Assembly (NCBI GenBank): GCA_900128585.1 | Contig: LT642148.1 | Location: 1 to 64,000, forward strand | Direction: 5' to 3' | From: Stramenopiles sp. TOSAG23-3 | Lineage: Eukaryota | DNA: 64,000 nucleotides | Shown here: one piece after another, positions 1-64,000 of the stretch | Layout of the letters: every line of letters starts with the position of its first letter | Position numbering within the stretch: position 1 is the stretch's first letter | The notes under the pieces: generated by a model | What the model saw: only the letters and a program-made list of their open reading frames with translations | What the model was told of the DNA's origin: nothing | Database searches by the model: none | Position numbers and translations under genes: made by a program

Positions 1-155
1 GAAACAAAATTACAGAACCAAGTTAGGATTAGGGTATGAGGAAGCTAAATTTAATTACTTAAATAACAGCCAATTTTCTATTTTTAAAGTTTCAAAGCGA
101 AAGCTAAAACCACCATGTACAAGAATGTAATTTTTGGCTGTTATTAAGTACTACT
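1..155. repeat. Dispersed 3'-spacer repeat family (core GAAGCTAAATTTAATTACTTAAATAACAGCCAATTTTCT), copy with TTAGGATTAGGG head
   Basis: 1-80 is nearly identical to 14532-14610 and to the reverse complement of ~30615-30693; an inverted core copy lies at ~130-150. Confidence 0.9.
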
Positions 156-228
156 GCCTTTCAAGCCAAAAAGTTATTTAAGTGTAAGCGCAAGAGACCT
201 TCAGTTTAAATCCTGTTCGTTGCCAAGT

Positions 229-2055
229 CTAATCAGAGTGCTCGGCTTTTTTTTGTTTTCTTGCCACTGACATCGCACTGCCAACAGCCGGGGATTTGGC
301 ACCCCGGCGTTTGCTTCTACTTTCCTCGTCTGCCGACAGTTGAGCGGCTAATTTGGCATCAGCGGCCTCTTGCTTCTTCCTTTTACGAGCCGCGATTGCT
401 TCTTCCTTCCGCTGCTTTATCAACTGATCGCGGAGTAGTTTTTCCTCTACTTTTTTTTCTAATTCTTGCCGTTGAGCATTTACCAAAGCATCTTTTTCAG
501 CCTTCACCAAGTCTCGTTCTTTTTGTTCTGATTCTAACTTCGCGCGAATGAGGGCGAAATTTTCGGCTTCCAGTCTCTTTGACTCCACTTCCGCTTGCCG
601 TTTCGCATCCTTTTCTTTATTTCGTTTCTCCATCTGCCTCCGATGACGTTCACGATGTATGCTTGCCCAGTCGTTTGCAGGCACTGTGGCACTCCCGCCA
701 CCTAATGTTTTTCCCGCGCCAGAGAAAGCTGTGGCTTTCTCATTCGTCTCAAACAGCGCATCAGCTTCCTTATCAGGTTCGCACTTTGCAGCTGTTGTCT
801 GGAACGGGGCCAGCTTTCCTGTGCTCAAGACATTGCCAGTGCCGCCAAACACGACAGTCTCGCTTTTTAAAGTTTCACTTACCGATACTACTCTTGCATC
901 CACTTTCGCACTATGGCCCTGGTCAAGATGTCCCAGCCCTGAGCGTTCAAGGGTCTTCGATAGGGCCACAACTTCATCAGCCCCTTCTGCCTTCTTTAAC
1001 CCGGCAAAATTTCGCTTTCTAAATTTCGCCAGCTTTTCTTTTCGATTTAAAGCAGTGCCGACTGTAGGCTCAACGTCCCTCCTACTTGGGATGCTGTCCC
1101 CCTTCTGCTTCCATGCTTGATCCCCCCCTCTGTTTTTCGTAACTGTGCCCTTCCTCGTTGTGCTGGCAGAGTTCGCTTCAGCGGGATGGGTTCGGTGGGA
1201 ACGTCCGCTTTCGCTCTGAAGATTTCCGCTTTTTTTCTTTGCGGTCGTATCCTTGCTTTTCAAGCGTTTCTCTTTTCGGTTAGGCTTTGTGTTTAGTGAC
1301 TCTTTTGAATTGGTACGCATTGGTCTCCTGACTCCTGCTTTTGACCTGGTTGGGGGCTGACGCGGTTGCATTCTTCGGCCACCTTCAGAGGATGAAGAAA
1401 CAATGGGCTCCGGCACATTTTCCTCTTCGGGCTCAAAAACTTCGCCCACTGGAGCAAACTCTACCTTTAAATCAACCGTACCATAGAGAGATACTGCATT
1501 GCCAGGTTTTAACTCAACCACGTCCAGCTTGAATTTGTCGTTCCCATATTGTATCACGATAGTTTGCCCGACAGAGAGTGCTGAGTAGTTTTGCATCGCA
1601 ATTTCCAAAATATTGCGCACTCCTAGGGAAGCCACAAAATCCAGAAACTCTTCTTTGTGTGGTTGAAACCTTGCAAAGTCACCCTTCGGCAATTTTTTTA
1701 CAGATTTAAATGCTACCCGCCCGCCCTCTCGCATATTCATACCGGAAATCATCCATGACGGGATGTATGCAACACCTTTGGGGGCACTGAACTCGAGGAC
1801 GCCAGAAAACTGAGTGTATCCTGATTTTTTAGACTTTGGGCCTTTTTTCATGGCCGAATGCAGCTGCATATGCAACGGAAACTCAAGCCTCAGACGCGAC
1901 ACTGCTTTAAACGCCTCTTCAGGCATGATAATCTTGTCCCCTGCTTCCAAGTCGGAACGCCCTGCTGCCCCGACCGAAAACACTTTGTAGGTCGCTTCGA
2001 AAGGCTTTGTCCCCGAACCCCACGCTCGGGGGTATAACGGGCGACGACGTGACAT
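229..2055 (-). CDS. UFD1-domain (ubiquitin fusion degradation) protein with long basic linker and C-terminal coiled coil
   Basis: GDKIIMP, SGVLEFSAPKG.AYIPSWM, LPKGDF..FQP, NYSALSVG, AVSL...DLKVEFAP and F.G.G..LG (SHP-like) motifs typical of UFD1; 608 aa. Confidence 0.85.
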   Translation of the reverse strand: MSRRRPLYPRAWGSGTKPFEATYKVFSVGAAGRSDLEAGDKIIMPEEAFKAVSRLRLEFPLHMQLHSAMKKGPKSKKSGYTQFSGVLEFSAPKGVAYIPSWMISGMNMREGGRVAFKSVKKLPKGDFARFQPHKEEFLDFVASLGVRNILEIAMQNYSALSVGQTIVIQYGNDKFKLDVVELKPGNAVSLYGTVDLKVEFAPVGEVFEPEEENVPEPIVSSSSEGGRRMQPRQPPTRSKAGVRRPMRTNSKESLNTKPNRKEKRLKSKDTTAKKKSGNLQSESGRSHRTHPAEANSASTTRKGTVTKNRGGDQAWKQKGDSIPSRRDVEPTVGTALNRKEKLAKFRKRNFAGLKKAEGADEVVALSKTLERSGLGHLDQGHSAKVDARVVSVSETLKSETVVFGGTGNVLSTGKLAPFQTTAAKCEPDKEADALFETNEKATAFSGAGKTLGGGSATVPANDWASIHRERHRRQMEKRNKEKDAKRQAEVESKRLEAENFALIRAKLESEQKERDLVKAEKDALVNAQRQELEKKVEEKLLRDQLIKQRKEEAIAARKRKKQEAADAKLAAQLSADEESRSKRRGAKSPAVGSAMSVARKQKKAEHSD

Positions 2056-2545
2056 TTGCGTTTATTGAGTTTGTTGGGGTTGGATTGGTATCGTGCAACG
2101 ACTTTTAAAAAAGTGTGTTTATTGGGTGGCTGCTGTTCTTGCAAAAATGGCTGGAGGGGTGGACACACGATGGGAAAGTTTCTTTCTTTTCGGAGGTATA
2201 GGATTCTTTCGAGTTTCGAATTTTTATTTGAATTTATTATATTTAAAAAAAAAAAAAGACTTTTTTTTTTCTTCTTGTTGTTCTTCTTCTACCTGGTACT
2301 TCAATAATACCTCCTATCGTATCGGTTCGTACCGGTCGGTGCCTTTACCTGTACTACTGTAGTATAATTTATTATTATTTAAAAAAAAAAAAATGTACTT
2401 CAGTACAAACATATTTATTAGTAGTCTTTTATTCTCCTCTACACTCTACAGACGATTATTACACTTAGTTATTTGGTAGACGACTATCTATAAGTATTAA
2501 ATAATAAAAATACCAACTAACGGTCGGAATTTTGACAACCCCCAG

Positions 2546-3007
2546 CCTCTTCGGGGGAGTTTGCAGGCCATTTTTTCAATGCTGTGTTAAGGCTAAAAGA
2601 CTATTAATCTTGTTTGCCACAGAGGTAACTAGCAGGTGTGTAGCACCAATTAAACACACAGAATGGAAATTCCTGGTGCAGATTGCACCACTTTGGCCGG
2701 AATAACATTCTCATCAGATTTGATTGAGGAGTCGAAAGTGACCCTTAAATAATTAGGGTTAGAAAGACATAAATACATTATAAAGTAATGGTAGTATAAA
2801 TTTATGTGTATTGTAAGGAATTATGGAACTTATCTCGTTTTGAAGTGGTCCTCAAAATGGTCAATCTGCACCACCAGGAATATCAATTGTTTGTGTTTAA
2901 TTGTTGCTACGCACCTGCTAGTTACATATATGGTAAACAAATGTAATTGATATTTAGCGTTAACACAGCATTAAACAATGCCTAAAAAAACGTCCCCCAA
3001 GAAGAGG
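2546..3007. mobile_element. Foldback/MITE-like element with ~150-bp imperfect terminal inverted repeats
   Basis: The left arm (CCTCTTC..AATGCTGTGTTAA..GTAACTAGCAGGTG..TCCTGGTGCAGATTG, ~2546-2696) is the reverse complement of ~2852-3007; no ORF; no clear TSD. Confidence 0.75.
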
Positions 3008-3380
3008 AATGAATGCAATTTTTAGAAGAATAGAGGTTTTTACGACGACCATCCATTGTAATTTTGTCTTTAAGGTTCACTCCAGCACATTTATAAATAA
3101 TATTAAAATAGTACGTATTACAGTACTATTATTTCTTCAGTTCGAAGTAGCACAGTGCTGGACTTCTTCCTCCTTCTTCTTCTTCTTTTTCGCAATTCTT
3201 GCTTAATTTACCAACCACTCATAGTCTTACCTACCCCGTGTTGAAAGTTTATCACACGCGTATGCAAACTACACAAAAGTTCAGATAGAACAACTATCAA
3301 GATCCCCAATCACCGCTCAGGAAAGCCGAAACAAAGCAAAGCAGCACCGAGGAAACGTTGCAAGATCAATCTGAGCCGCA

Positions 3381-4208
3381 ATGTCTTATTTAAGAACAGC
3401 CATGGACCTGGCAAAAGTTGTCCTTGGGAGCGGGGTTGTCGCAGTTATGGCAGAACAGTCGCTCTATGATGTCGATGGAGGAGAACGTGCAGTTATATAC
3501 GACCGTGCCCGCGGTATTCTTCCATCTGTTGAAGAACCTGGCCTTCGATTTAAATTTCCGCTTCTTCAGTACCCAGTAATCTATGATATCAGAGACCGTC
3601 CACGAACGGTCAATACCCAAACTGGAACGAAAGACTTGCAGACTGTAAACATATCGCTACGGGTGTTATACCACCCCGAAGAGACAAAACTTCCAGACCT
3701 GCACAACGACATGGGTGAAGACTACGACGATCGTATCATGCCATCGATAGTCCCTGAAATTTTAAAAGCCATCGTGGCCAAATACGACGCAGAAGAGTTG
3801 ATTACACAGCGTGATCTTGTCTCCAAAGATATTAGCGACACGTTGACACAAAGGGCAGAAACGTTTTCCATGATCGTTAGTGATGTAGCCATTACGCATT
3901 TAAATTTCATGAGAGAGTTTGAACGTGCTATTGAACACAAACAGATCGCGCAGCAAGAGGCAGAACGGTCAAAATTTGTAGTCGCGATGGCGGAACAGGA
4001 AAAACAAGCAGCAATCATTCGTGCAGAAGGGGAGGCCGAAGCAGCCAAAATTATAACAGAGGCTATAGAAAGAGCAGGCGAGGGTGTAATCCAAGTGCGC
4101 CGCATCGACGCAGCCAAGGAGATAGCTGAGACGCTTTCCCAGTCTGGAAATGTAGTATACTTGCCAAATTCAGGAAACATGCTTTTGGGCTTAAGTGCTG
4201 CAAGGTAG
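3381..4208 (+). CDS. PHB: Prohibitin (SPFH/band 7 family)
   Basis: YDVDGGERAVIYDR, TGTKDLQTVNISLRVL, LITQR..VS, KQIAQQEAER, AEGEAEAA; 275 aa. Confidence 0.97.
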   Translation: MSYLRTAMDLAKVVLGSGVVAVMAEQSLYDVDGGERAVIYDRARGILPSVEEPGLRFKFPLLQYPVIYDIRDRPRTVNTQTGTKDLQTVNISLRVLYHPEETKLPDLHNDMGEDYDDRIMPSIVPEILKAIVAKYDAEELITQRDLVSKDISDTLTQRAETFSMIVSDVAITHLNFMREFERAIEHKQIAQQEAERSKFVVAMAEQEKQAAIIRAEGEAEAAKIITEAIERAGEGVIQVRRIDAAKEIAETLSQSGNVVYLPNSGNMLLGLSAAR

Positions 4209-4395
4209 TCGAAGCAGAAAGTTGTAAACCGGTTTGATCTTCTTTTCAGTTTATGAACTGCACATGAAATAAGAATTCTTCGTAAAATATAAAATTTCAT
4301 TGTTTTGACAGGGCACATAATTGTACTTCAATTGAGAACAATTAAGACTTCTATTAAAAGTAGTAAACGATGAGAAGAAGAAAGAAGAAGACGAC

Positions 4396-4994
4396 GAGAA
4401 ATTGAGAATTGAGTCGTTTGTGCACGGTCCCACATTCACCTGTGATATTGTAAGCACAATACGTAGTTTGTATTCGTAGTATACCAGTTTAATACAATTA
4501 CATATCCTATCAAAATAATGAAATGGCCCTTCGGGACGCCTGGCAGGGGCCTATTTCTATAATTTACCTAATTGTCAATAGAATGGGAGGAGCCGCTCGT
4601 GGGTGCTGCTAAAGCTCCGTATGGACACAGCATCATTCGCCTAACCCTAACCCTATTTCTATAATTTACCTAATTGTCAATAGAATGGGAAGAGCCATTC
4701 GGTAGAGATTCTAAGCATTCAAATAGACACAGGATTGCAACCAATGACGTATCCATACGCAGCCTTAGCAGGACCCAAGAGCGGCTCCTCCGATTCTATC
4801 GACAATTAGGTAAAATTATAGAAATAGGCCCCTGCCAGGCTCCCCGAAGGGTCATATTGTGATAGGATACATTTGTACTTGAAGAATACAACATGGAAAT
4901 AGTTAATAATGTACTGTATTTACAATTTACAATATCAAAGGAGAATGATATGGGACCGTGGTGCATAAAAGGCTCAATTCTCAATTTCTCTCTC
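4396..4994. mobile_element. Non-autonomous Mutator(MULE)-like foldback element with long TIRs and 10-bp TSD
   Basis: 4396-4415 GAGAAATTGAGAATTGAGTC matches the reverse complement of 4971-4990 at 19/20; inverted symmetry continues ~230 bp inward; AGAAGACGAC flanks both sides (4386-4395, 4995-5004). Confidence 0.8.
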
Positions 4995-5238
4995 AGAAGA
5001 CGACGACGAACGACGACGAATAAATATAATAGAATAAAAAAAAAATACCAAATTTTTACTGTACAGTGTACATTAGACTAAATCTTTTTATACGAAATAT
5101 ACCGCCGGTAAATGCCAAAAATAATCAAAATTTTGCGCGCTCTGCATTGCAACAATCAGTTTGTATTTAGTGCTCAAATATTTCGCAGAGGTCCTCAGCA
5201 ATCACCGAACACTACATATTGAAATCCTGCGCGTTAAT

Positions 5239-7395
5239 ATGCCGAGAGCAACTGCGTTTGGTGGCGACATAAATGGCGAGTGGTGCGACATCGCCTTTTC
5301 GAATAGACGGGAGAGCAGCGAAGCGCCTGTCCAAAGTAATGGCGTCCAACCTGCAGCGGTGAAGCTGCCATCCCGCCCAGTTGGCGTTTTCTCCTCATTT
5401 AAACTCAAAATCCGTCCCAAACCAGAAACTGCAGCTATGAATGCTGCGTGCCATGGTGCGGAGCATTTAGCATACATGGTGGCAGTTGAACACCAGAGAA
5501 ACATCGAGAAACATAAAAATGAGAACTCTGAGTACCTTCTACCATTTTATGGCGGGCCGCTCGGACTGACTATCAAAGAATCCAGCGAGAAAGAAAACGT
5601 GGTTGTTTTTGTGGAAGCAATTGACCCAACTGGTCAGGCCGCTAAATACAAGCATAAGATAAAGGCTGGGGACAGGATGGTAGAGTGCGGAGGCGTTTCT
5701 ATCGAAGGGCTTAGTTTTGATGTTGTATGCGACATCTTACGCGATAGCGAAAGGCCGGTCGACATCAAATTTCAGCGCCCTAAAGTCACTGGGGAGAAAG
5801 ACCCGTTGAATAGTTACGGCGCAGAAGCGGTCCATTTTCTCATAAGCATAGGCAATACCGCGAGAGAGCCTTTGAAGCGCCGCGTCCTTACCCTCATGGA
5901 CCCCATCGCCGACCGATGGCAAGAAGAGTACGAAGTGACGACATCCTTGTACATGGACACCGAGGAAGGGCTCGTTACTGTCAAAGATATTTTTTGTTTT
6001 GAACATATTGGGCGGTCGCCCAAAGGAAAACGGCAATTAGATGATTATTTAAGATCATCGGTAGGTGTAACTGATGCTACCGAGTGGTACAAAATTGACC
6101 CGGGAAATTCGGCTTCCATGGAATCGCTGGTCACACCGGCGAAGGGCCACACGTTGTTGAAAAACGCGCTGTTCAACTCGTATTTCGTGGAGTGTACCGA
6201 CATTCACTCCCCCGTTGGAGTAACGTATTTGGATTTCTTGAAAGAACTCCCGCGCGTAAAACCTTACAGACTACCGAGCCAAACGAAGGGGGAGGAAGAT
6301 TCTAATCCAGTGTTTGAAGAGCAATGTTCTCTGCTGTTTGCTGCAATACAAACATTAAGCCACTTTGGCGATCTCACCCTGTCCTCTAAGTTACTCCCAG
6401 ACGAATTCGTTTTCTTGCATAGCAGTGAAGTGATGGAGTATGGAGTACAGAAAGAAAATGTAAGCCTTGTTGGCCAGTTAGTTTTTTGTTTGCGGGTATT
6501 TCAAGTCAGTGATGCCGATCCCATTTTGAAGAGAGGTGTTCAGTGTTTGTTGAATCTCCAAAGGGAAGATGGTTCATGGGGGGAAACCTTGCTGAAAGAT
6601 AGAGACGGACGAGACCGAGACGACCAAATGTTTGATGGTCGATTTTACAGAACGTTCTACGCCAGCGCCGCCTTGTGCTCACGGCGCTTTCGAGGTTTTG
6701 GCCCCAGTCGCCCGGGGGCGCTCAAGGTGTTGAGGGGCTGGTTACCAAAAATAGGTCGAAGTGAGCACGATTTTAAGCGAACCCAATATGCAACAGGAAA
6801 CTTGAGTACTAACTCGAATCACCTCACCCCTATTCTAGAAGCCTACCCAAAAGCAGCCGATTACCGGGCGCAAATTAAGGTATCGGCGAAAAGGCGGGCA
6901 GAGCTGCGCTTGGACAAGCTACTTCAGTTTCGAGAAAAGAAAAAGAAAATGACCCCAAACCAATGGAAAAAGTACAAAGTATCAGGTGGTTACCAAAGCG
7001 TGCGAGGTCTTGGTCTGCAATCGACGGTGTACGCGAAACAGTGCAAATCAGCTGTGAAAAAAATCAAAAGTGCCTCTTCCTTTCTGCGAAAACTGGAAAA
7101 ATTTCATCGGGACATCAATGCCCCAAATGTCGATCAAATTCTCGGTAGTATAGATTTTGACGATGGAACAATAGACTTTAGTGGGCACAGGCTTAGCCTT
7201 TTTGATTTGTATCGACGGGTATGCTTACAGGGAGGAGGTGGAGATCACGAGGACATTTGGTGGGCGAATAACGCCCGGTCGATGGAGCTCCCCGTCGGTT
7301 TGGCAAAGGCAGGAAATACTTTAAAACGGAAGTATTTCAAAATGTTATATGCTTTTGAAGTTCAAACCACGCTTCTTTTTTTTGATAATGAATAA
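5239..7395 (+). CDS. Multidomain protein: PDZ domain, prenyltransferase/terpene-cyclase-like QxxDGSW repeat, C-terminal ARID domain
   Basis: GPLGLTI..VFVEAIDPTGQA..IKAGDRMVECGGVSI (PDZ); LLNLQREDGSW; LSLFDLYRRV..GG..W..AR.MELP...LKRKY.K.LYAFE (ARID). Start moved to first ATG. Confidence 0.75.
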   Translation: MPRATAFGGDINGEWCDIAFSNRRESSEAPVQSNGVQPAAVKLPSRPVGVFSSFKLKIRPKPETAAMNAACHGAEHLAYMVAVEHQRNIEKHKNENSEYLLPFYGGPLGLTIKESSEKENVVVFVEAIDPTGQAAKYKHKIKAGDRMVECGGVSIEGLSFDVVCDILRDSERPVDIKFQRPKVTGEKDPLNSYGAEAVHFLISIGNTAREPLKRRVLTLMDPIADRWQEEYEVTTSLYMDTEEGLVTVKDIFCFEHIGRSPKGKRQLDDYLRSSVGVTDATEWYKIDPGNSASMESLVTPAKGHTLLKNALFNSYFVECTDIHSPVGVTYLDFLKELPRVKPYRLPSQTKGEEDSNPVFEEQCSLLFAAIQTLSHFGDLTLSSKLLPDEFVFLHSSEVMEYGVQKENVSLVGQLVFCLRVFQVSDADPILKRGVQCLLNLQREDGSWGETLLKDRDGRDRDDQMFDGRFYRTFYASAALCSRRFRGFGPSRPGALKVLRGWLPKIGRSEHDFKRTQYATGNLSTNSNHLTPILEAYPKAADYRAQIKVSAKRRAELRLDKLLQFREKKKKMTPNQWKKYKVSGGYQSVRGLGLQSTVYAKQCKSAVKKIKSASSFLRKLEKFHRDINAPNVDQILGSIDFDDGTIDFSGHRLSLFDLYRRVCLQGGGGDHEDIWWANNARSMELPVGLAKAGNTLKRKYFKMLYAFEVQTTLLFFDNE

Positions 7396-7526
7396 ATAGT
7401 GCGAACAACCATTCCAGCGAAATATACGCGTTTTTCAAAAAAAAACTCGCGAAAGAAATTTATCTCTTCAATTACTTCTTTAAAACCCTAAAAACTAATA
7501 AAACAGTGAGCGGGTTTGGCGGATTT

Positions 7527-7628
7527 AGCAGGACTTTGTTTCATAGTGTACCTAGTGCGTCCTCTGTGCTGACAATATCACCACCGATAAGACCCGATTC
7601 GCTGCGGCTTTGGTGGTGGCTGATAATT
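7527..7628 (+). ncRNA. Candidate structured ncRNA with H/ACA-like hairpin-hinge-hairpin-tail layout
   Basis: GC-rich island in an AT-rich spacer. AGCA-GGAC/GTCC-TGCT stem, hinge ACAATA (ANANNA) at 7572, 10-bp stem TCACCACCGA/TTGGTGGTGG, ATA at 7623, then a T-run. Confidence 0.3.
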
Positions 7629-7760
7629 TTTTAGTAATGATATAAAATGAGGAAAAAAACCTAATTCAGTTTATCTAAATTTTATTACTTCGTACACAGT
7701 AAGTAAAGAAAAAAACCTAATTCAGTTTATCCTAAATAAAACAAAAAATATTGGATCATC

Positions 7761-8610
7761 ATAAACTACGAAAGTGAATCTGCTCCTTTTGTCCATTTAA
7801 GGTAGAAGTAGATGTTGACGACACAGAGGTACAGTCCTCCATAAAGTCTTCAGAAGAAGGCGACCAGAGCATTGCCACCAGGACGAGACTTCAACTGGCA
7901 CGCCAACGACTCCCAACCATTGCATTGCCTACCGAATCTTCACCATTGGAACAGCACCCACAAACGCCGATTACGCACACCGACCTACACGACCCTCCTT
8001 CGACACCCCAATTCACAAATGCCAATTCCTTGACTGGTTTACAAGACAGACAATGGGCGCCTTTAAAACATTCACGCCGCTGCTTGGTAAACCACACAAG
8101 GACGGATTCACCTATGAGTGAGACATCGGTTGAGGAAGTTGATTATGGGTCTCCTGACATCGACGCAATTCCACACACTGATTCGTTAAGACTGAGTGAC
8201 AAGGGTATATTGATTACTAAAATCACAACAGCAGAGGTCAGTTCGTAGTACATAGATTTTAATTACTTCAATAACAGCCAATTTTTCGTTTAAAAAAAAA
8301 CATAAATTTTCAGTTTTTGACGCGGTTTCACTCACTGATTCGGATCATGCATGGAGTACATACCGGTATGACAATGAGAGTCAAGAGTCAAGTCTAAGTG
8401 ACAAGGATTTATTGATTACTATAAGCACATCAGCAGAGTTCAGTTCGCAATACGTTAATTACTTAAATAACAGCCATAATTTTGTTTTTAATTTTCAGTG
8501 ATTATCATCTAAAAATTATTAATTCGTAAAATCTTATAATATACGGTAAATATGTTTCAATTACTCAATTATACTTAAATAACAGCCAATTTTCTTGTTT
8601 TTAAATGTTT
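7761..8610. repeat. Cluster of degenerate 3'-spacer repeat copies, including a decayed copy of the ORF-bearing part
   Basis: 7815-7840, 7862-7882 and 8063-8290 align by eye with 30155-30600; core copies at ~8260, ~8457, ~8570. Confidence 0.85.
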
Positions 8611-8880
8611 CAATTCCAATCAGGTTAATTTGATGATGTTAAACCAATAAGGTTAATTTTTCTTTTTCTCCAATTTCTTTTGTTCTGCCTCGAGTTTCTA
8701 TTATTTTGATCTGTCCGTCAAAATATTTTTTTTCATTCGATTGTAAACCACTTAGGTTTTTTTTTGGCCCACTGTTATACCCAGTTACACTTTCTTTTTT
8801 TTTGTCATTGAATTTTGTGTTTTTTGCGGTAAAAATTATGGCGATGGACGATTTTGTTAAAACCATATACTTCAGAAGTA

Positions 8881-11715
8881 TTAAAAATGCCATCCTGGCA
8901 ATTGCGAATTTTCATCCAAAACAAATCGTAAAAGCATTGGTATGCGAAGAAATTTAATGCCGGTTGCAACTGAAAACGCAACAAAGTAGGGTGAAACGTA
9001 ATACGGCCACAACTGAAAAATAGTATGCGCGTTTAAAGAATCAATTGACAATGCTGTTGCTAGTGATAAAACAAGCGCAAAGAAAACTAAATAGGGAAAC
9101 CAGCTCAACGAGACTGGCCCTTTCTTAACTCCAATCAGCACTGGCAAATTCTGCGCAAACATACGTTGGCACAACGGGGCAAACATCGTTGTCACAATTG
9201 GCAAATCGGTAATCTCACCTTTTCCGTAATGTTTTACTACCCATGGGCGAATTGTTAGGTGACACAAATACAAAATGACGGTATGAAATGTACGATATTC
9301 CAATCGATACTTAGCATATTTCCCAATGCTCCAATTGCGATGAATATACTCTTCCATGCCAATTATCAATAAAATTGATACAAAATGGCCGAGAGAAAAT
9401 ATCATGGAATACCCTTCATAATAATAATATACCATTTCTGTGACCGTTAAAAATATGGTGCATTTCGAAGACATTCTGTCTCGTTTATACGGTTGAGTAA
9501 AGTAACTGAGCAATAGAAAATGGCTCATTAACGGAAGTAACAATGCTGCTAATTTTCCCAATGTGTTTGCTAGTGGCATCGGGTCTCTAACTCTGGTGTA
9601 ATAATCACTCGGTCCATGCATATACGGCGATCCCAAGTTGTCGGTAGCTAAATATAAGATTTCCCCCCTGCACATTGCCTCATCCGTAAATAATGAACAC
9701 GACCAGATGGAAAAATCCGTGAAACCCAGCTTTTCTACAAACGAGAAAGAACCTTGCAAATGTGGGTCCGTTTTGAACGTGAGGCCTCTGGTTGAATTTG
9801 GGCAAAACAAAAACACTAACAAGATTGAATTTGCAATTATGAACTCATTTCTAAATTGATTACTAGATTGAAAGAGCGGCAGTAGTTTTTTGGGCATTAT
9901 TTTTTTCTGCGACGCGGCTTCACCCAGTTCGATGTCAGCATCGTGCACGTCCAATTTTTTCAGTTTTTGCATATTGTTAAAATGCGACCCTGAAAATTCA
10001 TATCTTTCGAATTTTCCGTCTATGGTTTTGTCGTCAATACCATCGTGATTCTTGTCATTTTCACGGTTGTTGCCGTTGTTCTTGTTCCCATCGTTGTTCT
10101 TTCCGTTATCGCTGGAATCGCCGCTGTCGTCACTATTTAGTACTTTTAAGTTTTTGTTCGCATAATGCGCAGGTCTTGTAATTTCAAAATCAACTCTGTT
10201 CGATTCCCCGACCTGTGAAAGAAGCAAATCTTTTTCGATCAACCTAAATTTATATTTACCAATTGCAAACTCTTTTAAATCAATGGCAAAATACGACGAC
10301 GTGCCGTAACTTTCACTTCGGTGTAATATATCCACCGCTTTTTTCTCTGATACAATTCCGGTGTCCGGGTTAACTGTTTCTAAAATACCATGTGATAATA
10401 TATGATTTTCCCAAACCCCATTTAGGGTAATTAGACTATAACGGTTGACATCATGCGTTTCGGTTGAATATTTTTCGATTGAATTTGGTACTAAGTTTTC
10501 AATATATATATCTGACATGCCGTCAAATATGTCATCAAAGTAATCGAAGATAGGACTATCAGCAGAGCTGGAATCATTTTCTTCAAGGACTTCAAAACTG
10601 TCGGAAGAACTGAAATTGTTTTCTTCTTCCTCCGTAGAATTCGATCGAGACGATACACCAGAAAATGGCGGAGTGCTGCCACTCGTGTGCAGTAAAGATT
10701 TGACACTAAACGAAACTTCCAGTGTTCTGTTTTGCCATCCGTGCATCGTGAACCCATCGCGCTCTTCTTCCTTCTTTTGGTGTAAACCGTTGGCCCTTAA
10801 AACCGCCTTGATCATGCCGATCATGCCACTTAAGTCTCCATTGTGACTGTTATATTCATTCAAATTGCTGCTTCCGCCGCCCAATTCGTTTATTTTGATT
10901 TCTACCTCTTCTTGTGTGCCTTTCCCGGCAAATATATTGGTTCCAGTACCCTGTTGCTGCAGTTGTTTGTATTTATTATCTCCACTGGTGACCCCCACTG
11001 CCGACACTGAACTTAAAGGATGTTTCCCAAGGACAGAAGACGGACATGCCTTCATTTTTGACAACGAGAAAGATGAAGGTGCCTTCATTTTTGACGACGA
11101 GGAAGAAGCGACCTTTGCACTTGTTGCCTTAGTTTTTCTCGCCACTTTCCCCTTTGTACTTGTACCTCTAATTCTCCTTCCTTTTTTTTTCTTCTTCATT
11201 TTTTTCTTCCAATCTTGTAACCACCCTGATAAAAACTTGACAACTTGAACATTGTTTTTCGTCGTTGTAAATGGCAAGTATCGATTTGCATATACGTTTT
11301 TATACTTTTCTTCAAAGTTTTCGGCGAAAAATATATTGCCTTTTGAATCCACTTGTGCACAATCTCGAAATACAGAAGCGACTTTGTCTGCATCCCCCGG
11401 GGTGCAATATGCCGAGCCAATACGAAGCGGGCAGCCATTATAACGCAGCTTGACCCCAAATCTACTCACGGCACTGTTAGCCTGTGTTCGTATTACGTTG
11501 TGCGGGAGCGTACCTTTTGTATGGACGTTTTTCTTAAGGGGCGGAGTATGGGGAGCGGATGGAGCGGAGGGGAGCGGAGGGGAGCGGATGGATTTGCGGG
11601 GGGGGGATTTATGCAACTTCTGAAGGGGAGGTTTGGCGGAAGGAGTAGCCGATTCACCTCCGCACTTTGCCTCTCCGAACATTTGGTTTGTTTCATCGAT
11701 ACTAGCCGATGACAT
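8881..11715 (-). CDS. Uncharacterised 944-aa protein: N-terminal AP2-like segment, basic NLS-like tract, multi-pass membrane C-terminus
   Basis: Long ATG-initiated ORF; LPHNV..RFGVKLRYNG..LRIGSAYCTP.DA..VA; KKKMKKKKKGRR; several hydrophobic helices after aa ~625. Confidence 0.75.
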   Translation of the reverse strand: MSSASIDETNQMFGEAKCGGESATPSAKPPLQKLHKSPPRKSIRSPPLPSAPSAPHTPPLKKNVHTKGTLPHNVIRTQANSAVSRFGVKLRYNGCPLRIGSAYCTPGDADKVASVFRDCAQVDSKGNIFFAENFEEKYKNVYANRYLPFTTTKNNVQVVKFLSGWLQDWKKKMKKKKKGRRIRGTSTKGKVARKTKATSAKVASSSSSKMKAPSSFSLSKMKACPSSVLGKHPLSSVSAVGVTSGDNKYKQLQQQGTGTNIFAGKGTQEEVEIKINELGGGSSNLNEYNSHNGDLSGMIGMIKAVLRANGLHQKKEEERDGFTMHGWQNRTLEVSFSVKSLLHTSGSTPPFSGVSSRSNSTEEEENNFSSSDSFEVLEENDSSSADSPIFDYFDDIFDGMSDIYIENLVPNSIEKYSTETHDVNRYSLITLNGVWENHILSHGILETVNPDTGIVSEKKAVDILHRSESYGTSSYFAIDLKEFAIGKYKFRLIEKDLLLSQVGESNRVDFEITRPAHYANKNLKVLNSDDSGDSSDNGKNNDGNKNNGNNRENDKNHDGIDDKTIDGKFERYEFSGSHFNNMQKLKKLDVHDADIELGEAASQKKIMPKKLLPLFQSSNQFRNEFIIANSILLVFLFCPNSTRGLTFKTDPHLQGSFSFVEKLGFTDFSIWSCSLFTDEAMCRGEILYLATDNLGSPYMHGPSDYYTRVRDPMPLANTLGKLAALLLPLMSHFLLLSYFTQPYKRDRMSSKCTIFLTVTEMVYYYYEGYSMIFSLGHFVSILLIIGMEEYIHRNWSIGKYAKYRLEYRTFHTVILYLCHLTIRPWVVKHYGKGEITDLPIVTTMFAPLCQRMFAQNLPVLIGVKKGPVSLSWFPYLVFFALVLSLATALSIDSLNAHTIFQLWPYYVSPYFVAFSVATGIKFLRIPMLLRFVLDENSQLPGWHF

Positions 11716-12061
11716 CTTACACTCTATACTGGTCGTCTATAGTTGAATTTGACGTGTGGCTTTTAGATGTGTGAGCCAACAGGAATTTTACAATCCATAT
11801 TGTTTTTATTGTCCCAGCAGATTCTTCCGGGCTTGACGATTTGGATTCCGGGAAAAGTTGGAATAATTATTTATGACCACTACATTTACAGGGCACACGG
11901 TAGAAAGTGAATGGAAAATTGTATAGCGCCGTTTACCATAGGCCTTGTGGTATGCCCATCGAACAACTAATTAATTAGAAAATAACAGGGAGGAGAAACT
12001 ACGTTCCCACTTTGCCCTAATTCGAAGCACTCACTGCCTACCTACCAACCTACCCCACTAT

Positions 12062-12314
12062 TTGGATTGTACTTTGCACGAAGGGGGTGGGGGTACCTCT
12101 CGGCTCTCGGCGTGCACACACCTTTTTTACCAACTTGTTTAATGCTGTGTTTATATTCCCTCATCCCTAACAATATTGTATGCTCTGATTATACTGTAAA
12201 CTTAATAATATAAACACAGCATTAAACAAGTTGGTAAAAAATGTGAAAAAAAGGTGTGTGCGCGCCGAGAGGTACCCCCCCCCTGTGCACTAATCGTGCA
12301 AAGTACAATACCAA
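12062..12314. mobile_element. Foldback/MITE-like element with ~95-bp inverted arms
   Basis: ATTGTACTTTGCACGA..GGGGTACCTCTCGG..CACACACCTTTTTTACCAACTTGTTTAATGCTGTGTTTATATT is mirrored in ~12207-12314. Confidence 0.75.
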
Positions 12315-12792
12315 CCGACTAGTCAACCAATTTTTTTTGAGAAGAAGTTCTTTTTTTTTTTTGTAAAAATAATAAGGATTAAAACGCTTTCTTCTGCAAA
12401 TCATCGATCAACTACTCACTCCATTTTTTGATGCTGTTAGCTCTAGTTTGCTATTTTTACACTTCTTTTCATTTTTTTTTTGCTCGTCGTCGTGAAAAAC
12501 TTGGGGACAATAATGTTCTACTTTTTTTCGGATCGACTCTTCCCTGTTTACTGCGTCGACGACTTGCTGCCCGCCGTTTTAAGAAAATTATTATTATTGT
12601 TTTAAAAGGAGGAGGCGAACAAGAAGAATTAACAATTTCTTTCTAGAAACCTTCGATGATAGAAGTCTAGCAAAAGGGGACGAAGTGTGACGAGTGGTGG
12701 TAATAATACTATATTGTAATAAAACTTGAAGCTGGATCGAATAGAACGGTCGTTAAAGCACCGGGGAGCAGCGCTCTGGGAACAGGTTTAGC

Positions 12793-14280
12793 ATGGAGTC
12801 CGGGATAAAATATCGCTCCCACTTGTTGTCGCGGTGGCCCGCTTTGTTGCTGGTATGCATGTTTATGTCTTGCGTATACTTTGCATTCGACAACCCTGCC
12901 GCGCTGCACGACCAGCTTAGAGACCACTTTCGGCACATGCCTCAAACAGAATTTGAGTATCAATTTAATTTGTTGTACTCGGCCTACTCGTTGCCCAACG
13001 TCATTTTACCCTTTTTTGGGGGTGTCTTTGTGGACCGCTATGGAGCGGAGAATTGCTGCCTTGTGTTCCTGTGTATAATATCCATTGGCCAGTTGCTCGT
13101 CTCTGTGGGGGTATCGATCCAGTCCTTTCCCATTATGCTGTTTGGTCGCGCCGTGTTCGGGGTGGGGGGCGAGTCGGTTATGGTGGCCTCTAGTATGCTC
13201 CTCCAGTCCTGGTTCCGGCACGGAGAAATTGCGTTGGCCATGGGATTGTCGTTGTCCGTGTCTCGATTGGGTTCGGTATCAAACAATTTGGTATCGCCAT
13301 GGTTAGCAAAACGAAACGGTGGGGTAAAGAGTTCATTTTTCTTCAGCACGCTTGTGCTGGGACTTTCCGTTGTTGCTGCCTCGGTGCTGAAGCTGTTGGG
13401 AAAGCGGGCGGACAAAACCCTCCGCAGTCGCGGGTACGAAACGTCGGAGGACGGCGCAGCGGATAGCGACTCCAATATTGGCGACCTGTGGGGTGAGGTG
13501 AAGCGAGCAAAGAATTTTTCTAGTGCGTACTGGCTCATGACGACTAGCTGCATAGTTATTTATGGGACAGTTCTGCCGTTCAACAATGTCGCGAGTGCGT
13601 TGCTCATTGAAAAGTTCATTTGCAAAGGCCCGTGTTGTGGGGTTCACTTTAAACAATGCCACCGCGCGGTGAGCGCAGAGGCAACTGCAAGCTACGTCAT
13701 GGGGATACCATTCATGGTCTCTGCTTTCGTCACCCCCGTTATCGGCATCATAGTCGATAAATGCGGTGGCAACACCATCATGACCACGGTGGCAGCCGTG
13801 ATTCTCTTCGGGGTGCACTTGACCATTCGCCTTTCTTCGGCAATTCCGTACTGGCCACTGTTTTTCCAAGGGCTCGCGTATGCCATGTATGCTGCTGCAC
13901 TTTGGCCCGCCATCGGCGCGTCTGTAAAAAAGGACGAAGGTGGAATGGCGTACGGGCTGACCACTGCTATGCAAAACATTGGACTTGCGATGTTTCCTAT
14001 CCTTGTCGCAGGCTTACGATCAAAGTACGGCAATTACGATGGGGTAGAGCTTCTTTTTGTCGGGCTAGCGTGTGCCGGGATTTGCCTAGGGGTTTTGCAG
14101 GTATGCATCGAATTTTCTCGGCAGAGAGCGCCGGAGTTGACAAGTGATGTGGACAATGGCAATCAACGCAACGATGACCTATTTGCCAATCTGGGCAATG
14201 ATTTTGAAGAAACGCGCGGTCTGCTGCATAGACACAAGGCCGAAGTCCGCCGAGAAGGGGGGCTCCAAAGTCGACCCTGA
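12793..14280 (+). CDS. Major facilitator superfamily transporter, MFSD1-like
   Basis: YFAFDNPAAL, LLYSAYSLPNVILPFFGG..VDR.G, GRAVFGVGGES, WF...EIALAMG, AYGL....QN.GL; ~12 TM; 495 aa. Confidence 0.92.
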   Translation: MESGIKYRSHLLSRWPALLLVCMFMSCVYFAFDNPAALHDQLRDHFRHMPQTEFEYQFNLLYSAYSLPNVILPFFGGVFVDRYGAENCCLVFLCIISIGQLLVSVGVSIQSFPIMLFGRAVFGVGGESVMVASSMLLQSWFRHGEIALAMGLSLSVSRLGSVSNNLVSPWLAKRNGGVKSSFFFSTLVLGLSVVAASVLKLLGKRADKTLRSRGYETSEDGAADSDSNIGDLWGEVKRAKNFSSAYWLMTTSCIVIYGTVLPFNNVASALLIEKFICKGPCCGVHFKQCHRAVSAEATASYVMGIPFMVSAFVTPVIGIIVDKCGGNTIMTTVAAVILFGVHLTIRLSSAIPYWPLFFQGLAYAMYAAALWPAIGASVKKDEGGMAYGLTTAMQNIGLAMFPILVAGLRSKYGNYDGVELLFVGLACAGICLGVLQVCIEFSRQRAPELTSDVDNGNQRNDDLFANLGNDFEETRGLLHRHKAEVRREGGLQSRP

Positions 14281-14350
14281 AATAGGGGAGTGTTCACCAT
14301 CGGGGGCAGGCTGCTCACTTGTACATGTTTGTGAGAGCGCGATTGTTGCT

Positions 14351-14650
14351 CAAGACTAAAAGTGACAAATTGATTACTAAAAATCACAACGGTACAGATC
14401 ATTTCGCGGTATATGAGAAAGCTAAATTTTAATTATGATACTTAAATAACAGCCATTACAGCCAATTTTCTTGTTTTTAAATAACAGGCGCCATTTTTTT
14501 GTTTTAGAGTAAGTGATTTACAACCAACAACGAAACAAAATTACAGAACCAAGGTAGGATTAGGGAGGGTATGAGGAAGCTAAATTTAATTACTTATAAA
14601 TAACAGCCAATATAATTTGTTTCTAAATAACAGCCAATTTTCTTGTTTCT
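14351..14650 (+). repeat. 3'-spacer repeat cluster between convergent MFS and V-ATPase genes
   Basis: CAAGACTAA..GTGACAA..GATTACTAAAAATCAC..GAGAAAGCTAAATTTT..AAATAACAGCC plus further core copies. Confidence 0.9.
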
Positions 14651-14977
14651 GAGAAGAGAATTTTACATTCTTCTAAATTTAAGATAAGAGCACAACAAAT
14701 GAGTAGTAATGAAGGGATTTTTGTCATCACTACTCGCATGTTTATTTGTATTTTTTAAAATATATTGGAAATCCCGAAAAGTGTAATTCTTAAGAATTTC
14801 TTGCACAGTTTTCCTTTCTTTTGTGGGAGTAACAGTACCAGGTAAAAAAAAGGTGAGTGGGTGTATTTTTCTCGTAAGTTCCATTTTTAAAAAAAGAGCG
14901 GATTGCATGTTTTGTGTCCTCCCGGTGGGTGGCGGCAAGCTGCTCTCGTACTGCCCATGCCATGTTGATTTCAAACG

Positions 14978-15585
14978 TTAACCCGATGCACCCAAAACAA
15001 GGGCAACAATGAACCCGTAAAGCCCGATGGCTTCACTAAAGATCATGATCAAAATCAAGCCAACAAACACACGCCCTTGTTGGCCCACAGCGCGGACACC
15101 AGCGTCACCGGCAATGCCAATGGAAAACCCAGACGCCAGGCCACTAAGGCCGCAGCAAAGGCCTGCTGCGAATACCTTGTAACCCACGTTCATCGCATTG
15201 GTGATGTCCTTGTCCTTTAGGCTCTTGGTGATAACTTGGACTGGGGCGGTAGAATAATGATAGTGTTAGAATATTGAGATGTGGATGGTTGTCAAAGAGA
15301 AAGGGAGGGGTCATACATACTTTTGGACGCCAAGATTATGGAAACAATTAGCCCGTAAATACCGAGGATACCCGCCATAACAATAGGAATCGTGTTCTTC
15401 ATCACATCTCCAGGGCTCATTACGCCCATACTCATGAGCCCAACGCCGGACTTGGCTGTGCCGTAAGCGGCCCCAAAGTTGGTGAAAATCAACGCAACCG
15501 CGCAGCCCATCCACCCAAAGAAGTAGGCAGACGCGCCAGACCCGTCCGTGACTGCTCCCGCCGCGTCAAGCAACGTACCGTACAT
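14978..15585 (-). CDS. ATP6V0C: V-type H+-ATPase 16-kDa proteolipid subunit c; exons 15585-15321 and 15240-14978
   Basis: [46 protein letters not shown]. An 80-nt intron 15320-15241 (GTATGT..CTAAC..CAG) joins the two ORF fragments in frame. Confidence 0.96.
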
Positions 15586-17058
15586 GTTTACTGTTCAAAA
15601 GATGAGGAGACAGAGAGAATAGGAAGAAAGATGATAACTGCAGAAGAATGTGTGTTTCAGCAAATCGTTACAACATGTAAAAGGCGTTTTTACCTTCGGC
15701 AGATAGACCTGCAGAAAAGTCAAATGCACTTATACGGAGGAGAGAAAGGAAGGTATTGTATTAAAAATAAAAAACAACAAACGAAGAAACATCAAACAAC
15801 TAACGAACTTTTCTACTTCTTTTTTAGTAGCCGTCTCCTATCTAATTATTCTTTATTCTCTGTTGTTGTTGTTTGTTTTTCTTTTTTTATTATTATTTAT
15901 TTTTTATTTCGGTTCTCCTGCTGTACTGTACTCTATTATTATTATTTTATAATAATTATATTACAGAATATTTATTATTAGACGACTATTATTTCATTTT
16001 ATTACTATACACAAAACAAAGAGCCTTGCATTGCGGTTGTATAACAGGTTTTAATGTTTTTTACTAGTCTATAATATATATTAAAATAGCAAAGAGACGA
16101 CCAAGAAAAAAGAAAAAAAACATTTTATATAAAATACAATAGCAATAGTGAAGAAATATTTATTTTATAAAATCTTCTTTTTTGAAATTAGGTTGTGTTT
16201 CGTTGTTTAAAACGTTCGTTCCCATTTTATTTATTGGACGGACGGATAAAATAGCATTTTCCAATGGTGGTCTGTTGTTGTTGTGGTTCCACATCCCACA
16301 GCACATCGAGAGGAGGAGAACAAAAAGGTTTTGTTTGTAGTTCTTTTAAAAATAGTCCTTATTAATTTTACTACTGTATCCCTTTTACCGGTAGGGGGTT
16401 AATAATAGAATACAATAAGTATAATTTAAATAAAGTAACTAAATTAGTCTAGAGGGAATTTTAATATATACGTATTATTACACCAAAATAGGAGCACTTT
16501 TTTTCCTTCTTTCCCCTTCTTTTCTTCCTTTTTTTCTCTTCTTCCTTCTTCACTTCTTCTCTTTTTTTCTTTCTTTTTCCTTTTTCTTTTGTTTGGTGCC
16601 TCAACTGTAATAATATTACCTGGTGTAATAATTATAAATTAAAAACCACCGTAAGTCATGCCTCTCAGAAATGTACCGTACCAGGAGGATGATTGTTGTA
16701 CTCTAGTAATCCCCATCATTCTACGGTTCTACCGGTACCTGGTACGGTAGTTCCGACCTGGTATTATACCTGGTTCCTTGTTTCTTCTTCATCATCTTCC
16801 TCTTTCTTCTTCTTTTTTTTCTTCTTCTTCTTGTTCTTCTTTTGTCACATTACTTTTTTCTCACTTCTTATCAAAACAAAGTCTTACAACCCAAATGATT
16901 ACATATGTTATGATACCACTGGTTAACCAGAATACCAGAAAACTGTCACGTTAACCAGAAAACTGTCACGTTGCATATACATCTACATGAAGAGCATTTA
17001 CAGCACGCATAAGTAAGAGTTGCGTGGACGCGCTGGCTCACACCGACATTTTTTTAAA

Positions 17059-17703
17059 ATGACGTCGGTGGTTACCTTGGCCCTGGATATTGACTCCGAA
17101 GACTTTGAAAAGGCTGAACATTTGCGCAAGAAGACAGAAAAAAAAACGTCTCCATTCAAAGTGCAAGGTAGCCAGCCACGTTCAACTATGGAGCTTCTTA
17201 AAATTCTGAGTGATCCCTCCAGTCCTTTGCATGTCTCCGATAGTGGTGACCTTTGCTTGGAAGCAAGCTCCGGAGAAGACCTTTCAACAATATATGTCGA
17301 AAGCTTTGACGATTCGTCTAAAGCGATGGATATGTCTGTCGAGCAAAAAATGTTGTTTGCTACCTTGGAATGCGATTGCAAAGAACTAGAAGACACCGTC
17401 AATCAGCTCGAATGTCGTCAGGTGACTGACAAGGAGGAGATCACCAAGTTAAGGGCAGAGCTTTCCTTGTCCCAAAGCCAAGCTGAGACGGTAAAATGTG
17501 AGAACCAAGCGATCGTAAGAGAGAGAGATCAGCTGGAACGCGCCCTAATCCAAACGAAGTTGGAGCTTGCGCAAACGAAAACGGACATGGACTCTTGGCA
17601 GGGGAGCGCAGAGCACTATGCAAAGGAAATCCAAGAGATTAGGGTACAGTTAGCAAAGCAGAAGCTGAAGGCGCCAAGGTCAAAGTGGAAACTATCGTTT
17701 TGA
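17059..17703 (+). CDS. Small coiled-coil protein of unknown function
   Basis: GC-richer ORF with a heptad-like C-terminal half (LERALIQTKLELAQ); first ATG at 17059. Confidence 0.75.
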   Translation: MTSVVTLALDIDSEDFEKAEHLRKKTEKKTSPFKVQGSQPRSTMELLKILSDPSSPLHVSDSGDLCLEASSGEDLSTIYVESFDDSSKAMDMSVEQKMLFATLECDCKELEDTVNQLECRQVTDKEEITKLRAELSLSQSQAETVKCENQAIVRERDQLERALIQTKLELAQTKTDMDSWQGSAEHYAKEIQEIRVQLAKQKLKAPRSKWKLSF

Positions 17704-17763
17704 AAGCGGTAAATTCTCCCCCTGGTAGGGTAGATTGTTTCTTCTTTTTTCCTCCTCTAACAT

Positions 17764-18245
17764 TTAAAACAAGAAAATTGGCTGTTATTTAAGTAATTAA
17801 ATTTAGCTTCGTCGTACCCACTCTAACATTACTATCCCAGATTTAAAAAAAAAACAAGAATTCAACAGAATTGTAGAACTGATCTAATTTTGCGACTGCT
17901 AAAATGTCGCTTTTAATATCAGCCATTTTTTCGTTTTATTAAACAAAAAATAATGAGAGTCTTAATACTAAAACATATGATACTTATATAATTTGTTTTT
18001 TTAATTTGTTTAGTCTTAAGCAGATTCATTTTCGCGGTACATGAGAAAGCTAAATTTTAATTGCTTAAAAAATAACAGCCAGTATTAGGAAGCTAAATTT
18101 AATTGCTTAAATAACAGCCAGTATTAGGAAGCTAAATTTAATTACTTATAAATAACAGCCAATTTTCTTGTTTTTAATAACAGCCAATTTTTTGTTTTTA
18201 AAAAAATTTAATTACTTAAATAACAGCCAATTTTTCTTGTTTTAT
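17764..18245. repeat. 3'-spacer repeat cluster with tandem core copies
   Basis: Inverted core at 17764-17810; about five tandem AATAACAGCCA units at ~18047-18245. Confidence 0.92.
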
Positions 18246-18277
18246 AAAAAAATAATTTGTTTCAAGAAGCTCCCCTA

Positions 18278-19447
18278 CTATACAATGTTTACTTTACTCT
18301 TCTTGGAGATGCCCAAAACGTTCGAAGCCGCCATTTCGATACGAATGCCATCGCTCCCCATCCACTCCTTCAATTTGGGAACAAACAGGCTCCCAAGCAT
18401 AATTTGAACGGGGTGATATATCAAAAGTGGGATGGATAGCATCGACAATTCCTTTGAACCGCTTCCAAACATGATGTTCAGCAATGGTAACCCCAAGGTT
18501 AGCGATTTGTGCGTACCGCTGAACATTGCAGCGACTACGTCAGGCTTGGAGAAGTTGATATATGCACTGTTTGTCACTTTAAAAACAACAAACATCAAAA
18601 TGCATTGGATGAAAACAATGCAGCAGACGGTTCCCACCAATGTTCCGGTGCTCATTCCAATGTGCTTCATAAACATGTCACAAAATGAGGAATAAATGAT
18701 CAACAGCAACGTACATTTGCTGATTTTGCTGATTGGTAGAAAGGACAAATCATAATTGTTCGAGCTGGCATAAAGCCGTCCTACTTGCCCCGCGACCAAA
18801 GGAAACGCGACCGTCACCATGATCTTTCCAACGATGCTTCCGCCGGGAGACGAGGATGTGCTTAAAATCAGCAAAAGCATGAGGGGGGTAGTAAAAATTC
18901 CAAGCAAACTGCCGAGGACAGACGCACAAATTGCAAGGGGCGTGCTTCCACCGACCGTCCGCGTCAAAATAACGGCCGAGCTCACGGGCGGAGGTAACGC
19001 GCCAACGACCAGTAGACCTTTCAACACCAGGCCGTTCATCCCAACCGTTTGCTGGAGAATAGATGTGAGCACGACGACAAAAAATGGCACGGCAAACAAG
19101 TTAAACCCAAGAACATAGACATAAAAATCAAACCTGATCAGCGCGCGTTTCATTTGTAGCACGTCCGTTCCAAGCCCACTACAAAAGAAGATAAGCCCAA
19201 CTGCAAGCTTTTTCACCGTAAATTCTGGGTGCAACGGACCGTGAGAACGGCCGAATTCCGGAAACAGCCGAGCAATGAATACAACCCCAAATAGTCCAAC
19301 CAAAAACCATTGTTTCAGTAGTTTCTTTTTCAGATGAAACCGTGCCTCTGTCTCCACCAACTGGGCGCCAGGATTATTGTCGTCGTTGCTTGTGACTTTA
19401 CTGGTTTGACTCTCCCGAAACTGCATGCTGCTGCGGTTCTCGCTCAT
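18278..19447 (-). CDS. SLC10A7: Sodium/bile-acid symporter-like transporter (SLC10A7/RCH1 type)
   Basis: QWFLVG, IFFCSGL, LPPPVSSAVILT...GG, LGSLLGIFTTP, LLLIIYSSFCD, THKSLTLGLP, PLLIYHP.QI. Confidence 0.9.
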   Translation of the reverse strand: MSENRSSMQFRESQTSKVTSNDDNNPGAQLVETEARFHLKKKLLKQWFLVGLFGVVFIARLFPEFGRSHGPLHPEFTVKKLAVGLIFFCSGLGTDVLQMKRALIRFDFYVYVLGFNLFAVPFFVVVLTSILQQTVGMNGLVLKGLLVVGALPPPVSSAVILTRTVGGSTPLAICASVLGSLLGIFTTPLMLLLILSTSSSPGGSIVGKIMVTVAFPLVAGQVGRLYASSNNYDLSFLPISKISKCTLLLIIYSSFCDMFMKHIGMSTGTLVGTVCCIVFIQCILMFVVFKVTNSAYINFSKPDVVAAMFSGTHKSLTLGLPLLNIMFGSGSKELSMLSIPLLIYHPVQIMLGSLFVPKLKEWMGSDGIRIEMAASNVLGISKKSKVNIV

Positions 19448-20577
19448 GCGCTAATATTTCAACTTTTCGTTGGCTTCGGGCAATTCTTTTTTAAATTCGA
19501 TATACCGTGTGATATACGTTGAGAATGTGCTAAGGAAGAAGATACACCGTTCGTATGAGTGTTCATTTATTAATGAGTTAGTCGTCTAGTTTATTCCAAG
19601 TGTTAAATGTCGCACATTATAAATTTATTTTGGAGGAGAGGAGGGAGGAGAAGAGGAGAAGAAGAAGAAGAAGAAAGAAAAAAATTAATATAATAATAAT
19701 ATGTACAACAATAATATACATGTATATATTATATAGAATAATACAACAACAACAAGAAAAAAAGTTTTCACAGCAGTGGTTGCTGTCAGCAACAACTGTA
19801 TAGCAGTATAAATTTATCTTTTTAAAATTTTACTGTTATTAGCGCTAACTGTACAGTAATAAAATGAAGAAAAAAAAACACACCAACAAGACAATACATT
19901 CCACCAGCCTGTAGCCACATCATCATAATAATAAAATCTGTATTCTTAATGTGTTTTGATAGGAATAATTAATGTCGTAGGCATACATCATTGGGCAGGT
20001 TTCCACATTCATTTTAAATGTGACACACAGAATCTAATCCATTCGTCCTGTTTTGATTGTTGCACTTTATCATATTCTTCGGTTCGTTGGCAATAAAAAT
20101 AATATTTGAAATTTTTCTTTTTTGTAATTAATTACGTAAATAATAATAAGCTGATGTAATACAATTATTATTTTTTTATTTAAAAAAAAATAATTTATTA
20201 TTATTTATCTATCACAAATCACACGTAGTCGTCGTCGATGCTGTGTCAATGAAAAAAAATCATTTTTTTTTTATTATGAAATTCAAATTATAATAATATA
20301 ATTATTCAGTTGTTGTTGTTATAATAATATCTTCTTCACCACGAAAAGGAATGAATGTCTTTGCATGTACGGCACCACGTATGCATTTAAAATGCATACA
20401 TTTTTTTTCACGTGCCAGTTGTTCACGCGAAAACAAATTGAATACAACGAGCGGCGTCTCAAAAAAGCCGAAACCATATTACAAGCGTGTGAGTGGTGTT
20501 GACAAAGGCAAACGAGACCGCTGGGTGGGTGCGTACTTGAACGCAACGTGTAACGTACTCTCCGCACTGAAGGTACT

Positions 20578-23500
20578 ATGCATATAGAAGTTCGGCCAAA
20601 CGAGTTGGTGTTCGAACATGTACAGCTTCACCAATCGTATACTGCACGGGTGGAATTATTCAATCCGCATGAAGCAGATATTGACCTGGCCATTAAGCCC
20701 AGTGCCGCACAGCGCTACCAGATAAGACCGGAGCAAGTTCATATCCCAGCCGGGAAAAGTTCGTCAGTAATGGTCCGACTGAAAATAATGCACTTTCCTA
20801 ACAAGAAGAAAGGGAAAACAGGACAGCGGGACTATTTTCACATGAAAGCACGTTACTTCGAGCAGAAATTTTTCACGACGTTTACGTTGGAGGGGACACC
20901 TTTGAAACACGCCGTCAAGGGCAGAAAAGTACCTGAGCGCCAACGAAAGGCGAGTAACATTCCGGCGGGCAGGTACCTGCCTCAGACGAATCGCGTTTCG
21001 TTCAATGCGCCAGGGGGGCGGGCAAAAGAAATACAGGCCCTGTATGGGGAACGCCCGGGGATTGCGAACCCTCTCCCTAAAGAATTGCCCAGAGCCCCGC
21101 TAGAAAAGCCAGGGGGTGGGTCCCATCCCTCTAGAAAGCGAGAGGGTCGCGGTGCACCGGAGTACAAACACCGCACAGGGGAAACGAAAGTCGAATACCT
21201 CGAAGGAGAAAATAATAGACTCGCCGAAGAATTAGAAATGAAGGAGAGAGAGCTAAAATTGGAAAAGGAGCGGGAGGAGGATAGAAGCCAACGAGTGCTG
21301 GAAATATTGCGTGAAAAGGACCTGGAAGTCCAGCGCCTTAAAGGAGAGCACGTTAACCTAGTACAACAACTAGAAACTGTAAAACGGAAGGAGAACATTA
21401 GTACTTCTAGGCACAACGTTCAAAATGATGACTCCAAGGAGTGGAAGCTGCAGCTGGAGGCGTGCAAGCAGGAGAAGGCGGCTTTTGAAGAGGAAGTGGA
21501 CGCGCTCAGAAGCACAGTGATGCAACTGAACCAAACTTCGTGTGGGGAAAGAAGCAGTGCTGGAATAGAAAGTATTTCAAAAATACGAGACCAAGAAGAG
21601 CAAATCGAAGTTTTAATATCCGAAGTTGCGAAGTTGCGTGAGGAGAAAGAGAATGGTTCCTGGAGCTCTGCAGTTGCCCATAATCAAAACGAACTAAAAT
21701 CTCTGAAATATGCGCTTGAGGAAGAGGTTAAGAAGTCTGGAGTGCTGATGCGCGAAAACGCTTCTCTCAAAAACCAACGGGTTCAAATTGACAAGAGCGC
21801 CGAGCAGCTGGATTTAGCGAACAAGACCATCCAAAGGTTGAAACAAGATATAGAAGTACAAAACCGCAAGCTTGATGAAAAGGACGAAAAAATTGCTGAA
21901 GTGTCATCGTGGCGCGATGATCTGCAGAAACAGCTGGAATCGAAACAACAATCTAACAAAACCGTTGCCAATTTACGGCAAAAAGTGACAGAGCTAGAGC
22001 ACTTGCAACAGACTGCCTCCCAAACTGTTATAGATAGTGAGCACAGACTCTCCATGGCCGTAGATCAAATCGAAGCTTTGCAGCGTGATGCACGGGAGAA
22101 CAGCGAGAAGCAGAGCACTGGAGAAGATCCTTTGGCCATTATTGCGCTTAAAACAGCCAAAGCCACCGTGGATGACCTCCAGGCGCGGTTGAACCTATCT
22201 CTCGGGAATGAACGAATGCTGAAGAGCAAAATTAGTGAGATTATGGAAGAAGAGATAAAGATGGCACGCCTGGAACAGAAAAGGCACAGTGGTAAAAATC
22301 CGATACAGTTCCGGCACACGGTACGGTCATTGGTCATGAGGTTGGACAAATTTCGCAACCCAGACGAAGAAAATAAGAAAAATGATTTGCAGGCAATAGA
22401 CTATTTACAAAAGGAGTTGGAAGCCAAAATAGTAGAAATCGTTGACATTCGTCAGGAAATGGTCCGGCAAGGTGTGGAAGCCAGGCGGCGCTTGAGAGAA
22501 GCGGAAGAAAGTTTAATCGAACGAAACCTAAAAATAATTGAATACGAAAATAAACTGAGAATGCACAAGCAGGGTCGTGAAACCGAAGTGCGCGAATTAG
22601 TGCGTTCTATACGAATTTTAAAAGGCAACAGCAAGTTGCACCACCAAATCGCCGGCTTGACAGCAGAAATTGCCTCGCTGAAGAAAGTCAATTTGCGCCA
22701 ATCTTCGCAGTCAAGAACGTACTCGGAGCAAATGAAAGTGGCTAATGAAAGAAGCCGTTTGTCTCGGATGGAAGTCGATGGAGTCCGCAAGGAATTGTCC
22801 AGACTCAAGATTGGTGTTGCTGGAACAAACATTACAAATGTAAGTGCCGAACAAATTATAATATCATTGTGCATTAAACGTGGTGAAGACAGGGAAGAAA
22901 TCAAAAGGCTGAACTCAACCTTGGACGGATTGGATAGCTACAAAAGAGTCCTTCCTACTACGCAAGGCGCGCAGTCGGCCAAAGTCTTGAAAAGAAGTTT
23001 GGACAAACACCGGGAAGACTTGAACTTATTAACAGACTCCGCTGTATCACCAGAAAACTGCTTGAGTATTCTTCAACTTCAATCGCAGCGGTTGCAGTGC
23101 GAATTAACAACTCTGAATAACGAACTGACAGAACGGGAAAATTCATACCATGCGCTGCAGTGTGAACTCATCGATGTAAAAGAAAAGCATGTTCAAGAAA
23201 TAACGAAAAGAGACGAAGCCCACGCAAAGCAAGCTGCCTCCCAAAATCGCCGTTTAGCAAGCTATAATACTGAAAACGGAATTTTGAGGTTAGACTTGCG
23301 AAAGTGCGAGAGAGAGTTAAGAGAGGCCCGCGCTAGGCTCCTAAATGTTAGGACACCAAACACCGAAAGTATCCGAGAAAACCCTGTGATTTCCAATAAG
23401 AAAACCCAGCTGAAGCACAGCGCTGATAAACTGCTTGCGAGCCGAAGTGAAGTTCAAAAATTAAAATCGCTTCTAAAAGACCGAGCTACTCAGTTGTCAG

Positions 23501-26500
23501 TACTGATGGAAACCATCGAAGTGCTGCAGTCTGATACTGAGATACCCAACAGAGAAAGTGGCGCATTGGGAATTCGCAGAGTTCAAGACCATGTCGTACA
23601 ACTGACCGCTCATGTAACAGAAAGTTCAGCAAGTTTGTCCAAATGCGAGCAACGGCTGGAAGACTGCAGGTCTCATCTTAGGAACGCAAATGCTGAGTTA
23701 AGAGAAACTCGGGACAACCAAAATGGCCTTTTGTCCACTATATCTATACTGGAGACCACAGTGGCGAGGGAAAGATCTGAGACGGACAAGATGAGGAAAG
23801 CTCTGGATGAATCAAATCGGCGAAATCAGATGTTTCAGCTTGATGTCGAGGGCCTGAAGCTACAAAATGAGGATATTCGACGGGAATGCGAATCATGGGA
23901 AACACAGCTTAGGCGTGCCCGCGAGCGGTATTTAAAACAACTTCGTGATCATATGAATGCCAGTAAAATCAAGTCTGAAGCTGGCAATGAAGCAGCAGAT
24001 TTGGGGGAGTTCGGGACTGTTGTAGAACACTGGAGAAAATTGACCACCTGTTTGCAAGACCTAACAAACAGAATAGGGGTTGAAATGTCACAAAATGGCG
24101 GGCTGGCGTGGGTTGTTGAAAAATTAAAACAGATGATATTGGACAATGATGTCACAGTAGCAGATGCTCTTAAAATGGCAAAGGCGTCGTCATGGGAAGC
24201 TGAATCATACAGAAGAAAAATTATAATGCTGGAAAATTGTCTTGAGCGATTTATTAGCAAAGCGGATTCTTCGCCGTACTCAGAAATGCAGCTGATGCGC
24301 CGGAGACACATGGCACGAGAGGCCATGCTTCGGGGAAACATCGAGTTTATGAAAAATGCCCATTCTCGCAAGGACGAAGAAATGCGATTGCATCTGCAAG
24401 AAGCGAATATGCGCGTTATGGAGCTGGAAGTTTTATCTAGACATTCCCAGCTTGATTGTCAGTTGGCACAAGCAAGACTTCACGAAGTTCGTGCCGATAG
24501 GGAACTGACGGAAATTTCTCCGTCAGAAACAGAATTAGCTCACTTGCTGCAGTCAATAAAAAATGCCTCTCGGGTTGTTGAAAACCTTGTGACTGACTCG
24601 AGGGCAGACCATAATTCGATTTTGATTAGAATGTCAGAGGGCTTGGTTTCAGATGCACGTATGGATGAAGGTCACGCGCAAGAAGCGCAACTTGAACGCT
24701 TAAACCGAGCTTTAGAAGAGGCAAAACTTGAAATAGATTTACTGACGGAATGGAAAACGGAGGCCATGGCACGAGAAGAGCGGTTGAGGCTTGACTTTCA
24801 AGAAGGGGCCGAGAACAACGGTCTCAAAGCCCAAGAGCGGGCAAAGAGAATTAAGTCCAAGTTTAGCAAACAATTAGTGGAGGAAGCGGCCAGTGCAAAT
24901 AATACGTTGATCGCTAGTAAGATGAAATATGAGAATATCATTGAAGGGTTGAAGGGACAGTTGCGAAATGGAGCACAAACCAATGCGGATATGCCGCGGC
25001 TACAAAATGCACGGAAAGAGCGTGAAGTTGTTGACAATGAAAATCTCAAATTGCTGACTAAGGTAAAAGTTTTGAGCAGTGAGCTGAAAACGTTAGAATC
25101 GCAGCAAATTGCGAAAGAGGGTGCTATAAAGGACCTTCATGAGTATGTAGCGAAAATTGCCGAAGGTGTTGGAATGGCTGGAGCTTCAACAAAGGACGGG
25201 CTAGTTGTCGATACTGCGGATGCATTTGCAACGGAGCTGGTAAATTCAAAAATCAAAATTTCTGAATTACAACGAAAGTTGCGGGTAGCAAACCGGGTGG
25301 AATCGGAGCTAAGAAGAACAATTGCCACGCGTGAAAATCGTATTGCAGATTTAAAAGCAGGAACATCAAAAACTGAATCTCGCGAGAAAATTACACATGA
25401 GTTAACAACGGCGTTGGCCGACGAGCGTGCGCGTGTGAATATACTCCAAAAACAATTATTGGCTGCGAACGAAATCGAAGCTGGCGATACTGACATTAAA
25501 GGAATGTATGCCAAAATTGAACGCATGTCGGCGCGAGAAGAAAAGATGAGGAAAGAAATTATGCGATTAACATTGGGGTCGAAGATGAGAGATGGTGCAA
25601 AAGGGGACAGTTCGGTTGCGTTTGCTGTTGGGAACGAATTGCATGAAGAAGAAGTCCATGGTTTAAAAATCCGAATAAAAGAACTTGAAAACAATAATGC
25701 GTTCGCAGAAGATGGACTGATGGGAAAACGCCTGGCATACCTAGAAAATGCGCTAGAAACTTCGGAAAAGCAACGACAAAAACTGACATCAAAGCTGTCA
25801 AAATTAAATGACCTGAATGGTGATCACCAACAAGTAAGTAAAAAAAGAAACGCACAAATTGGCTCGGGGCCAAGCGAAAATAGTGATCTTGGCGACAATG
25901 CGATAGGGCGCGATACGCCCCTCCCGGCTGATTATAGCACAGAGTTGCGGGTACTTCGCCGAAAATACGACAATGCACTGGCAGAAATAGAAACTTTACG
26001 TGCAGCTTTTAGCAAAAAAGACCAGAAGATAACTGCCCTGCGGAATAACAACAAGAGCCTCAAAGAATGCGAGCATGATCTTCGCTGCGCGCTTGACGAA
26101 TCAAACCAAATGTTATTAAACAATGAATCTAAGCTGAAGGATGAAACGAAGCAAATTGAATCCGTAAGAAGTTCCCTGGAGAAACAGCAAGTGCAGTTTG
26201 AGTCTCAAATTAGCAAAGAAAGGGCAGCGTTGACACAAAGTGCTGTTAAGATTGAGGGAGATCTACGGTCGGAGTTATCGAAAGCAAATGCGCACATTCA
26301 GCACTTAGAAGCTTCTGCCATAGAGCTAAAAGCCCAGCTCACAACAATGACGCGAACAAACGACGAATTACTGGCTCGTATAAAAGATAGAGACGCTCAG
26401 TATAGTAAGGAAGTTACCCGTTTACGGCTGGAGCATAGTGAGCTTCAAGCACGCTCGATTGCCGCGGAGACATCATACAGTGAGGATATGAGCGCTACAT

Positions 26501-29500
26501 CAGCACATGCTCAAGAAGTTGAAGAGTCAAACGCGTTAATGAAGCAGCATCTTTCGGAAATGGCTTCAACAAATGCTGAACTGATAAATCGCTTGCGAGA
26601 CTTTGCGTTTTCAACAGTCAAAAATGAAGGTTGCGATGTTGAGGAACTCCGATCTAAATTCAGCGACATGCAGTCACGATTGGTCAACGCTACGGAAAAG
26701 GTCAAAATGGCAGAGAAGAAGGCCTACCAAGCGAAGATAACAGCCGCGGAGAAAACCAAGTCTTCGCTCGAACACATCACAGAGAAAGCGAAGAAAATGC
26801 ACTTGATGATGGAAAAAATTGAAGAAGAGAGAAACTATTTCACTTCTCGTATATCGAAGTTGGAAAGTGAGAGAAAAAAATTGAAAGAAAAAGTCGATCA
26901 ATTGAACGCACAAAAGTCAGATGCGGAATCCAAGATTGCAGAACTTCTGCACGAAAAAGAAACGCGAAATGATATAATAGCCAAAAAAATAGCAGACTCT
27001 TTGGGCAATGAAGAGCGCTCCCGGTTGCATGAGTTAGACGTGTTGCGAAAGGAAGAAGTAAAAGCGAAGCAAAGTGAAATCGATGATTTGACCGATAAAG
27101 TGCGTTCTTACGAGGCTGACATCAAACGAATAGTGAAGAATGCAACATTTGATAAAACGTCTCTTGAACAGACTACTGCAGATCTAAAACTAAGGCTGGA
27201 TAGAACTCAACGCGAGTTGGAGACAGCGCGGGAGGCGAAGGATAATGCAGTTTATCAAGGTAACCGCAAACTCCGTGAAACAGAAGCGAAAAGTTTTGAA
27301 CAGCTGGACGAATTGCGAAAAGAGTTGGTAGAAATCAAGTCGCATGCTTCTACCGCCGAGATATCGTTGGAGAAAGCCCGCAATTCAGAAGAGAGGCTGG
27401 AGAAAAGAGTCAACTCTTTGCAAAAACAAGAAAAGGAATTTTTGAAACGCAATGAAAAAGAACTAGCAAAACTGCGTGAAGTGAATGATAAAGCGTTAGA
27501 GGGCGCAATGGCCGAGCTTACTGAAGCGCAAGAAAAACTCAAAAAAAGCGAAAACGAAGTCCAGAAGTATAAGGATAAGTTAGAGAGTGAGCGTATAGAC
27601 ATCACCGAGAAGCTGGGGATCATCTACGAGGAGGGAACTCGCAGGCAAGAAGCAAATGACAATTTAGTTGCCATGTTTGAATCCCAAGTGTTATCCCTCA
27701 AGGGTATGTTTAATGATGCTGGGAAAGATGGTGACTTAATTGCAAAATTGGCTGAGCGAACTGCAGCAGTAGAAAATCTTCGCATTCAACTTCATAATGC
27801 CAAAGACAACAAAGAGAAAGTTGTGGAAACGAATAAAACATCTAATTCGAGATTTCACAAAACTAATGCCAAACAAATAGTGGATGTGACGGACCTCTCT
27901 GTTCTGGAATTGCGGTGCTCTCGACTGGGAGTTGAGAAACTCAATGCTGTGACCGAGATAAGGTTGCTTCGGGAAAAAATCGACGACGCTGAACGTGCCA
28001 CTGCTGCTTTGCAGAAACGGTTTACCCAAGTCAAAAAATCTGAAGAGAAGGCGAAAAACCGAATTAAATCTGTTGCCAAAATAGCAAACGGTAAAACGAG
28101 GGCATTGAAGGCTGAAGCAGCACGTCTGAGAGATCAAATCGATGTGATGCGAAAAAATTGGAAACCACCGGGAGAGTGGACTGAACAAGAGAAGATCATT
28201 AAAGCTCTCCGCGATGCAGCAAGGTCATTAAAGAAGGACTTGCAAAAAAAAATTGATGCGTCCCAAAAGTTTGACCAAGAAAAGAAGGACGAGACCAATA
28301 AATGGAAGGATATGGAAAATTCACTTAAAAATTCCGAAGCAAAAATGAAACGGGCGATCAGCGAAGCTTCACGAAAAGCATCTGTGGAGCAACACTTGCG
28401 AAAGAAACTGGATGCTGATAAAACTGAATTGCTGGAGTTAAAGAAGAAGGTTGAACGGTACGAAACTCAAATTAAAGGCTTAAAACGGGCTTTGGAACAG
28501 CGCAGAATTGCAATGGAATCCATGCGGCATGGTATTGACGACCAAAAGGGCAGATTGGCAGCTATTCAGGATACTATACGGAACCAAGAGATCTTGGACC
28601 AATCGAACAAGGAGACCAAAGTTCTCGCAGAGCGTAAATCACGGGAGGCTAAGCGAGCAACCCAGCGTGCCACTGAAGCAGAAACGACTTGTCGAGAAGC
28701 TTTAGACAAAATTTCGGACCTCAAATCCACTGTTGAAAAAATGGAAAAGACTAACAAAAAGCTAAAAGATAGCACTATAAGGAAGACTCTGATTTTAGAA
28801 GCAAAATTATCAGCCGTTAAAGAAAGCGCGTCAATTGGTGTTTTAAATGTCGCGCGAAAATTGGTAGACAACAATCAACGTTTGAGGTCGAGAGTTGGGG
28901 CCTTAAAGGGCGCGTTGATAAGTCCTTCCAAGTCTGAAAGTGTTCATAGTACTGAGCAACTAACATCCGTGGCGACTATGCTTGATATGAGTATGCAAGA
29001 AGTTAAAAGTCTGCTTGGGTCTGCCAAGAAACAGAAAACACCTGCGCAGTCACACGTCCATGGTGAAAGTGTCGGGACCCCTGTTCGCGCTATGCATGAC
29101 CAAGCCCTGGCGAGGTTGGAAAGCGCATTTACGCAAGATCAAGTAGATGGTACTCTCATACAAAACGTTTTGATGCAGCTGATTAATGAAAAACTGGCTC
29201 TTGAGAAAAATTTAGTGGAAGTGCAGCAAGGTCTCAAAAATAAGCAAGACCGTGCTGAAGATGCGCCAGTGCCGGCACCACGCACAGCATATGGGACAAG
29301 ACACGTTGGTACATTAGATTCGAACGAAACTGAAGCGCGAAAAAGTGGTTCAAGAGTCTCAAATAGTGTGGTTAGGGCGTTGCATATTAATCGAAAAGGG
29401 TCTGTCGATATAATTTTGCGGCCGAAACAAAATGTTGAAAGTTTTGGTAACTCTCTGAATCATGCAGAAACGACCTTCATTCCTACGGCTGCCCATAGAG

Positions 29501-29700
29501 CACCCCCCGAATATTCAAGCGTTGCACCACTGCGGCCGCAGAAACGTGCAGCGTTGGAAAGGCGCCTTGAGGAATTGCAAAGTGAGACCGTTATTGCTAC
29601 CCCCGTACCCCGTAGGCATGGGATGCGGGCGATAGGTACTTCGGATTCTGATCAAAGTATTGATATGTCAATGATGTCACCTAGCCCATTTAAGAAATGA
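20578..29700 (+). CDS. Giant 3040-aa coiled-coil protein with N-terminal Ig-like (ASH/MSP-type) domain; probable centrosomal/ciliary protein
   Basis: Uninterrupted ORF; N-terminus IEVRPNELVF..Y...VELFN....I.P....IPAG.S..V.V; remainder E/K/L/R heptad-rich. Confidence 0.85.
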   Translation: MHIEVRPNELVFEHVQLHQSYTARVELFNPHEADIDLAIKPSAAQRYQIRPEQVHIPAGKSSSVMVRLKIMHFPNKKKGKTGQRDYFHMKARYFEQKFFTTFTLEGTPLKHAVKGRKVPERQRKASNIPAGRYLPQTNRVSFNAPGGRAKEIQALYGERPGIANPLPKELPRAPLEKPGGGSHPSRKREGRGAPEYKHRTGETKVEYLEGENNRLAEELEMKERELKLEKEREEDRSQRVLEILREKDLEVQRLKGEHVNLVQQLETVKRKENISTSRHNVQNDDSKEWKLQLEACKQEKAAFEEEVDALRSTVMQLNQTSCGERSSAGIESISKIRDQEEQIEVLISEVAKLREEKENGSWSSAVAHNQNELKSLKYALEEEVKKSGVLMRENASLKNQRVQIDKSAEQLDLANKTIQRLKQDIEVQNRKLDEKDEKIAEVSSWRDDLQKQLESKQQSNKTVANLRQKVTELEHLQQTASQTVIDSEHRLSMAVDQIEALQRDARENSEKQSTGEDPLAIIALKTAKATVDDLQARLNLSLGNERMLKSKISEIMEEEIKMARLEQKRHSGKNPIQFRHTVRSLVMRLDKFRNPDEENKKNDLQAIDYLQKELEAKIVEIVDIRQEMVRQGVEARRRLREAEESLIERNLKIIEYENKLRMHKQGRETEVRELVRSIRILKGNSKLHHQIAGLTAEIASLKKVNLRQSSQSRTYSEQMKVANERSRLSRMEVDGVRKELSRLKIGVAGTNITNVSAEQIIISLCIKRGEDREEIKRLNSTLDGLDSYKRVLPTTQGAQSAKVLKRSLDKHREDLNLLTDSAVSPENCLSILQLQSQRLQCELTTLNNELTERENSYHALQCELIDVKEKHVQEITKRDEAHAKQAASQNRRLASYNTENGILRLDLRKCERELREARARLLNVRTPNTESIRENPVISNKKTQLKHSADKLLASRSEVQKLKSLLKDRATQLSVLMETIEVLQSDTEIPNRESGALGIRRVQDHVVQLTAHVTESSASLSKCEQRLEDCRSHLRNANAELRETRDNQNGLLSTISILETTVARERSETDKMRKALDESNRRNQMFQLDVEGLKLQNEDIRRECESWETQLRRARERYLKQLRDHMNASKIKSEAGNEAADLGEFGTVVEHWRKLTTCLQDLTNRIGVEMSQNGGLAWVVEKLKQMILDNDVTVADALKMAKASSWEAESYRRKIIMLENCLERFISKADSSPYSEMQLMRRRHMAREAMLRGNIEFMKNAHSRKDEEMRLHLQEANMRVMELEVLSRHSQLDCQLAQARLHEVRADRELTEISPSETELAHLLQSIKNASRVVENLVTDSRADHNSILIRMSEGLVSDARMDEGHAQEAQLERLNRALEEAKLEIDLLTEWKTEAMAREERLRLDFQEGAENNGLKAQERAKRIKSKFSKQLVEEAASANNTLIASKMKYENIIEGLKGQLRNGAQTNADMPRLQNARKEREVVDNENLKLLTKVKVLSSELKTLESQQIAKEGAIKDLHEYVAKIAEGVGMAGASTKDGLVVDTADAFATELVNSKIKISELQRKLRVANRVESELRRTIATRENRIADLKAGTSKTESREKITHELTTALADERARVNILQKQLLAANEIEAGDTDIKGMYAKIERMSAREEKMRKEIMRLTLGSKMRDGAKGDSSVAFAVGNELHEEEVHGLKIRIKELENNNAFAEDGLMGKRLAYLENALETSEKQRQKLTSKLSKLNDLNGDHQQVSKKRNAQIGSGPSENSDLGDNAIGRDTPLPADYSTELRVLRRKYDNALAEIETLRAAFSKKDQKITALRNNNKSLKECEHDLRCALDESNQMLLNNESKLKDETKQIESVRSSLEKQQVQFESQISKERAALTQSAVKIEGDLRSELSKANAHIQHLEASAIELKAQLTTMTRTNDELLARIKDRDAQYSKEVTRLRLEHSELQARSIAAETSYSEDMSATSAHAQEVEESNALMKQHLSEMASTNAELINRLRDFAFSTVKNEGCDVEELRSKFSDMQSRLVNATEKVKMAEKKAYQAKITAAEKTKSSLEHITEKAKKMHLMMEKIEEERNYFTSRISKLESERKKLKEKVDQLNAQKSDAESKIAELLHEKETRNDIIAKKIADSLGNEERSRLHELDVLRKEEVKAKQSEIDDLTDKVRSYEADIKRIVKNATFDKTSLEQTTADLKLRLDRTQRELETAREAKDNAVYQGNRKLRETEAKSFEQLDELRKELVEIKSHASTAEISLEKARNSEERLEKRVNSLQKQEKEFLKRNEKELAKLREVNDKALEGAMAELTEAQEKLKKSENEVQKYKDKLESERIDITEKLGIIYEEGTRRQEANDNLVAMFESQVLSLKGMFNDAGKDGDLIAKLAERTAAVENLRIQLHNAKDNKEKVVETNKTSNSRFHKTNAKQIVDVTDLSVLELRCSRLGVEKLNAVTEIRLLREKIDDAERATAALQKRFTQVKKSEEKAKNRIKSVAKIANGKTRALKAEAARLRDQIDVMRKNWKPPGEWTEQEKIIKALRDAARSLKKDLQKKIDASQKFDQEKKDETNKWKDMENSLKNSEAKMKRAISEASRKASVEQHLRKKLDADKTELLELKKKVERYETQIKGLKRALEQRRIAMESMRHGIDDQKGRLAAIQDTIRNQEILDQSNKETKVLAERKSREAKRATQRATEAETTCREALDKISDLKSTVEKMEKTNKKLKDSTIRKTLILEAKLSAVKESASIGVLNVARKLVDNNQRLRSRVGALKGALISPSKSESVHSTEQLTSVATMLDMSMQEVKSLLGSAKKQKTPAQSHVHGESVGTPVRAMHDQALARLESAFTQDQVDGTLIQNVLMQLINEKLALEKNLVEVQQGLKNKQDRAEDAPVPAPRTAYGTRHVGTLDSNETEARKSGSRVSNSVVRALHINRKGSVDIILRPKQNVESFGNSLNHAETTFIPTAAHRAPPEYSSVAPLRPQKRAALERRLEELQSETVIATPVPRRHGMRAIGTSDSDQSIDMSMMSPSPFKK

Positions 29701-30524
29701 GACTGAGATATATAAGTAAATTTTTCGACCGCCTTGCGGCAATAAAGTTCCCAACCCCAATCACCGCCGGTAGCCCCAGCTACCTAGCGGCAATGCGGAG
29801 ATGGGCGGACTGGTGGATGCGAATCTTCCAGCGGAACATACTCTACGTGGTCACAAAGTCCATAGCACCAAGGATCCGAATCTACAACGCCTTAGCCCGA
29901 ACACCCTTGCCAATGGACTACTCCGCCGAAGTAGCCGACACCGTGCCCCTCATTTGGCACCCCCAACACTCGGAATCGGAGTTCGAGACGGAACCGAAGA
30001 GCTCGGAGGACGACCAATCCAGTAGTGACCACTCCAGTAGTGCCCATACTCTAATAGTGTCTCCCTCAGACGACGGCACAGAAGCACAATCCTCAATGCA
30101 ATCCAGTAGTGAGCACTCCAGTAATGCCCCGACTCTAATAGTGTCACCCTCGGATGACGACACAGAAGTACAATCCTCAATGCAACAATCAGATGATAGG
30201 ACGCCAGGCACCAACGCCCTAGTAGACGACGACGATGCTCACGCCCAACCCTTGGATGCTCCGACCCTATCAGTGACATCCTCGGACGAAGCGGACGGGG
30301 GGAAGGAGAAAAGGGACCAGAGCATCGCCAGCAGGAGCACCTCTAAAACATTCACGCCGCTGCTTGGAAAATCACACAGGGATTGTTTCATCTATGATGA
30401 GGCATCGGATGAGGAAGTTGTCTGCGGGTCGTTTAAAATCGTCGCGAATCAAAATATCCAATCGGATCATGGATGGAGTGCATCAGAGAATGATAGTCTA
30501 GACAAAGCGACCAGAGTAAATTGA
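29697..30524 (+). mobile_element. 275-aa Ser/Asp-rich ORF forming the 5' body of the 3'-spacer repeat family; contains two 84-bp direct repeats
   Basis: The ORF overlaps the upstream stop (ATGA); 30015-30098 is repeated at 30099-30182; its 3' part matches 8063-8250, 30765-30930 and 31060-31165. Confidence 0.5.
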
Positions 30525-31760
30525 TTTAGGAAAATCACAGGAGCAGAGATAAGTTTATCATATTTTACGTTATGATACCTTAAATAACAGGCAATTGTTT
30601 TGTTTTTAATTTACAACAAGAAAATTGGCTGTTATTTAAGTAATTAAATTTAGCTTCCTCATACCCTAATCCTAACTTGGTTCTGTAATTTTGTTGAAAT
30701 AGCGGCCAAATTAGAAAAACTAAACTGTCCTAAAAGTTTAAAAAACTGTTATTTAAACTACCATCTATGAATGAGACATCGGATGAGGAAGTGGATTATG
30801 GGTCTCCTGACATCGACGCAATTCCAATGCACTGATTCAGATCATGCATGGACCATACATGGAAATGATAGTCAAGACTAAGTGACAAGGGTATATTGAT
30901 TACTCTAAAATCACAATAGTAGAGATCATTTCGCAGTACATGAAGGAATGTAAACCTCTAATGGACAAATGCTGAGTAGATTCATTTTCGCGGTATATGA
31001 GAAAGCTAAATTTTAATTACTTTAAATAACAGTTAATTTTTTGTTGTTAAAAGTAACTATGGTGGGTCTTTTGACATCGACACAATTCCACTCACTGATT
31101 CGGATCATGCATGGAGTACACATGAGAATGATAGTCAAGACTAAGTGACAAGGTTATATTGATTATTAGCCAAAGTTCAAACAGCGGCTGGATTTTTGTT
31201 TTGATTGCCTGTATCTGGTCGACTCTTGCGATGTTGGGGGGGATAGATTATCAGTGTCCCTGAAATTTAGTCCAAGTTTTGGAGACTCCGGCAGGTGAAT
31301 CACTCGTTTAGACTCATTGGAGTACCCGTGGAATCCGTTTCCACATTATCCCTAGAGTTTGAACAGCGGCTGTGTGTGGTTGTTGGATGCCTGGATCTGT
31401 TCACCTCTTGCAATGATGAGGGTGGGAGATTCCCCAGCAGTTCCTGTGAATTATTCTGAGAAGTAGTTAGATCAATTGGTTTGATCTTTTTCAGCCAATC
31501 GTAATGTACTGAGCTCTATCTTCTTCATATACCGCGAAAGTAAATCTGCTTCTTTTGTCCTTTAAAGGTTTACGGTTCCTTCCTTATACTGCGAACTTAT
31601 CTCTGCTCCTGAGATTTTAAATAAATATACCCTTGTCACTTAGTCTTGACTACCATTCTCATGCCATGTGTTCATGTGTACTCCATGCATAATCCGAATC
31701 GGCATGTCCTAAGTTTAAAAACAAAAAATTGGCTGTTATTTACAAGTAAAAAAAACAAAT
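30525..31760. repeat. Large cluster of 3'-spacer repeat fragments in both orientations
   Basis: Several copies of GATTC(G/A)GATCATGCATGGA..GATAGTCAAGACTAAGTGACAAGG (30834, 31096; inverted ~31625-31700) plus core copies. Confidence 0.9.
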
Positions 31761-31829
31761 CTTATAGTAATGTTTTAAGACTCTAAAGTTAAAGTTTTTA
31801 CAACACCTCGTTACATGTAGGTTCCTGGT

Positions 31830-34800
31830 TTATCTAGACCCCCCCCCCCTTCCCACACTTGGTAACGCGCTATTGCCCTGACTTGGAGCAGAGCGAGGAG
31901 CTCTTTTCTCCAACCGTTGAAGGTTTGAGCTATCTTGCCTTGCCAACTTTCTAATTTTCGATGCTGATGTATGGGACATCACGGGCGATTCATTTCCCTG
32001 CGTTTGTTCCGAGCAGGGAGCACCATGGATGTTTTCTTCCTCTTGTGGGCGCCACCCTCTTTTGCGCAAGGCATCCGTGACATCATTTCGCCGGGCGGTT
32101 TCTTTGCCCTGTTTCCGAGCACTTTTGCCTCCATTGAGCTGCTTCTCTTTAAGGGGGTTGAAATTAGCATGTGCTTTAGTGCTTAAATTTTTTGTTCTCT
32201 TGACCCCCATATGCTCCGAACTGGCATTATTTTGCTTATCTGCAGCCTGTCGAGATCGTTTGTTGGTTCTATTTTTTCTCTTGTGAGCTCCACGCTTTTC
32301 ACCAGAGCCCGTCAGTGTTTGAAGGGCATGGGTTAGGCTTTGGACTGACTCGGCAAGGTCTTGGTTCCTCCGTCGCAATTGCTCAATTTCCTGTATTGTA
32401 GAGGTATGGTGTTGATATGCCTGTCGCTCCGTTTCTTTTCGTTTTTCTTCTTCCTTTCTCAGGGCCTCCGTCATTTCCTTTTCTTTTGAAGTTACTTGCG
32501 CTTTTGCACCCTCCTGCATTCTTGCAATTTCCTGTTTCTTCCATTCTTCTTCAGCTCTAAGTGAATGCATTTGGCGCCGCAGTTCATCTGCTTCCCTACT
32601 GCTTGCCCTGAGATTCAATCTCATCTTTTCTAGTTCTTTGCACGAGTCAATCTTTTCCTTTCTCATTAAGGCTAATTTTTCTTCTAAACGCTGAGAATCA
32701 TCGTTTCTTTCTTGCCTACAGCGATTTAATTGACCTTCTAAAGTCACCAGCTCTTCTCGTGCTTCAACTTCTTTTCTCTGTGTTTTTGAAACTGCCATTC
32801 GCTCTTTTTCAATTTCCAATTTCAAGGATTCTAGCTGTCGGCGCATTTCTGCGGAGTGCTGTTCTTCATTTTTTAGGTCTTCCTGCGATTTGCTTAACAA
32901 GTCTGACATGTCATCCATATCGCTCTGTAATCTAGATTCTTCGCTAGCCTGTGCGCCTAAAATGGAGTCCATTTGTTTTCTCATATCGGCTTTGCTTTTG
33001 TCAAATTCTGCATATAAGCTTTCGTTGCGCTGTCTTTGCTCGCTTGCTAATCGCTCTCCTTCTTCTGCCCGACGCCTCATGGCAACTAAATCCTGCCTTG
33101 CGTTATCAATGTCTACCTGAAACTGCTGTTGTAACCGCTGCTGTTTCGATCTTTCTCTCTCTACTTCCGATGTCAATCGCCGACGGGCATCAGTCTCCGC
33201 GGCCAGTTGGGCCTGTATCGCTGTTCTCTGTACTTCCATTTCATCTAAATCATCTTGTAAAATTTGTACTTTTTGTTCCAGTACATCGTTACTTTCCACC
33301 GCCTTTTTTATTTGAGTCTGGGCTTGGTCGCGCTGGTCTGTTATGTTGCTTAGCTCACCTCTCAGCGCGCGTTCTCTCGATTCGGTATTATCCTGGTTTT
33401 GTTTAATATCGACTAGAAGTTTTCTGTTCTCCGTGTTACAATCTTTTAATTCTGCTCGCTTTAGAGCAATTTGATTCAATATCTCATCGTTTTCTACTTT
33501 CTTTGCTTTTAATAAAGTTTCCATGGAGGAGTACTTCTCATTGAACGTAATCGTGTTATTCGCATGCTCCTTTGTGACTTTTTTCATAAGATTTTTAATG
33601 TCTTGTAACTCATCTTTCGTATCTCTCAGAACTCTCCTTGAGTTCTCTAGATCGGTTTCTAATGACTGGGTCTTCTGTTTACACTCATCGTAGCTGGTCT
33701 GCGCTGCTTGGAGGGCTTTTGTAAGCCTTTCTTCGTTCAAAACCTTTTCCTTTATGCGGCCCTCTAGTTTTTCCTGCAGATCACCCACCTCTTGCTGCAC
33801 ACTATCAAATTCATTTTCTTTTTCTTTGAGTTCTACAAGCATATCACGTTTTTCTCCTTCCATCTTCGCAACTAAACGATGCATTCGCGCCTTTTCAGAG
33901 TCCGAATTTTTTATTTGGGTGTGTAATTCACTTATGGTTTGTGACATTTTGTTATGTTCGTTTTTTGCAGTTGCCACGTCGCCCCTGAGACCCGAAAGTA
34001 CATTTTCGCCCTCTTCAAGTGCTGATTTTGTTATGTTCATTTCTTCCAAGTATTCATTTCTTTCGTGGCTGCAAACGGACAATTGCTTGCTTAGATGTTT
34101 ATTTTTTAACAGCAGAGTGCTCATGTTGGTTTCAAAAGATTTGGTATCTTCTTCGATTTTTTTCAATAGCCTTCCATTTTCATTCCTGAAGGTGTCCAAA
34201 GACACAGTATTCTCTAATAAAGCCTCTTTGGTTTGCATAAAACTGGCTTCCAAGATTTTCATCTCTTCGAGCATGCCATCGTGCCGGCCTTTCATTTCTT
34301 CTATTTTTTCAACACTGGCGTCGCGCTCGGCCTCTGACGCATGGCAGCGTGATTCAAAGGCTGCCTTTTCCGCGCGAAGCATATCCACTGACTTATCCAA
34401 ATGGTTTGCCTGTTCATTGCTAGCTTGTAAAAGGCCCTGTAATTCTTTCACCTCTGCTTTCAACGATTCATTCCGTTTCTTCGTCGATGAAAATACTGTT
34501 GCTTGTTCCACAATCTTTTTGCGCATGGCATTGTTTGAAGCAACCTTTTCATTCAATTCGTTGATTATCGTTTTGGCTGAAGCAAGGTCTACTGATGCAA
34601 TTTGTAACTTTTCATTTAATTCCTTGTTTCGAGTTTGACCTTCGTTGTGGGATTTCTCTGCAGCTTTAGTGAGTTTTTCCAGCTGGGCATTTGTTGAATT
34701 TAAACGGAAGACACTGTCTTTTAAGCTTTTTTTGGTTTCATCGAGCTCATTTTTGTAAACTACGCTGGTGTTTGTCTGCTTTTCTAGTTTCCTTCTGCAA

Positions 34801-35552
34801 TTGTCCAAGTCCGCTTCAAGCTTATGGTTGTCGGCGTTGGATGCGGATGCTTCTGCAGAGCTTTTCTCCAGACGCACACTAATATCCTTCAATTTTTCAG
34901 TCAAATTCCACAAGTGAGTTGACACATTGACTTTTTCCGTTTTTAATGATTCGTTTTGTTCCACCATATCATCCAGCTGAATAGAGACAGTTTTAAATTT
35001 TTCAACAATAGCAAATTTTGTCTGCTGCTCGTCTTTTAACTGAGAACATAGGCGTTCAAAGGCCTCCGCCTTTTGTCGGGAAACGCTACTTGCTGCTTGC
35101 AATTCTCCCTCCATTTTCCTAACCTTTTCTTCTGTTTCCCATTTTTTTTCTTTGCATAAGCGCTTTTGGTCACTGAGCTCACTTTCAACAGATGATAAAT
35201 CTCTTGACAACTTCACCAACTCTTTCTGTAACTTTTCGTTCGTATCCAACACTGATTGGACTTGTTGGGCCGCGTCTGTTTCTATTTGAAGGACTTTGTC
35301 TTCATACCCACTTATCTCTCCTCTTAATCGTTCGTTTTCAGACTGTACAATTCCCATCTCTTTCAATTTGTGTTTAAGTTGTTCAACAGGCTCGTCATCC
35401 ATCATCGAGTGAAGTTGTCCGATCAGCAAACCAAGTTCTTTTTTTCGTTGCCCTTGAACCTCCAGCCTTTTTACCAACTCATCATTCTCAGTGGCACTCG
35501 AGGTGGAGGACCTAGAAACAGGCCTTGACATGTTTTGCTGTGGTTCTTCCAT
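31830..35552 (-). CDS. 1240-aa coiled-coil protein with basic disordered tail
   Basis: Long ORF, heptad-rich for ~1080 aa. Confidence 0.85.
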   Translation of the reverse strand: MEEPQQNMSRPVSRSSTSSATENDELVKRLEVQGQRKKELGLLIGQLHSMMDDEPVEQLKHKLKEMGIVQSENERLRGEISGYEDKVLQIETDAAQQVQSVLDTNEKLQKELVKLSRDLSSVESELSDQKRLCKEKKWETEEKVRKMEGELQAASSVSRQKAEAFERLCSQLKDEQQTKFAIVEKFKTVSIQLDDMVEQNESLKTEKVNVSTHLWNLTEKLKDISVRLEKSSAEASASNADNHKLEADLDNCRRKLEKQTNTSVVYKNELDETKKSLKDSVFRLNSTNAQLEKLTKAAEKSHNEGQTRNKELNEKLQIASVDLASAKTIINELNEKVASNNAMRKKIVEQATVFSSTKKRNESLKAEVKELQGLLQASNEQANHLDKSVDMLRAEKAAFESRCHASEAERDASVEKIEEMKGRHDGMLEEMKILEASFMQTKEALLENTVSLDTFRNENGRLLKKIEEDTKSFETNMSTLLLKNKHLSKQLSVCSHERNEYLEEMNITKSALEEGENVLSGLRGDVATAKNEHNKMSQTISELHTQIKNSDSEKARMHRLVAKMEGEKRDMLVELKEKENEFDSVQQEVGDLQEKLEGRIKEKVLNEERLTKALQAAQTSYDECKQKTQSLETDLENSRRVLRDTKDELQDIKNLMKKVTKEHANNTITFNEKYSSMETLLKAKKVENDEILNQIALKRAELKDCNTENRKLLVDIKQNQDNTESRERALRGELSNITDQRDQAQTQIKKAVESNDVLEQKVQILQDDLDEMEVQRTAIQAQLAAETDARRRLTSEVERERSKQQRLQQQFQVDIDNARQDLVAMRRRAEEGERLASEQRQRNESLYAEFDKSKADMRKQMDSILGAQASEESRLQSDMDDMSDLLSKSQEDLKNEEQHSAEMRRQLESLKLEIEKERMAVSKTQRKEVEAREELVTLEGQLNRCRQERNDDSQRLEEKLALMRKEKIDSCKELEKMRLNLRASSREADELRRQMHSLRAEEEWKKQEIARMQEGAKAQVTSKEKEMTEALRKEEEKRKETERQAYQHHTSTIQEIEQLRRRNQDLAESVQSLTHALQTLTGSGEKRGAHKRKNRTNKRSRQAADKQNNASSEHMGVKRTKNLSTKAHANFNPLKEKQLNGGKSARKQGKETARRNDVTDALRKRGWRPQEEENIHGAPCSEQTQGNESPVMSHTSASKIRKLARQDSSNLQRLEKRAPRSAPSQGNSALPSVGRGGGSR

Positions 35553-36754
35553 CCCTATGTTTGGTTGGGGGATAATCGCTTATAATTCCAACACCTGTGG
35601 GTGATATGTATCTCTTTCGGGTGTCCTCTTTGGTTATTTCTCTACTTTCGTCTATACTGCATTGTCCTGGCAATTTTTCGGGTATAAAAACTGGTCATTT
35701 TATTATTATTGAATAATAATTGTTTTCGCGTCGTCGTTGTTGTCTTGTTTGTTGTAGTACCGTATGTATATAATACTGTACTAATAAGAAGAAGAAGAAG
35801 AGAAAAAGAAACTAATAATAGATAAGACCATCCATATTTTTAATAAAAAAACGAGACGATATATACAAGAAGAAATGGAGGAAGGAACTGCAACCTTGCA
35901 GCAGTACGGAACCTGGTACCAGTACGAAATTTGTAGAGTGGAGTTACTACACTGCTGCTGGGTATCCTTTTCCTCTTTGTTGTTAAGGTACATCCATTAG
36001 TTATGCCATATTGAACATATTTTGATATTATATATATATGTAATTATAAATAGATCTCAAAGTAAACATAACCTTAACTTATGAAACCGTTTCATGTACG
36101 TTGAGTCGAAGAAAAAATATTTTTTTTTCAAAAACACACATAATACGTAACTAGTAGGTAGTAAAAATTCTTCAGTATATTATTAACCCTAGCTGCTGAA
36201 ATTTCTCCTCTTCTTCTCCTGTCTTCTTTTTTCTTTCTTTCTTTTGTATCTGGCAAATTTCTACATTAGATTATATAAAAAAGAAGCAGTTTTTTTTTTT
36301 TTATGATTGAGATATGGTATATCATTAAAGATCATCAACCTCTCTTCTTTTTTTCTTTCTGCCTCCTCCCCATTTCGTTCTTTCTATTTCGTTCTTTCTT
36401 TGTTACACCAGTGCATTTACCGGTCCTGTACCGTATTCTAGTAGTTGCTCTAAGGTCTCCCTCGGTAGCACATAATACTACTATCACTATTTTGGATTAC
36501 GAAAAAAGAAATAAGTAAAAATATTATCTCTATTAATTAAATATAATAATAATAATAAAAAATATATTTCATTATAATATTATTATACTACTTATTATTA
36601 TTATATATTTATTTTTTGATATTACAGTAAGTATGCAGAAAAAATAACAAATCACGCAAAAAGCACAACAGAAACTTCTAAATGGAAACAAATTCACAAG
36701 GAGAAGATATTGATTTAAGTGTTGACTTAGCACAGTTTGCGAGTACACCAATCG

Positions 36755-38323
36755 ATGGGCTGCAAGGTGAGCACCGAGGGGCCTAAAGGCCCCAGTATTG
36801 AAAGTCCAAACTCGAACACTGCCGTTAGCGATGAAACCCACCGTTTAAAAACCGCCATTAGCGACGAGAGCTTTATCGCAAAAATAAACGATGTAATAGG
36901 GAACGACACCAGCTCCTACTCGAACCAGCTCAGCGGAATTGATGATACGTTCATCGACGAAGAAGACGAAATAGAGGTCGAGGGCACTTCGTCTAACTAC
37001 AAACTCGCAAATATTGGTCCAGGCGAAGCGCTGCCACGCAACGAATACCGCTTGGAGAGTGAAGAGAAGAAAGAACACGGCGCAAACTCTTCATCAATCC
37101 TTGACCCGAAAGTATTTTGCTGTGAATTGGATATCAGTGAAATTGGAACTGTCGAAGACCACTCTATCACAAGTCAAAGGGGCGAAAGCAATGGGAAGGA
37201 TGTGTCCAGTCAGGTTGCAAAAGTCAACGGTGAAGTTACGGAAGAGGTTTCCGCAAATAGAAAACTGCCTGAGGAGAGTGGTGGGAACCTTCCACTCGTT
37301 GAAGTACAAGATAAAGGTATAACTCGTGCTGTTGCGTCCCCTGCTTTAATACGTCACTTGCCCGCAAAACGACGACGTTGTATAAAAACTGAGGATGAAA
37401 AGCTAGAAAATAGAGAAGTGTCAGTTGTGGGTCAAGGGGAATATCCACGAAAAACGAAACGGCGAAGAATCCTTGTGATTCATAAAAACAACAAATTAGA
37501 ACCCCAGGAACCTTTCCAATATGCCATCACGAATTTAAATGTTGCTATCAACACGGCCCTTGACAATTACATGAGAAAAACACTTTCCACTATTGACGTT
37601 AACAAAGAACAAGCAAATGTAGAGCTAAACGAAGCGAATTCTTGCCCTGTTCCTCAAGCACGAAACTTTAAAACCAATGCCCCACCACCCAAAGTCAAGG
37701 TGCCGTTGAGAAAACGTTTAGAGCATAAGCAAATCATTTTTGCATCATCAAAGAAAAATACCCTGGGGAATACGAAACTATTTAACGAGTACTGCCACGC
37801 TCCGAATATAGAACGAGAGAATTTCCAGCTCTCTGCACAGATGCGGGAACAAATATATTCCGAGCCGCTTGCTCACAAAGAAAATTCAAACTCCCAGCAT
37901 GCCTTGGTGAGCGACCATGCGTCAAAATATTACCAGGGCGAACACTCCGGGGTAGCACCTGCACCCATGGCCCGTCACTATGTAGACCATACGGATAACC
38001 CACATGAAAAGTCATACCAAGCTAAACCGCTGGGGGAAAATAACGTATGTTTAATATGCCCAGCGCCCAGGTCGGTATCCCACATTAATAACAACCCACC
38101 CTCGGCCTTATCCGATCATCGCTACGATAAAAACCCAATCAAAACGCTTCATTCTGTCATGGGGGATTTGTTGGAAGAAGAAAGCGCCCAGGAAACCCGG
38201 TTGTTTAGTGCAAGGGCAAAATATATGCAGAAAAGGACAGACAGATTGAATGTTGAAGGAATGGTAGGACTGCCCCCCCAATACAATACCAGGTACCGCG
38301 CAGGGGCAGTTTTTCTGACGTGA
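36755..38323 (+). CDS. Uncharacterised, largely disordered protein (acidic N-half, NLS-like KRRR motifs)
   Basis: Long ORF with coding-like GC between AT-rich spacers; first ATG at 36755; no family recognised. Confidence 0.7.
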   Translation: MGCKVSTEGPKGPSIESPNSNTAVSDETHRLKTAISDESFIAKINDVIGNDTSSYSNQLSGIDDTFIDEEDEIEVEGTSSNYKLANIGPGEALPRNEYRLESEEKKEHGANSSSILDPKVFCCELDISEIGTVEDHSITSQRGESNGKDVSSQVAKVNGEVTEEVSANRKLPEESGGNLPLVEVQDKGITRAVASPALIRHLPAKRRRCIKTEDEKLENREVSVVGQGEYPRKTKRRRILVIHKNNKLEPQEPFQYAITNLNVAINTALDNYMRKTLSTIDVNKEQANVELNEANSCPVPQARNFKTNAPPPKVKVPLRKRLEHKQIIFASSKKNTLGNTKLFNEYCHAPNIERENFQLSAQMREQIYSEPLAHKENSNSQHALVSDHASKYYQGEHSGVAPAPMARHYVDHTDNPHEKSYQAKPLGENNVCLICPAPRSVSHINNNPPSALSDHRYDKNPIKTLHSVMGDLLEEESAQETRLFSARAKYMQKRTDRLNVEGMVGLPPQYNTRYRAGAVFLT

Positions 38324-38431
38324 TGAGGCCGATTTTGCTTGTTTCTCGGCTTCTTACAGACTCCCCCACCGATCGCTCACTAAATAATAAATATTACAGT
38401 TAAATTTACAACAATTCCAATTCAGGCCATC

Positions 38432-38750
38432 GGCTCCGTGTGGACACAGCACCATTCGCTATGCTGTGTCCATTCGCCGGATCACACCCATTAGTATTGA
38501 TAGGTTTATGTACTCAATACACTACACTATTCTGGCCTGAGTAGAGTTAACAGCCGGATCGACACAGCACAGCGAAGGATGCTGTGTCTACTTGAATGCT
38601 TAGAATCTCTACCGAATGGCTCTTCCCATTCTGTTGACAATTATTAGGTAAATTATAGAAATAGGCCCCTGCCAGGCGTCCAGAAGGGTCATTTCATTAC
38701 CAACCCTTTTATTCGTTTTGTATTCTAATAATGTGTTTTGATAGGGATAT
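38432..38750. mobile_element. Partial copy of the MULE-like element at 4396-4994
   Basis: 38584-38697 (TGTGTCTA.TTGAATGCTTAGAATCTCTACCGAATGGCTCTTCCCATTCT..TTAGGTAAATTATAGAAATAGGCCCCTGCCAGGCGTCC) matches internal parts of the element; two GACACAGCA/TGCTGTGTC hairpins. Confidence 0.85.
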
Positions 38751-39092
38751 ATATTACATAGGCATATTATTGGGTTGGTTTCCAAAATAATTTTAAAATG
38801 CGACATGAATCACTTGGATTATTTTATAAAAATATTACGAGGGTAGTTGAAATATAATACCCTATTTATAACACTAAATTGTGAATAGAAAAAAAAAAGT
38901 GGACGATGATGATGATATATCATCATCATCATGGAGCAAAAAATTGTTGTTGTAAAAAAAATAGCTCACCTGGTTTCCCTGCCGGAAAAAATTGGATGGT
39001 GGATCATCGGCTACTACTTTATATATATAGATAGTCGTCTATAACATTTTGTAACATCGATCAACAAAAGCTCAGTATTGTCGAGAAGAACA

Positions 39093-39263
39093 AGTCTACC
39101 ATTCACCATCACCAACAACAAAATAGAACAAATACTCACTCTATAAGTATGGGGCGTTCTTTTTAGGGATGTTCAACTTTCAGTCTACCTTCACCAACAA
39201 CAAAAAATAACAAATACTCGCACTATAAGCATGGGGCGTTCTTTTTAGGGATGTTCAACTTTC
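39093..39263 (+). repeat. ~82-bp tandem duplication spanning the start of the PRUNE-like gene
   Basis: AGTCTACC..CACCAACAACAAAA..ACAAATACTC..CTATAAG.ATGGGGCGTTCTTTTTAGGGATGTTCAACTTTCA occurs twice. Confidence 0.92.
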
Positions 39264-40537
39264 ATCAGTACCTAAGGCACACAAAGGTGCTCACTGCTAA
39301 TGATGACGCAGGAATTTTAATAGACGTCGTGCTTGGTGCACCTTCTGGTGATCTCGAATCTGTAGTTTCAACATTACTTTTGGCGTACTATCATGCTTCG
39401 ACTTGCTATAAATTAGTGAGGAAAGAAAGCGCACGCTATGTGTTCCCGGTGCTGCCAATGCAATCTCAAGACTTTTCAATAAATGGGGACGTCATTGACC
39501 TTCTGCGACGTTGTAAGGTAAATTTTGAAGATTTAATATTTTTCGACCAACTAGACTGGGAGAATATACAAGTCGGACGGGTTCACTTATGCAACCACAA
39601 CACATTAAGTGCAGGGACAGAATTTCTTACAAAGAAAATTTATTCAATAATTGACAACCAGACAGATGCGGGGCTATACCAGGAGATGGTCGCGAACTCA
39701 CGACGAACCATAGAGGCAACAGCAGGGTCTTGTTGTTCGCTCATCGCTGAGTTGTACATATTTCACGAAGACCTGTTTTTCTCTAGATCGAACGCGGATT
39801 CATCGGATCTTCCCGGGATGGTGCTAGCAAAACTGCTATTTTCAGCAATCGTATTTAGTACCAGTAATTTGATGAAGAAAAAAGCGTCTGTCGACATACA
39901 AATGATTGATTACTTCGAAAATAAGTTTGATCTGAATGGCAAACAGACCTTGAAAATAATGCAAGAGGCAAAGAAGAAAGTGGAATTTTGGGAAAGTTTG
40001 TCGACCTGGGACAAGCTTCGCTGCAACTACATACAAGATGGCCTCTTAGGAATTTCTTTTGTTCGTTTGCCCCTTGATGATTTTTTGAATGCGGATAATC
40101 CAAACAATGGAAACTTTGATCCTGCTGTCGGGTTTCACGAGTATGTTAAAGAAAATGGCGCATCACAAAATGTAAAACATGTCTTATACGACAGTGAGAG
40201 TTTTGTTAACCAGGCGCACGCATTTATGCAGTGGAACAAAATTCAATCTTTATTTGTGGTAAATATTGATAAAGCAGATATCAGCGAAATTTCCCAGGTA
40301 GAATTGAAATCTACACTATCTATTGCCAGCATAGACGAAAATCGTTTTGACTCGTTTTTAAAAGCGTGTAAATTAAACAACAAGGAAACCAACAAATTGC
40401 GCTGGGGTGGAGATCTTGTAGAAAATATTCACACAGGAGAAGATGATTTGATAGGAGATTTCACCATCTACATGCAATCTTTTAAAGTAGGAAGTATAGA
40501 CGCCGAATTTGCATCAATCACGGAGTTCTTCAAGTAA
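39251..40537 (+). CDS. PRUNE/PPX1-like (DHH family exopolyphosphatase) homologue with degenerate catalytic motifs
   Basis: VLG....DLESVVS, LIF.D, LCNHN, IIDNQ, GSCCSLI, LLFSAI...TSNL occur in the order of the PRUNE motifs. Confidence 0.75.
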   Translation: MFNFHQYLRHTKVLTANDDAGILIDVVLGAPSGDLESVVSTLLLAYYHASTCYKLVRKESARYVFPVLPMQSQDFSINGDVIDLLRRCKVNFEDLIFFDQLDWENIQVGRVHLCNHNTLSAGTEFLTKKIYSIIDNQTDAGLYQEMVANSRRTIEATAGSCCSLIAELYIFHEDLFFSRSNADSSDLPGMVLAKLLFSAIVFSTSNLMKKKASVDIQMIDYFENKFDLNGKQTLKIMQEAKKKVEFWESLSTWDKLRCNYIQDGLLGISFVRLPLDDFLNADNPNNGNFDPAVGFHEYVKENGASQNVKHVLYDSESFVNQAHAFMQWNKIQSLFVVNIDKADISEISQVELKSTLSIASIDENRFDSFLKACKLNNKETNKLRWGGDLVENIHTGEDDLIGDFTIYMQSFKVGSIDAEFASITEFFK

Positions 40538-40747
40538 TTAATGACGCGAGACTGACGTGTACTCACCGTCACACAAGGTAAGAAGATAATTGGGTGGGGG
40601 GGATGGTTATTGACGCACCTTGATAGTTCACTATCATACTTAAATTTCAGAGACGCCCGAAGACTTCTATTAACTAATTGTAGTAAGGAAAGAAGAACTG
40701 ACACACCGTTTTTTCTTTCCCCCTGTTTTAAAACACATTTTGACTTT

Positions 40748-41155
40748 TTTAAATTTAGAAACAAAAATTGGCTGTTATTTAAGTATGATATGATATCATA
40801 ATTATTATCTCATATGATAAAAAATTTAAATGTACTTTTTAAAAACAAGAAAATTGGCTGTTATTTAAGTAATTAAATTTAAAAAATCTAGATTTCAGTT
40901 CGCAGTACATAATATAAGTAACAGCCAATTTTCTTGTTTTTAAATACTGCGATCTTATCTCTACTGTTGTGATTTTAGTTAGGGTCTTTACAATTATAAA
41001 TACAACCTTTTCACTTATAGTCTTGACTATCATTTTAATGTGTGTACACCATGCATGACATTTTTAATTAAAAACAAAAAATTGGCTGTTATTTTAAGTG
41101 AGTTGGTTATGGGTCCTTTGACGTTGACGTAATTCAATACACTTATTCGGATCAT
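40748..41155. repeat. 3'-spacer repeat cluster between convergent genes
   Basis: Core copies at ~40758, ~40840, ~40918 (opposite orientation) and ~41068, plus body fragments. Confidence 0.9.
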
Positions 41156-41276
41156 CTAGCATAGATATTTTTTCTCGATAAAATTCTTAAGGCCCAGATC
41201 ATTATTTTGTTTTTAAATTCGTAAGGCGCCAAGTTGCCAAGTTCAGGCTAACCAATCCACCCTTTACTCGTTTAAA

Positions 41277-44200
41277 TCATAGGTGCATATCATACGAAAG
41301 TAATACATACGGGGAACTGTTCGTTTGGCTCACAGGCACAACGACACTGTCAAATTGCGTATATGTTCTCGTTCTATTGTCGCGGTGGAGATGATTGGCA
41401 TGGAGAGTCAGAGACGGGGACGAAACATGGACGCCTTCGTCCCGCAGCCGTTGCACAAACGCATTATCAGCTCCATTTTTCCCAAAATAAAAATCGATAG
41501 TCGATGTATTGAACTCAAACGGCAACGGCAAAATCCACGCATCTTGGCTATCGGTTCGAACATTGAATTGTTTTTGTGATTTTGCACCTGGATTTCCTTC
41601 GGTACACTCCCATCGCAGAAGCGCAAAACAGTATTTTCCCATCCGATGAGGCTCTTGTTTCAACAGCGCACCAAGGGACTCATCAAAGTATATGTCAGCA
41701 TTTGCAATGATCATGTACGAATAGGCACCAAATAACTTTTGGCCATGCTCTACGGCATCTTTGAACGACGATCTTTTACCAATCAAATAGTATTCTAGTT
41801 TGCTAAGTTCAGAACACTTGCCCGTGGTTCCGCAAAGTTGTGCTAAAGATTTGTTCAACACTGTTTTAACTCGTTCAGATTCTATTAACACGTGCAACCG
41901 TGATATGTACTTATTCTGTAAGTTCAATGCCAAAACTTGTATAAATTCCCACAATCGATACCCCGATGTCGGGATGTAATATTCAGCAATTAAAACAATT
42001 GGTGGGGGCAGCGAGCTTTTGCGCTGTAGTGGCAGCGTAGTCCTATCAATGTGGTTCCTGGGTCGTTCAAACAGATTGTGCAACCACGCCCAAGAAGAAT
42101 TGAGGCGTGTGTAAACAACAGATAATGCTGAAGTAACGTGTAATATCGATGGTTCATGCAATCTTGATACCATCTTGTACATTGACGATCCGGGCGGGGC
42201 ATGAGTTGCTTCGGAAATGCAAAGGAGGCCTAACGCACAGAGCTTCCCGTGGATAGTTTCGTACGAATCAGGTTCAAGTAATTCGAATTGGGAAAATGTC
42301 GTGAGGACAAACAAATAAGTTTCATGAATGTCCAAGACTTTTGAACCCAAACTAAGCGCTCTTTGCAAGCTGTTATTTATAGTACCATAAGACCATGTAT
42401 AAACCCGGAAAAGGTTTGCAATGGCCTGGTAATTAGGACTAGAACCGACTCCAGACTCATAAGCCTTTTCCAACAAAGCTGCTGCAGAGTTGTAGCGCCG
42501 CTTTTTATACTGTTCAATGGCGTGGTTTATCAAGGCGCTAGAGTCACCGGGAATCGTAATCATCGACATCCTCAGATACTTAGAAAACAATGTCGAATTA
42601 CCAACCAGCCGTGAGTGTGTCAACAAACCATTTATGAGTTGCCCAAGGGTATGAGGGGCAACCGCATCTTGGGTTTTCCTTGCAAAATTGTATACTTCCG
42701 TAAAAATTGCCAAGGCGTCATCGTAATTCCCAGATTCAAGTAAATCGTGGCCCATTTCGATATTAGTCTGCAAACGGTCGTGCAACCCAGAGGCCAAAAA
42801 CTTGTGCATTTTTGTGGCAATCTGTACTTTGAAACCATACCCAATGCCAATACCCGATTCAGCGCCGAAGATAAACGCGGATTGCAATGGCCCCAGTGCG
42901 GGGTCAAATCGGTACGGGGTTTCCAGGAGGACATTGTCTAGGCTCATTTTGTGTATTGATGAACTATTTGCACACCAGTAAGGGCGATACAATCGTTCAC
43001 TTTGGCAAAGTGTATCATCGGCCACGAAAAATTCCTTTGTTACAGATGAGAGACTATGGGGAACATTAAAGCTGTCGCAAATCCAAGCCCGAATAAAAAT
43101 GCTGCCAGACGTGGTGATGGGAAAAGTGACTTGGACGGTTTGGACATTTGATCGCATTCTTTTGAATCCGGTGCACTTCTTTTTTGACTGTTCAACACCA
43201 CTTTGTGCGCACACTGTCCATTCAGTGTCGCCATCGCCTCCTCGCCACGGGGCAATTCTTATTCTTACTACCAGTTTTGAATGGCTGGAAAATATTGGAC
43301 CAGATGGTGCGAAGGTGAGCTTCGTAGGCAATTTTGTCAGATGACTACTCCACCAATGAAAGCCAAACGTTTGGTTCATGCTTCCATCCTTACTACATAT
43401 GGGGCAGTTGTTTTCAGCAGGGTTACTGCTGCAGAACGGTGAATCGGACCCAGGCTTTGTCAACGATTGAAAGTGGTGTATGCACTTTAAGATTTTTGTC
43501 TGCATTGAAAAATGAAGACTGTTAAAATAATGCTGAGGGTAGATTTTCATGTCTGGGTGAAAGTGCCGTACTGCAAAAGTCAAGAGTTTCGGGCCAGTCA
43601 GCTCCCACGTTTCCCGGCCATTATGCAATTTGGTCCAGGCTGGCAAATCTCGAAGCAGTCGTTGGAAAAATGGTAACCTTGGCAATGCAGCTAACACAGC
43701 ATTGTTCACCACATCCGGCGATTCTAAGATAGCAAACGAAGAGACATTTTTTACAATAGGCTTGATCTTGCGTAACGGTGTAATGTCTACATCAATGTAC
43801 ACACCGCCGTACCGCCGCAACAGTTCCAGCCGTACTATATCCGATCTAGCTCGCGGATCGGTGAGCCGCTGAAACAATTTATAGTTTTCTAAAGGGACCC
43901 CTTCGATTATATCGGCATCAGCCCAAATCTCAATCTGATGAAAGGGATGAATTCTAGACCAAGATTCGATGTTAGATTTCGCATACAGGGGAAGGGGCTG
44001 AACACCAAGCCAAACAAAGTGGAACACCTGAGGAATTTGAAAACCCGACGAATATTTTGAAGACGAATCTTGGTAAACTCCCTGGCCCCAAACTTCCCAC
44101 CCAGACAAAAACCTGAGGTCTTCATCGTATTTTAATTTTCGGCGGTGTAATGTCATCTTCAAGTCTTCCAGGCTGATGTCTAGACTGGATGCTTCGTATT

Positions 44201-44474
44201 TTTGATACAAGGACAGAGCAACCTCTTCCACGGTATCGTCGCTACAAAAGTATATAAAAGAGGTCTCGGTAACTTCATGCTTAATATCAAACTCATCCAA
44301 CGGAACTGTAAACAGCAAAGTGTTATGGTACACTCTTTCCGCACTAATCAGACTATTGTCGCAATGCATCAGAGTAGCATCAAATCTAGATGATCTCGAA
44401 AGCAATTTGCCCCCACTTTCGCAGGACAGAAAAGCAAGCCCAACGAAGAGACGTATAATTCTATTCCATTCCAT
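41277..44474 (-). CDS. Secretory-pathway multidomain glycosyltransferase: GT32/DXD sugar-binding domain, TPR-like region, second DXD GT-like domain
   Basis: N-terminal hydrophobic signal; IPQVFHFVWLG, RSDIVRLELL..YGGVYIDVD, TGP.LLT; TPR-like helices; C-terminal NADIYFD, ALLRWE, SQDAW, G..GADN. First ATG at 44474. Confidence 0.85.
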   Translation of the reverse strand: MEWNRIIRLFVGLAFLSCESGGKLLSRSSRFDATLMHCDNSLISAERVYHNTLLFTVPLDEFDIKHEVTETSFIYFCSDDTVEEVALSLYQKYEASSLDISLEDLKMTLHRRKLKYDEDLRFLSGWEVWGQGVYQDSSSKYSSGFQIPQVFHFVWLGVQPLPLYAKSNIESWSRIHPFHQIEIWADADIIEGVPLENYKLFQRLTDPRARSDIVRLELLRRYGGVYIDVDITPLRKIKPIVKNVSSFAILESPDVVNNAVLAALPRLPFFQRLLRDLPAWTKLHNGRETWELTGPKLLTFAVRHFHPDMKIYPQHYFNSLHFSMQTKILKCIHHFQSLTKPGSDSPFCSSNPAENNCPICSKDGSMNQTFGFHWWSSHLTKLPTKLTFAPSGPIFSSHSKLVVRIRIAPWRGGDGDTEWTVCAQSGVEQSKKKCTGFKRMRSNVQTVQVTFPITTSGSIFIRAWICDSFNVPHSLSSVTKEFFVADDTLCQSERLYRPYWCANSSSIHKMSLDNVLLETPYRFDPALGPLQSAFIFGAESGIGIGYGFKVQIATKMHKFLASGLHDRLQTNIEMGHDLLESGNYDDALAIFTEVYNFARKTQDAVAPHTLGQLINGLLTHSRLVGNSTLFSKYLRMSMITIPGDSSALINHAIEQYKKRRYNSAAALLEKAYESGVGSSPNYQAIANLFRVYTWSYGTINNSLQRALSLGSKVLDIHETYLFVLTTFSQFELLEPDSYETIHGKLCALGLLCISEATHAPPGSSMYKMVSRLHEPSILHVTSALSVVYTRLNSSWAWLHNLFERPRNHIDRTTLPLQRKSSLPPPIVLIAEYYIPTSGYRLWEFIQVLALNLQNKYISRLHVLIESERVKTVLNKSLAQLCGTTGKCSELSKLEYYLIGKRSSFKDAVEHGQKLFGAYSYMIIANADIYFDESLGALLKQEPHRMGKYCFALLRWECTEGNPGAKSQKQFNVRTDSQDAWILPLPFEFNTSTIDFYFGKNGADNAFVQRLRDEGVHVSSPSLTLHANHLHRDNRTRTYTQFDSVVVPVSQTNSSPYVLLSYDMHL

Positions 44475-44967
44475 ATTGCCAAGTCGCTTCGTGTTTCGCA
44501 AATTAAGGCATGCCCTTCAGAAACACTGATCTTACAGAGTACCGCCTTTTTTTTACCAATTCGATTTCTTCGTCAATCTTCTCGTGCATATGTATTCTGC
44601 AACGCATACATACGCACACAACACATGCCCTCGGATTCTGTTCTTTTATCTTCTCAGTCCTTGTCGTGGTCGTGGTGCTCGGTTTGATTTCTTCATCATC
44701 GTCAAACCCATATATATGACATTATAATAATAATATATATTATTATAATGTCATATATATATACACACCAAGGTATAAAAATTTAGACGCAATAATAATA
44801 ATAATAAATAATTATAATAAAATGTATATTTTTTTTCATACGCGGGGGGAAATTTCCGGAAGAATCCTTTAAATTGGGGAAATTATGTTCGTTTGTTTGT
44901 AGATATTATTATAGTCGTTCTAATAATACATCCTTAAATAAAATGAAGAAGAAAAAAGTCGTCGTCG

Positions 44968-45018
<51 letters not shown>

Positions 45019-45186
45019 NNNNNNNNNNNNNNNNNNNNNNNNNNNNNNNNNNNNNNNNNNNNNNNNNNNNNNNNNNNNNNNNNNNNNNNNNNNNNNNNNN
45101 NNNNNNNNNNNNNNNNNNNNNNNNNNNNNNNNNNNNNNNNNNNNNNNNNNNNNNNNNNNNNNNNNNNNNNNNNNNNNNNNNNNNNN
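45019..45186. other. Assembly gap preceded by a ~49-nt poly-T
   Basis: Run of N. Confidence 1.
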
Positions 45187-45235
45187 CATCTAGATCTACT
45201 GTTTCACGCACTCTCCCGTACTCTGGCCCAAGTCG

Positions 45236-45620
45236 ACGATCGGACGCAGGGCACGTCGACGTGCAGTACAGACGACGTTCTTGGGTGTGCTGTGTCCTCG
45301 ACCTTTTGTCAATTAGCGCTTGCACCAATTACAGCTTATCAGCACGCTTTTGCCGCAGCAGGACCCGGATTTTAGGCCACGGAGACCATTTTTTGAACTG
45401 CTGAGCCGGCGCCGTCGATCCCAGCCAGCGAAGTTCCCGTAATCTTAGTTAGGACGACGATCGGACGCAGGGCAGTCGGCACGCAGTACAGACGACGTAT
45501 TTGGGCGTGCTGTGTTCTCGACCTTTTGTTAATTAGCGCTTGTACATATAACAACTTATCAGCACGCTTTTGCCGCAGCAGGATCTGTATTTTGGACCAT
45601 TGAGACCATTTTGTTAACAT
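45236..45620. repeat. Diverged ~220-bp-period direct repeat (2 copies of ~165 bp) on a short contig between gaps
   Basis: ACGATCGGACGCAGGGCA..GCAGTACAGACGACGT..CTTATCAGCACGCTTTTGCCGCAGCAGGA..GAGACCATTTT at ~45236 and ~45457. Confidence 0.9.
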
Positions 45621-45978
45621 TTGGACAATGCGCTGTGCAATGAAAAATGCCCTAGTTGGCGTGTGGTCTGATAGCCTGGCAAGCACTGGGCAGAGGTAGG
45701 GGGGTACACGAAGTAAAATGGAATAAAATTGTAAACTAAGAATGATACAAAGCGAAAAGTTCGGGATTGAAATGAGTACATGCATGGTTAACGCGTATGA
45801 AATACACTTCATTTTTATATATTTTTTAATAAATCGGACGACAGTCTTCGGGAAAAAAAAGAAAGAAAAACACCAAATAAATATTTTGTTTTTCTTCATA
45901 TTTTGGCTGCTATTAAACAAAATAATAATAACAGGTAGTATACTATTATTATATTGTTTTAAAAAAGATTTTCCTATA

Positions 45979-46145
45979 NNNNNNNNNNNNNNNNNNNNNN
46001 NNNNNNNNNNNNNNNNNNNNNNNNNNNNNNNNNNNNNNNNNNNNNNNNNNNNNNNNNNNNNNNNNNNNNNNNNNNNNNNNNNNNNNNNNNNNNNNNNNNN
46101 NNNNNNNNNNNNNNNNNNNNNNNNNNNNNNNNNNNNNNNNNNNNN
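45979..46145. other. Assembly gap
   Basis: Run of N. Confidence 1.
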
Positions 46146-46363
46146 CGCTTTCCTACTTTTTAAGAAAATACAATTTAGCTAATAGCCGCAAATAATTTTA
46201 TGGCCTTGGGACAACACCGCATTTCATCTCAAGTAAAGGAAGTTAATTTTTATGGCATAGTGTAGTTTACCAAACCGTTCTCTCTTTTCTCTCTCTCTCT
46301 CTCTCTGGCATTCCAACTCTTCCCATCAAAAGTATCATACCGAAAAGGGTTGGACCCAAATTT

Positions 46364-49300
46364 TTATGGCATAGTGTAGTTGTACATGTCTGGTTCTGGG
46401 GCAGACAGGTTCATTGGCATGCCATAATAATCAAGCTGATCGGCTGGTAGAGCCTCGGCGGTGTACCCAAAAGTATTGTTGTAACTGGCGTACTCGCACG
46501 ATCCGCACCAGTTCGTGTCGCCGGCTGGGCACACTTCGCCCTCTTCTAGGTGAGTAGCGTGAGGATCATAATTGTCCGCGTTCATGTCAGTGCAGCCGTA
46601 TACTTTTTCTGGCCATATGCAGGTCGTCCCTGCTTCATCGGCTACCATCTTGGAGTACACAAAGTCACCATTGGGGGAGTAAGTCATTCCACACTCTTCG
46701 CAGTAAGGGACAGACATTGCGGTTTCGTCACACCACGGGTCAACGACCTCGATGAACTCGCTGGTTTCCTCAGTAGCGTTGGCAGTGTAGTTGACCTCAG
46801 TCCACGTTTCCCAGGTTGTCCCATCATCCTCAACGTAAACGGTGTGGTTGTACTCAGGTACGTGCATGTCGACGGGCTCGAAGTGCGTGGTAACGATGCT
46901 TTTGAAGCTGCAGAACCCATTTCCATCATCGCTCGACGGCTTCGAGTCCCCGTCCTTCCATTGAGAGCACCAATCGCAGTTGTCTGTGCAATAGGCGTGT
47001 CCATCCCCGGGGGGAGAGCAATACATCTGCGCGGTGGTGGAAGATTGCCAATCCCAGCCGTAGTCGGTGGGGTTCCTGCACTTCTCGGCAACCTCTTCTT
47101 TCGTGGCCATGCAGGACGTCGCATCGTATTTCTGGTGATCTACGCCGTGCGGGGGTCTGAACGGCAATCCTGGGCAATCCTCCTCGCACGAGGAGGACGA
47201 GTCGAGGCACTGGCGTGTCGTCGGGCACCACACTTTCCATTGGGCAATGCAATTTTCTTTGGTCTGCTCAATGCAAGTGCGGCTGCCAGCTTGCCAGTCC
47301 CATTCCGTCAACGAAAAGCGACCGCAGTGGTCTTCGCACGCCGTGTCGTCCTTCCATTCTGTATCCTCGCCTCCAATAACGGGGTCTTCGTCGCGGTTGT
47401 ACGGGAAATTGTTTGGGCGGAGACACGTCTTTGTCAACGGGCAATAGGCTTCCGGCTGGGACTGTTCGTACGGCCCCCAGCCTCCCCAATCGTATTTGTA
47501 TTCAACATTGGCCGTTGCATCTGGGCACGCTGCGTCGCACGTTCCTGCCTCGCTGTTTGGAATATGGAAATCCACCACCTTCTCGGTCTCCTCCCACATG
47601 TAACTCACCTCATTGTGCCCCCACACCATCAACGTATCCGTACAGTCCGAGCAGTCCGCCGAGCACATTTGGCTGCCTTCGCACCAGTAGTGACCGTTGC
47701 CTTTGCACTCTTGCCTCATGTCTTTCTGTTCAACGCACGTGCCCGATTTGTTCACTGGAAGTGGCAAATGCTGAACGTTCGCGGGGGTGTACTTGTCCGT
47801 TTTGTCATCTGCGCGAACGGGTTTGTAACAATTGTGGCAATCCATTACGCACTCGCCAGTAAAAGTTCCGTCTTCCTTAGCCGTTTGGTCGTTCGGGCAC
47901 CATGCCATACCGGCCCTTACGCAGGCGTCTTTGTCGGCAACTTCGCACGTTCGTTGTGGGCGATACGTATTCGAGGCACCGTGGTCAACGTGTTTTTTCT
48001 TTGCAAGGTGGTTGTTGGAGTCTTCGTCCCATAAATGGCACTCGGAGGCGCAGTGCTGTACGTCGTACTCCACGCTCTGTTTAGCGGTTTGAATGTTACA
48101 CCGGTACATTCCAGCCCGCTGAAAGTTTGGATCAGCGGCACAGGTATTATTGCCAGATTCAATTGTCAGCGGGTCATTGTTCCAGTCTACACATTTTGTG
48201 CCGGAACAATTGGTGAATGTATCGCCAGAGGTCGGGCAGTAGTATCCCGTGGTCAGCGCCTTTGGTCGCACGCACTCTCCCGTGTCGGTGTCCCCGGCCG
48301 GCGTCCCATCGCACCAATTGCATTTGTCGACGCATTCCGTGCTCCACTGTGTTTTGCACAAGAATTTGTTGCCATCAGCTTTGCACGAGGCCTTTGTCAC
48401 CGGTCCGCACGAGGTCGCGTTGCCGTAGAAAGCATAATTGTTTGCGGAATGGAAGCGTACTCCTTGGTCGGCGCGACTCTCGCTCAGCTGCGTAAAATGG
48501 TGATTGTACATGCCGCTTGCCCCCATGTCCTTCTGGCACGCCCAGTCGGCGCACTCCTCGACGCAATCCTGGTTCAGTTCACAGAACACTTTGCCAAGTC
48601 GCCGGCAAACGTTCGGGTTTGGAATGGCGCACACATGGGTCTTTGGGTCACCGACGAGATGTGGCGTGATGGTGATGTCGATTCCCGCTATCCCGGTGCT
48701 GTTGCCACGGTGGTGGCACTCGCCGTGGCAGTGATCCACGCATTTGCGGCTTTCTGCGCAGTACATTTGCCCATTGGCGTTGCAGGTCGGGCCCGACGGG
48801 GTACCACATACCCTCACGCGCTCGGGGTGGTCGAACACCGAGGAATCCATGCAGTTGAAGCACTTGCCATCGACCACAGGGACACACGCTGTCTTCCCAG
48901 ATTTCGTGGACCTGCAGTACGCTGTCCCGTGTTCGCAACCGGGTGGTTTGTTGGATTCAACTTTTGGCATATTGTCGTTGCCTGGAAGACTATGGCACTT
49001 CTTGGTCATGTTGTTGTACAGGCAGCCCGGGTCCATCTCGCACTCTTTCCAATTCGAGTGCTCCATGCATTTCTTCTGCGTCCCATCATCGTTGCACGTG
49101 GAACATTCTGGGCAGTCTGGGTCGAATCCGGGCAGTTCGCTAGACACGTCAAACCCGGCGCAAAACTCTCCCACGGACGCGTACGTAGGGAAGAACTCTT
49201 GAAAGAAGTGAAAGTCCACGGTAATGCCGTCCGCAATGTGCATCGGGGCGTGCCCCAAATCGCTCAGTTCAATTACCGGCGCTTCGATGTCCGTCTCATG

Positions 49301-49702
49301 CCGAATCGTCAAGTCAACCGGGAACGTTGGGGATACCAGACTGTCCGTGTTCATGGATGACGTGTCGCACACGAAGAACTCCTCTTTTCCGGTCGCCTTA
49401 GATACGTCCTTGGTCATCTTTCCAGTCCCAGGGCAGCACGCCTGTGCGTCGCCAGTTGCATCAAGGCACTGGTTCGCAATGCGGTTGGCAACCTTCGTTG
49501 GAAATGTAGCCTGGCCAGAAATGGTGACTGCATCCAAGGACACGACGCCGCAGTAATCCATGCTCATGCAGATTTTTTGTTCGCCCTCCTCGTCCGCATT
49601 TTTTTCATGAATTTCAAAAAAGAGCCGAAACTCTCCTTTTTCCTTGTCCCCGAAAATTACAGAGGGCAGGCCCGTCTGTTCGTCCTTGATAAAATGACGT
49701 TT
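46364..49702 (-). CDS. Cys-rich repeat C-terminal part of the giant extracellular protein (-1 frame relative to the upstream ORF)
   Basis: The frame is open upstream of the annotated ATG (..KRHFIKDEQTGLPSVIFGDKEKGEFRLFFEIHEKNADEEGEQKIC-MSMDY); no signal peptide of its own; ~11 [YWF]C..C..C..C repeats; GCTDMNADNYDP near the end. Confidence 0.85.
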   Translation of the reverse strand, partial: KRHFIKDEQTGLPSVIFGDKEKGEFRLFFEIHEKNADEEGEQKICMSMDYCGVVSLDAVTISGQATFPTKVANRIANQCLDATGDAQACCPGTGKMTKDVSKATGKEEFFVCDTSSMNTDSLVSPTFPVDLTIRHETDIEAPVIELSDLGHAPMHIADGITVDFHFFQEFFPTYASVGEFCAGFDVSSELPGFDPDCPECSTCNDDGTQKKCMEHSNWKECEMDPGCLYNNMTKKCHSLPGNDNMPKVESNKPPGCEHGTAYCRSTKSGKTACVPVVDGKCFNCMDSSVFDHPERVRVCGTPSGPTCNANGQMYCAESRKCVDHCHGECHHRGNSTGIAGIDITITPHLVGDPKTHVCAIPNPNVCRRLGKVFCELNQDCVEECADWACQKDMGASGMYNHHFTQLSESRADQGVRFHSANNYAFYGNATSCGPVTKASCKADGNKFLCKTQWSTECVDKCNWCDGTPAGDTDTGECVRPKALTTGYYCPTSGDTFTNCSGTKCVDWNNDPLTIESGNNTCAADPNFQRAGMYRCNIQTAKQSVEYDVQHCASECHLWDEDSNNHLAKKKHVDHGASNTYRPQRTCEVADKDACVRAGMAWCPNDQTAKEDGTFTGECVMDCHNCYKPVRADDKTDKYTPANVQHLPLPVNKSGTCVEQKDMRQECKGNGHYWCEGSQMCSADCSDCTDTLMVWGHNEVSYMWEETEKVVDFHIPNSEAGTCDAACPDATANVEYKYDWGGWGPYEQSQPEAYCPLTKTCLRPNNFPYNRDEDPVIGGEDTEWKDDTACEDHCGRFSLTEWDWQAGSRTCIEQTKENCIAQWKVWCPTTRQCLDSSSSCEEDCPGLPFRPPHGVDHQKYDATSCMATKEEVAEKCRNPTDYGWDWQSSTTAQMYCSPPGDGHAYCTDNCDWCSQWKDGDSKPSSDDGNGFCSFKSIVTTHFEPVDMHVPEYNHTVYVEDDGTTWETWTEVNYTANATEETSEFIEVVDPWCDETAMSVPYCEECGMTYSPNGDFVYSKMVADEAGTTCIWPEKVYGCTDMNADNYDPHATHLEEGEVCPAGDTNWCGSCEYASYNNTFGYTAEALPADQLDYYGMPMNLSAPEPDMYNYTMP

Positions 49703-52700
49703 TCCATACCCATACCCGGCTCGTCGTACGCTTCGTCCTCATTTTGCAACAATCTGCGCCGTTCCAACCCTTTGCGTTTTCTTTTCTCCTCTTGTCTCTT
49801 TGCCTTCCTCGCAGCCTTTGCGTCCGCCTTCTTGGCTGCTGTTTTGGCCAACCTATCTGCCTTCTTGGCGTCTTTCTTGTCTTGTTTTCGTGTTTGTTCG
49901 TCTTGTTTTCGTTTAGCCTGCTTCTGTTCTTTCTTTTTGGCTTTCTCCTCCATTATCTGTTCCCGAACGTAATTATCGGGGCCGTTGACGTTATGTTGCA
50001 TTTCAACCCTCATCGGCGAGTCTTTGCACGGCTCGTGGGTGACAACAGCAGTACAGTTGGGCATCGGTCTACCGGTACACCTCACATCTTTCCTCAAGTC
50101 TGGCATTGGTTCCTCTAAATGGCCTATCCTTTTCCCTCGAGGATCGGTGTAAGGTTCAGCGGATCGAACGGGCCGGGCCGAGTCTGTCACGTCATCAAAA
50201 CTGGTATTGCCGCGCAGCCTTTGGCCTCTGGTCACACGCGTGTCGACCCTCTCGTCCTCGGACCTTGGTCTTCTCCCACTCTGCTCCTCGCGGTCCGTGT
50301 CGATTCTTGCGCGCGTGTCACGGGCTACAACCTCCCTCCTTCTCGTGTCTTCCTCTACTGTGCGCACTTCGCGTTGTCGCATTCGAGTGTCAATCTTCTC
50401 TCGGGCATTGTCGTACGCCCTTGCGTCTCTCTCTGGGATACCATCCTCTCTTCTAGTATCTCTCTCATCCTCATCCCTTCTAGTATCTCTCTCATTTTCA
50501 TCCCTTCCAGGATCCCCTCTCTCATCCCGAGCCTCGTCGCGGCGTTGCACTTGGACCCTTTCGTCCCTCCCGCTTGTTAGCGACACAGATCTCTCTGTTG
50601 CTGTCACCACCATTTCACGAGCGCAGCGGTCAACTTCTCTCTCGCATTCGTGGTATGCTTCGCACACACTAATGCACTTGGCCTCTTCTCTGCCACCGGG
50701 GGCGGTGGAGAAATAGTCCTTGGTACAGCCACCGCAGTTGCGATCGCCGTCCGCCATTGTATCAGCGCAATCATCAATTTCTCGCCCCCGCCGCTCCATG
50801 ACTCTTTCCGTGGTGTCCCTTGTGCTTTCACTTCTTTCTGATGCTTCCGATCGGGATGCGCGTTCTTGCCGGGTGTCCCTAACTGCCTCCCGAGGGTTTT
50901 CAATCCGCGGGTTCTCCCGCTCTCGCTCCTCAGGGCGACGCTCCATGTTCATCTCTCGCTCACGGAAGGTTTCGGTAACGGCTGAAGTACCTCTTTCGTT
51001 GGACATTCTGTCGACGCGCTCGTTCACCCTTGCCGTCGTGCGTTCTTGCGTCCTCGCGGTGCCTGAGCCCCTGCCCATTTCGCTAGCGCCTCTGGTCTCA
51101 CCTCGCAATTTACGCAGCCTGCGCCCGTAGTCATGCTGCTTTAAACGGCGGTATGGTGCGAGTGAATCGGGGTGGAATTGCATTTCATGCGTACGGGTGA
51201 AGTGCGCGCCCCCATCGCTTGAGGGCTTGTGCGGAAACGTTGTGTACGTACAAGGGGCCATCTTGTGGTCCATTGCTTCCAGGGACGCACCCATACCAAT
51301 AAGGGCATCGACCGCCTCGTCGACATGGTGATTTGCAACGTATGCATTATTATTCGATTCAAAGTCAGGGTAGACACTCATTGGGTCGTCGGGTTCGTGG
51401 TCCCAAGTTTCCCCCGTGAGGTATAAGTGTTCGTAATCAAACGTGGCTGGGGTGCAGGCTTGGGTGGTATCCTTGTGGCATGCCAAAGATGTGTTCGCTG
51501 CCAAGCTACCGGCGGCATCTGCCGTCTCTACGTATTCGTACATGTGGTCTACCAAGTACTCCTCTGCGGCATACATGTTCTGCTCTGCTCGAAACGACAG
51601 GGCGGCCGAGTGCTGCGTGTGGTTTGCGTGGTGGACCTCAAACTCTGCCTCGGCCAAATCGTGATTGCAGGGCTCAACGTTTTGTTGAAAAAATTCCAAT
51701 TGATCGGCAGAAGCCGTCGTTGTAAGCGCTACCTGAAAGTCAAAGCACGTTTTCTCAACCGTCTCCAAGTGTGCGACTGCTTCCACCATATGGTCCATCG
51801 CAACCTCCATTTCCTTGAACGTGTGAGTCTTGTCGCATGTTGCAGCACCGCACATCGCCGCCTTCTGCGTCGCGGCGTACTCAACGGGTGCAGCAAAGAC
51901 ATCTCCGGGTTGCGCGACGGACTCTTCCGCGTAGTACTCGGGGGTTCCCATTCCTGCGCCAAGCGCAGCTTCAAAGTTATCGTTCATCCAGTCCTGGTGA
52001 CCAACGTCGTGTGCCAGTTCCATAGCATGGGCACCGTGGGGCCCCAAGTCGAACTTGGGTGCGGCGGTGTCGATGTCGTGCATCATGTTTGGGTCGTGCT
52101 CAAATTGTGGGGGGGTCTCCATGTCCATCAATCGACGCCTGGTCTTATGGTGCGCCTTGGCAACACGCCTGGCGCGGAGGTGCGCCTTTCGGACAACGCG
52201 TAGCATTTTGCGGTGAAAGGCGTGTTTGGATAGGGCGTGGCGTTTCGCTGCAAGCAGCCTTCTCCGGGCACGAAGCCTGCGCACATGGTGTGGTCCTTCC
52301 GGTACTTGTTTGGCGATAAAATCCATGTCGCCATTGTCAATCTCGTACTGGTGAGCGGCGTTGCAATCTTCTACCATGATGCCTGTCGTAGGAGACTCGT
52401 ACAAGGTCAAATCCGCCGCTGCAACGGGGGCTACCAAGCGTCGGTACGCGTGGGCGGCAAGAAGAGGGTGGTACTTGGTCTTAACACTCCTTTTGTGCTT
52501 TTTACTGTTCTTGCTCAGGCGACGGTGCTTCTCTTTGAGTCGTCTCACCCTCCGTACCACGTCGTCGTCGTGCATTTGCATAAAATCGCCCGCCATTGGG
52601 CCCATGTGCATGGCCTCATTGCCGCCCGCGGGAGGAAGGCTCGCTGCTGCCTTGAACTCAATGTCGCCAGTGATACATTCGTGCTCCCCGCATGTCATAG

Positions 52701-54639
52701 AACCGTCAAAGTTGCACTTTGCGTGGGGCGCTACGTCTTTGACCATTTCTTGGCAGTACATGCCCTGGCACATGGTGTGCATTTCTTTCATCATTAAATC
52801 GTCCATGCCGTCTGGCGTGTGGGTAACCATGGTCACCTCCGCCTCCGCTATAGCAACACCGGTAAGATCGTCCATCGTATACTCGCCTTCCATTTCAATC
52901 ATCTCGTGGTGAGCATCGCTCGTGATGGTTCCATGCTCCTCGTGGAAGAGACTGGGTATTGGGTGCTCCACCCCGTCATCGTCTGTAAAATGGTCCAAGA
53001 TGTATTCTTGAACACCAGGATCGTTCGCCGAGCAAGGGTGGGCTGCCTCTGGGTGATCGCACTGCTTCATAGTGGTGAAATCCATGTTGAACGCCGCCAT
53101 CGGTGGTGGGGGCTCCATCATCGCTGGGTAGTCTTCGAACACCATTTCCATCTTCAAAGGGTCGTACTTCTCCATGTCCACTCCCATGGGGGGTGCTGTG
53201 TCTTGGGCAACTTCATACGGTTTCTTGTTCGTTGGGGACGACGTGCCCTTGGCTTTTACATAGCATGCATTGTCGTAAGGGAGCATCATGGTGCCTTCCG
53301 GCCTCTCTGGGTCCAAATTGGTTGCGTCTCCCAGTTGGTTCGCGTACACGAACTCCTCCTGCAACGATTTCGAGACGGCGATGGTGCCGTCTGCCCCAAG
53401 ATGCACTACGCCGTCTGCCCCAGCGGGACCACCGGCTGCTACCGTGAACTTGGCGGTATTGCCAAAACCTCCGTCTGTTTCCTCCGGTGTCATTGCGCCC
53501 TCAAATACGAGATCATTAATGGCAGGGTTTCCTGGGCATGAGACCACAATCTCCGAAACAGTCTCTAAGTGCTCTGGGTTCGTCGAACCATCTACAACAA
53601 AGGTGCGTGGAGCCCCCTTCACAATCGTCGTTTGTAGCCCAGAGAGCAATTCGTACGCTTTGTAGTTCGCATGGGCATCGAGATCGACATCGACTGCCGC
53701 TGCCACTTCCGGAGCGTCTTTTTTCAGTACCGTAGCCGTCCATTCAACAGCGTCTTGCGTCATGGTGATGGGGCTATCTTCTGACCCTAGCCCATACTTG
53801 ACCATAAGTGGGTCAATTACTGCCTTTTCTCCCTTAACAGGGTCCTTCATAGTCGGGCAATCGTGCGTTGGGACAATCTGCGTCGTGGTACCGTCGTTAT
53901 ACAGGCATATCTCACATTTCAAGCATTCGGGGTCCACCAACGATGGGTAAATTTCATCCACTGGGGGGGCCGCATGCTCGGCTTCAATGAGTTTCTTGCA
54001 CTCGTTGCAGTGCTTAAATTTGTCCTCTTTGTGCTTCGTCTGTTTTTCTTTCCCTGTCATACCCTCCATGGCCATGTATTTAGCTTCCATACTGACATCA
54101 ATAGGGTCCTTGGGTTCTTCGGGCATCATCGGCGGTTCCATGGCCACGGGCTTATCCCATTTCTCGCCTATGGTACTGGCGGGGGTAATGAGCCCCCTTC
54201 CCCCTAGCCGTCTCCGTTCAGAAGAGGAAGCGGGCAGTGCGGCAGAACTTCCAGGGGTTGCGACGGGGGTTCCCCCGCGCACGCGTGATTCTTTCGTGAT
54301 CTCGATGGCGGCAATCCCCATGCACATGATACATCCAAGACAAAATATTATGCCAATTACAATGCCACAAACAATTTTTCGAAGGCGGTTTGCATCTTTT
54401 TGAGCACGCTCTGCATCTTCTTCCAAGGATAATATTTCAATAAGTGATATGTCGCCATCGCCATCTCTGTCAAGTTTTCTTAAATTGCCGATGGTTTGTT
54501 TTTGCTTTTTGCTTAGTGTGCCCCCACCCTGGGTGAGGCTTCGTTCGATTTCGTTTACGTTGAACGTGTAGTCACTCAGACTTTTCCGTCCTGGGCGCTT
54601 ACCCATTGGGTTTGTTTCAGTCATTTCTACTTCAGCCAT
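49657..54639 (-). CDS. Type II membrane protein: EF-hand, single TM, multiple RRL motifs, His/Met-, Arg/Glu/Asp- and Lys-rich blocks
   Basis: Likely ATG at 54639 (MAEVEMTE); DRDGDGDISLIE EF loop; TM IVCGIVIGIIFCLGCIMCMGIAAI; about ten RRL motifs. Confidence 0.85.
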   Translation of the reverse strand: MAEVEMTETNPMGKRPGRKSLSDYTFNVNEIERSLTQGGGTLSKKQKQTIGNLRKLDRDGDGDISLIEILSLEEDAERAQKDANRLRKIVCGIVIGIIFCLGCIMCMGIAAIEITKESRVRGGTPVATPGSSAALPASSSERRRLGGRGLITPASTIGEKWDKPVAMEPPMMPEEPKDPIDVSMEAKYMAMEGMTGKEKQTKHKEDKFKHCNECKKLIEAEHAAPPVDEIYPSLVDPECLKCEICLYNDGTTTQIVPTHDCPTMKDPVKGEKAVIDPLMVKYGLGSEDSPITMTQDAVEWTATVLKKDAPEVAAAVDVDLDAHANYKAYELLSGLQTTIVKGAPRTFVVDGSTNPEHLETVSEIVVSCPGNPAINDLVFEGAMTPEETDGGFGNTAKFTVAAGGPAGADGVVHLGADGTIAVSKSLQEEFVYANQLGDATNLDPERPEGTMMLPYDNACYVKAKGTSSPTNKKPYEVAQDTAPPMGVDMEKYDPLKMEMVFEDYPAMMEPPPPMAAFNMDFTTMKQCDHPEAAHPCSANDPGVQEYILDHFTDDDGVEHPIPSLFHEEHGTITSDAHHEMIEMEGEYTMDDLTGVAIAEAEVTMVTHTPDGMDDLMMKEMHTMCQGMYCQEMVKDVAPHAKCNFDGSMTCGEHECITGDIEFKAAASLPPAGGNEAMHMGPMAGDFMQMHDDDVVRRVRRLKEKHRRLSKNSKKHKRSVKTKYHPLLAAHAYRRLVAPVAAADLTLYESPTTGIMVEDCNAAHQYEIDNGDMDFIAKQVPEGPHHVRRLRARRRLLAAKRHALSKHAFHRKMLRVVRKAHLRARRVAKAHHKTRRRLMDMETPPQFEHDPNMMHDIDTAAPKFDLGPHGAHAMELAHDVGHQDWMNDNFEAALGAGMGTPEYYAEESVAQPGDVFAAPVEYAATQKAAMCGAATCDKTHTFKEMEVAMDHMVEAVAHLETVEKTCFDFQVALTTTASADQLEFFQQNVEPCNHDLAEAEFEVHHANHTQHSAALSFRAEQNMYAAEEYLVDHMYEYVETADAAGSLAANTSLACHKDTTQACTPATFDYEHLYLTGETWDHEPDDPMSVYPDFESNNNAYVANHHVDEAVDALIGMGASLEAMDHKMAPCTYTTFPHKPSSDGGAHFTRTHEMQFHPDSLAPYRRLKQHDYGRRLRKLRGETRGASEMGRGSGTARTQERTTARVNERVDRMSNERGTSAVTETFREREMNMERRPEERERENPRIENPREAVRDTRQERASRSEASERSESTRDTTERVMERRGREIDDCADTMADGDRNCGGCTKDYFSTAPGGREEAKCISVCEAYHECEREVDRCAREMVVTATERSVSLTSGRDERVQVQRRDEARDERGDPGRDENERDTRRDEDERDTRREDGIPERDARAYDNAREKIDTRMRQREVRTVEEDTRRREVVARDTRARIDTDREEQSGRRPRSEDERVDTRVTRGQRLRGNTSFDDVTDSARPVRSAEPYTDPRGKRIGHLEEPMPDLRKDVRCTGRPMPNCTAVVTHEPCKDSPMRVEMQHNVNGPDNYVREQIMEEKAKKKEQKQAKRKQDEQTRKQDKKDAKKADRLAKTAAKKADAKAARKAKRQEEKRKRKGLERRRLLQNEDEAYDEPGMGMENVILSRTNRRACPL

Positions 54640-55342
54640 ACTTTTGATATTTGTACAGATTTTGTTTCTGCTATATGAAGTGTTGCTAACCAATATTTTT
54701 TGAACGGGGGTGGGGGAAATTAGAATTGTCGGGGTAGAATTGGGCGCGTACACAAGTATTGTAGGGAGTGCAGAGTGGTATTTTAGGTATCTTTTCATCT
54801 CAAACAACTTTCGAAAAATAGTTATCAGTGCTCTGTGCCGCTAAATATTATTGTGTAAAAAATAAAATAAGAGGGGACGCCATTACCACAGGCACTATAG
54901 CATGAAAATATTTTATTGTGATAAAAAAAATAGGAGAGACTAGACCTCTGCCCAATTTATGACGATAACCATTCGCTATTGTCTACCCGTATTTTGATAT
55001 ATCTTGGAAGACATTAATCCAATGAATTTGCCTCACATGACCAATTATGACGATGTTTGCCCATTTTTTTATCCCTTTTTCAATGCGAGTAAGAAAGCTC
55101 GTGTCGATTCTAGCGATGCCCTCCTCGTATATCATTACAGATTTTTGTCGACCCAAATATACTAGACTATGCTATTGACAAATCTGTTCTCGTTGTTTCG
55201 TGTTAAACAAATCACCTATCATTTTATCTATATTAAAATGTATTCTAATGAAATGACCTGACTGACGTCGTCTATTTTTTATAACCACCCAACACCCAAC
55301 CAATATTTTTTTTCTGTAGTACTAAAAATAATAATCATGAAG

Positions 55343-55380
55343 ACAAAAAATGGCTGTTATATTTAAGTATTTAAATTTTA
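55343..55380 (-). repeat. Degenerate 3'-spacer repeat core downstream of ELF1
   Basis: ACAAAAAATGGCTGTTATATTTAAGTATTTAAATTTTA. Confidence 0.7.
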
Positions 55381-55754
55381 TGTTCAGTAAAGTTTCACTT
55401 CCTTTGTATAGCGAATTTATTTCTGCTCCTTAAAATAATAATAAAAATACCACCTGTTGTGTGAACGGATAATAATAATATGCGACTACTAATTAATAAC
55501 AAAAAAATAAAAACCTTCTCTCCTTTTACTTTATTTTCGTAATCATTTTAAAACAGAAAATTTTGATATTTAAATTGGTTTATGCACAGATATACTGTAA
55601 CTTCAAAACAGTAACACGAGTGCTGACCTGTTGGTTATACGAAGTACGAACATATACAGGAGCGAAACGGTGAAAAAATATGCTACCATCGCTGTTCTTG
55701 CTAGTTCCCTTCTTTCCCTTCTCTTTGTACGAAGTGCCATCAAATCCGACTCCA

Positions 55755-56434
55755 TCAAGCCCTTGAATTGCGGGCTTCCCATCTGTCGTGTTCGTCTTCC
55801 TCTTCAGAACTCGACTTTTCATCGTCGTCGTCGGAACCTCTTTGGTTGTCTCTTTCAAGCTCATCGATCCATTCACAAAAAATGTCAATGGGCTGGTGCA
55901 AGTAATTTATCGGACCGTACTCAAAGCCTTGCCCGCAAACCCTGCACTTCAGTCTTCCTACCTTTTCACGGCGGTCCCTTTTTCAAAGCAATAAAGAAAC
56001 AAAAATATAAAGTTAGAGATCGTGTTTATATTCGTTAAACCAAGGTGTTAGTGTGCGTGGAGTTCGAAGACGAGAAGATTTCAGGTGCAGAGGATAGAAC
56101 TAAGTGTTTTAAATGTTTCAATACCACCAGGGAATACTTAAAGCAAACGACGGAAAACGTTTGAAGCCGAAGGCTGTACTGACTTGGTTTAGCACATCTG
56201 TTCTCAACTTGGAATACTAAAAAAATCAAGTTGCTATCATATTGTGTGCGGCAGGAGGGATGTGAGGTCCGCAGAAGGAATCCTTCTTTCGGAAGACAAA
56301 AAAAGCGCACTCGGTACTTACATTTTACAAACAACGGTTCCTTCATGATGGCAATGGGGACATTTAAACGTTGTATCCAAGGACACCTTTTTCTTTTCGA
56401 CAATCTTCTTCTGTTTCTTTCTCCGTCGTCCCAT
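55755..56434 (-). CDS. ELF1: Transcription elongation factor Elf1; exons 56434-56322 and 55977-55755, 111 aa
   Basis: Manual splice of a 344-nt GTAAGT..CTAAC..AAG intron gives MGRRRKKQKKIVEKKKVSLDTTFKCPHCHHEGTVVCKM/DRREKVGRLKCRVCGQGFEYGPINYLHQPIDIFCEWIDELE plus an acidic tail. Confidence 0.93.
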
Positions 56435-57237
56435 CTTCTCTCACTGACGTGTTCACTTCCAAACGACGGGGAGAAATATTCAGTTTGAAAGAAGACGGAA
56501 AAATCAATTTACGTCTCTTCTTCATCTGCTCGTTTGTTTTCGTTTTAATTGAGCTTCTACTGACTTTGTCTACATTTTGCTTGCAGATGGTGATTGGATT
56601 AGTTTTTTTATAGAGTAAAGTTAATTTAAAAAATGTTGCGGTAATATTCTGGTTGTAGTATTATTAGTAGTATACGGAGAGGAATAATAAAAAAATAATA
56701 ATAATACTGTAATAATAATTATAATATATTTATTAGACTATATTTTATATACGACTAGCTAGTCAACAGTAATAAATAAAAATAATAAAATAATTATTAT
56801 TATTATATTTATTTTACCGGTACTGGTTTACTGGTACCGGTACCGTAATAATCCACTGGATAATAATAGACGACTAGGACTAATATATAATAATACTCTG
56901 TAATAATTATATTGGTTTAGATAAGAGAATATTACAGTAGCTAGTAAAAAAATATAGAATACGAAGAAGAAGAAGTAAAAAAATAAAATATTTTATTGCC
57001 TATTAAAGTATACTGTACCAAGTACAATGCACTTTTTTCTTTTTAAATTATTTTCACTTTTTTCAACATCAATGTAATGGGCTAGTCGGCCGGCGGTGTC
57101 CTGATCAGAATATATATGAATTTTAAAATTCGTACATTCGTTGTTGTATGATAGTTAAAAAACAAAAATAAGAATTCTTATTATTATAATAAAAACAAGT
57201 AAGAAGATAGTACAGTATCATATTATTATTTTAATAA

Positions 57238-57290
57238 TTTAAAAACAAGAAAATTGGCTGTTATTTAAGTAATTAAATTTAGCTTCCTCA
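57238..57290 (-). repeat. 3'-spacer repeat core downstream of the H6PD-like gene
   Basis: TTTAAAAACAAGAAAATTGGCTGTTATTTAAGTAATTAAATTTAGCTTCCTCA. Confidence 0.92.
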
Positions 57291-57420
57291 AACATAGGTT
57301 GTTTAAATAGTAGAGAGTAATAATAAAAATTAGTACCATTTTTGTACATGTAATATGCTTAGGTAAATTTAACTTGTATAAACGTTATGTCAAGGAGTCC
57401 ACAAATTTAAATAACCACTT

Positions 57421-59049
57421 TTACAATTCCGAACTGCGAAGTTCATCCACTTTATTCTTCCACATTTCTGCGGACTGCTTTCGGATCGCCTCGTACACCT
57501 CTGCGCCCCCAAACCCATATTTGATGGGCGGGGTAGTGCTCTCTTCGAACTCTTCAATAAGAGGTGTCCATATCTCCCAGGAGGGGAACAATGTCTTTGT
57601 CGTGACAAAATTTTGTCGAAGTCCGTCCACGACGTTCGCAATCAGCACTTCGTATGCATTCTTAACGGGGAGTTGTTCGGGCACTGCAAGGCTCGTGCCA
57701 GTTTCACCAGAGTATACTGGGCTGGTGGTAAATCCGGTTGGGCTAGAGAACAGTGGTGCCTCTGACGTTGCGGATATACTGGTGCCGCCGGGCCCACCTT
57801 GTATATTTATCATCAATTCGCCCTGTCCTCTTTTGAAAACGACCCTCACGAATGCCGCCCGTTCGTCTAGCGCTTTGCCAGAACTCAAAATGAACGGAAC
57901 CCCCTGCCAGCGCTCGCTGTCAATGGTAAGCATGACAGCCGCGAAAGTGGCTTGCTTCGAGACCTTGTAGGGTTGATTGCCCCCACTATTGTCCTGCAGA
58001 TCTCTGTTGACGTGCTCGTTGTAACCCGAATACTGCCCCATGACCGATTGCTCGACGGACGGCGCTCGCACTTTTGACAGCAAGGACGCTTTGTTTCGCA
58101 GCATAGATTCCGTGTCCGCAGTGCCTGTCGATGGAAGCTCCATTGCAACGAGGGCAGCGATCTCCGTTAGGTGGTTCTGCAGTACATCGCGGACAATCCC
58201 ATACTGATCAAAAAAATTGGTCCGCCCAGCGCATGTGATTTTCTCTTTCATGACCACTTCGACCCGTTCGACATGCTCTCGGTTCAGAATCGGCTCGTAG
58301 GATCCCTGGTTCGCAACGCGAAAGTTAATGACCGCTTGGACCCCTAGCTTGCCAAGGTAATGGTCGATGCGATACATTTCTTCTTCCTTCAAATGCTTTT
58401 GCAAGTTTTTCGCCAACTCCTTCGCAGTGTCTAAATTTGAGCCGAACGGTTTTTCCATAACGACCCTCAGCCATGCCCCGTTCGCACTGGGCGGCCGAGC
58501 ATGGTTGTGAATGCTCTGTGCAATGCCCGAGTAAAAACGCGGAGGGATGGACAGGTAGAACAGTCGCCCAGCTTCGACGTTCGCGGTTCCCGTATCCGCC
58601 ACGATGGCAGCGTTCAGCCGCTTGTAGTGCTCGCCCCCCCGAAGCTGCGTGTAGCCACGTACCACGTTAGTGATAAAAAAACGTTTGTCTTTCTCACAAT
58701 ACATTTGATCGGCAGGAACCGGGTAGTCAATTCCAAGCTCGCAGTTTATTTTCGTCTCCAATATTTTCTCCAAAGAGTGTCCTACTTTTTCTTTCGAACT
58801 TGAAGCTGCGGGCCAAATAACTAGCCGTGGCTGACTCGGCGTAGTGGTACTTCGGATGTGAAGCCGGAACAACGATTGCCACAGGTACTTTTTCGCAAGG
58901 TCACCAGTGGCACCAACAAGTACAACGTTGATCACCGACCCCTTGGGGCCTGCACCGTTTGTGGAAGGGAGGAAGTACACCCCGAGACCCACGACGGCAA
59001 AGAGCGCAAGCGTAACGGCGTGCCTCGCTCGCCTTTGTGAAAGTCTCAT
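57421..59049 (-). CDS. H6PD: Hexose-6-phosphate dehydrogenase-type (ER) glucose-6-phosphate dehydrogenase, dehydrogenase domain only
   Basis: Signal/anchor peptide; GATGDLAKKYLWQ, GAWLRVVMEKPFG, YRIDHYLGK, RDVLQNHLTE; ends SSEL. Confidence 0.88.
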   Translation of the reverse strand: MRLSQRRARHAVTLALFAVVGLGVYFLPSTNGAGPKGSVINVVLVGATGDLAKKYLWQSLFRLHIRSTTTPSQPRLVIWPAASSSKEKVGHSLEKILETKINCELGIDYPVPADQMYCEKDKRFFITNVVRGYTQLRGGEHYKRLNAAIVADTGTANVEAGRLFYLSIPPRFYSGIAQSIHNHARPPSANGAWLRVVMEKPFGSNLDTAKELAKNLQKHLKEEEMYRIDHYLGKLGVQAVINFRVANQGSYEPILNREHVERVEVVMKEKITCAGRTNFFDQYGIVRDVLQNHLTEIAALVAMELPSTGTADTESMLRNKASLLSKVRAPSVEQSVMGQYSGYNEHVNRDLQDNSGGNQPYKVSKQATFAAVMLTIDSERWQGVPFILSSGKALDERAAFVRVVFKRGQGELMINIQGGPGGTSISATSEAPLFSSPTGFTTSPVYSGETGTSLAVPEQLPVKNAYEVLIANVVDGLRQNFVTTKTLFPSWEIWTPLIEEFEESTTPPIKYGFGGAEVYEAIRKQSAEMWKNKVDELRSSEL

Positions 59050-60026
59050 ATTTTTAAACGGAGCGGGCAGCAGGGAAGAACAGGCGAATTACGAACTGTA
59101 GAAAAGGGTACCAATGGATCGTCTTGACGAACACTTCATGGCTTTGCTTTCCAATTGGGTTACTCCTTTTCTACCTACTATTTGACGTCTCTCTCTGCCC
59201 TACATTTGTTTTAAATTACAGTTGTCACGATGTTTTTTTTTGTTGAGTGGTGGGAGTGTGTTTGTTGTACGATGAGTTACGTATGATGATATAATAATAC
59301 GAGCATTACAACAACAGAGGAACCTGATGTTTTTGATATTATACCGGTACCTGGTACCAGGTAGGCACCTGTAAAACAAAAACAACAGGAATTAAAATAA
59401 AATAATCAGGATTGGGCACCACCACCTTAAAGTTGGTTGGTCACGTTGTTTACATGAAGCACCGGTATTAGATAGGTGGTGATGTGGTGATAATACGTAT
59501 TGTAGATTGCATATTTAAACACACAGCATTACACAGAAATATCGTTCCTCATACTTCAGTTGTTGTTTTATTTACCTCCAGTATTGTGTATTATCTTATT
59601 ACACTTTAATAATATGTATTATTACAGTATTATATTTTTTATTCAATTTTTTGATAGTCCTACTACTACACGAACGAAGTATAAAATATATTTTATTATA
59701 TTATTTATATTTGTATATTTTAATAATAAAATAAAAAAAAAAAATTAAAAAAATAAAAAACGAACAACTAAATCCTCGCGTCGTCGTCGTCGTATTATTT
59801 ATGCTGCACCAGAAGAGAAAAGGGAAGGAGGCAGGCGACTATAGGAGAAATATGAAATGAACGACGGTATGATGCAATACAGCCAAATAGGAAGCAGGGC
59901 AAATTAAAGAAGAGAAAGTATTCTGTTTTCAACCCAACAGCATTTAACAGACTCCCGTAGATTAGCTATTTGCAAGAGCGCGCCCCCCCACACACACACA
60001 ACTCTTTGTGCCCAGCCCCAGTCTTC

Positions 60027-61043
60027 ATGCTCCGTTCTATCTTGAAACCGTTGCGGGTCACGGTCACCCATCAGGCCAAGTCGCATTTCTCTAAAAGCCA
60101 TGTACCCATTGGCAACAAGCTATTGGAGTCGATGGATGGTGACTTTTTGTACCACCTTGGCCTCTCTTCTGACCAGGACTTAGAACGAATGTTCGGCGAC
60201 GTCCGTTTCTTTTGTTGCGGCGGAAGTGCCCAACGGATGGGTGAGTTTGCACAAACGGTTGCGGACGAGTTGGGAAATACCGACGGGGCCTACCACGTCC
60301 CCTTCGGACTAAAGCCGTCCACGATCGGAAAAACAGACCGCTACTCGATGTTTAAAGTCGGACCAGTTCTCATTAGCTCGCACGGAATGGGCATGCCGAG
60401 CATGTCAATTTTGCTCCACGAAGTGACGAAAATGTTGCACTACGCCAAGGCTGAAAATGTCTCGTATTTTCGACTCGGTTCGTCGGGCGGGATCGGTGTG
60501 CAGCCAGGCACGGTAGTGTTAACGACAGAGGGGATGAATGGGTTAATGGAACCCCACTATTCCCTGCCGATTTTAGGAGAAATGGTGCACCGGCCTGCAA
60601 AAATTGACGGGGGGTTGGTCGGCGACGTGTTTGCAGCATCTACGAAGCGGTTGCGTAACGTCAACGTCGCTAAAGGGAAGACCATGGGAGCCGACTGCTT
60701 TTACGAAGGCCAAGGCCGCCTGGACGGAGCCCTGTGCAACTACAAAGAGGAGGACAAGATGCGCTTTTTACACAAGTTGAACGAGAAGGGCGTTCGGAAT
60801 ATTGAAATGGAGGCCGTTATGTTTGCCGCATTTACCCACGAATTAGGAATCCCAGCCGCAGTCGCATGCGTGACCTTGTTGAACCGACTCGAAGGGGACC
60901 AAGTACTTACCACCGTCGATCAGTTGATGGAATGGGACGAGAACCCAGGCAAAGTCGTCCTTGCATACATTAAGGAGCAGTTGGGCATTCCGGAACCGAA
61001 AGCTCCCGTGTACGAAATCAAATGGACCAAAGCTGCTCATTAA
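60027..61043 (+). CDS. UPP: Uridine phosphorylase (eukaryotic UPP type) with presequence-like N-terminus
   Basis: DFLYHLGL, FGDVRF.CCGGS..RM, KVGPVL.SHGMG.PS.SILLHE, CFYEGQGRLDGA, NIEMEA, LLNRLEGDQ. Confidence 0.95.
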   Translation: MLRSILKPLRVTVTHQAKSHFSKSHVPIGNKLLESMDGDFLYHLGLSSDQDLERMFGDVRFFCCGGSAQRMGEFAQTVADELGNTDGAYHVPFGLKPSTIGKTDRYSMFKVGPVLISSHGMGMPSMSILLHEVTKMLHYAKAENVSYFRLGSSGGIGVQPGTVVLTTEGMNGLMEPHYSLPILGEMVHRPAKIDGGLVGDVFAASTKRLRNVNVAKGKTMGADCFYEGQGRLDGALCNYKEEDKMRFLHKLNEKGVRNIEMEAVMFAAFTHELGIPAAVACVTLLNRLEGDQVLTTVDQLMEWDENPGKVVLAYIKEQLGIPEPKAPVYEIKWTKAAH

Positions 61044-62093
61044 ATATCTATGCTCCGTGGAGGGGAGGGGGGGGGGGCAATGTCGAGCTCTTTTTTTATT
61101 CAAACCATCACAATCCATTCGTGCATTCTTCGTTGTTCAAGTTCAAGTTGGTAGTAGCAGTAGTAGAATAGGAACAAACTTTTAATATAAAATAAGCACG
61201 GCTGTATTTGATCGGTTAAAATATATAATATTTATTATACTTATAATTTAATATAATAGGCAAAAAAATACAATTAATATATACTATATTATATAGCTAT
61301 TGTGCGTTTTATTTTTTCACCAAACCGGTAGTACTTCACGGTATTGATAAAATACGGGTACGGGTACACAGGAAGACGGAACAAACAAACTGGAAGAGTG
61401 AGTGTCTAAGGAGGAAAAGAGATGAGCGAGAAGAAGAACATTTTTTATTTATTTATTATACGTACTGTAGTACTGTACGTATATTTTTATATTTTTTTTA
61501 TTTAAAAAAATAAATATTTTTCTTCTGTACTGCTGTACGGGTCTTGTATTGTATTATTAATACCTGGTAGAATATAGTAATAATAGAAAAAGTGTAATAT
61601 ATAAATGAAAAAAATAATAATAAATAAATATAAAATAGACGACGCCTAATTAGTAGCCTAGTCGTCTATTATTTTTATTATTCGTCTTCTTCTCTCTTCT
61701 TCCTTTTTTTACAATAAATAAAAAATATCATAATACTGTAGTACTACTATACAAATTTATTATTTTAAGTTGTCCTTAGTCTACGTTGTCTAAAGTACCG
61801 GTACGGTTCCGGTATTATAGCAAGTCAAGTTAGTTATAGTTATTATTTTTTATTATTTTTTTATTATTATATTATTATTTCATAATATTATACCAAGGTA
61901 ATAATAGAAACGACAGTAGCAAATACCTTTTGGGACCTTGGTATTACATAATGCGCTACAGTTGTTGAAGATAGAATATACATAATTATGGATATAAAGT
62001 GTTGCACCTCACGTAGAATTCACACCAGTTGTTGTTCTTACAGGACTTTGCGTTTCAATTTGGACGCGGAGTACCACACGCCAAGGGTAGTCA

Positions 62094-62642
62094 ATGCATA
62101 GAGGAAGGAACATGGCGAGCCTTCTTAACCCTTTGCGGCAGAAAGGTAGCGTTGGGATCAAATGGTTCTTACACCATCATCGGCGTGACCTGTCCACTTC
62201 GAATTTCCCTGCGGAGCTATTCGTCCATGGTGGGAGAGTCTACAACGAAGAAACGTTTTGCACCATTGACGTGCGCTGGGGAGACCAAGATGCAATGAAC
62301 CATGTAAATAATGCCACATACTTTACATATTTTGAGCAGGTGCGTTGTCTCTGGTGGGAAAAATCGAAAATTATCCCCGGTTTGTCGGCGTCTACAGTAA
62401 TTGAAATTGCCCCAATCCTTTCGTCCACCCAGTGCAAGTTCCGGCGCCCCGTCGAGTTCCCAGATTCATTGTTAGTGGGCCTGTCGTGCGAACTAGTCAA
62501 CCGCGATCGTGGAGACTTACGGCATCACTACGTTGTATACAGCGAAAACCAGGCTGCAATCGTCGCCGAGGGGACTGCCGATATTGTAGCATACAACTAC
62601 CATGCAAAGTCCCGTGCCCCTGTCCCCGAGGAGTGGGTCTGA
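62094..62642 (+). CDS. Hotdog-fold acyl-CoA thioesterase (4HBT/YbgC-like)
   Basis: VRWGDQDAMNHVNNATYFTYFEQVR, C.FRRPV.FPD; start at 62094 or 62112. Confidence 0.9.
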   Translation: MHRGRNMASLLNPLRQKGSVGIKWFLHHHRRDLSTSNFPAELFVHGGRVYNEETFCTIDVRWGDQDAMNHVNNATYFTYFEQVRCLWWEKSKIIPGLSASTVIEIAPILSSTQCKFRRPVEFPDSLLVGLSCELVNRDRGDLRHHYVVYSENQAAIVAEGTADIVAYNYHAKSRAPVPEEWV

Positions 62643-62913
62643 TGCGCGGTGAAGTGGCTTAAATACTTAAATAACTAACAACCATCATTTTGTTTTTCTA
62701 TTTTTATAAAAAAACAAAATAGATCTCCGAAAATGCATTAATTTGAATTTACGGATATACCTGCTTGCGTTGTAACATATTTATAAGATAACTTACCTTA
62801 CGCTTTTCCTGTTTTAAAACTTTATTTCTTACGAAGTAAAAAAATTAAGTGAAACAGAGAACGGTGTAAACATTTTTCCTCAAACAAAAACTAAACCAGC
62901 GCATTGTGAGGAC

Positions 62914-63255
62914 TGCCTGGTCTGGTCAACCATACAAAGGAGGCGAACTACCGAGTAAATCTTTGGTCGAATCGTAGGATCTCCAAAGTTCAGCCTTCCA
63001 AAGAGAGAATGTTTGAGATTCATTGAAATGAGTCTGTGTCTTCTGATCCAAGCTGTTTCGGTGTCAGATGTAAATCAAGTACTCCAGTGTGGCTGATTTT
63101 TGCCTGGTCATTTCCCAAGTGTACAAAGGAGATGAATTAGCAAGTAAATCGAGGCATGCTGTTTCTTTTGGCCGTGTGCTAAATACTTGTTTGATGGTCT
63201 TTTGATTGATGGGTGTGATGTGGGCCTGCGTCTTCTGGTCCAAGCTGTTTCGGTC
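62914..63255. repeat. Diverged ~190-bp-period direct duplication
   Basis: TGCCTGGTC..TACAAAGGAG..AGTAAATC..GTCTTCTG.TCCAAGCTGTTTCGGT at ~62914-63062 and ~63101-63254. Confidence 0.75.
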
Positions 63256-63380
63256 TATGCGTACTTCGTATCAAAGAATGACCGGTCATGAGTTTGATCT
63301 CATCCTGTTAACTGATCTCGGGCAAGTTTACCTTTTATATGAAAAACAAACTTATATTCTCATTTTATATCAATACAAAG

Positions 63381-63580
63381 GGGAAACGTCACTTCATAAA
63401 AACTTAATTCTTCACCAGTTTGAACAAAAAGGAAATGTTTTACTTCGTAAAAATTTAACTCTTCTCCAGTTAGGATTAAGGAAAAGTTACTTCGTAAAAA
63501 CTTAACTCTTCACCAGTTTGAACAAAAAAGGAAACGTTACTTTGTCAAAACTTAACTCTTCACCAGTTTGAACAAAAAAA
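63381..63580. repeat. Minisatellite, 4 copies of ~49 bp
   Basis: Consensus GGAAACGTTACTTCGTAAAAACTTAACTCTTCACCAGTTTGAACAAAAA. Confidence 0.92.
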
Positions 63581-63606
63581 GCTGGCCACACCTATGCTGC
63601 CATCCA

Positions 63607-64000
63607 CTACTTCAAGAATCGCACGTACGTCATAAATGTCCCAAAGGTCGCCAGCGAAAACCACGTCCCTGCATATATCAAGTGGGTGTCTGTTGTTGTG
63701 TAAAAATCATTGTAGGCCTTAATGGGGCGACAGATGGGGAATTCCCCCGCATTGTGCGATTTAGTAGAGGCAAGGAAGCAGAGCTCGTTCGTTTTTGCTT
63801 CCTTGGCCAACGGGAACGACTGGGATGCTTTCGAGAGCTGTTCCAACTCGAACCATAAAAATCTGCGTGCTTGGACGTCGTTGGGTGGCGAAAACGTATT
63901 TCGTTCTTCCCCCTCTGTCAGTATACCCGTGACTTTCACAGGGCCTTCGACAAAGCGTTTTTGGCTTTCTGATAAGGCGTACGAATCTTTGGATTTCGCA
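63607..64000 (-). CDS. SURF1: SURF1/Shy1 cytochrome c oxidase assembly protein, 3' part (continues beyond window)
   Basis: VTGIL...E..NTFSPPND....F.W.EL and C-terminal HLIYAGTWFSLA. Confidence 0.85.
   Translation of the reverse strand, partial: AKSKDSYALSESQKRFVEGPVKVTGILTEGEERNTFSPPNDVQARRFLWFELEQLSKASQSFPLAKEAKTNELCFLASTKSHNAGEFPICRPIKAYNDFYTTTDTHLIYAGTWFSLATFGTFMTYVRFLK

Follow-up and report, generated by a model that had tools for sequence, protein, structure and literature searches.

Processing of diatom cell-wall proteins at RXL motifs has been known since the first silaffins, and both the protease and its recognition rules are still given as unknown in the available text of PMC5525289, PMC4557024 and PMC5501833. 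As defined in the accessible part of PMC5525289, an 'RXL domain' follows the ER-targeting helix, is about 30 aa long and is closed by RRL; in that of PMC4557024 each silaffin repeat ends in RRIL or RRNL, with RXL proposed as a general endopeptidase signal. In apicomplexans, a Golgi/ER aspartyl protease cuts an Arg-x-Leu-type motif at N-terminal, internal and C-terminal positions (PMC4764566, available sections). The gene described here is located on contig LT642148.1 of Stramenopiles sp. TOSAG23-3, whose first 64,000 nt constitute the analysed stretch (the window), and it probably encodes a membrane-anchored secretory pro-protein of a marine protist, processed at several RRL/RxL sites. Searches of the literature on diatom RXL, EF-hand, the silica deposition vesicle and signal anchors yielded no account of its architecture. 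The features are collected in Table 1.

Table 1. Features of the gene and its product, with positions in the window
Feature	Residues (aa)	Position	Strand	Remarks
Whole gene		46364..54639	(-)	one intron-less ORF; 2,772 aa once 43 nt absent from the window at 49695 are counted
Cytosolic N-terminal tail	1-88	54376..54639	(-)	hydrophilic; without signal peptide
EF-hand loop DRDGDGDISLIE	57-68	54436..54471	(-)	12-residue loop in 35/38 family members
Single TM helix (signal anchor)	89-112	54304..54375	(-)	Kyte-Doolittle maximum 2.87; 19-aa windows starting at aa 83-98
Post-TM luminal motif E-I-T-K-E-S	113-118	54286..54303	(-)	family consensus AA.E.tKEsrv
First RRRL	142-145	54205..54216	(-)	candidate release site; RRL in 5/5 homologues; 99th percentile of local conservation
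Block 1	146-698	52546..54204	(-)	acidic (about -57), 15 Cys, partly beta-rich
Basic spacer region	699-838	52126..52545	(-)	RRL at 699, 706, 733, 787, 793, 835
Block 2	839-1163	51151..52125	(-)	acidic (-44), 25 His
Double site YRRLKQHDYGRRL	1163-1175	51115..51153	(-)	94th and 89th percentile of local conservation
R/E/D/T low-complexity region, K/A-rich stretch (aa ~1561-1625), ERRRLL (aa 1626-1631)		49747..51114	(-)	last site (ERRRLL) poorly conserved
Frame break of the window		49694..49696	(-)	43 nt missing relative to four read-derived contig sets; 15 codons bridge both frames
C-terminal half	1,109 aa	46367..49693	(-)	acidic (-92), 84 Cys, 12 N-x-S/T sequons

Reading frame and transcription

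A single polyprotein gene had been proposed here by an earlier sequence-only reading, whose coordinates and strand are correct: the ATG at 54639 agrees with the N-termini of the relatives P0007, P0016, P0020 and P0023, and the stop codon occupies 46364-46366. The proposal of one gene holds with 43 nt added, and not for the window as given, which presents two frames overlapping at ~49660-49740 and no continuous ORF. These two frames arise because 43 nt carried by all four read-derived contig sets are missing at 49695. Of the sets covering the break, two are DNA, one from a run flagged as possibly the origin of the window and the other from an independent run, and two are RNA, from the runs of two studies; the coordinates of the records jump by 43 at the break (4814 to 4857, 1588 to 1631, 1019 to 1062 and 1441 to 1484). 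The presence of the 43 nt in these contigs restores a single ORF of 2,772 aa. The 93% identical P0006 reads through the break with 15 aa between MENV and F[I/M]KDEQTG, the same number as the 15 codons formed by 2 + 43 nt, and homologues are single ORFs (2,783 and 2,658 aa), every full-length one being continuous. A broken gene (pseudogene) or two genes, to which the overlapping ORFs in different frames would point, is against this evidence from contigs, bridging codons and homologues extremely improbable.

The gene is transcribed as one colinear transcript: RNA contigs of two studies span 46146-54662 with no joints, and metatranscriptome contigs, both polyA and cDNA, match the order of the DNA throughout. 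A short intron joining both ORFs (GTAATT...GAG, ~49568-49659) was considered and rejected, since the segment taken for an intron codes for FGDKEKGEFRLFF, a sequence kept in all homologues, and since the RNA contigs contain no joint. The gene is expressed in marine metatranscriptome runs of 12 studies, which makes it probable that the protein matters in the sea. The GC content had been described as elevated above that of the neighbouring genes and is indeed 0.54 as compared to 0.40-0.53 in neighbouring ORFs; it requires no special explanation, since GC tracks GC3 (0.59-0.66 versus 0.41-0.63 in other ORFs of the window), as it does in the other high-GC3 ORFs of the window. Horizontal transfer as the source of the higher GC was set aside, the GC3 values reaching or slightly exceeding the upper end of the range of the other ORFs. 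Rfam and tRNA scans of the window found nothing.

Anchor cassette, RRL motifs and ectodomain

No cleavable signal peptide is present, and a second hydrophobic helix was not found in the C-terminal half by Kyte-Doolittle analysis. Since the N-terminus is hydrophilic for 88 aa and there is no other hydrophobic helix, aa 89-112 constitute a signal anchor, and the topology read from hydropathy is type II (N-in) single-pass. This agrees with the arrangement of a cytosolic EF-hand, one TM and a luminal remainder anticipated in the sequence-only reading. The EF-hand loop DRDGDGDISLIE is flanked by helices on either side. Asp occupies its positions 1, 3 and 5, while Gly, Ile and Glu stand at 6, 8 and 12, respectively, which is the canonical pattern (ligands at 1/3/5/12, Gly at 6, hydrophobic residue at 8). 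The Pfam EF-hand cutoff is not reached by the window protein, its 98% identical relative P0007 scoring 14 bits with EF-hand_5 (cutoff 25.9); among family members, 10 of 24 pass the EF-hand_1 cutoff (25.4). In 34 of 38 members the loop starts exactly 56 aa before ExTKES. A homodimer prediction for aa 20-150, containing the lone EF-hand, gave a score of 0.01, which speaks neither for nor against pairing.

The cassette is reused. An all-against-library phmmer search contained the anchor module in 48 of 71 matches, located on unrelated ectodomains (about 48 environmental proteins), one of which carries Kringle domains. In 15 proteins the distance from the anchor motif to the first RRL is 24-29 aa, and in 11 it is 101-158 aa; an RRL-type motif is absent in 12 of 40 anchor-motif matches, mostly truncated fragments but including P0056 with its 110 aa of ectodomain, and a second subfamily contains R-x-x-L-L-type motifs. 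With P0005 the anchor is 87% and the ectodomain 27% identical, whereas with P0132 this order is reversed (52% and 59%), and these opposite patterns imply that anchor and cargo are separable modules. Among the nearest ESM Atlas clusters of the N-terminal module, the commonest label is Bacillariophyta, and a word-index homologue search with aa 1-150 and the 'longer' length setting returned P0014 alone.

About ten RRL motifs had been reported, and ten are counted in the N-terminal 1,648 aa as compared to 0.50 expected, a number reached in none of 2,000 composition-preserving shuffles; RRRL occurs four times (0.05 expected), and the next non-Arg residue after RR is Leu in 10 of 19 cases. In the 15 other ORFs of the window RRL is at expectation. 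All relatives examined exhibit the same enrichment (observed/expected: P0132 8/0.44, P0003 9/0.46, P0004 7/0.18, P0005 9/0.26, P0014 5/0.15), as do two proteins with unrelated ectodomains (P0041 5/0.37, P0065 5/0.27), the observed count being reached in 0/1,000 shuffles for each of the seven, in 5/1,000 for P0088 and in 3/1,000 for P0048. Conservation of the RRL positions, which had been proposed as a check, was borne out, as five divergent homologues (26-58% identity) retain RRL or RxL at matching positions and eight of the ten sites fall into the 89th-99th percentile of local conservation. RRL itself is present in 5/5 homologues at site 143, 4/5 at 699, 4/5 at 787, 5/5 at 793 and 4/5 at 835, and among those covering the double site in 3/4 at 1164 and 4/4 at 1173, with RxL in 5/5 at site 733. 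Conservation is poor at site 706 and at the last site, 1628 (ERRRLL), which has RRL in 0/3 and RxL in 2/3 homologues and lies in the 1st percentile. The C-terminal half contains a sole RRL (CRRLG, at its aa 364), and this one is not conserved. The first RRRL is located 30 aa past the TM end and 25 aa past ExTKES, a spacing like that of the 'RXL domain'. The sites are predicted to lie in low-confidence helices or in linkers between domains.

As foreseen, the RRL motifs stand at the borders of chemically distinct blocks, whose charges (-57 and -44), basic spacers (+9 and +16), R/E/D/T region, K/A stretch and Cys-rich half set them apart. Block 1 contains a predicted beta domain (aa ~516-626, AF2 pLDDT ~65-70) and block 2 a predicted helical bundle (aa ~916-1126, pLDDT 80-90). 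Between them, the spacer region comprises two cationic peptides, 703-735 (+11) and 797-837 (+16), separated by an acidic insert of ~50 aa, and holds five of the six most conserved 7-aa windows, led by HPLLAAH (0.91) and followed by those at 791, 835, 702 and 817; AF2 models aa ~783-841 as one long helix enclosing several RRL. The K/A block is missing from P0004 and P0005. Met/His richness was also considered as a conserved metal-binding feature and set aside, as the Met runs of block 1, judged by eye, are not kept in P0003/P0004.

The C-terminal half is the best-conserved half (53, 50, 34 and 93% identity, with many invariant Cys), and its 12 sequons and 84 Cys fit a luminal or extracellular location. 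Instead of the ~11 Cys repeats noted before, ~8 six-Cys units (C-x7-C-x7-C-x5-C-x3-C-x2-4-C) are counted, with the recurring spacing 8-8-6-4-3/5. The AF2 model of this half (pLDDT 35.8) is unusable, and an ESM Atlas search with it gave no usable match. On the 1,660-aa N-part Pfam returned no family at E<=1, and the PDB searched by sequence gave nothing better than E 0.49. Foldseek with the AF2 model of aa 147-1165 (mean pLDDT 58.6) found no match at E<=1e-3, and VIA wide with the same model retrieved generic helical bundles alone (Z<=10), in rows that mostly covered model residues 633-903 and barely sampled the beta-rich part. Ten relatives that were looked up are all environmental, named 'hypothetical protein' or without a name. 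The view that this is not a described family is supported by these Pfam and PDB results and by the names of the relatives.

Interpretation of the RRL-bearing architecture

In the reading held to be probable, that of an anchored pro-protein processed at RRL, the exiting helix of the EF-hand would pass into the signal-anchor helix in a register that does not vary, to be followed by the luminal ExTKES, the RRRL ~25 residues beyond it and then the cargo. Two folded domains, both acidic, would come first in this cargo, then a low-complexity region rich in charges and finally the large glycoprotein module, acidic and Cys-rich, its units being parted by short, highly conserved polycationic spacers with RRL/RxL at both ends. 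A luminal (ER or Golgi) endoprotease may recognise RRL/RxL, the putative protease having the same kind of activity that takes off 'RXL domains' and parts the repeats in diatom silaffin, silacidin and cingulin precursors, and cleavage would free the cargo from the anchor, yielding several acidic domains and cationic peptides. We infer cleavage and the enzyme behind it, as well as calcium binding and what becomes of the fragments and what they do; they are most likely cell-surface or secreted matrix material. RRL enrichment, positional conservation, reuse of the cassette, the fixed 24-29 aa distance and the colinear transcript count for this reading. It is weakened by the poor conservation of sites 706 and 1628 and clear lack of conservation of the RRL in the C-terminal half, by P1' residues that follow no pattern, and by the 12 of 40 anchor-motif matches, P0056 included, that carry no RRL-type motif. 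Application of the diatom RXL rule is furthermore an extrapolation, since the Atlas cluster labels are the only diatom hint.

In one alternative the giant surface or matrix protein stays unprocessed, its RRL-bearing basic amphipathic helices binding electrostatically to its own acidic domains, acidic polysaccharides, membranes or mineral, and RRL being a by-product of an Arg/Leu-rich helix code. Conservation extends well past the RRL tripeptide (HPLLAAH, RVVRKAH), with peaks that comprise entire basic spacers; mere cut sites need no such wide conservation, hence the basic helices may act within the intact protein. The predicted long helix of aa ~783-841, enclosing several RRL, would not be an ideal protease substrate, and the charges of the spacers (+11 and +16) contrast with those of the domains around them (-57 and -44), which also speaks for this alternative. 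However, a helix code should also yield LRR, RRI, RRV and RRA, of which RRV occurs twice and the other three not at all, as compared to ten RRL. RRL islands also lie outside helices, as in SERRRLGG, whose linker is rich in Ser, Gly and Pro and keeps a constant distance to the membrane, and family members in which the motif has unrelated, non-basic surroundings show the RRL enrichment too. An unprocessed protein is regarded as rather unlikely. A biomineral (silica) matrix precursor along the lines of the sequence-only reading, in which RXL processing supplies polycationic and polyanionic parts to a mineralising vesicle, is a still less likely option. Diatom proteins associated with biosilica typically undergo RXL/RRL processing according to the available text of PMC5525289, PMC4557024, PMC5501833 and PMC10328945, the Atlas clusters nearest to the N-terminal module are mostly labelled Bacillariophyta, polycation and polyanion blocks alternate, and a Lys-rich stretch reaches 22 K per 100 aa. 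Silaffin-like composition, in the terms quoted from the methods part of a preprint (>=10% Lys together with >=18% Ser in a segment; KxxK in which x is G, S or A), is nevertheless not found: no 100-aa window of the protein combines K>=10% with S>=18%, K[GSA][GSA]K occurs 0 times in the N-part and once in the C-half, and overall Ser and Lys are 4% and 5.8%. The absence of the K/A block from two of the homologues, of sequence similarity to any named silica protein and of a signal peptide also speaks against this option.

ATF6, SREBP and CREB3 are type II substrates of site-1-protease with a luminal basic-x-x-Leu motif tens of residues past the TM. By analogy, the juxtamembrane RRRL might be a site-1-protease-like cut in a sensor of regulated intramembrane proteolysis, intramembrane cleavage then freeing the EF-hand tail as a signal. 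The type II topology, the constant TM distance at which 15 members have a basic-x-x-Leu in the lumen (~30 aa in), the rigid spacing between EF loop and TM, and the R-x-x-L-L-type motifs of the second subfamily would suit such a sensor; the 88-aa tail without an effector domain besides one EF-hand (Pfam), a TM without an Asn/Pro helix breaker, and nine further RRL sites and a 2,600-aa cargo that it leaves unexplained make it very unlikely. This sensor reading is compatible with processing of the pro-protein at RRL.

Beyond the pro-protein reading, a wider and more speculative proposal is that EF-hand loop - 44 aa - ExTKES - ~25 aa - RRL constitutes a portable, previously undescribed 'anchor-and-release' module, by which marine algae (probably diatoms and relatives) might route many unrelated luminal cargos along the secretory pathway. 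Release would be the work of an RXL endoprotease, and cytosolic calcium might gate it by way of the EF-hand helix continuing into the TM. The 2,772-aa protein would be the largest cargo and truly a polyprotein; among its products, two polycationic peptides (33 aa, +11; 41 aa, +16) would be the most conserved and would be released with polyanionic domains. This is held as a tentative possibility. The family offers a dense and conserved natural set of candidate substrates, with up to ten sites in one protein and, in many unrelated proteins, a juxtamembrane site whose distance to the bilayer is fixed, and could help to define the RXL motif, to find the protease and to ask if the pathway is general secretory and not silica-specific, and the EF-hand in fixed register with the signal anchor suggests a direct link of cytosolic calcium to luminal cargo handling, of which the literature searches gave no description.

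Relation to known systems

With EF-hand proteins (PF00036/PF13202/PF13499) the protein shares a canonical 12-residue loop, and 10 of 24 family members pass EF-hand_1; it differs in having a single hand instead of a pair, fused at a fixed register to the TM, and the window copy lies below the Pfam cutoff. Both the type II topology and the luminal R-x-x-L-type site near the TM of site-1-protease substrates are found here, whereas the transcription-factor tail of those substrates is replaced by a lone EF-hand with no Pfam effector, the expected helix-breaking Asn/Pro is absent from the TM, and the cargo is giant and multi-site. The motif of the Toxoplasma ASP5/TEXEL system is RRL. With the apicomplexan export motifs (ASP5/TEXEL, plasmepsin V/PEXEL) the resemblance consists in a short, highly constrained Arg-x-Leu-type motif; those belong to host-cell effector biology in another lineage, and here no preference for Glu/Gln/Asp two residues after Leu is observed.

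The diatom RXL-domain precursors (silaffins/Sil1p, silacidins, cingulins, SiMat7-like, Silicanin-1) have no detectable sequence similarity to the 2,772-aa protein. They carry a cleavable signal peptide and are soluble or type I with a C-terminal TM, in contrast to the uncleaved N-terminal signal anchor with an EF-hand tail found here, and with typically <1,000 aa they are enriched in K, S or NQ, whereas in this protein Asp, Glu, Thr, Ala and Cys are abundant. The likeness lies in the organization, since in the available text of PMC5525289, PMC4557024 and PMC5501833 these precursors have RRL/RXL ~25-30 aa behind the ER-targeting helix, further RXL at the ends of internal units, and are cut into several products, cationic and anionic ones. 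The comparison with the diatom RXL motif made in the sequence-only reading is accordingly apt, measured by the definition in the accessible part of PMC5525289: an RXL ~30 aa behind the ER-targeting helix is present as the RRRL of aa 142-145, 30 aa past the TM end and kept in 5/5 homologues, and 15 family members have it at +24 to +29.

Gene model and frame break

In the window as it stands, the gene is split into two long minus-strand ORFs, 49657-54807 and 46364-49567, whose frames differ; the second ORF is open upstream as far as ~49740. Joining both by a short intron was rejected, because the supposed intron codes for FGDKEKGEFRLFF, which is kept in all homologues. Contigs of four public runs (a possible-source DNA run, a second, independent DNA run of marine origin, and RNA runs from two studies) were aligned to 46146-55500 and contained no joints (introns) over this range. 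In all runs the record coordinates of the contig crossing 49695 jump by 43 (4814 to 4857, 1588 to 1631, 1019 to 1062 and 1441 to 1484), and the window hence lacks 43 nt present in the reads, which creates a spurious frameshift in an intact gene. Together with two window bases between the frames, these 43 nt make up 15 codons, and exactly 15 residues separate MENV from F[I/M]KDEQTG in P0006, an environmental fragment with a 93% identical C-half (last 1,109 aa). The real gene is thus a single intron-less ORF of 8,319 nt (2,772 aa) on the minus strand, with its ATG at 54639 and its stop at 46364-46366, and the frame break seems to be a defect in the window's assembly, not biology, in an otherwise intact gene. 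The sequence-only reading of 46364..54639 as a giant RRL-punctuated, membrane-anchored protein is confirmed, with the frame break as the one correction. Its remark on elevated GC also holds (0.54 vs 0.40-0.53 in 15 neighbouring ORFs), with GC3 of 0.59-0.66 at or just above the neighbours' upper limit (range 0.41-0.63).

RNA contigs span 46146-54662, none extending past 54882, while DNA contigs run on; the stretch was found in 17 RNA runs, and all 20 runs containing it come from 12 studies. Homologues on DNA contigs are likewise single ORFs, of 2,783 aa in L004 and 2,658 aa in L005, the latter a 12.9-kb contig with AT-rich non-coding sequence on both flanks. N runs immediately downstream of the stop (45019-45186, 168 bases; 45979-46145, 167 bases) leave the window with an incomplete 3' UTR and intergenic region for this gene. 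The product of the same-strand downstream neighbour (41277-44501, minus) is a DXD glycosyltransferase (Gly_transf_sug, E 8.6e-12) that also matches TPR_12 below threshold (22.1 bits vs a cutoff of 30.1). It may be functionally linked to the adjoining secretory protein, which could be heavily glycosylated, adjacency alone being no proof. Elsewhere, a 3,040-aa ORF with a sub-threshold MSP/ASH-like N-terminus (20578-29700, plus; Motile_Sperm 18.9 bits vs 25.9) overlaps the next ORF (29697-30524, plus) by 4 nt (ATGA) in a different frame; this could reflect a single gene with a second frame problem, or two genes that abut. The glucose-6-phosphate dehydrogenase at 57421-59049 (minus) has a signal-like hydrophobic N-terminus (MRLSQRRARHAVTLALFAVVGLGVYF...), which hints at a non-cytosolic location.

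Protein anatomy and conservation of RRL sites

The single hydrophobic helix predicts a type II signal-anchor protein with its N-terminus in the cytosol and everything after the helix facing the lumen, and KD hydropathy reveals no such helix in the C-half. In the N-part (first 1,648 aa), RRL occurs 10 times vs 0.50 expected, reached in 0/2,000 shuffles, and RRRL 4 times vs 0.05; Leu is the first non-Arg residue following RR in 10/19 cases, and other tripeptides are rare (LRR 0, RRA 0, RRI 0, RRV 2). The pattern exceeds chance, and the 15 other window ORFs tested all lack such enrichment. The C-half contains one RRL (CRRLG), replaced in homologues by CHRLG, CHRIG or CHARG, and about eight six-Cys units with 8-8-6-4-3/5 spacing, fewer than the eleven repeats estimated earlier.

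Features of the gene and its product, with RRL sites scored in an alignment of six sequences
Feature	Position	Detail
Frame break, minus strand	49694-49696	43 nt absent; carried by all four contig sets, including the possible-source run
Hydrophilic tail	aa 1-88	by hydropathy
Canonical EF-hand loop, DRDGDGDISLIE	aa 57-68	within the hydrophilic tail
Sole hydrophobic helix	aa 89-112	KD maximum 2.87
EITKES, then Ser/Gly/Pro/Ala linker		after the helix
RRRL	aa 142-145	after the linker
Acidic domain	aa 146-698	net charge about -57
Basic region	aa 699-838	six RRL
Cationic peptides in basic region	aa 703-735; 797-837	+11; +16
Acidic His-rich domain	aa 839-1163	net charge -44
YRRLKQHDYGRRL		directly after the His-rich domain
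Arg/Glu/Asp/Thr low-complexity region, then Lys/Ala stretch		after YRRLKQHDYGRRL; ERRRLL at end
Acidic C-half	last 1,109 aa	net charge -92; 84 Cys; 12 N-x-S/T sequons
RRL site	143	RRL in 5/5 homologues
RRL site	699	4/5
RRL site	706	1/5
RRL site	733	0/5; RxL in 5/5
RRL site	787	4/5
RRL site	793	5/5
RRL site	835	4/5
RRL site	1164	3/4
RRL site	1173	4/4
RRL site	1628	0/3; RxL in 2/3

Full-length relatives, found by word-index and profile-free searches, come from environmental data only: P0003 (2,703 aa), P0004 (2,652 aa) and P0005 (2,728 aa), besides the fragments P0006 and P0014 and the translation of L004, P0132. The C-half is conserved better (53, 50, 34 and 93% identity) than the N-part (58, 37, 37, 28 and 26%). 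That RRL positions would be conserved was the comparative test proposed for processing, and the processing hypothesis passes it, most sites being kept in the alignment. Eight of the ten lie in the 89th-99th conservation percentile of seven-residue windows centred on the site, with 706 at the 68th and 1628 at the 1st, and RRL is enriched independently in each homologue (7-9 vs 0.2-0.5 expected; 0/1,000 shuffles). The basic spacer region holds five of the six best-conserved windows of the N-half ectodomain, headed by HPLLAAH (0.91).

An AF2 model of aa 147-1165 (24-row alignment) has a mean pLDDT of 58.6, with a confident helical bundle at aa ~916-1126 (pLDDT 80-90) and, at moderate confidence, a beta-rich domain at aa ~516-626; RRL sites fall in low-confidence helices or in linkers separating predicted domains. 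The C-half model is unusable (pLDDT 35.8). Foldseek with the aa 147-1165 model gave zero PDB matches at E<=1e-3, the wide VIA structure search returned generic helical arrangements only (Z<=10), and the ectodomain had no match from Pfam, PDB sequence search or Atlas.

A recurrent N-terminal cassette

Searching 1.84 billion representatives by phmmer, with aa 1-1200 as the query (E<=1e-3), gave 71 matches, 48 of which align solely inside residues 1-205, the region of the EF-hand loop, TM helix, post-TM ExTKES motif and RRL (the cassette). Longer cassette-only matches (P0041, P0065, P0048/P0088, P0047, P0070, P0071) bear unrelated ectodomains; P0041 (1,334 aa) has 5 RRL vs 0.37 expected, and P0065 (environmental, 1,154 aa), with the same cassette, has 5 vs 0.27 and a pair of Kringle domains at the end of its ectodomain (E 4.6e-18). 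Matches to the post-TM motif E-x-[TAS]-K-[ED]-x number 40, P0006 being a false one. The first RRL-type motif follows 24-29 aa later in 15 sequences, at +39 in one, and at +101 to +158 in 11 forming a subfamily with an extra ~100-aa domain and often R-x-x-L-L; 12 lack it, their ectodomain pieces being 7-110 aa and mostly truncated. The EF loop is found in 35/38 cassette members, starting exactly 56 residues upstream of the post-TM motif in 34/38, and 10/24 pass the Pfam EF-hand_1 cutoff; the window's EF-hand is sub-cutoff (14 bits), and direct Pfam search of its protein found nothing. We class this module as an apparently undescribed, rigidly spaced cassette recurring on many cargos. In a cassette subfamily consisting of P0038, P0044, P0049, P0055, P0064, P0066 and P0075, two EF loops and a post-TM AAVEAAKDS[KR]P precede a ~100-aa domain, followed by HRHRQLL, RRRSLL, HRRSLL or TRKLL (R-x-x-L-L-type) instead of RRL. 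The Atlas clusters nearest to the N-terminal 200 aa are eukaryotic, most commonly labelled Bacillariophyta, with one row Haptophyta and one Chlorophyta.

Cassette and cargo are separable. Identity to P0005 is 87% over the first 125 aa (104/120) vs 27% for the ectodomains, and the closest ectodomain is that of P0132 (59%; first 125 aa 52%), mosaic relations of 54265-54639 that suggest that paralogues exchanged the anchor cassette or that it underwent gene conversion among them. The environmental P0009 (187 aa) matches the N-terminus at 139/141 positions through ...ALPASSS and diverges just ahead of the RRRL site into AT-rich-looking sequence, which could reflect a chimeric contig, truncation of a paralogue or use of an alternative 3' end.

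Proposed processing and comparison with known precursors

Because a signal anchor, an RRL at a fixed distance of ~30 aa into the lumen, further conserved RRL/RxL at domain borders and luminal Cys and sequons combine, the protein is best explained, as predicted from its sequence, as a membrane-anchored pro-protein. A putative luminal endoprotease would release the ectodomain and dissect it at border RRL/RxL. Strong conservation of entire basic spacers suggests either that the cationic peptides may be functional products between cut sites or, as a rival reading, that the spacer helices may act inside an intact protein. The juxtamembrane site could in addition serve regulated intramembrane proteolysis, which is compatible with release and dissection by a luminal endoprotease.

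The closest precedent is the diatom 'RXL domain'. In Sil1p, RRIL or RRNL closes every silaffin repeat and is absent from mature peptides, and RXL has been proposed to act as a general signal for endopeptidases, with frustulins, cingulins and silacidins as further cases (PMC4557024); SiMat7-like proteins are described as combining SP, RXL and a C-terminal TM (PMC5501833), and the RXL domain is shared by parmalean homologues of silicanin (PMC10328945). The present protein differs from diatom RXL precursors in its type II topology, cytosolic EF-hand, size and composition, has no similarity to named silica proteins and falls outside silaffin-like composition, and the calcium-sensing and mineralising roles proposed from sequence are unsupported so far. 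A mechanistic parallel for motif cleavage is provided by Toxoplasma ASP5, described as a Golgi aspartyl protease whose PEXEL-like target motif is highly constrained and is cut near the N-terminus as well as the C-terminus of substrates (PMC4764566). We place the protein among putative RXL-processed secretory precursors.

Follow-up and report, generated by a model that had tools for sequence, protein, structure and literature searches.

The heptamer GGAAAAC was proposed as a -1 programmed frameshifting (PRF) site in unassigned dsRNA mycoviruses, namely FpV2, FpV3 and relatives (PMC4881467). There, the heptamer stands in the 0-frame register G_GAA_AAC directly before the stop codon of ORF1, is common to related viruses and is accompanied by candidate downstream structures, while the downstream ORF lies in the -1 frame. 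A second kind of described system consists of genes split by indels or misassembly in draft eukaryotic assemblies, recognisable by abutting ORFs, continuous orthologues, extra bases in a number not divisible by three, and N gaps. The locus described here shares the identical heptamer, its register and the -1 position of the downstream ORF with the mycoviruses, and it shares all of the listed marks with the split genes.

The window, meaning the whole stretch of 64,000 nucleotides that was analysed, carries two very long ORFs on its minus strand. The upstream ORF (49657..54840, minus strand) has 1,727 codons from stop to stop and ends in ..PGMGMENVILSRTNRRACPL followed by the stop codon, and the Cys-rich downstream ORF (46364..49738, minus strand; 1,124 codons in the -1 frame) reads ..GKRHFIKDEQTGLPSV... 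Where they overlap, at ATG GAA AAC (49707-49699), they are offset by -1, and the TAA that ends the upstream frame (49657..49659, minus strand) is found 13 codons past AAC and 15 past ATG. A preliminary description of this DNA had given the same coordinates for ATG GAA AAC and the same offset, and had noted correctly that the Cys-rich ORF is already open in the -1 frame, which it is from 49738. It had read the arrangement as programmed frameshifting or, at least as likely, as an assembly error or null allele. I found that the two ORFs are halves of a single gene in a marine, intron-poor eukaryote, and that the apparent frameshift site is no real recoding signal, with G_GAA_AAC being coincidental Met-Glu-Asn codons.

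The preliminary description had suggested looking for the same frame break in orthologues, and had named continuous single ORFs as the outcome that speaks against recoding. All 14 related proteins covering the junction were continuous there, with a frame break in 0/14. Three of them reach 97-98% identity (P0034, P0038 and P0042), with 98.4% to the C-terminus of the upstream ORF and 95-98% to the downstream ORF; their residues flanking the junction are those of the window on both sides, and between ..MENV and FIKDEQ.. they hold 15 residues, TSCSSKLKDKMCFGN, which are absent from the window. The missing segment contains two invariant Cys and an N-V-T sequon (N-x-T), and is kept down to the 57%-identical P0010 in the form N-[VIF]-[TS]-[SA]-C-S-x-K-x-K-[DE]-[KR]-M-C. 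Both ORFs align collinearly and in order with full-length relatives (P0050 and P0058, 2,783 aa; P0061, 2,693 aa); the upstream part matches residues 32-1687 and the downstream part residues 1694-2783, so that 6 residues separate the halves in P0050. A homologue search with the 1,713-aa ORF returned P0001 only, and the 55-58%-identical full-length relatives came from a cluster listing.

Read contigs, together with the relatives' proteins, place the defect at 49694..49695 (minus strand), where the window is without 43 bases of the natural population. Four public runs from four studies were aligned to the locus: X13 and X20 (DNA), X2 (polyA RNA) and X1 (RNA). In each of the four, that is in two RNA runs and two DNA runs, one contig bridged the junction and carried 43 extra letters at 49695, and the alignment of all four contigs split at this position. 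Record lengths compared with the window spans differed by 43 in every case (X1, 5314 vs 5271; X13, 2600 vs 2557; X2, 2502 vs 2459; X20, 1572 vs 1529), while the flanks differed by only 0-13 letters per aligned piece and, for X2, by 0 over 2,459 nt besides the junction. An indel of 43, not a multiple of three, in independent sequence from the same species thus restored a single frame in 4/4 runs. The arithmetic agrees with the protein alignment: 15 codons make 45 nt, of which the window retains the two at 49695 (a) and 49694 (t), so that 43 are missing, and inserting 43 bases brings V (49698-49696) and F (49693-49691) into the same frame. Judging from P0034, P0038 and P0042, the 43 bases would encode residues 2-15 of (N-V-)TSCSSKLKDKMCFGN. 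An exact 20-mer scan of metagenome contigs for the 43 letters gave 11 loci, all of them chance word matches, and blastn of the 9.2-kb locus against those 11 loci gave 0 matches.

Because 43 is not divisible by three, the upstream frame reaches a TAA and the rest of the gene looks like an ORF in the -1 frame; the TAA at 49657..49659 closes the upstream frame only through the absence of the 43 bases. The alternative of a one-A homopolymer error or null allele, as put forward in the preliminary description, was right about the kind of defect and wrong in its detail, as 43 bases are missing directly 3' of the heptamer. Likewise, the contigs covering 49699-49705 revealed no repair of the frame by an extra A or by splicing, and carry the 43 extra letters instead.

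The corrected model is one gene, broken in the assembly, that runs from 54639 to 46364 (46364..54639, minus strand) and has 2,772 codons plus stop when intact (1,648 + 15 + 1,109), as borne out by the collinear full-length relatives and by the bridging RNA and DNA contigs. The N-terminal part, MAEVEM...GMGMENV, comprises 1,648 codons (49696..54639, minus strand), and the C-terminal part, FIKDEQTG...NYTMP, comprises 1,109 codons plus stop (46364..49693, minus strand) and forms a Cys-rich ectodomain with 84 Cys. The ATG at 54639-54637 is the likely start, and the N-termini of the relatives fall within 4-7 residues of its Met. RNA contigs of two runs end at 54662 and 54664 whereas DNA contigs continue, which hints weakly at where the transcript has its 5' end. 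The fusion of ~2,760 aa that had been predicted from a -1 shift comes close to the intact 2,772 aa in size, although its proposed junction, ..ME-(K/N)-RHFIKDE.., is not the natural one.

The most likely cause of the missing 43 bp, and a reasonably probable one, is that they were lost through a local error in a draft scaffold with gaps, which may have arisen in assembly, gap closing or amplification. N gaps mark the window as a draft scaffold, and two of them lie within 4.7 kb of the 43-bp site. One scaffold gap of 167 N (45979..46145) is located 219 bases past the gene's stop codon; contigs of X13, X20 and X2 extend into it, with the same loose-end consensus at 46146. The share of sampled words was at most 0.98 in all 20 matching runs, including the possible source runs X3 and X4. 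X2 had the same word share (0.98), with the junction as its only difference in the searched stretch, and the equal share of X3/X4 and X2 points weakly to an artefact. The defect differs from a homopolymer miscount in that the loss is a clean 43 bp within unique, GC-rich coding sequence. A second pair of abutting ORFs on the + strand (20554..29700 and 29694..30524) was examined for assembly quality: residues 470-742 of P0075 (744 aa) match the second ORF (29694..30524) with 40% identity, and the N-terminal part of P0075 showed no similarity to the end of ORF 20554..29700.

A possible but less favoured reading is that the isolate itself has lost the 43 bp and carries a null or truncating allele, either strain-specific or heterozygous, with no recoding involved. 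Such an allele would yield only a 1,661-residue product without the Cys-rich domain, or its mRNA would be lost. The other long ORFs in the window are intact (3,048, 1,240, 1,065 and 944 aa), so that errors are not widespread in this assembly, as would be expected equally under a real deletion and under a local error. Moreover, the ambiguity of the junction at 49695 is at most one base and the flanks in the window contain no visible repeat of a length that would collapse a de Bruijn graph, a pattern typical of genuine end joining, and cells in culture might do without a surface protein of this size. Contigs also drop rare variants, and a minor deletion allele in the sea could escape them. Against a real deletion stand the intact form in 4/4 environmental runs and in 3/3 near-identical proteins, possible source runs that contain no more of the words than runs without the window's junction, and the scaffold gaps nearby. 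An assembly artefact is somewhat favoured over a true deletion specific to the strain, and the 43-bp defect is flagged here as lying either in the assembly or in a null allele of the isolate.

Programmed -1 frameshifting at G_GAA_AAC, which would join the two ORFs and set a ratio of short to long products, is very unlikely, being refuted by the continuous orthologues that the preliminary description had itself named as the test. The heptamer (49699..49705, minus strand) does sit in the correct register with a stop 13 codons downstream, and GGAAAAC has a precedent as a proposed shifty heptamer in the mycoviruses (PMC4881467). However, its seven bases are plain coding sequence for (M)EN, and the peptide ..GMGMENV.. 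is also present in the intact P0034, P0038 and P0042. In a test of the slippery pattern, G_GAA_AAC was in the 0-frame register, but its XXX is GGA and no homotriplet, and GGAAAAC occurs at a frequency not above chance (10 in the window vs 15.0 +/- 3.7 in shuffles). The small hairpin of the preliminary description (49659..49679, minus strand) exists at the spacing given for it, as a centroid hairpin of 5 + 3 base pairs. A stimulatory role is not borne out: the 59-nt stretch that contains it folds at -11.2 kcal/mol (z = +0.53), and 136/200 shuffles fold at least as well. Within the 5-9 nt downstream no stable stimulatory structure was found, since the hairpin starts 19 nt past the heptamer, at 49679. 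In contrast to the mycoviruses, the frame break is absent from the 14 relatives and from same-species DNA and RNA, which close the frame with 43 more bases in 4/4 runs and make a shift unneeded, and there is no stable structure. At the level of mRNA, 2/2 RNA runs (X1 and X2), which are not the isolate's own RNA, carried the 43 extra letters with the frame closed. Finally, the shifted product would not be collinear with the functional protein, as it is without the conserved 15-residue segment TSCSSKLKDKMCFGN, its two invariant Cys and its sequon. Thus, a false candidate for cellular programmed frameshifting was removed that had looked attractive for its giant ORFs, in-register heptamer and nearby hairpin, and the case demonstrates a cheap and decisive test, in that same-species reads and orthologues settle the frameshifting question.

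A combination of both readings, in which the isolate really lacks the 43 bp and a little near-full-length protein without the 15-residue motif is rescued by occasional slippage into the -1 frame at G_GAA_AAC, which lies 4 nt ahead of the deletion, is equally far-fetched. If true, it would represent a natural case of a cellular gene in which a slippery site, present by chance, buffers a frameshift lesion.

That the two ORFs are separate genes, with the downstream one independently expressed from its own ATG, also has very little probability. An ATG does exist at 49567, and JGI gene calls such as P0001 begin inside the upstream part. Nevertheless, each of the full-length relatives is one protein (2,693-2,783 aa), conservation is unbroken through the junction, and the downstream part has neither its own signal peptide nor its own hydrophobic segment; individual contigs also span the two parts, although such bridging alone is no proof of one transcript. 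The remaining idea that a small intron or another RNA-level event such as splicing or editing restores the frame in the mRNA can practically be dismissed, since neither RNA run (X1, X2) showed a splice joint over the 9.2-kb locus, which agrees with the earlier view that no good phase-compatible GT-AG intron exists, and since at this site the RNA contigs exceed the window in length instead of falling short of it, with the same 43 letters present in the DNA contigs.

The product of the intact gene appears to be an orphan protein that crosses the membrane once and has a C-terminal domain with 84 cysteines, as far as composition and conservation suggest a function. A single transmembrane helix, probably a signal anchor, is predicted at residues 89-112 (IVCGIVIGIIFCLGCIMCMGIAAI; 54304..54375, minus strand), the only place in either part where a Kyte-Doolittle window of 19 residues exceeds 1.6; by hydropathy there was no hydrophobic segment in the downstream ORF. 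The same single segment occurs at a conserved, aligned position in P0050, P0058 and P0061. The proposal that this is one protein, in which the upstream transmembrane helix brings the Cys-rich part into the secretory pathway, gains support from these relatives of 2,783 and 2,693 aa with the same single helix. On the N-terminal side of the helix lies an EF-hand-like loop (DRDGDGDISLIE; 54436..54471, minus strand) that is conserved in 5/5 aligned N-termini, while the relatives matched Pfam EF-hand_5 only below the threshold (E = 0.09-0.2; 11.6-12.7 bits vs a cut-off of 25.9). The protein would then be of type II (N-in), with a short cytosolic head bearing the EF-hand-like loop, one signal-anchor helix and a lumenal or extracellular part of ~2,650 residues. 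RRRLG just outside the membrane is conserved and is accompanied by RRL and further dibasic sites, a set that suggests proteolytic release or processing of the ectodomain.

The ectodomain probably ends in a disulfide-rich domain of repeated small modules of the form C-x3-G-x2-[FWY]-C...C-x2-C-x2-C. Its 1,109 residues include 12 N-x-S/T sequons, and 83/84 Cys are kept in P0001, P0058 and P0061, 72 of them also in the 31%-identical P0003. Pfam gave no match for either half, and for the Cys-rich domain none at E <= 1; PDB searched by sequence gave no relative, with only noise at E = 0.5, and ESM Atlas gave no usable match. AlphaFold2 modelled the junction region (P0063, 13-row alignment) at pLDDT 41 and 411 Cys-rich residues (21 rows) at pLDDT 51, in which only short helix-plus-hairpin modules reached 70-78. 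Comparing this low-confidence Cys-rich model by VIA-align with 48,161 chains yielded a best Z of 3.6 and none at Z 5, a result that supports neither a known nor a new fold. The best, though weak, matches to part of the model were furin-like Cys-rich repeats, as in R-spondin Fu1-Fu2 and the Cys-rich region of the insulin receptor (for the pLDDT 51 model: 8xum_B, Z 3.6, rmsd 2.3, 41 aligned; 4kt1_E, Z 3.3; 4zxb_E, Z 3.0). Both may consist of small disulfide-linked beta-hairpin modules in extracellular proteins. However, these Z values are far below the 7-8 of the tool's best matches between unrelated structures and Pfam gives no match, so that the likeness to furin-like repeats may serve as a lead only and not as a sign of membership. 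The giant, Cys-rich proteins with one membrane span described here form an orphan family, for which neither Pfam nor PDB returned a relative. The stretch is present in RNA runs of many marine studies, with 16 of the 20 matching rows listed being RNA and all 20 together coming from 11 studies.

Strand reading and a stop-to-stop frame listing bore out the two long minus-strand ORFs overlapping with a -1 offset at ATG GAA AAC (49707-49699): the upstream frame (49657..54840) has 1,727 codons and ends ..LLQNEDEAYDEPGMGMENVILSRTNRRACPL*, and the Cys-rich frame (46364..49738) has 1,124 codons, is open at the -1 offset and reads ..GKRHFIKDEQTGLPSVIFGDKEKGEF... The frame break between them arises because the window lacks 43 bp of conserved coding sequence. 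A word-indexed protein search with the upstream ORF gave one match, P0001 (JGI, 1,223 aa), whose residues 1-100 were 78% identical to the upstream ORF's C-terminal end, up to ..MENV, and whose residues 115-1223 were 93% identical to the downstream ORF, from F(I/M)KDEQTG; a single frame of P0001 thus crosses the junction and carries ~15 additional residues. Closer and more distant relatives came from the protein clusters to which P0001 and another two matches belong. In a MAFFT alignment, all 14 proteins covering the junction (P0034, P0038, P0042, P0001, P0041, P0045, P0061, P0048, P0059, P0058, P0050, P0031, P0063, and P0010; P0073, which begins within the 15-residue segment, was left out) were continuous, and the frame break recurred in none of them. 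The relatives P0034, P0038, and P0042 (98.4% identity to the upstream C-terminus and 95-98% to the downstream ORF) read ..LLQNEDEAYDEPGMGMENV-TSCSSKLKDKMCFGN-FIKDEQTGLPSVIFGDKEKGEF.. here, with flanks that are the window's on both sides and a middle of 15 residues that is missing from the window in either frame. This segment, whose pattern N-[VIF]-[TS]-[SA]-C-S-x-K-x-K-[DE]-[KR]-M-C still holds in P0010 at 57% identity, comprises a glycosylation sequon and two invariant cysteines. Full-length relatives P0050 and P0058 (2,783 aa) and P0061 (2,693 aa, EukProt) were collinear with both halves, residues 32-1687 of P0050 matching the upstream and 1694-2783 the downstream half.

The 2-kb junction stretch was present in at least 20 runs of 11 studies, all marine or seawater, with 16 rows being RNA. 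Four runs from four studies were compared over 46000-55200, namely DNA metagenomes X13 and X20, polyA RNA X2, and other RNA X1. In each, one contig crossed the junction, the aligner split it at 49695, and the contig was 43 letters longer than its window span (5,314 against 5,271 in X1, 2,600 against 2,557 in X13, 2,502 against 2,459 in X2, and 1,572 against 1,529 in X20), an excess known from alignment coordinates and not from the letters themselves. Contig flanks were nearly or fully identical to the window, with no other differing letter in X2, and no splice joints were reported across the 9.2 kb in these runs. Fifteen codons make 45 nt, of which the window keeps 'a' (49695) and 't' (49694), so that 43 are missing, an exact fit with the protein evidence; inserting 43 letters brings V (49698-49696) and F (49693-49691) into one frame. 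A 20-mer scan for same-species DNA in JGI metagenome contigs gave chance matches only.

The absence is probably an assembly-level artefact. N gaps lie in AT-rich spacers downstream of the gene at 45019-45186 (168 N) and 45979-46145 (167 N), the latter 219 nt past the gene's stop, which makes the window a draft scaffold with gaps; in X13, X20, and X2, contigs extend into gap 45979-46145 with one shared consensus. The maximum share of sampled words in any listed run was 0.98, with about 3 of 206 words expected to span the junction; X2 also reached 0.98, the junction being its sole difference in that stretch. A real, isolate-specific deletion allele is a somewhat less likely reading, which would sit well with the intact state of the other long window ORFs, a junction ambiguity of at most one base and no flanking repeat seen in the window, but is weakened by the N gaps near the gene and by the two possible source runs of the assembly, X3 and X4, whose share of the sampled words does not exceed 0.98, the value for X2. 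The alternative of an assembly error or null allele, raised in the preliminary description, held in kind but not as a one-A homopolymer error, the actual deficit being 43 bases.

Programmed -1 ribosomal frameshifting (PRF) at G_GAA_AAC (49699-49705), the headline proposal of that description, was not upheld: apart from the presence of a relaxed heptamer, no testable feature of -1 PRF was found. GGAAAAC occurred 10 times in the window versus 15.0 +/- 3.7 in shuffles, and the 59 nt 3' of it, with the small hairpin of that description, folded at -11.2 kcal/mol (z = +0.53; 136 of 200 shuffles at least as stable), which is no stable stimulator. Heptamer and hairpin alone carry no weight as evidence; the proposal of GGAAAAC as a shifty heptamer of some dsRNA mycoviruses (PMC4881467) shows only that the lead was reasonable. 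A recoding site was further rejected because the relatives do not share the frame break, translation of same-species mRNA requires no shift, and a -1 shifted product would be without the conserved sequon and two-Cys motif. An intron was dismissed on the lack of splice joints and on contigs that exceed the window's length at this site. As a frameshift signal, the junction is not a real feature, and the value of the case lies in a corrected gene model and a flag on the assembly.

In the intact gene, the start codon is likely the ATG at 54639: the relatives' N-termini fall within 4-7 residues of it, and RNA contigs of two runs end at 54662 and 54664 where DNA contigs continue, a weak hint. The protein then has 1,648 + 15 + 1,109 = 2,772 residues. 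A head of 88 residues, whose EF-hand-like loop LD-x-DGDG-[DE]-IS is conserved but falls short of the Pfam threshold, precedes a hydrophobic helix (residues 89-112, RLRK on its N-side), the only such segment here and likewise single in each of three full-length relatives. Directly past it follows a conserved stretch, EITKESRVRGG...RRRLG, whose RRRLG, 30 residues past the helix, is kept in all five aligned relatives, and then a long Met/His/acidic region and basic RRL-rich and highly charged regions. Ten RRL and 32 dibasic sites fall within the 1,648-residue upstream part (49696-54639, minus strand), the Cys-rich part having one of each; these sites and the conserved RRRLG suggest proteolytic processing. 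The C-terminal domain (1,109 residues) has 12 N-x-S/T sequons, a recurring module, C-x3-G-x2-[FWY]-C...C-x2-C-x2-C, and 84 Cys, 83 of which are kept in P0001, P0058, and P0061 and 72 also in the 31%-identical P0003. I infer a type II membrane glycoprotein with a huge ectodomain that has a disulfide-knotted repeat domain at its end and probably undergoes processing at basic sites. The protein may act on the cell surface or as part of a secreted coat. Pfam, a PDB sequence search, and ESM Atlas gave no match for the protein. Both AlphaFold2 models were poor (pLDDT 41 and 51), and the best fold matches to the Cys-domain model, furin-like Cys-rich repeats (R-spondin, insulin receptor), scored Z 3.0-3.6, well below the unrelated-model level. 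This orphan family is mildly interesting in itself, apart from the frameshift question.

The window is that of a compact, apparently intron-poor eukaryote, with long ORFs on both strands separated by AT-rich spacers and ordinary eukaryotic genes (G6PD, UFD1, ARID/PDZ, MFS). In a neighbouring 1,065-aa ORF (41277-44474, minus strand), Pfam recognised a DXD sugar-binding glycosyltransferase region (Gly_transf_sug, E = 8e-12), along with TPR_12 at 22.2 bits, a weak TPR match short of the 30.1-bit cut-off; this ORF possibly encodes a glycosylation enzyme adjoining a heavily sequon-bearing protein. One copy of a 22-base direct repeat (46359-46380) spans the gene's final codons (..NYTMP*) and stop, and the other (46245-46266) lies 114 bases deeper in the 3' flank, beside a (CT)n run at ~46283-46307. 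A second abutting ORF pair was seen on the plus strand in different frames, 20554-29700 (3,048 codons) and 29694-30524 (276 codons), the latter opening 7 bases ahead of the former's stop, with GTAAAT nearby at 29716-29721. Residues 470-742 of P0075, a 744-aa protein, match the 276-codon ORF at 40% identity, and its N-terminal part does not resemble the final stretch of the 3,048-codon ORF; this pair may be another frame break, an intron or two genes.
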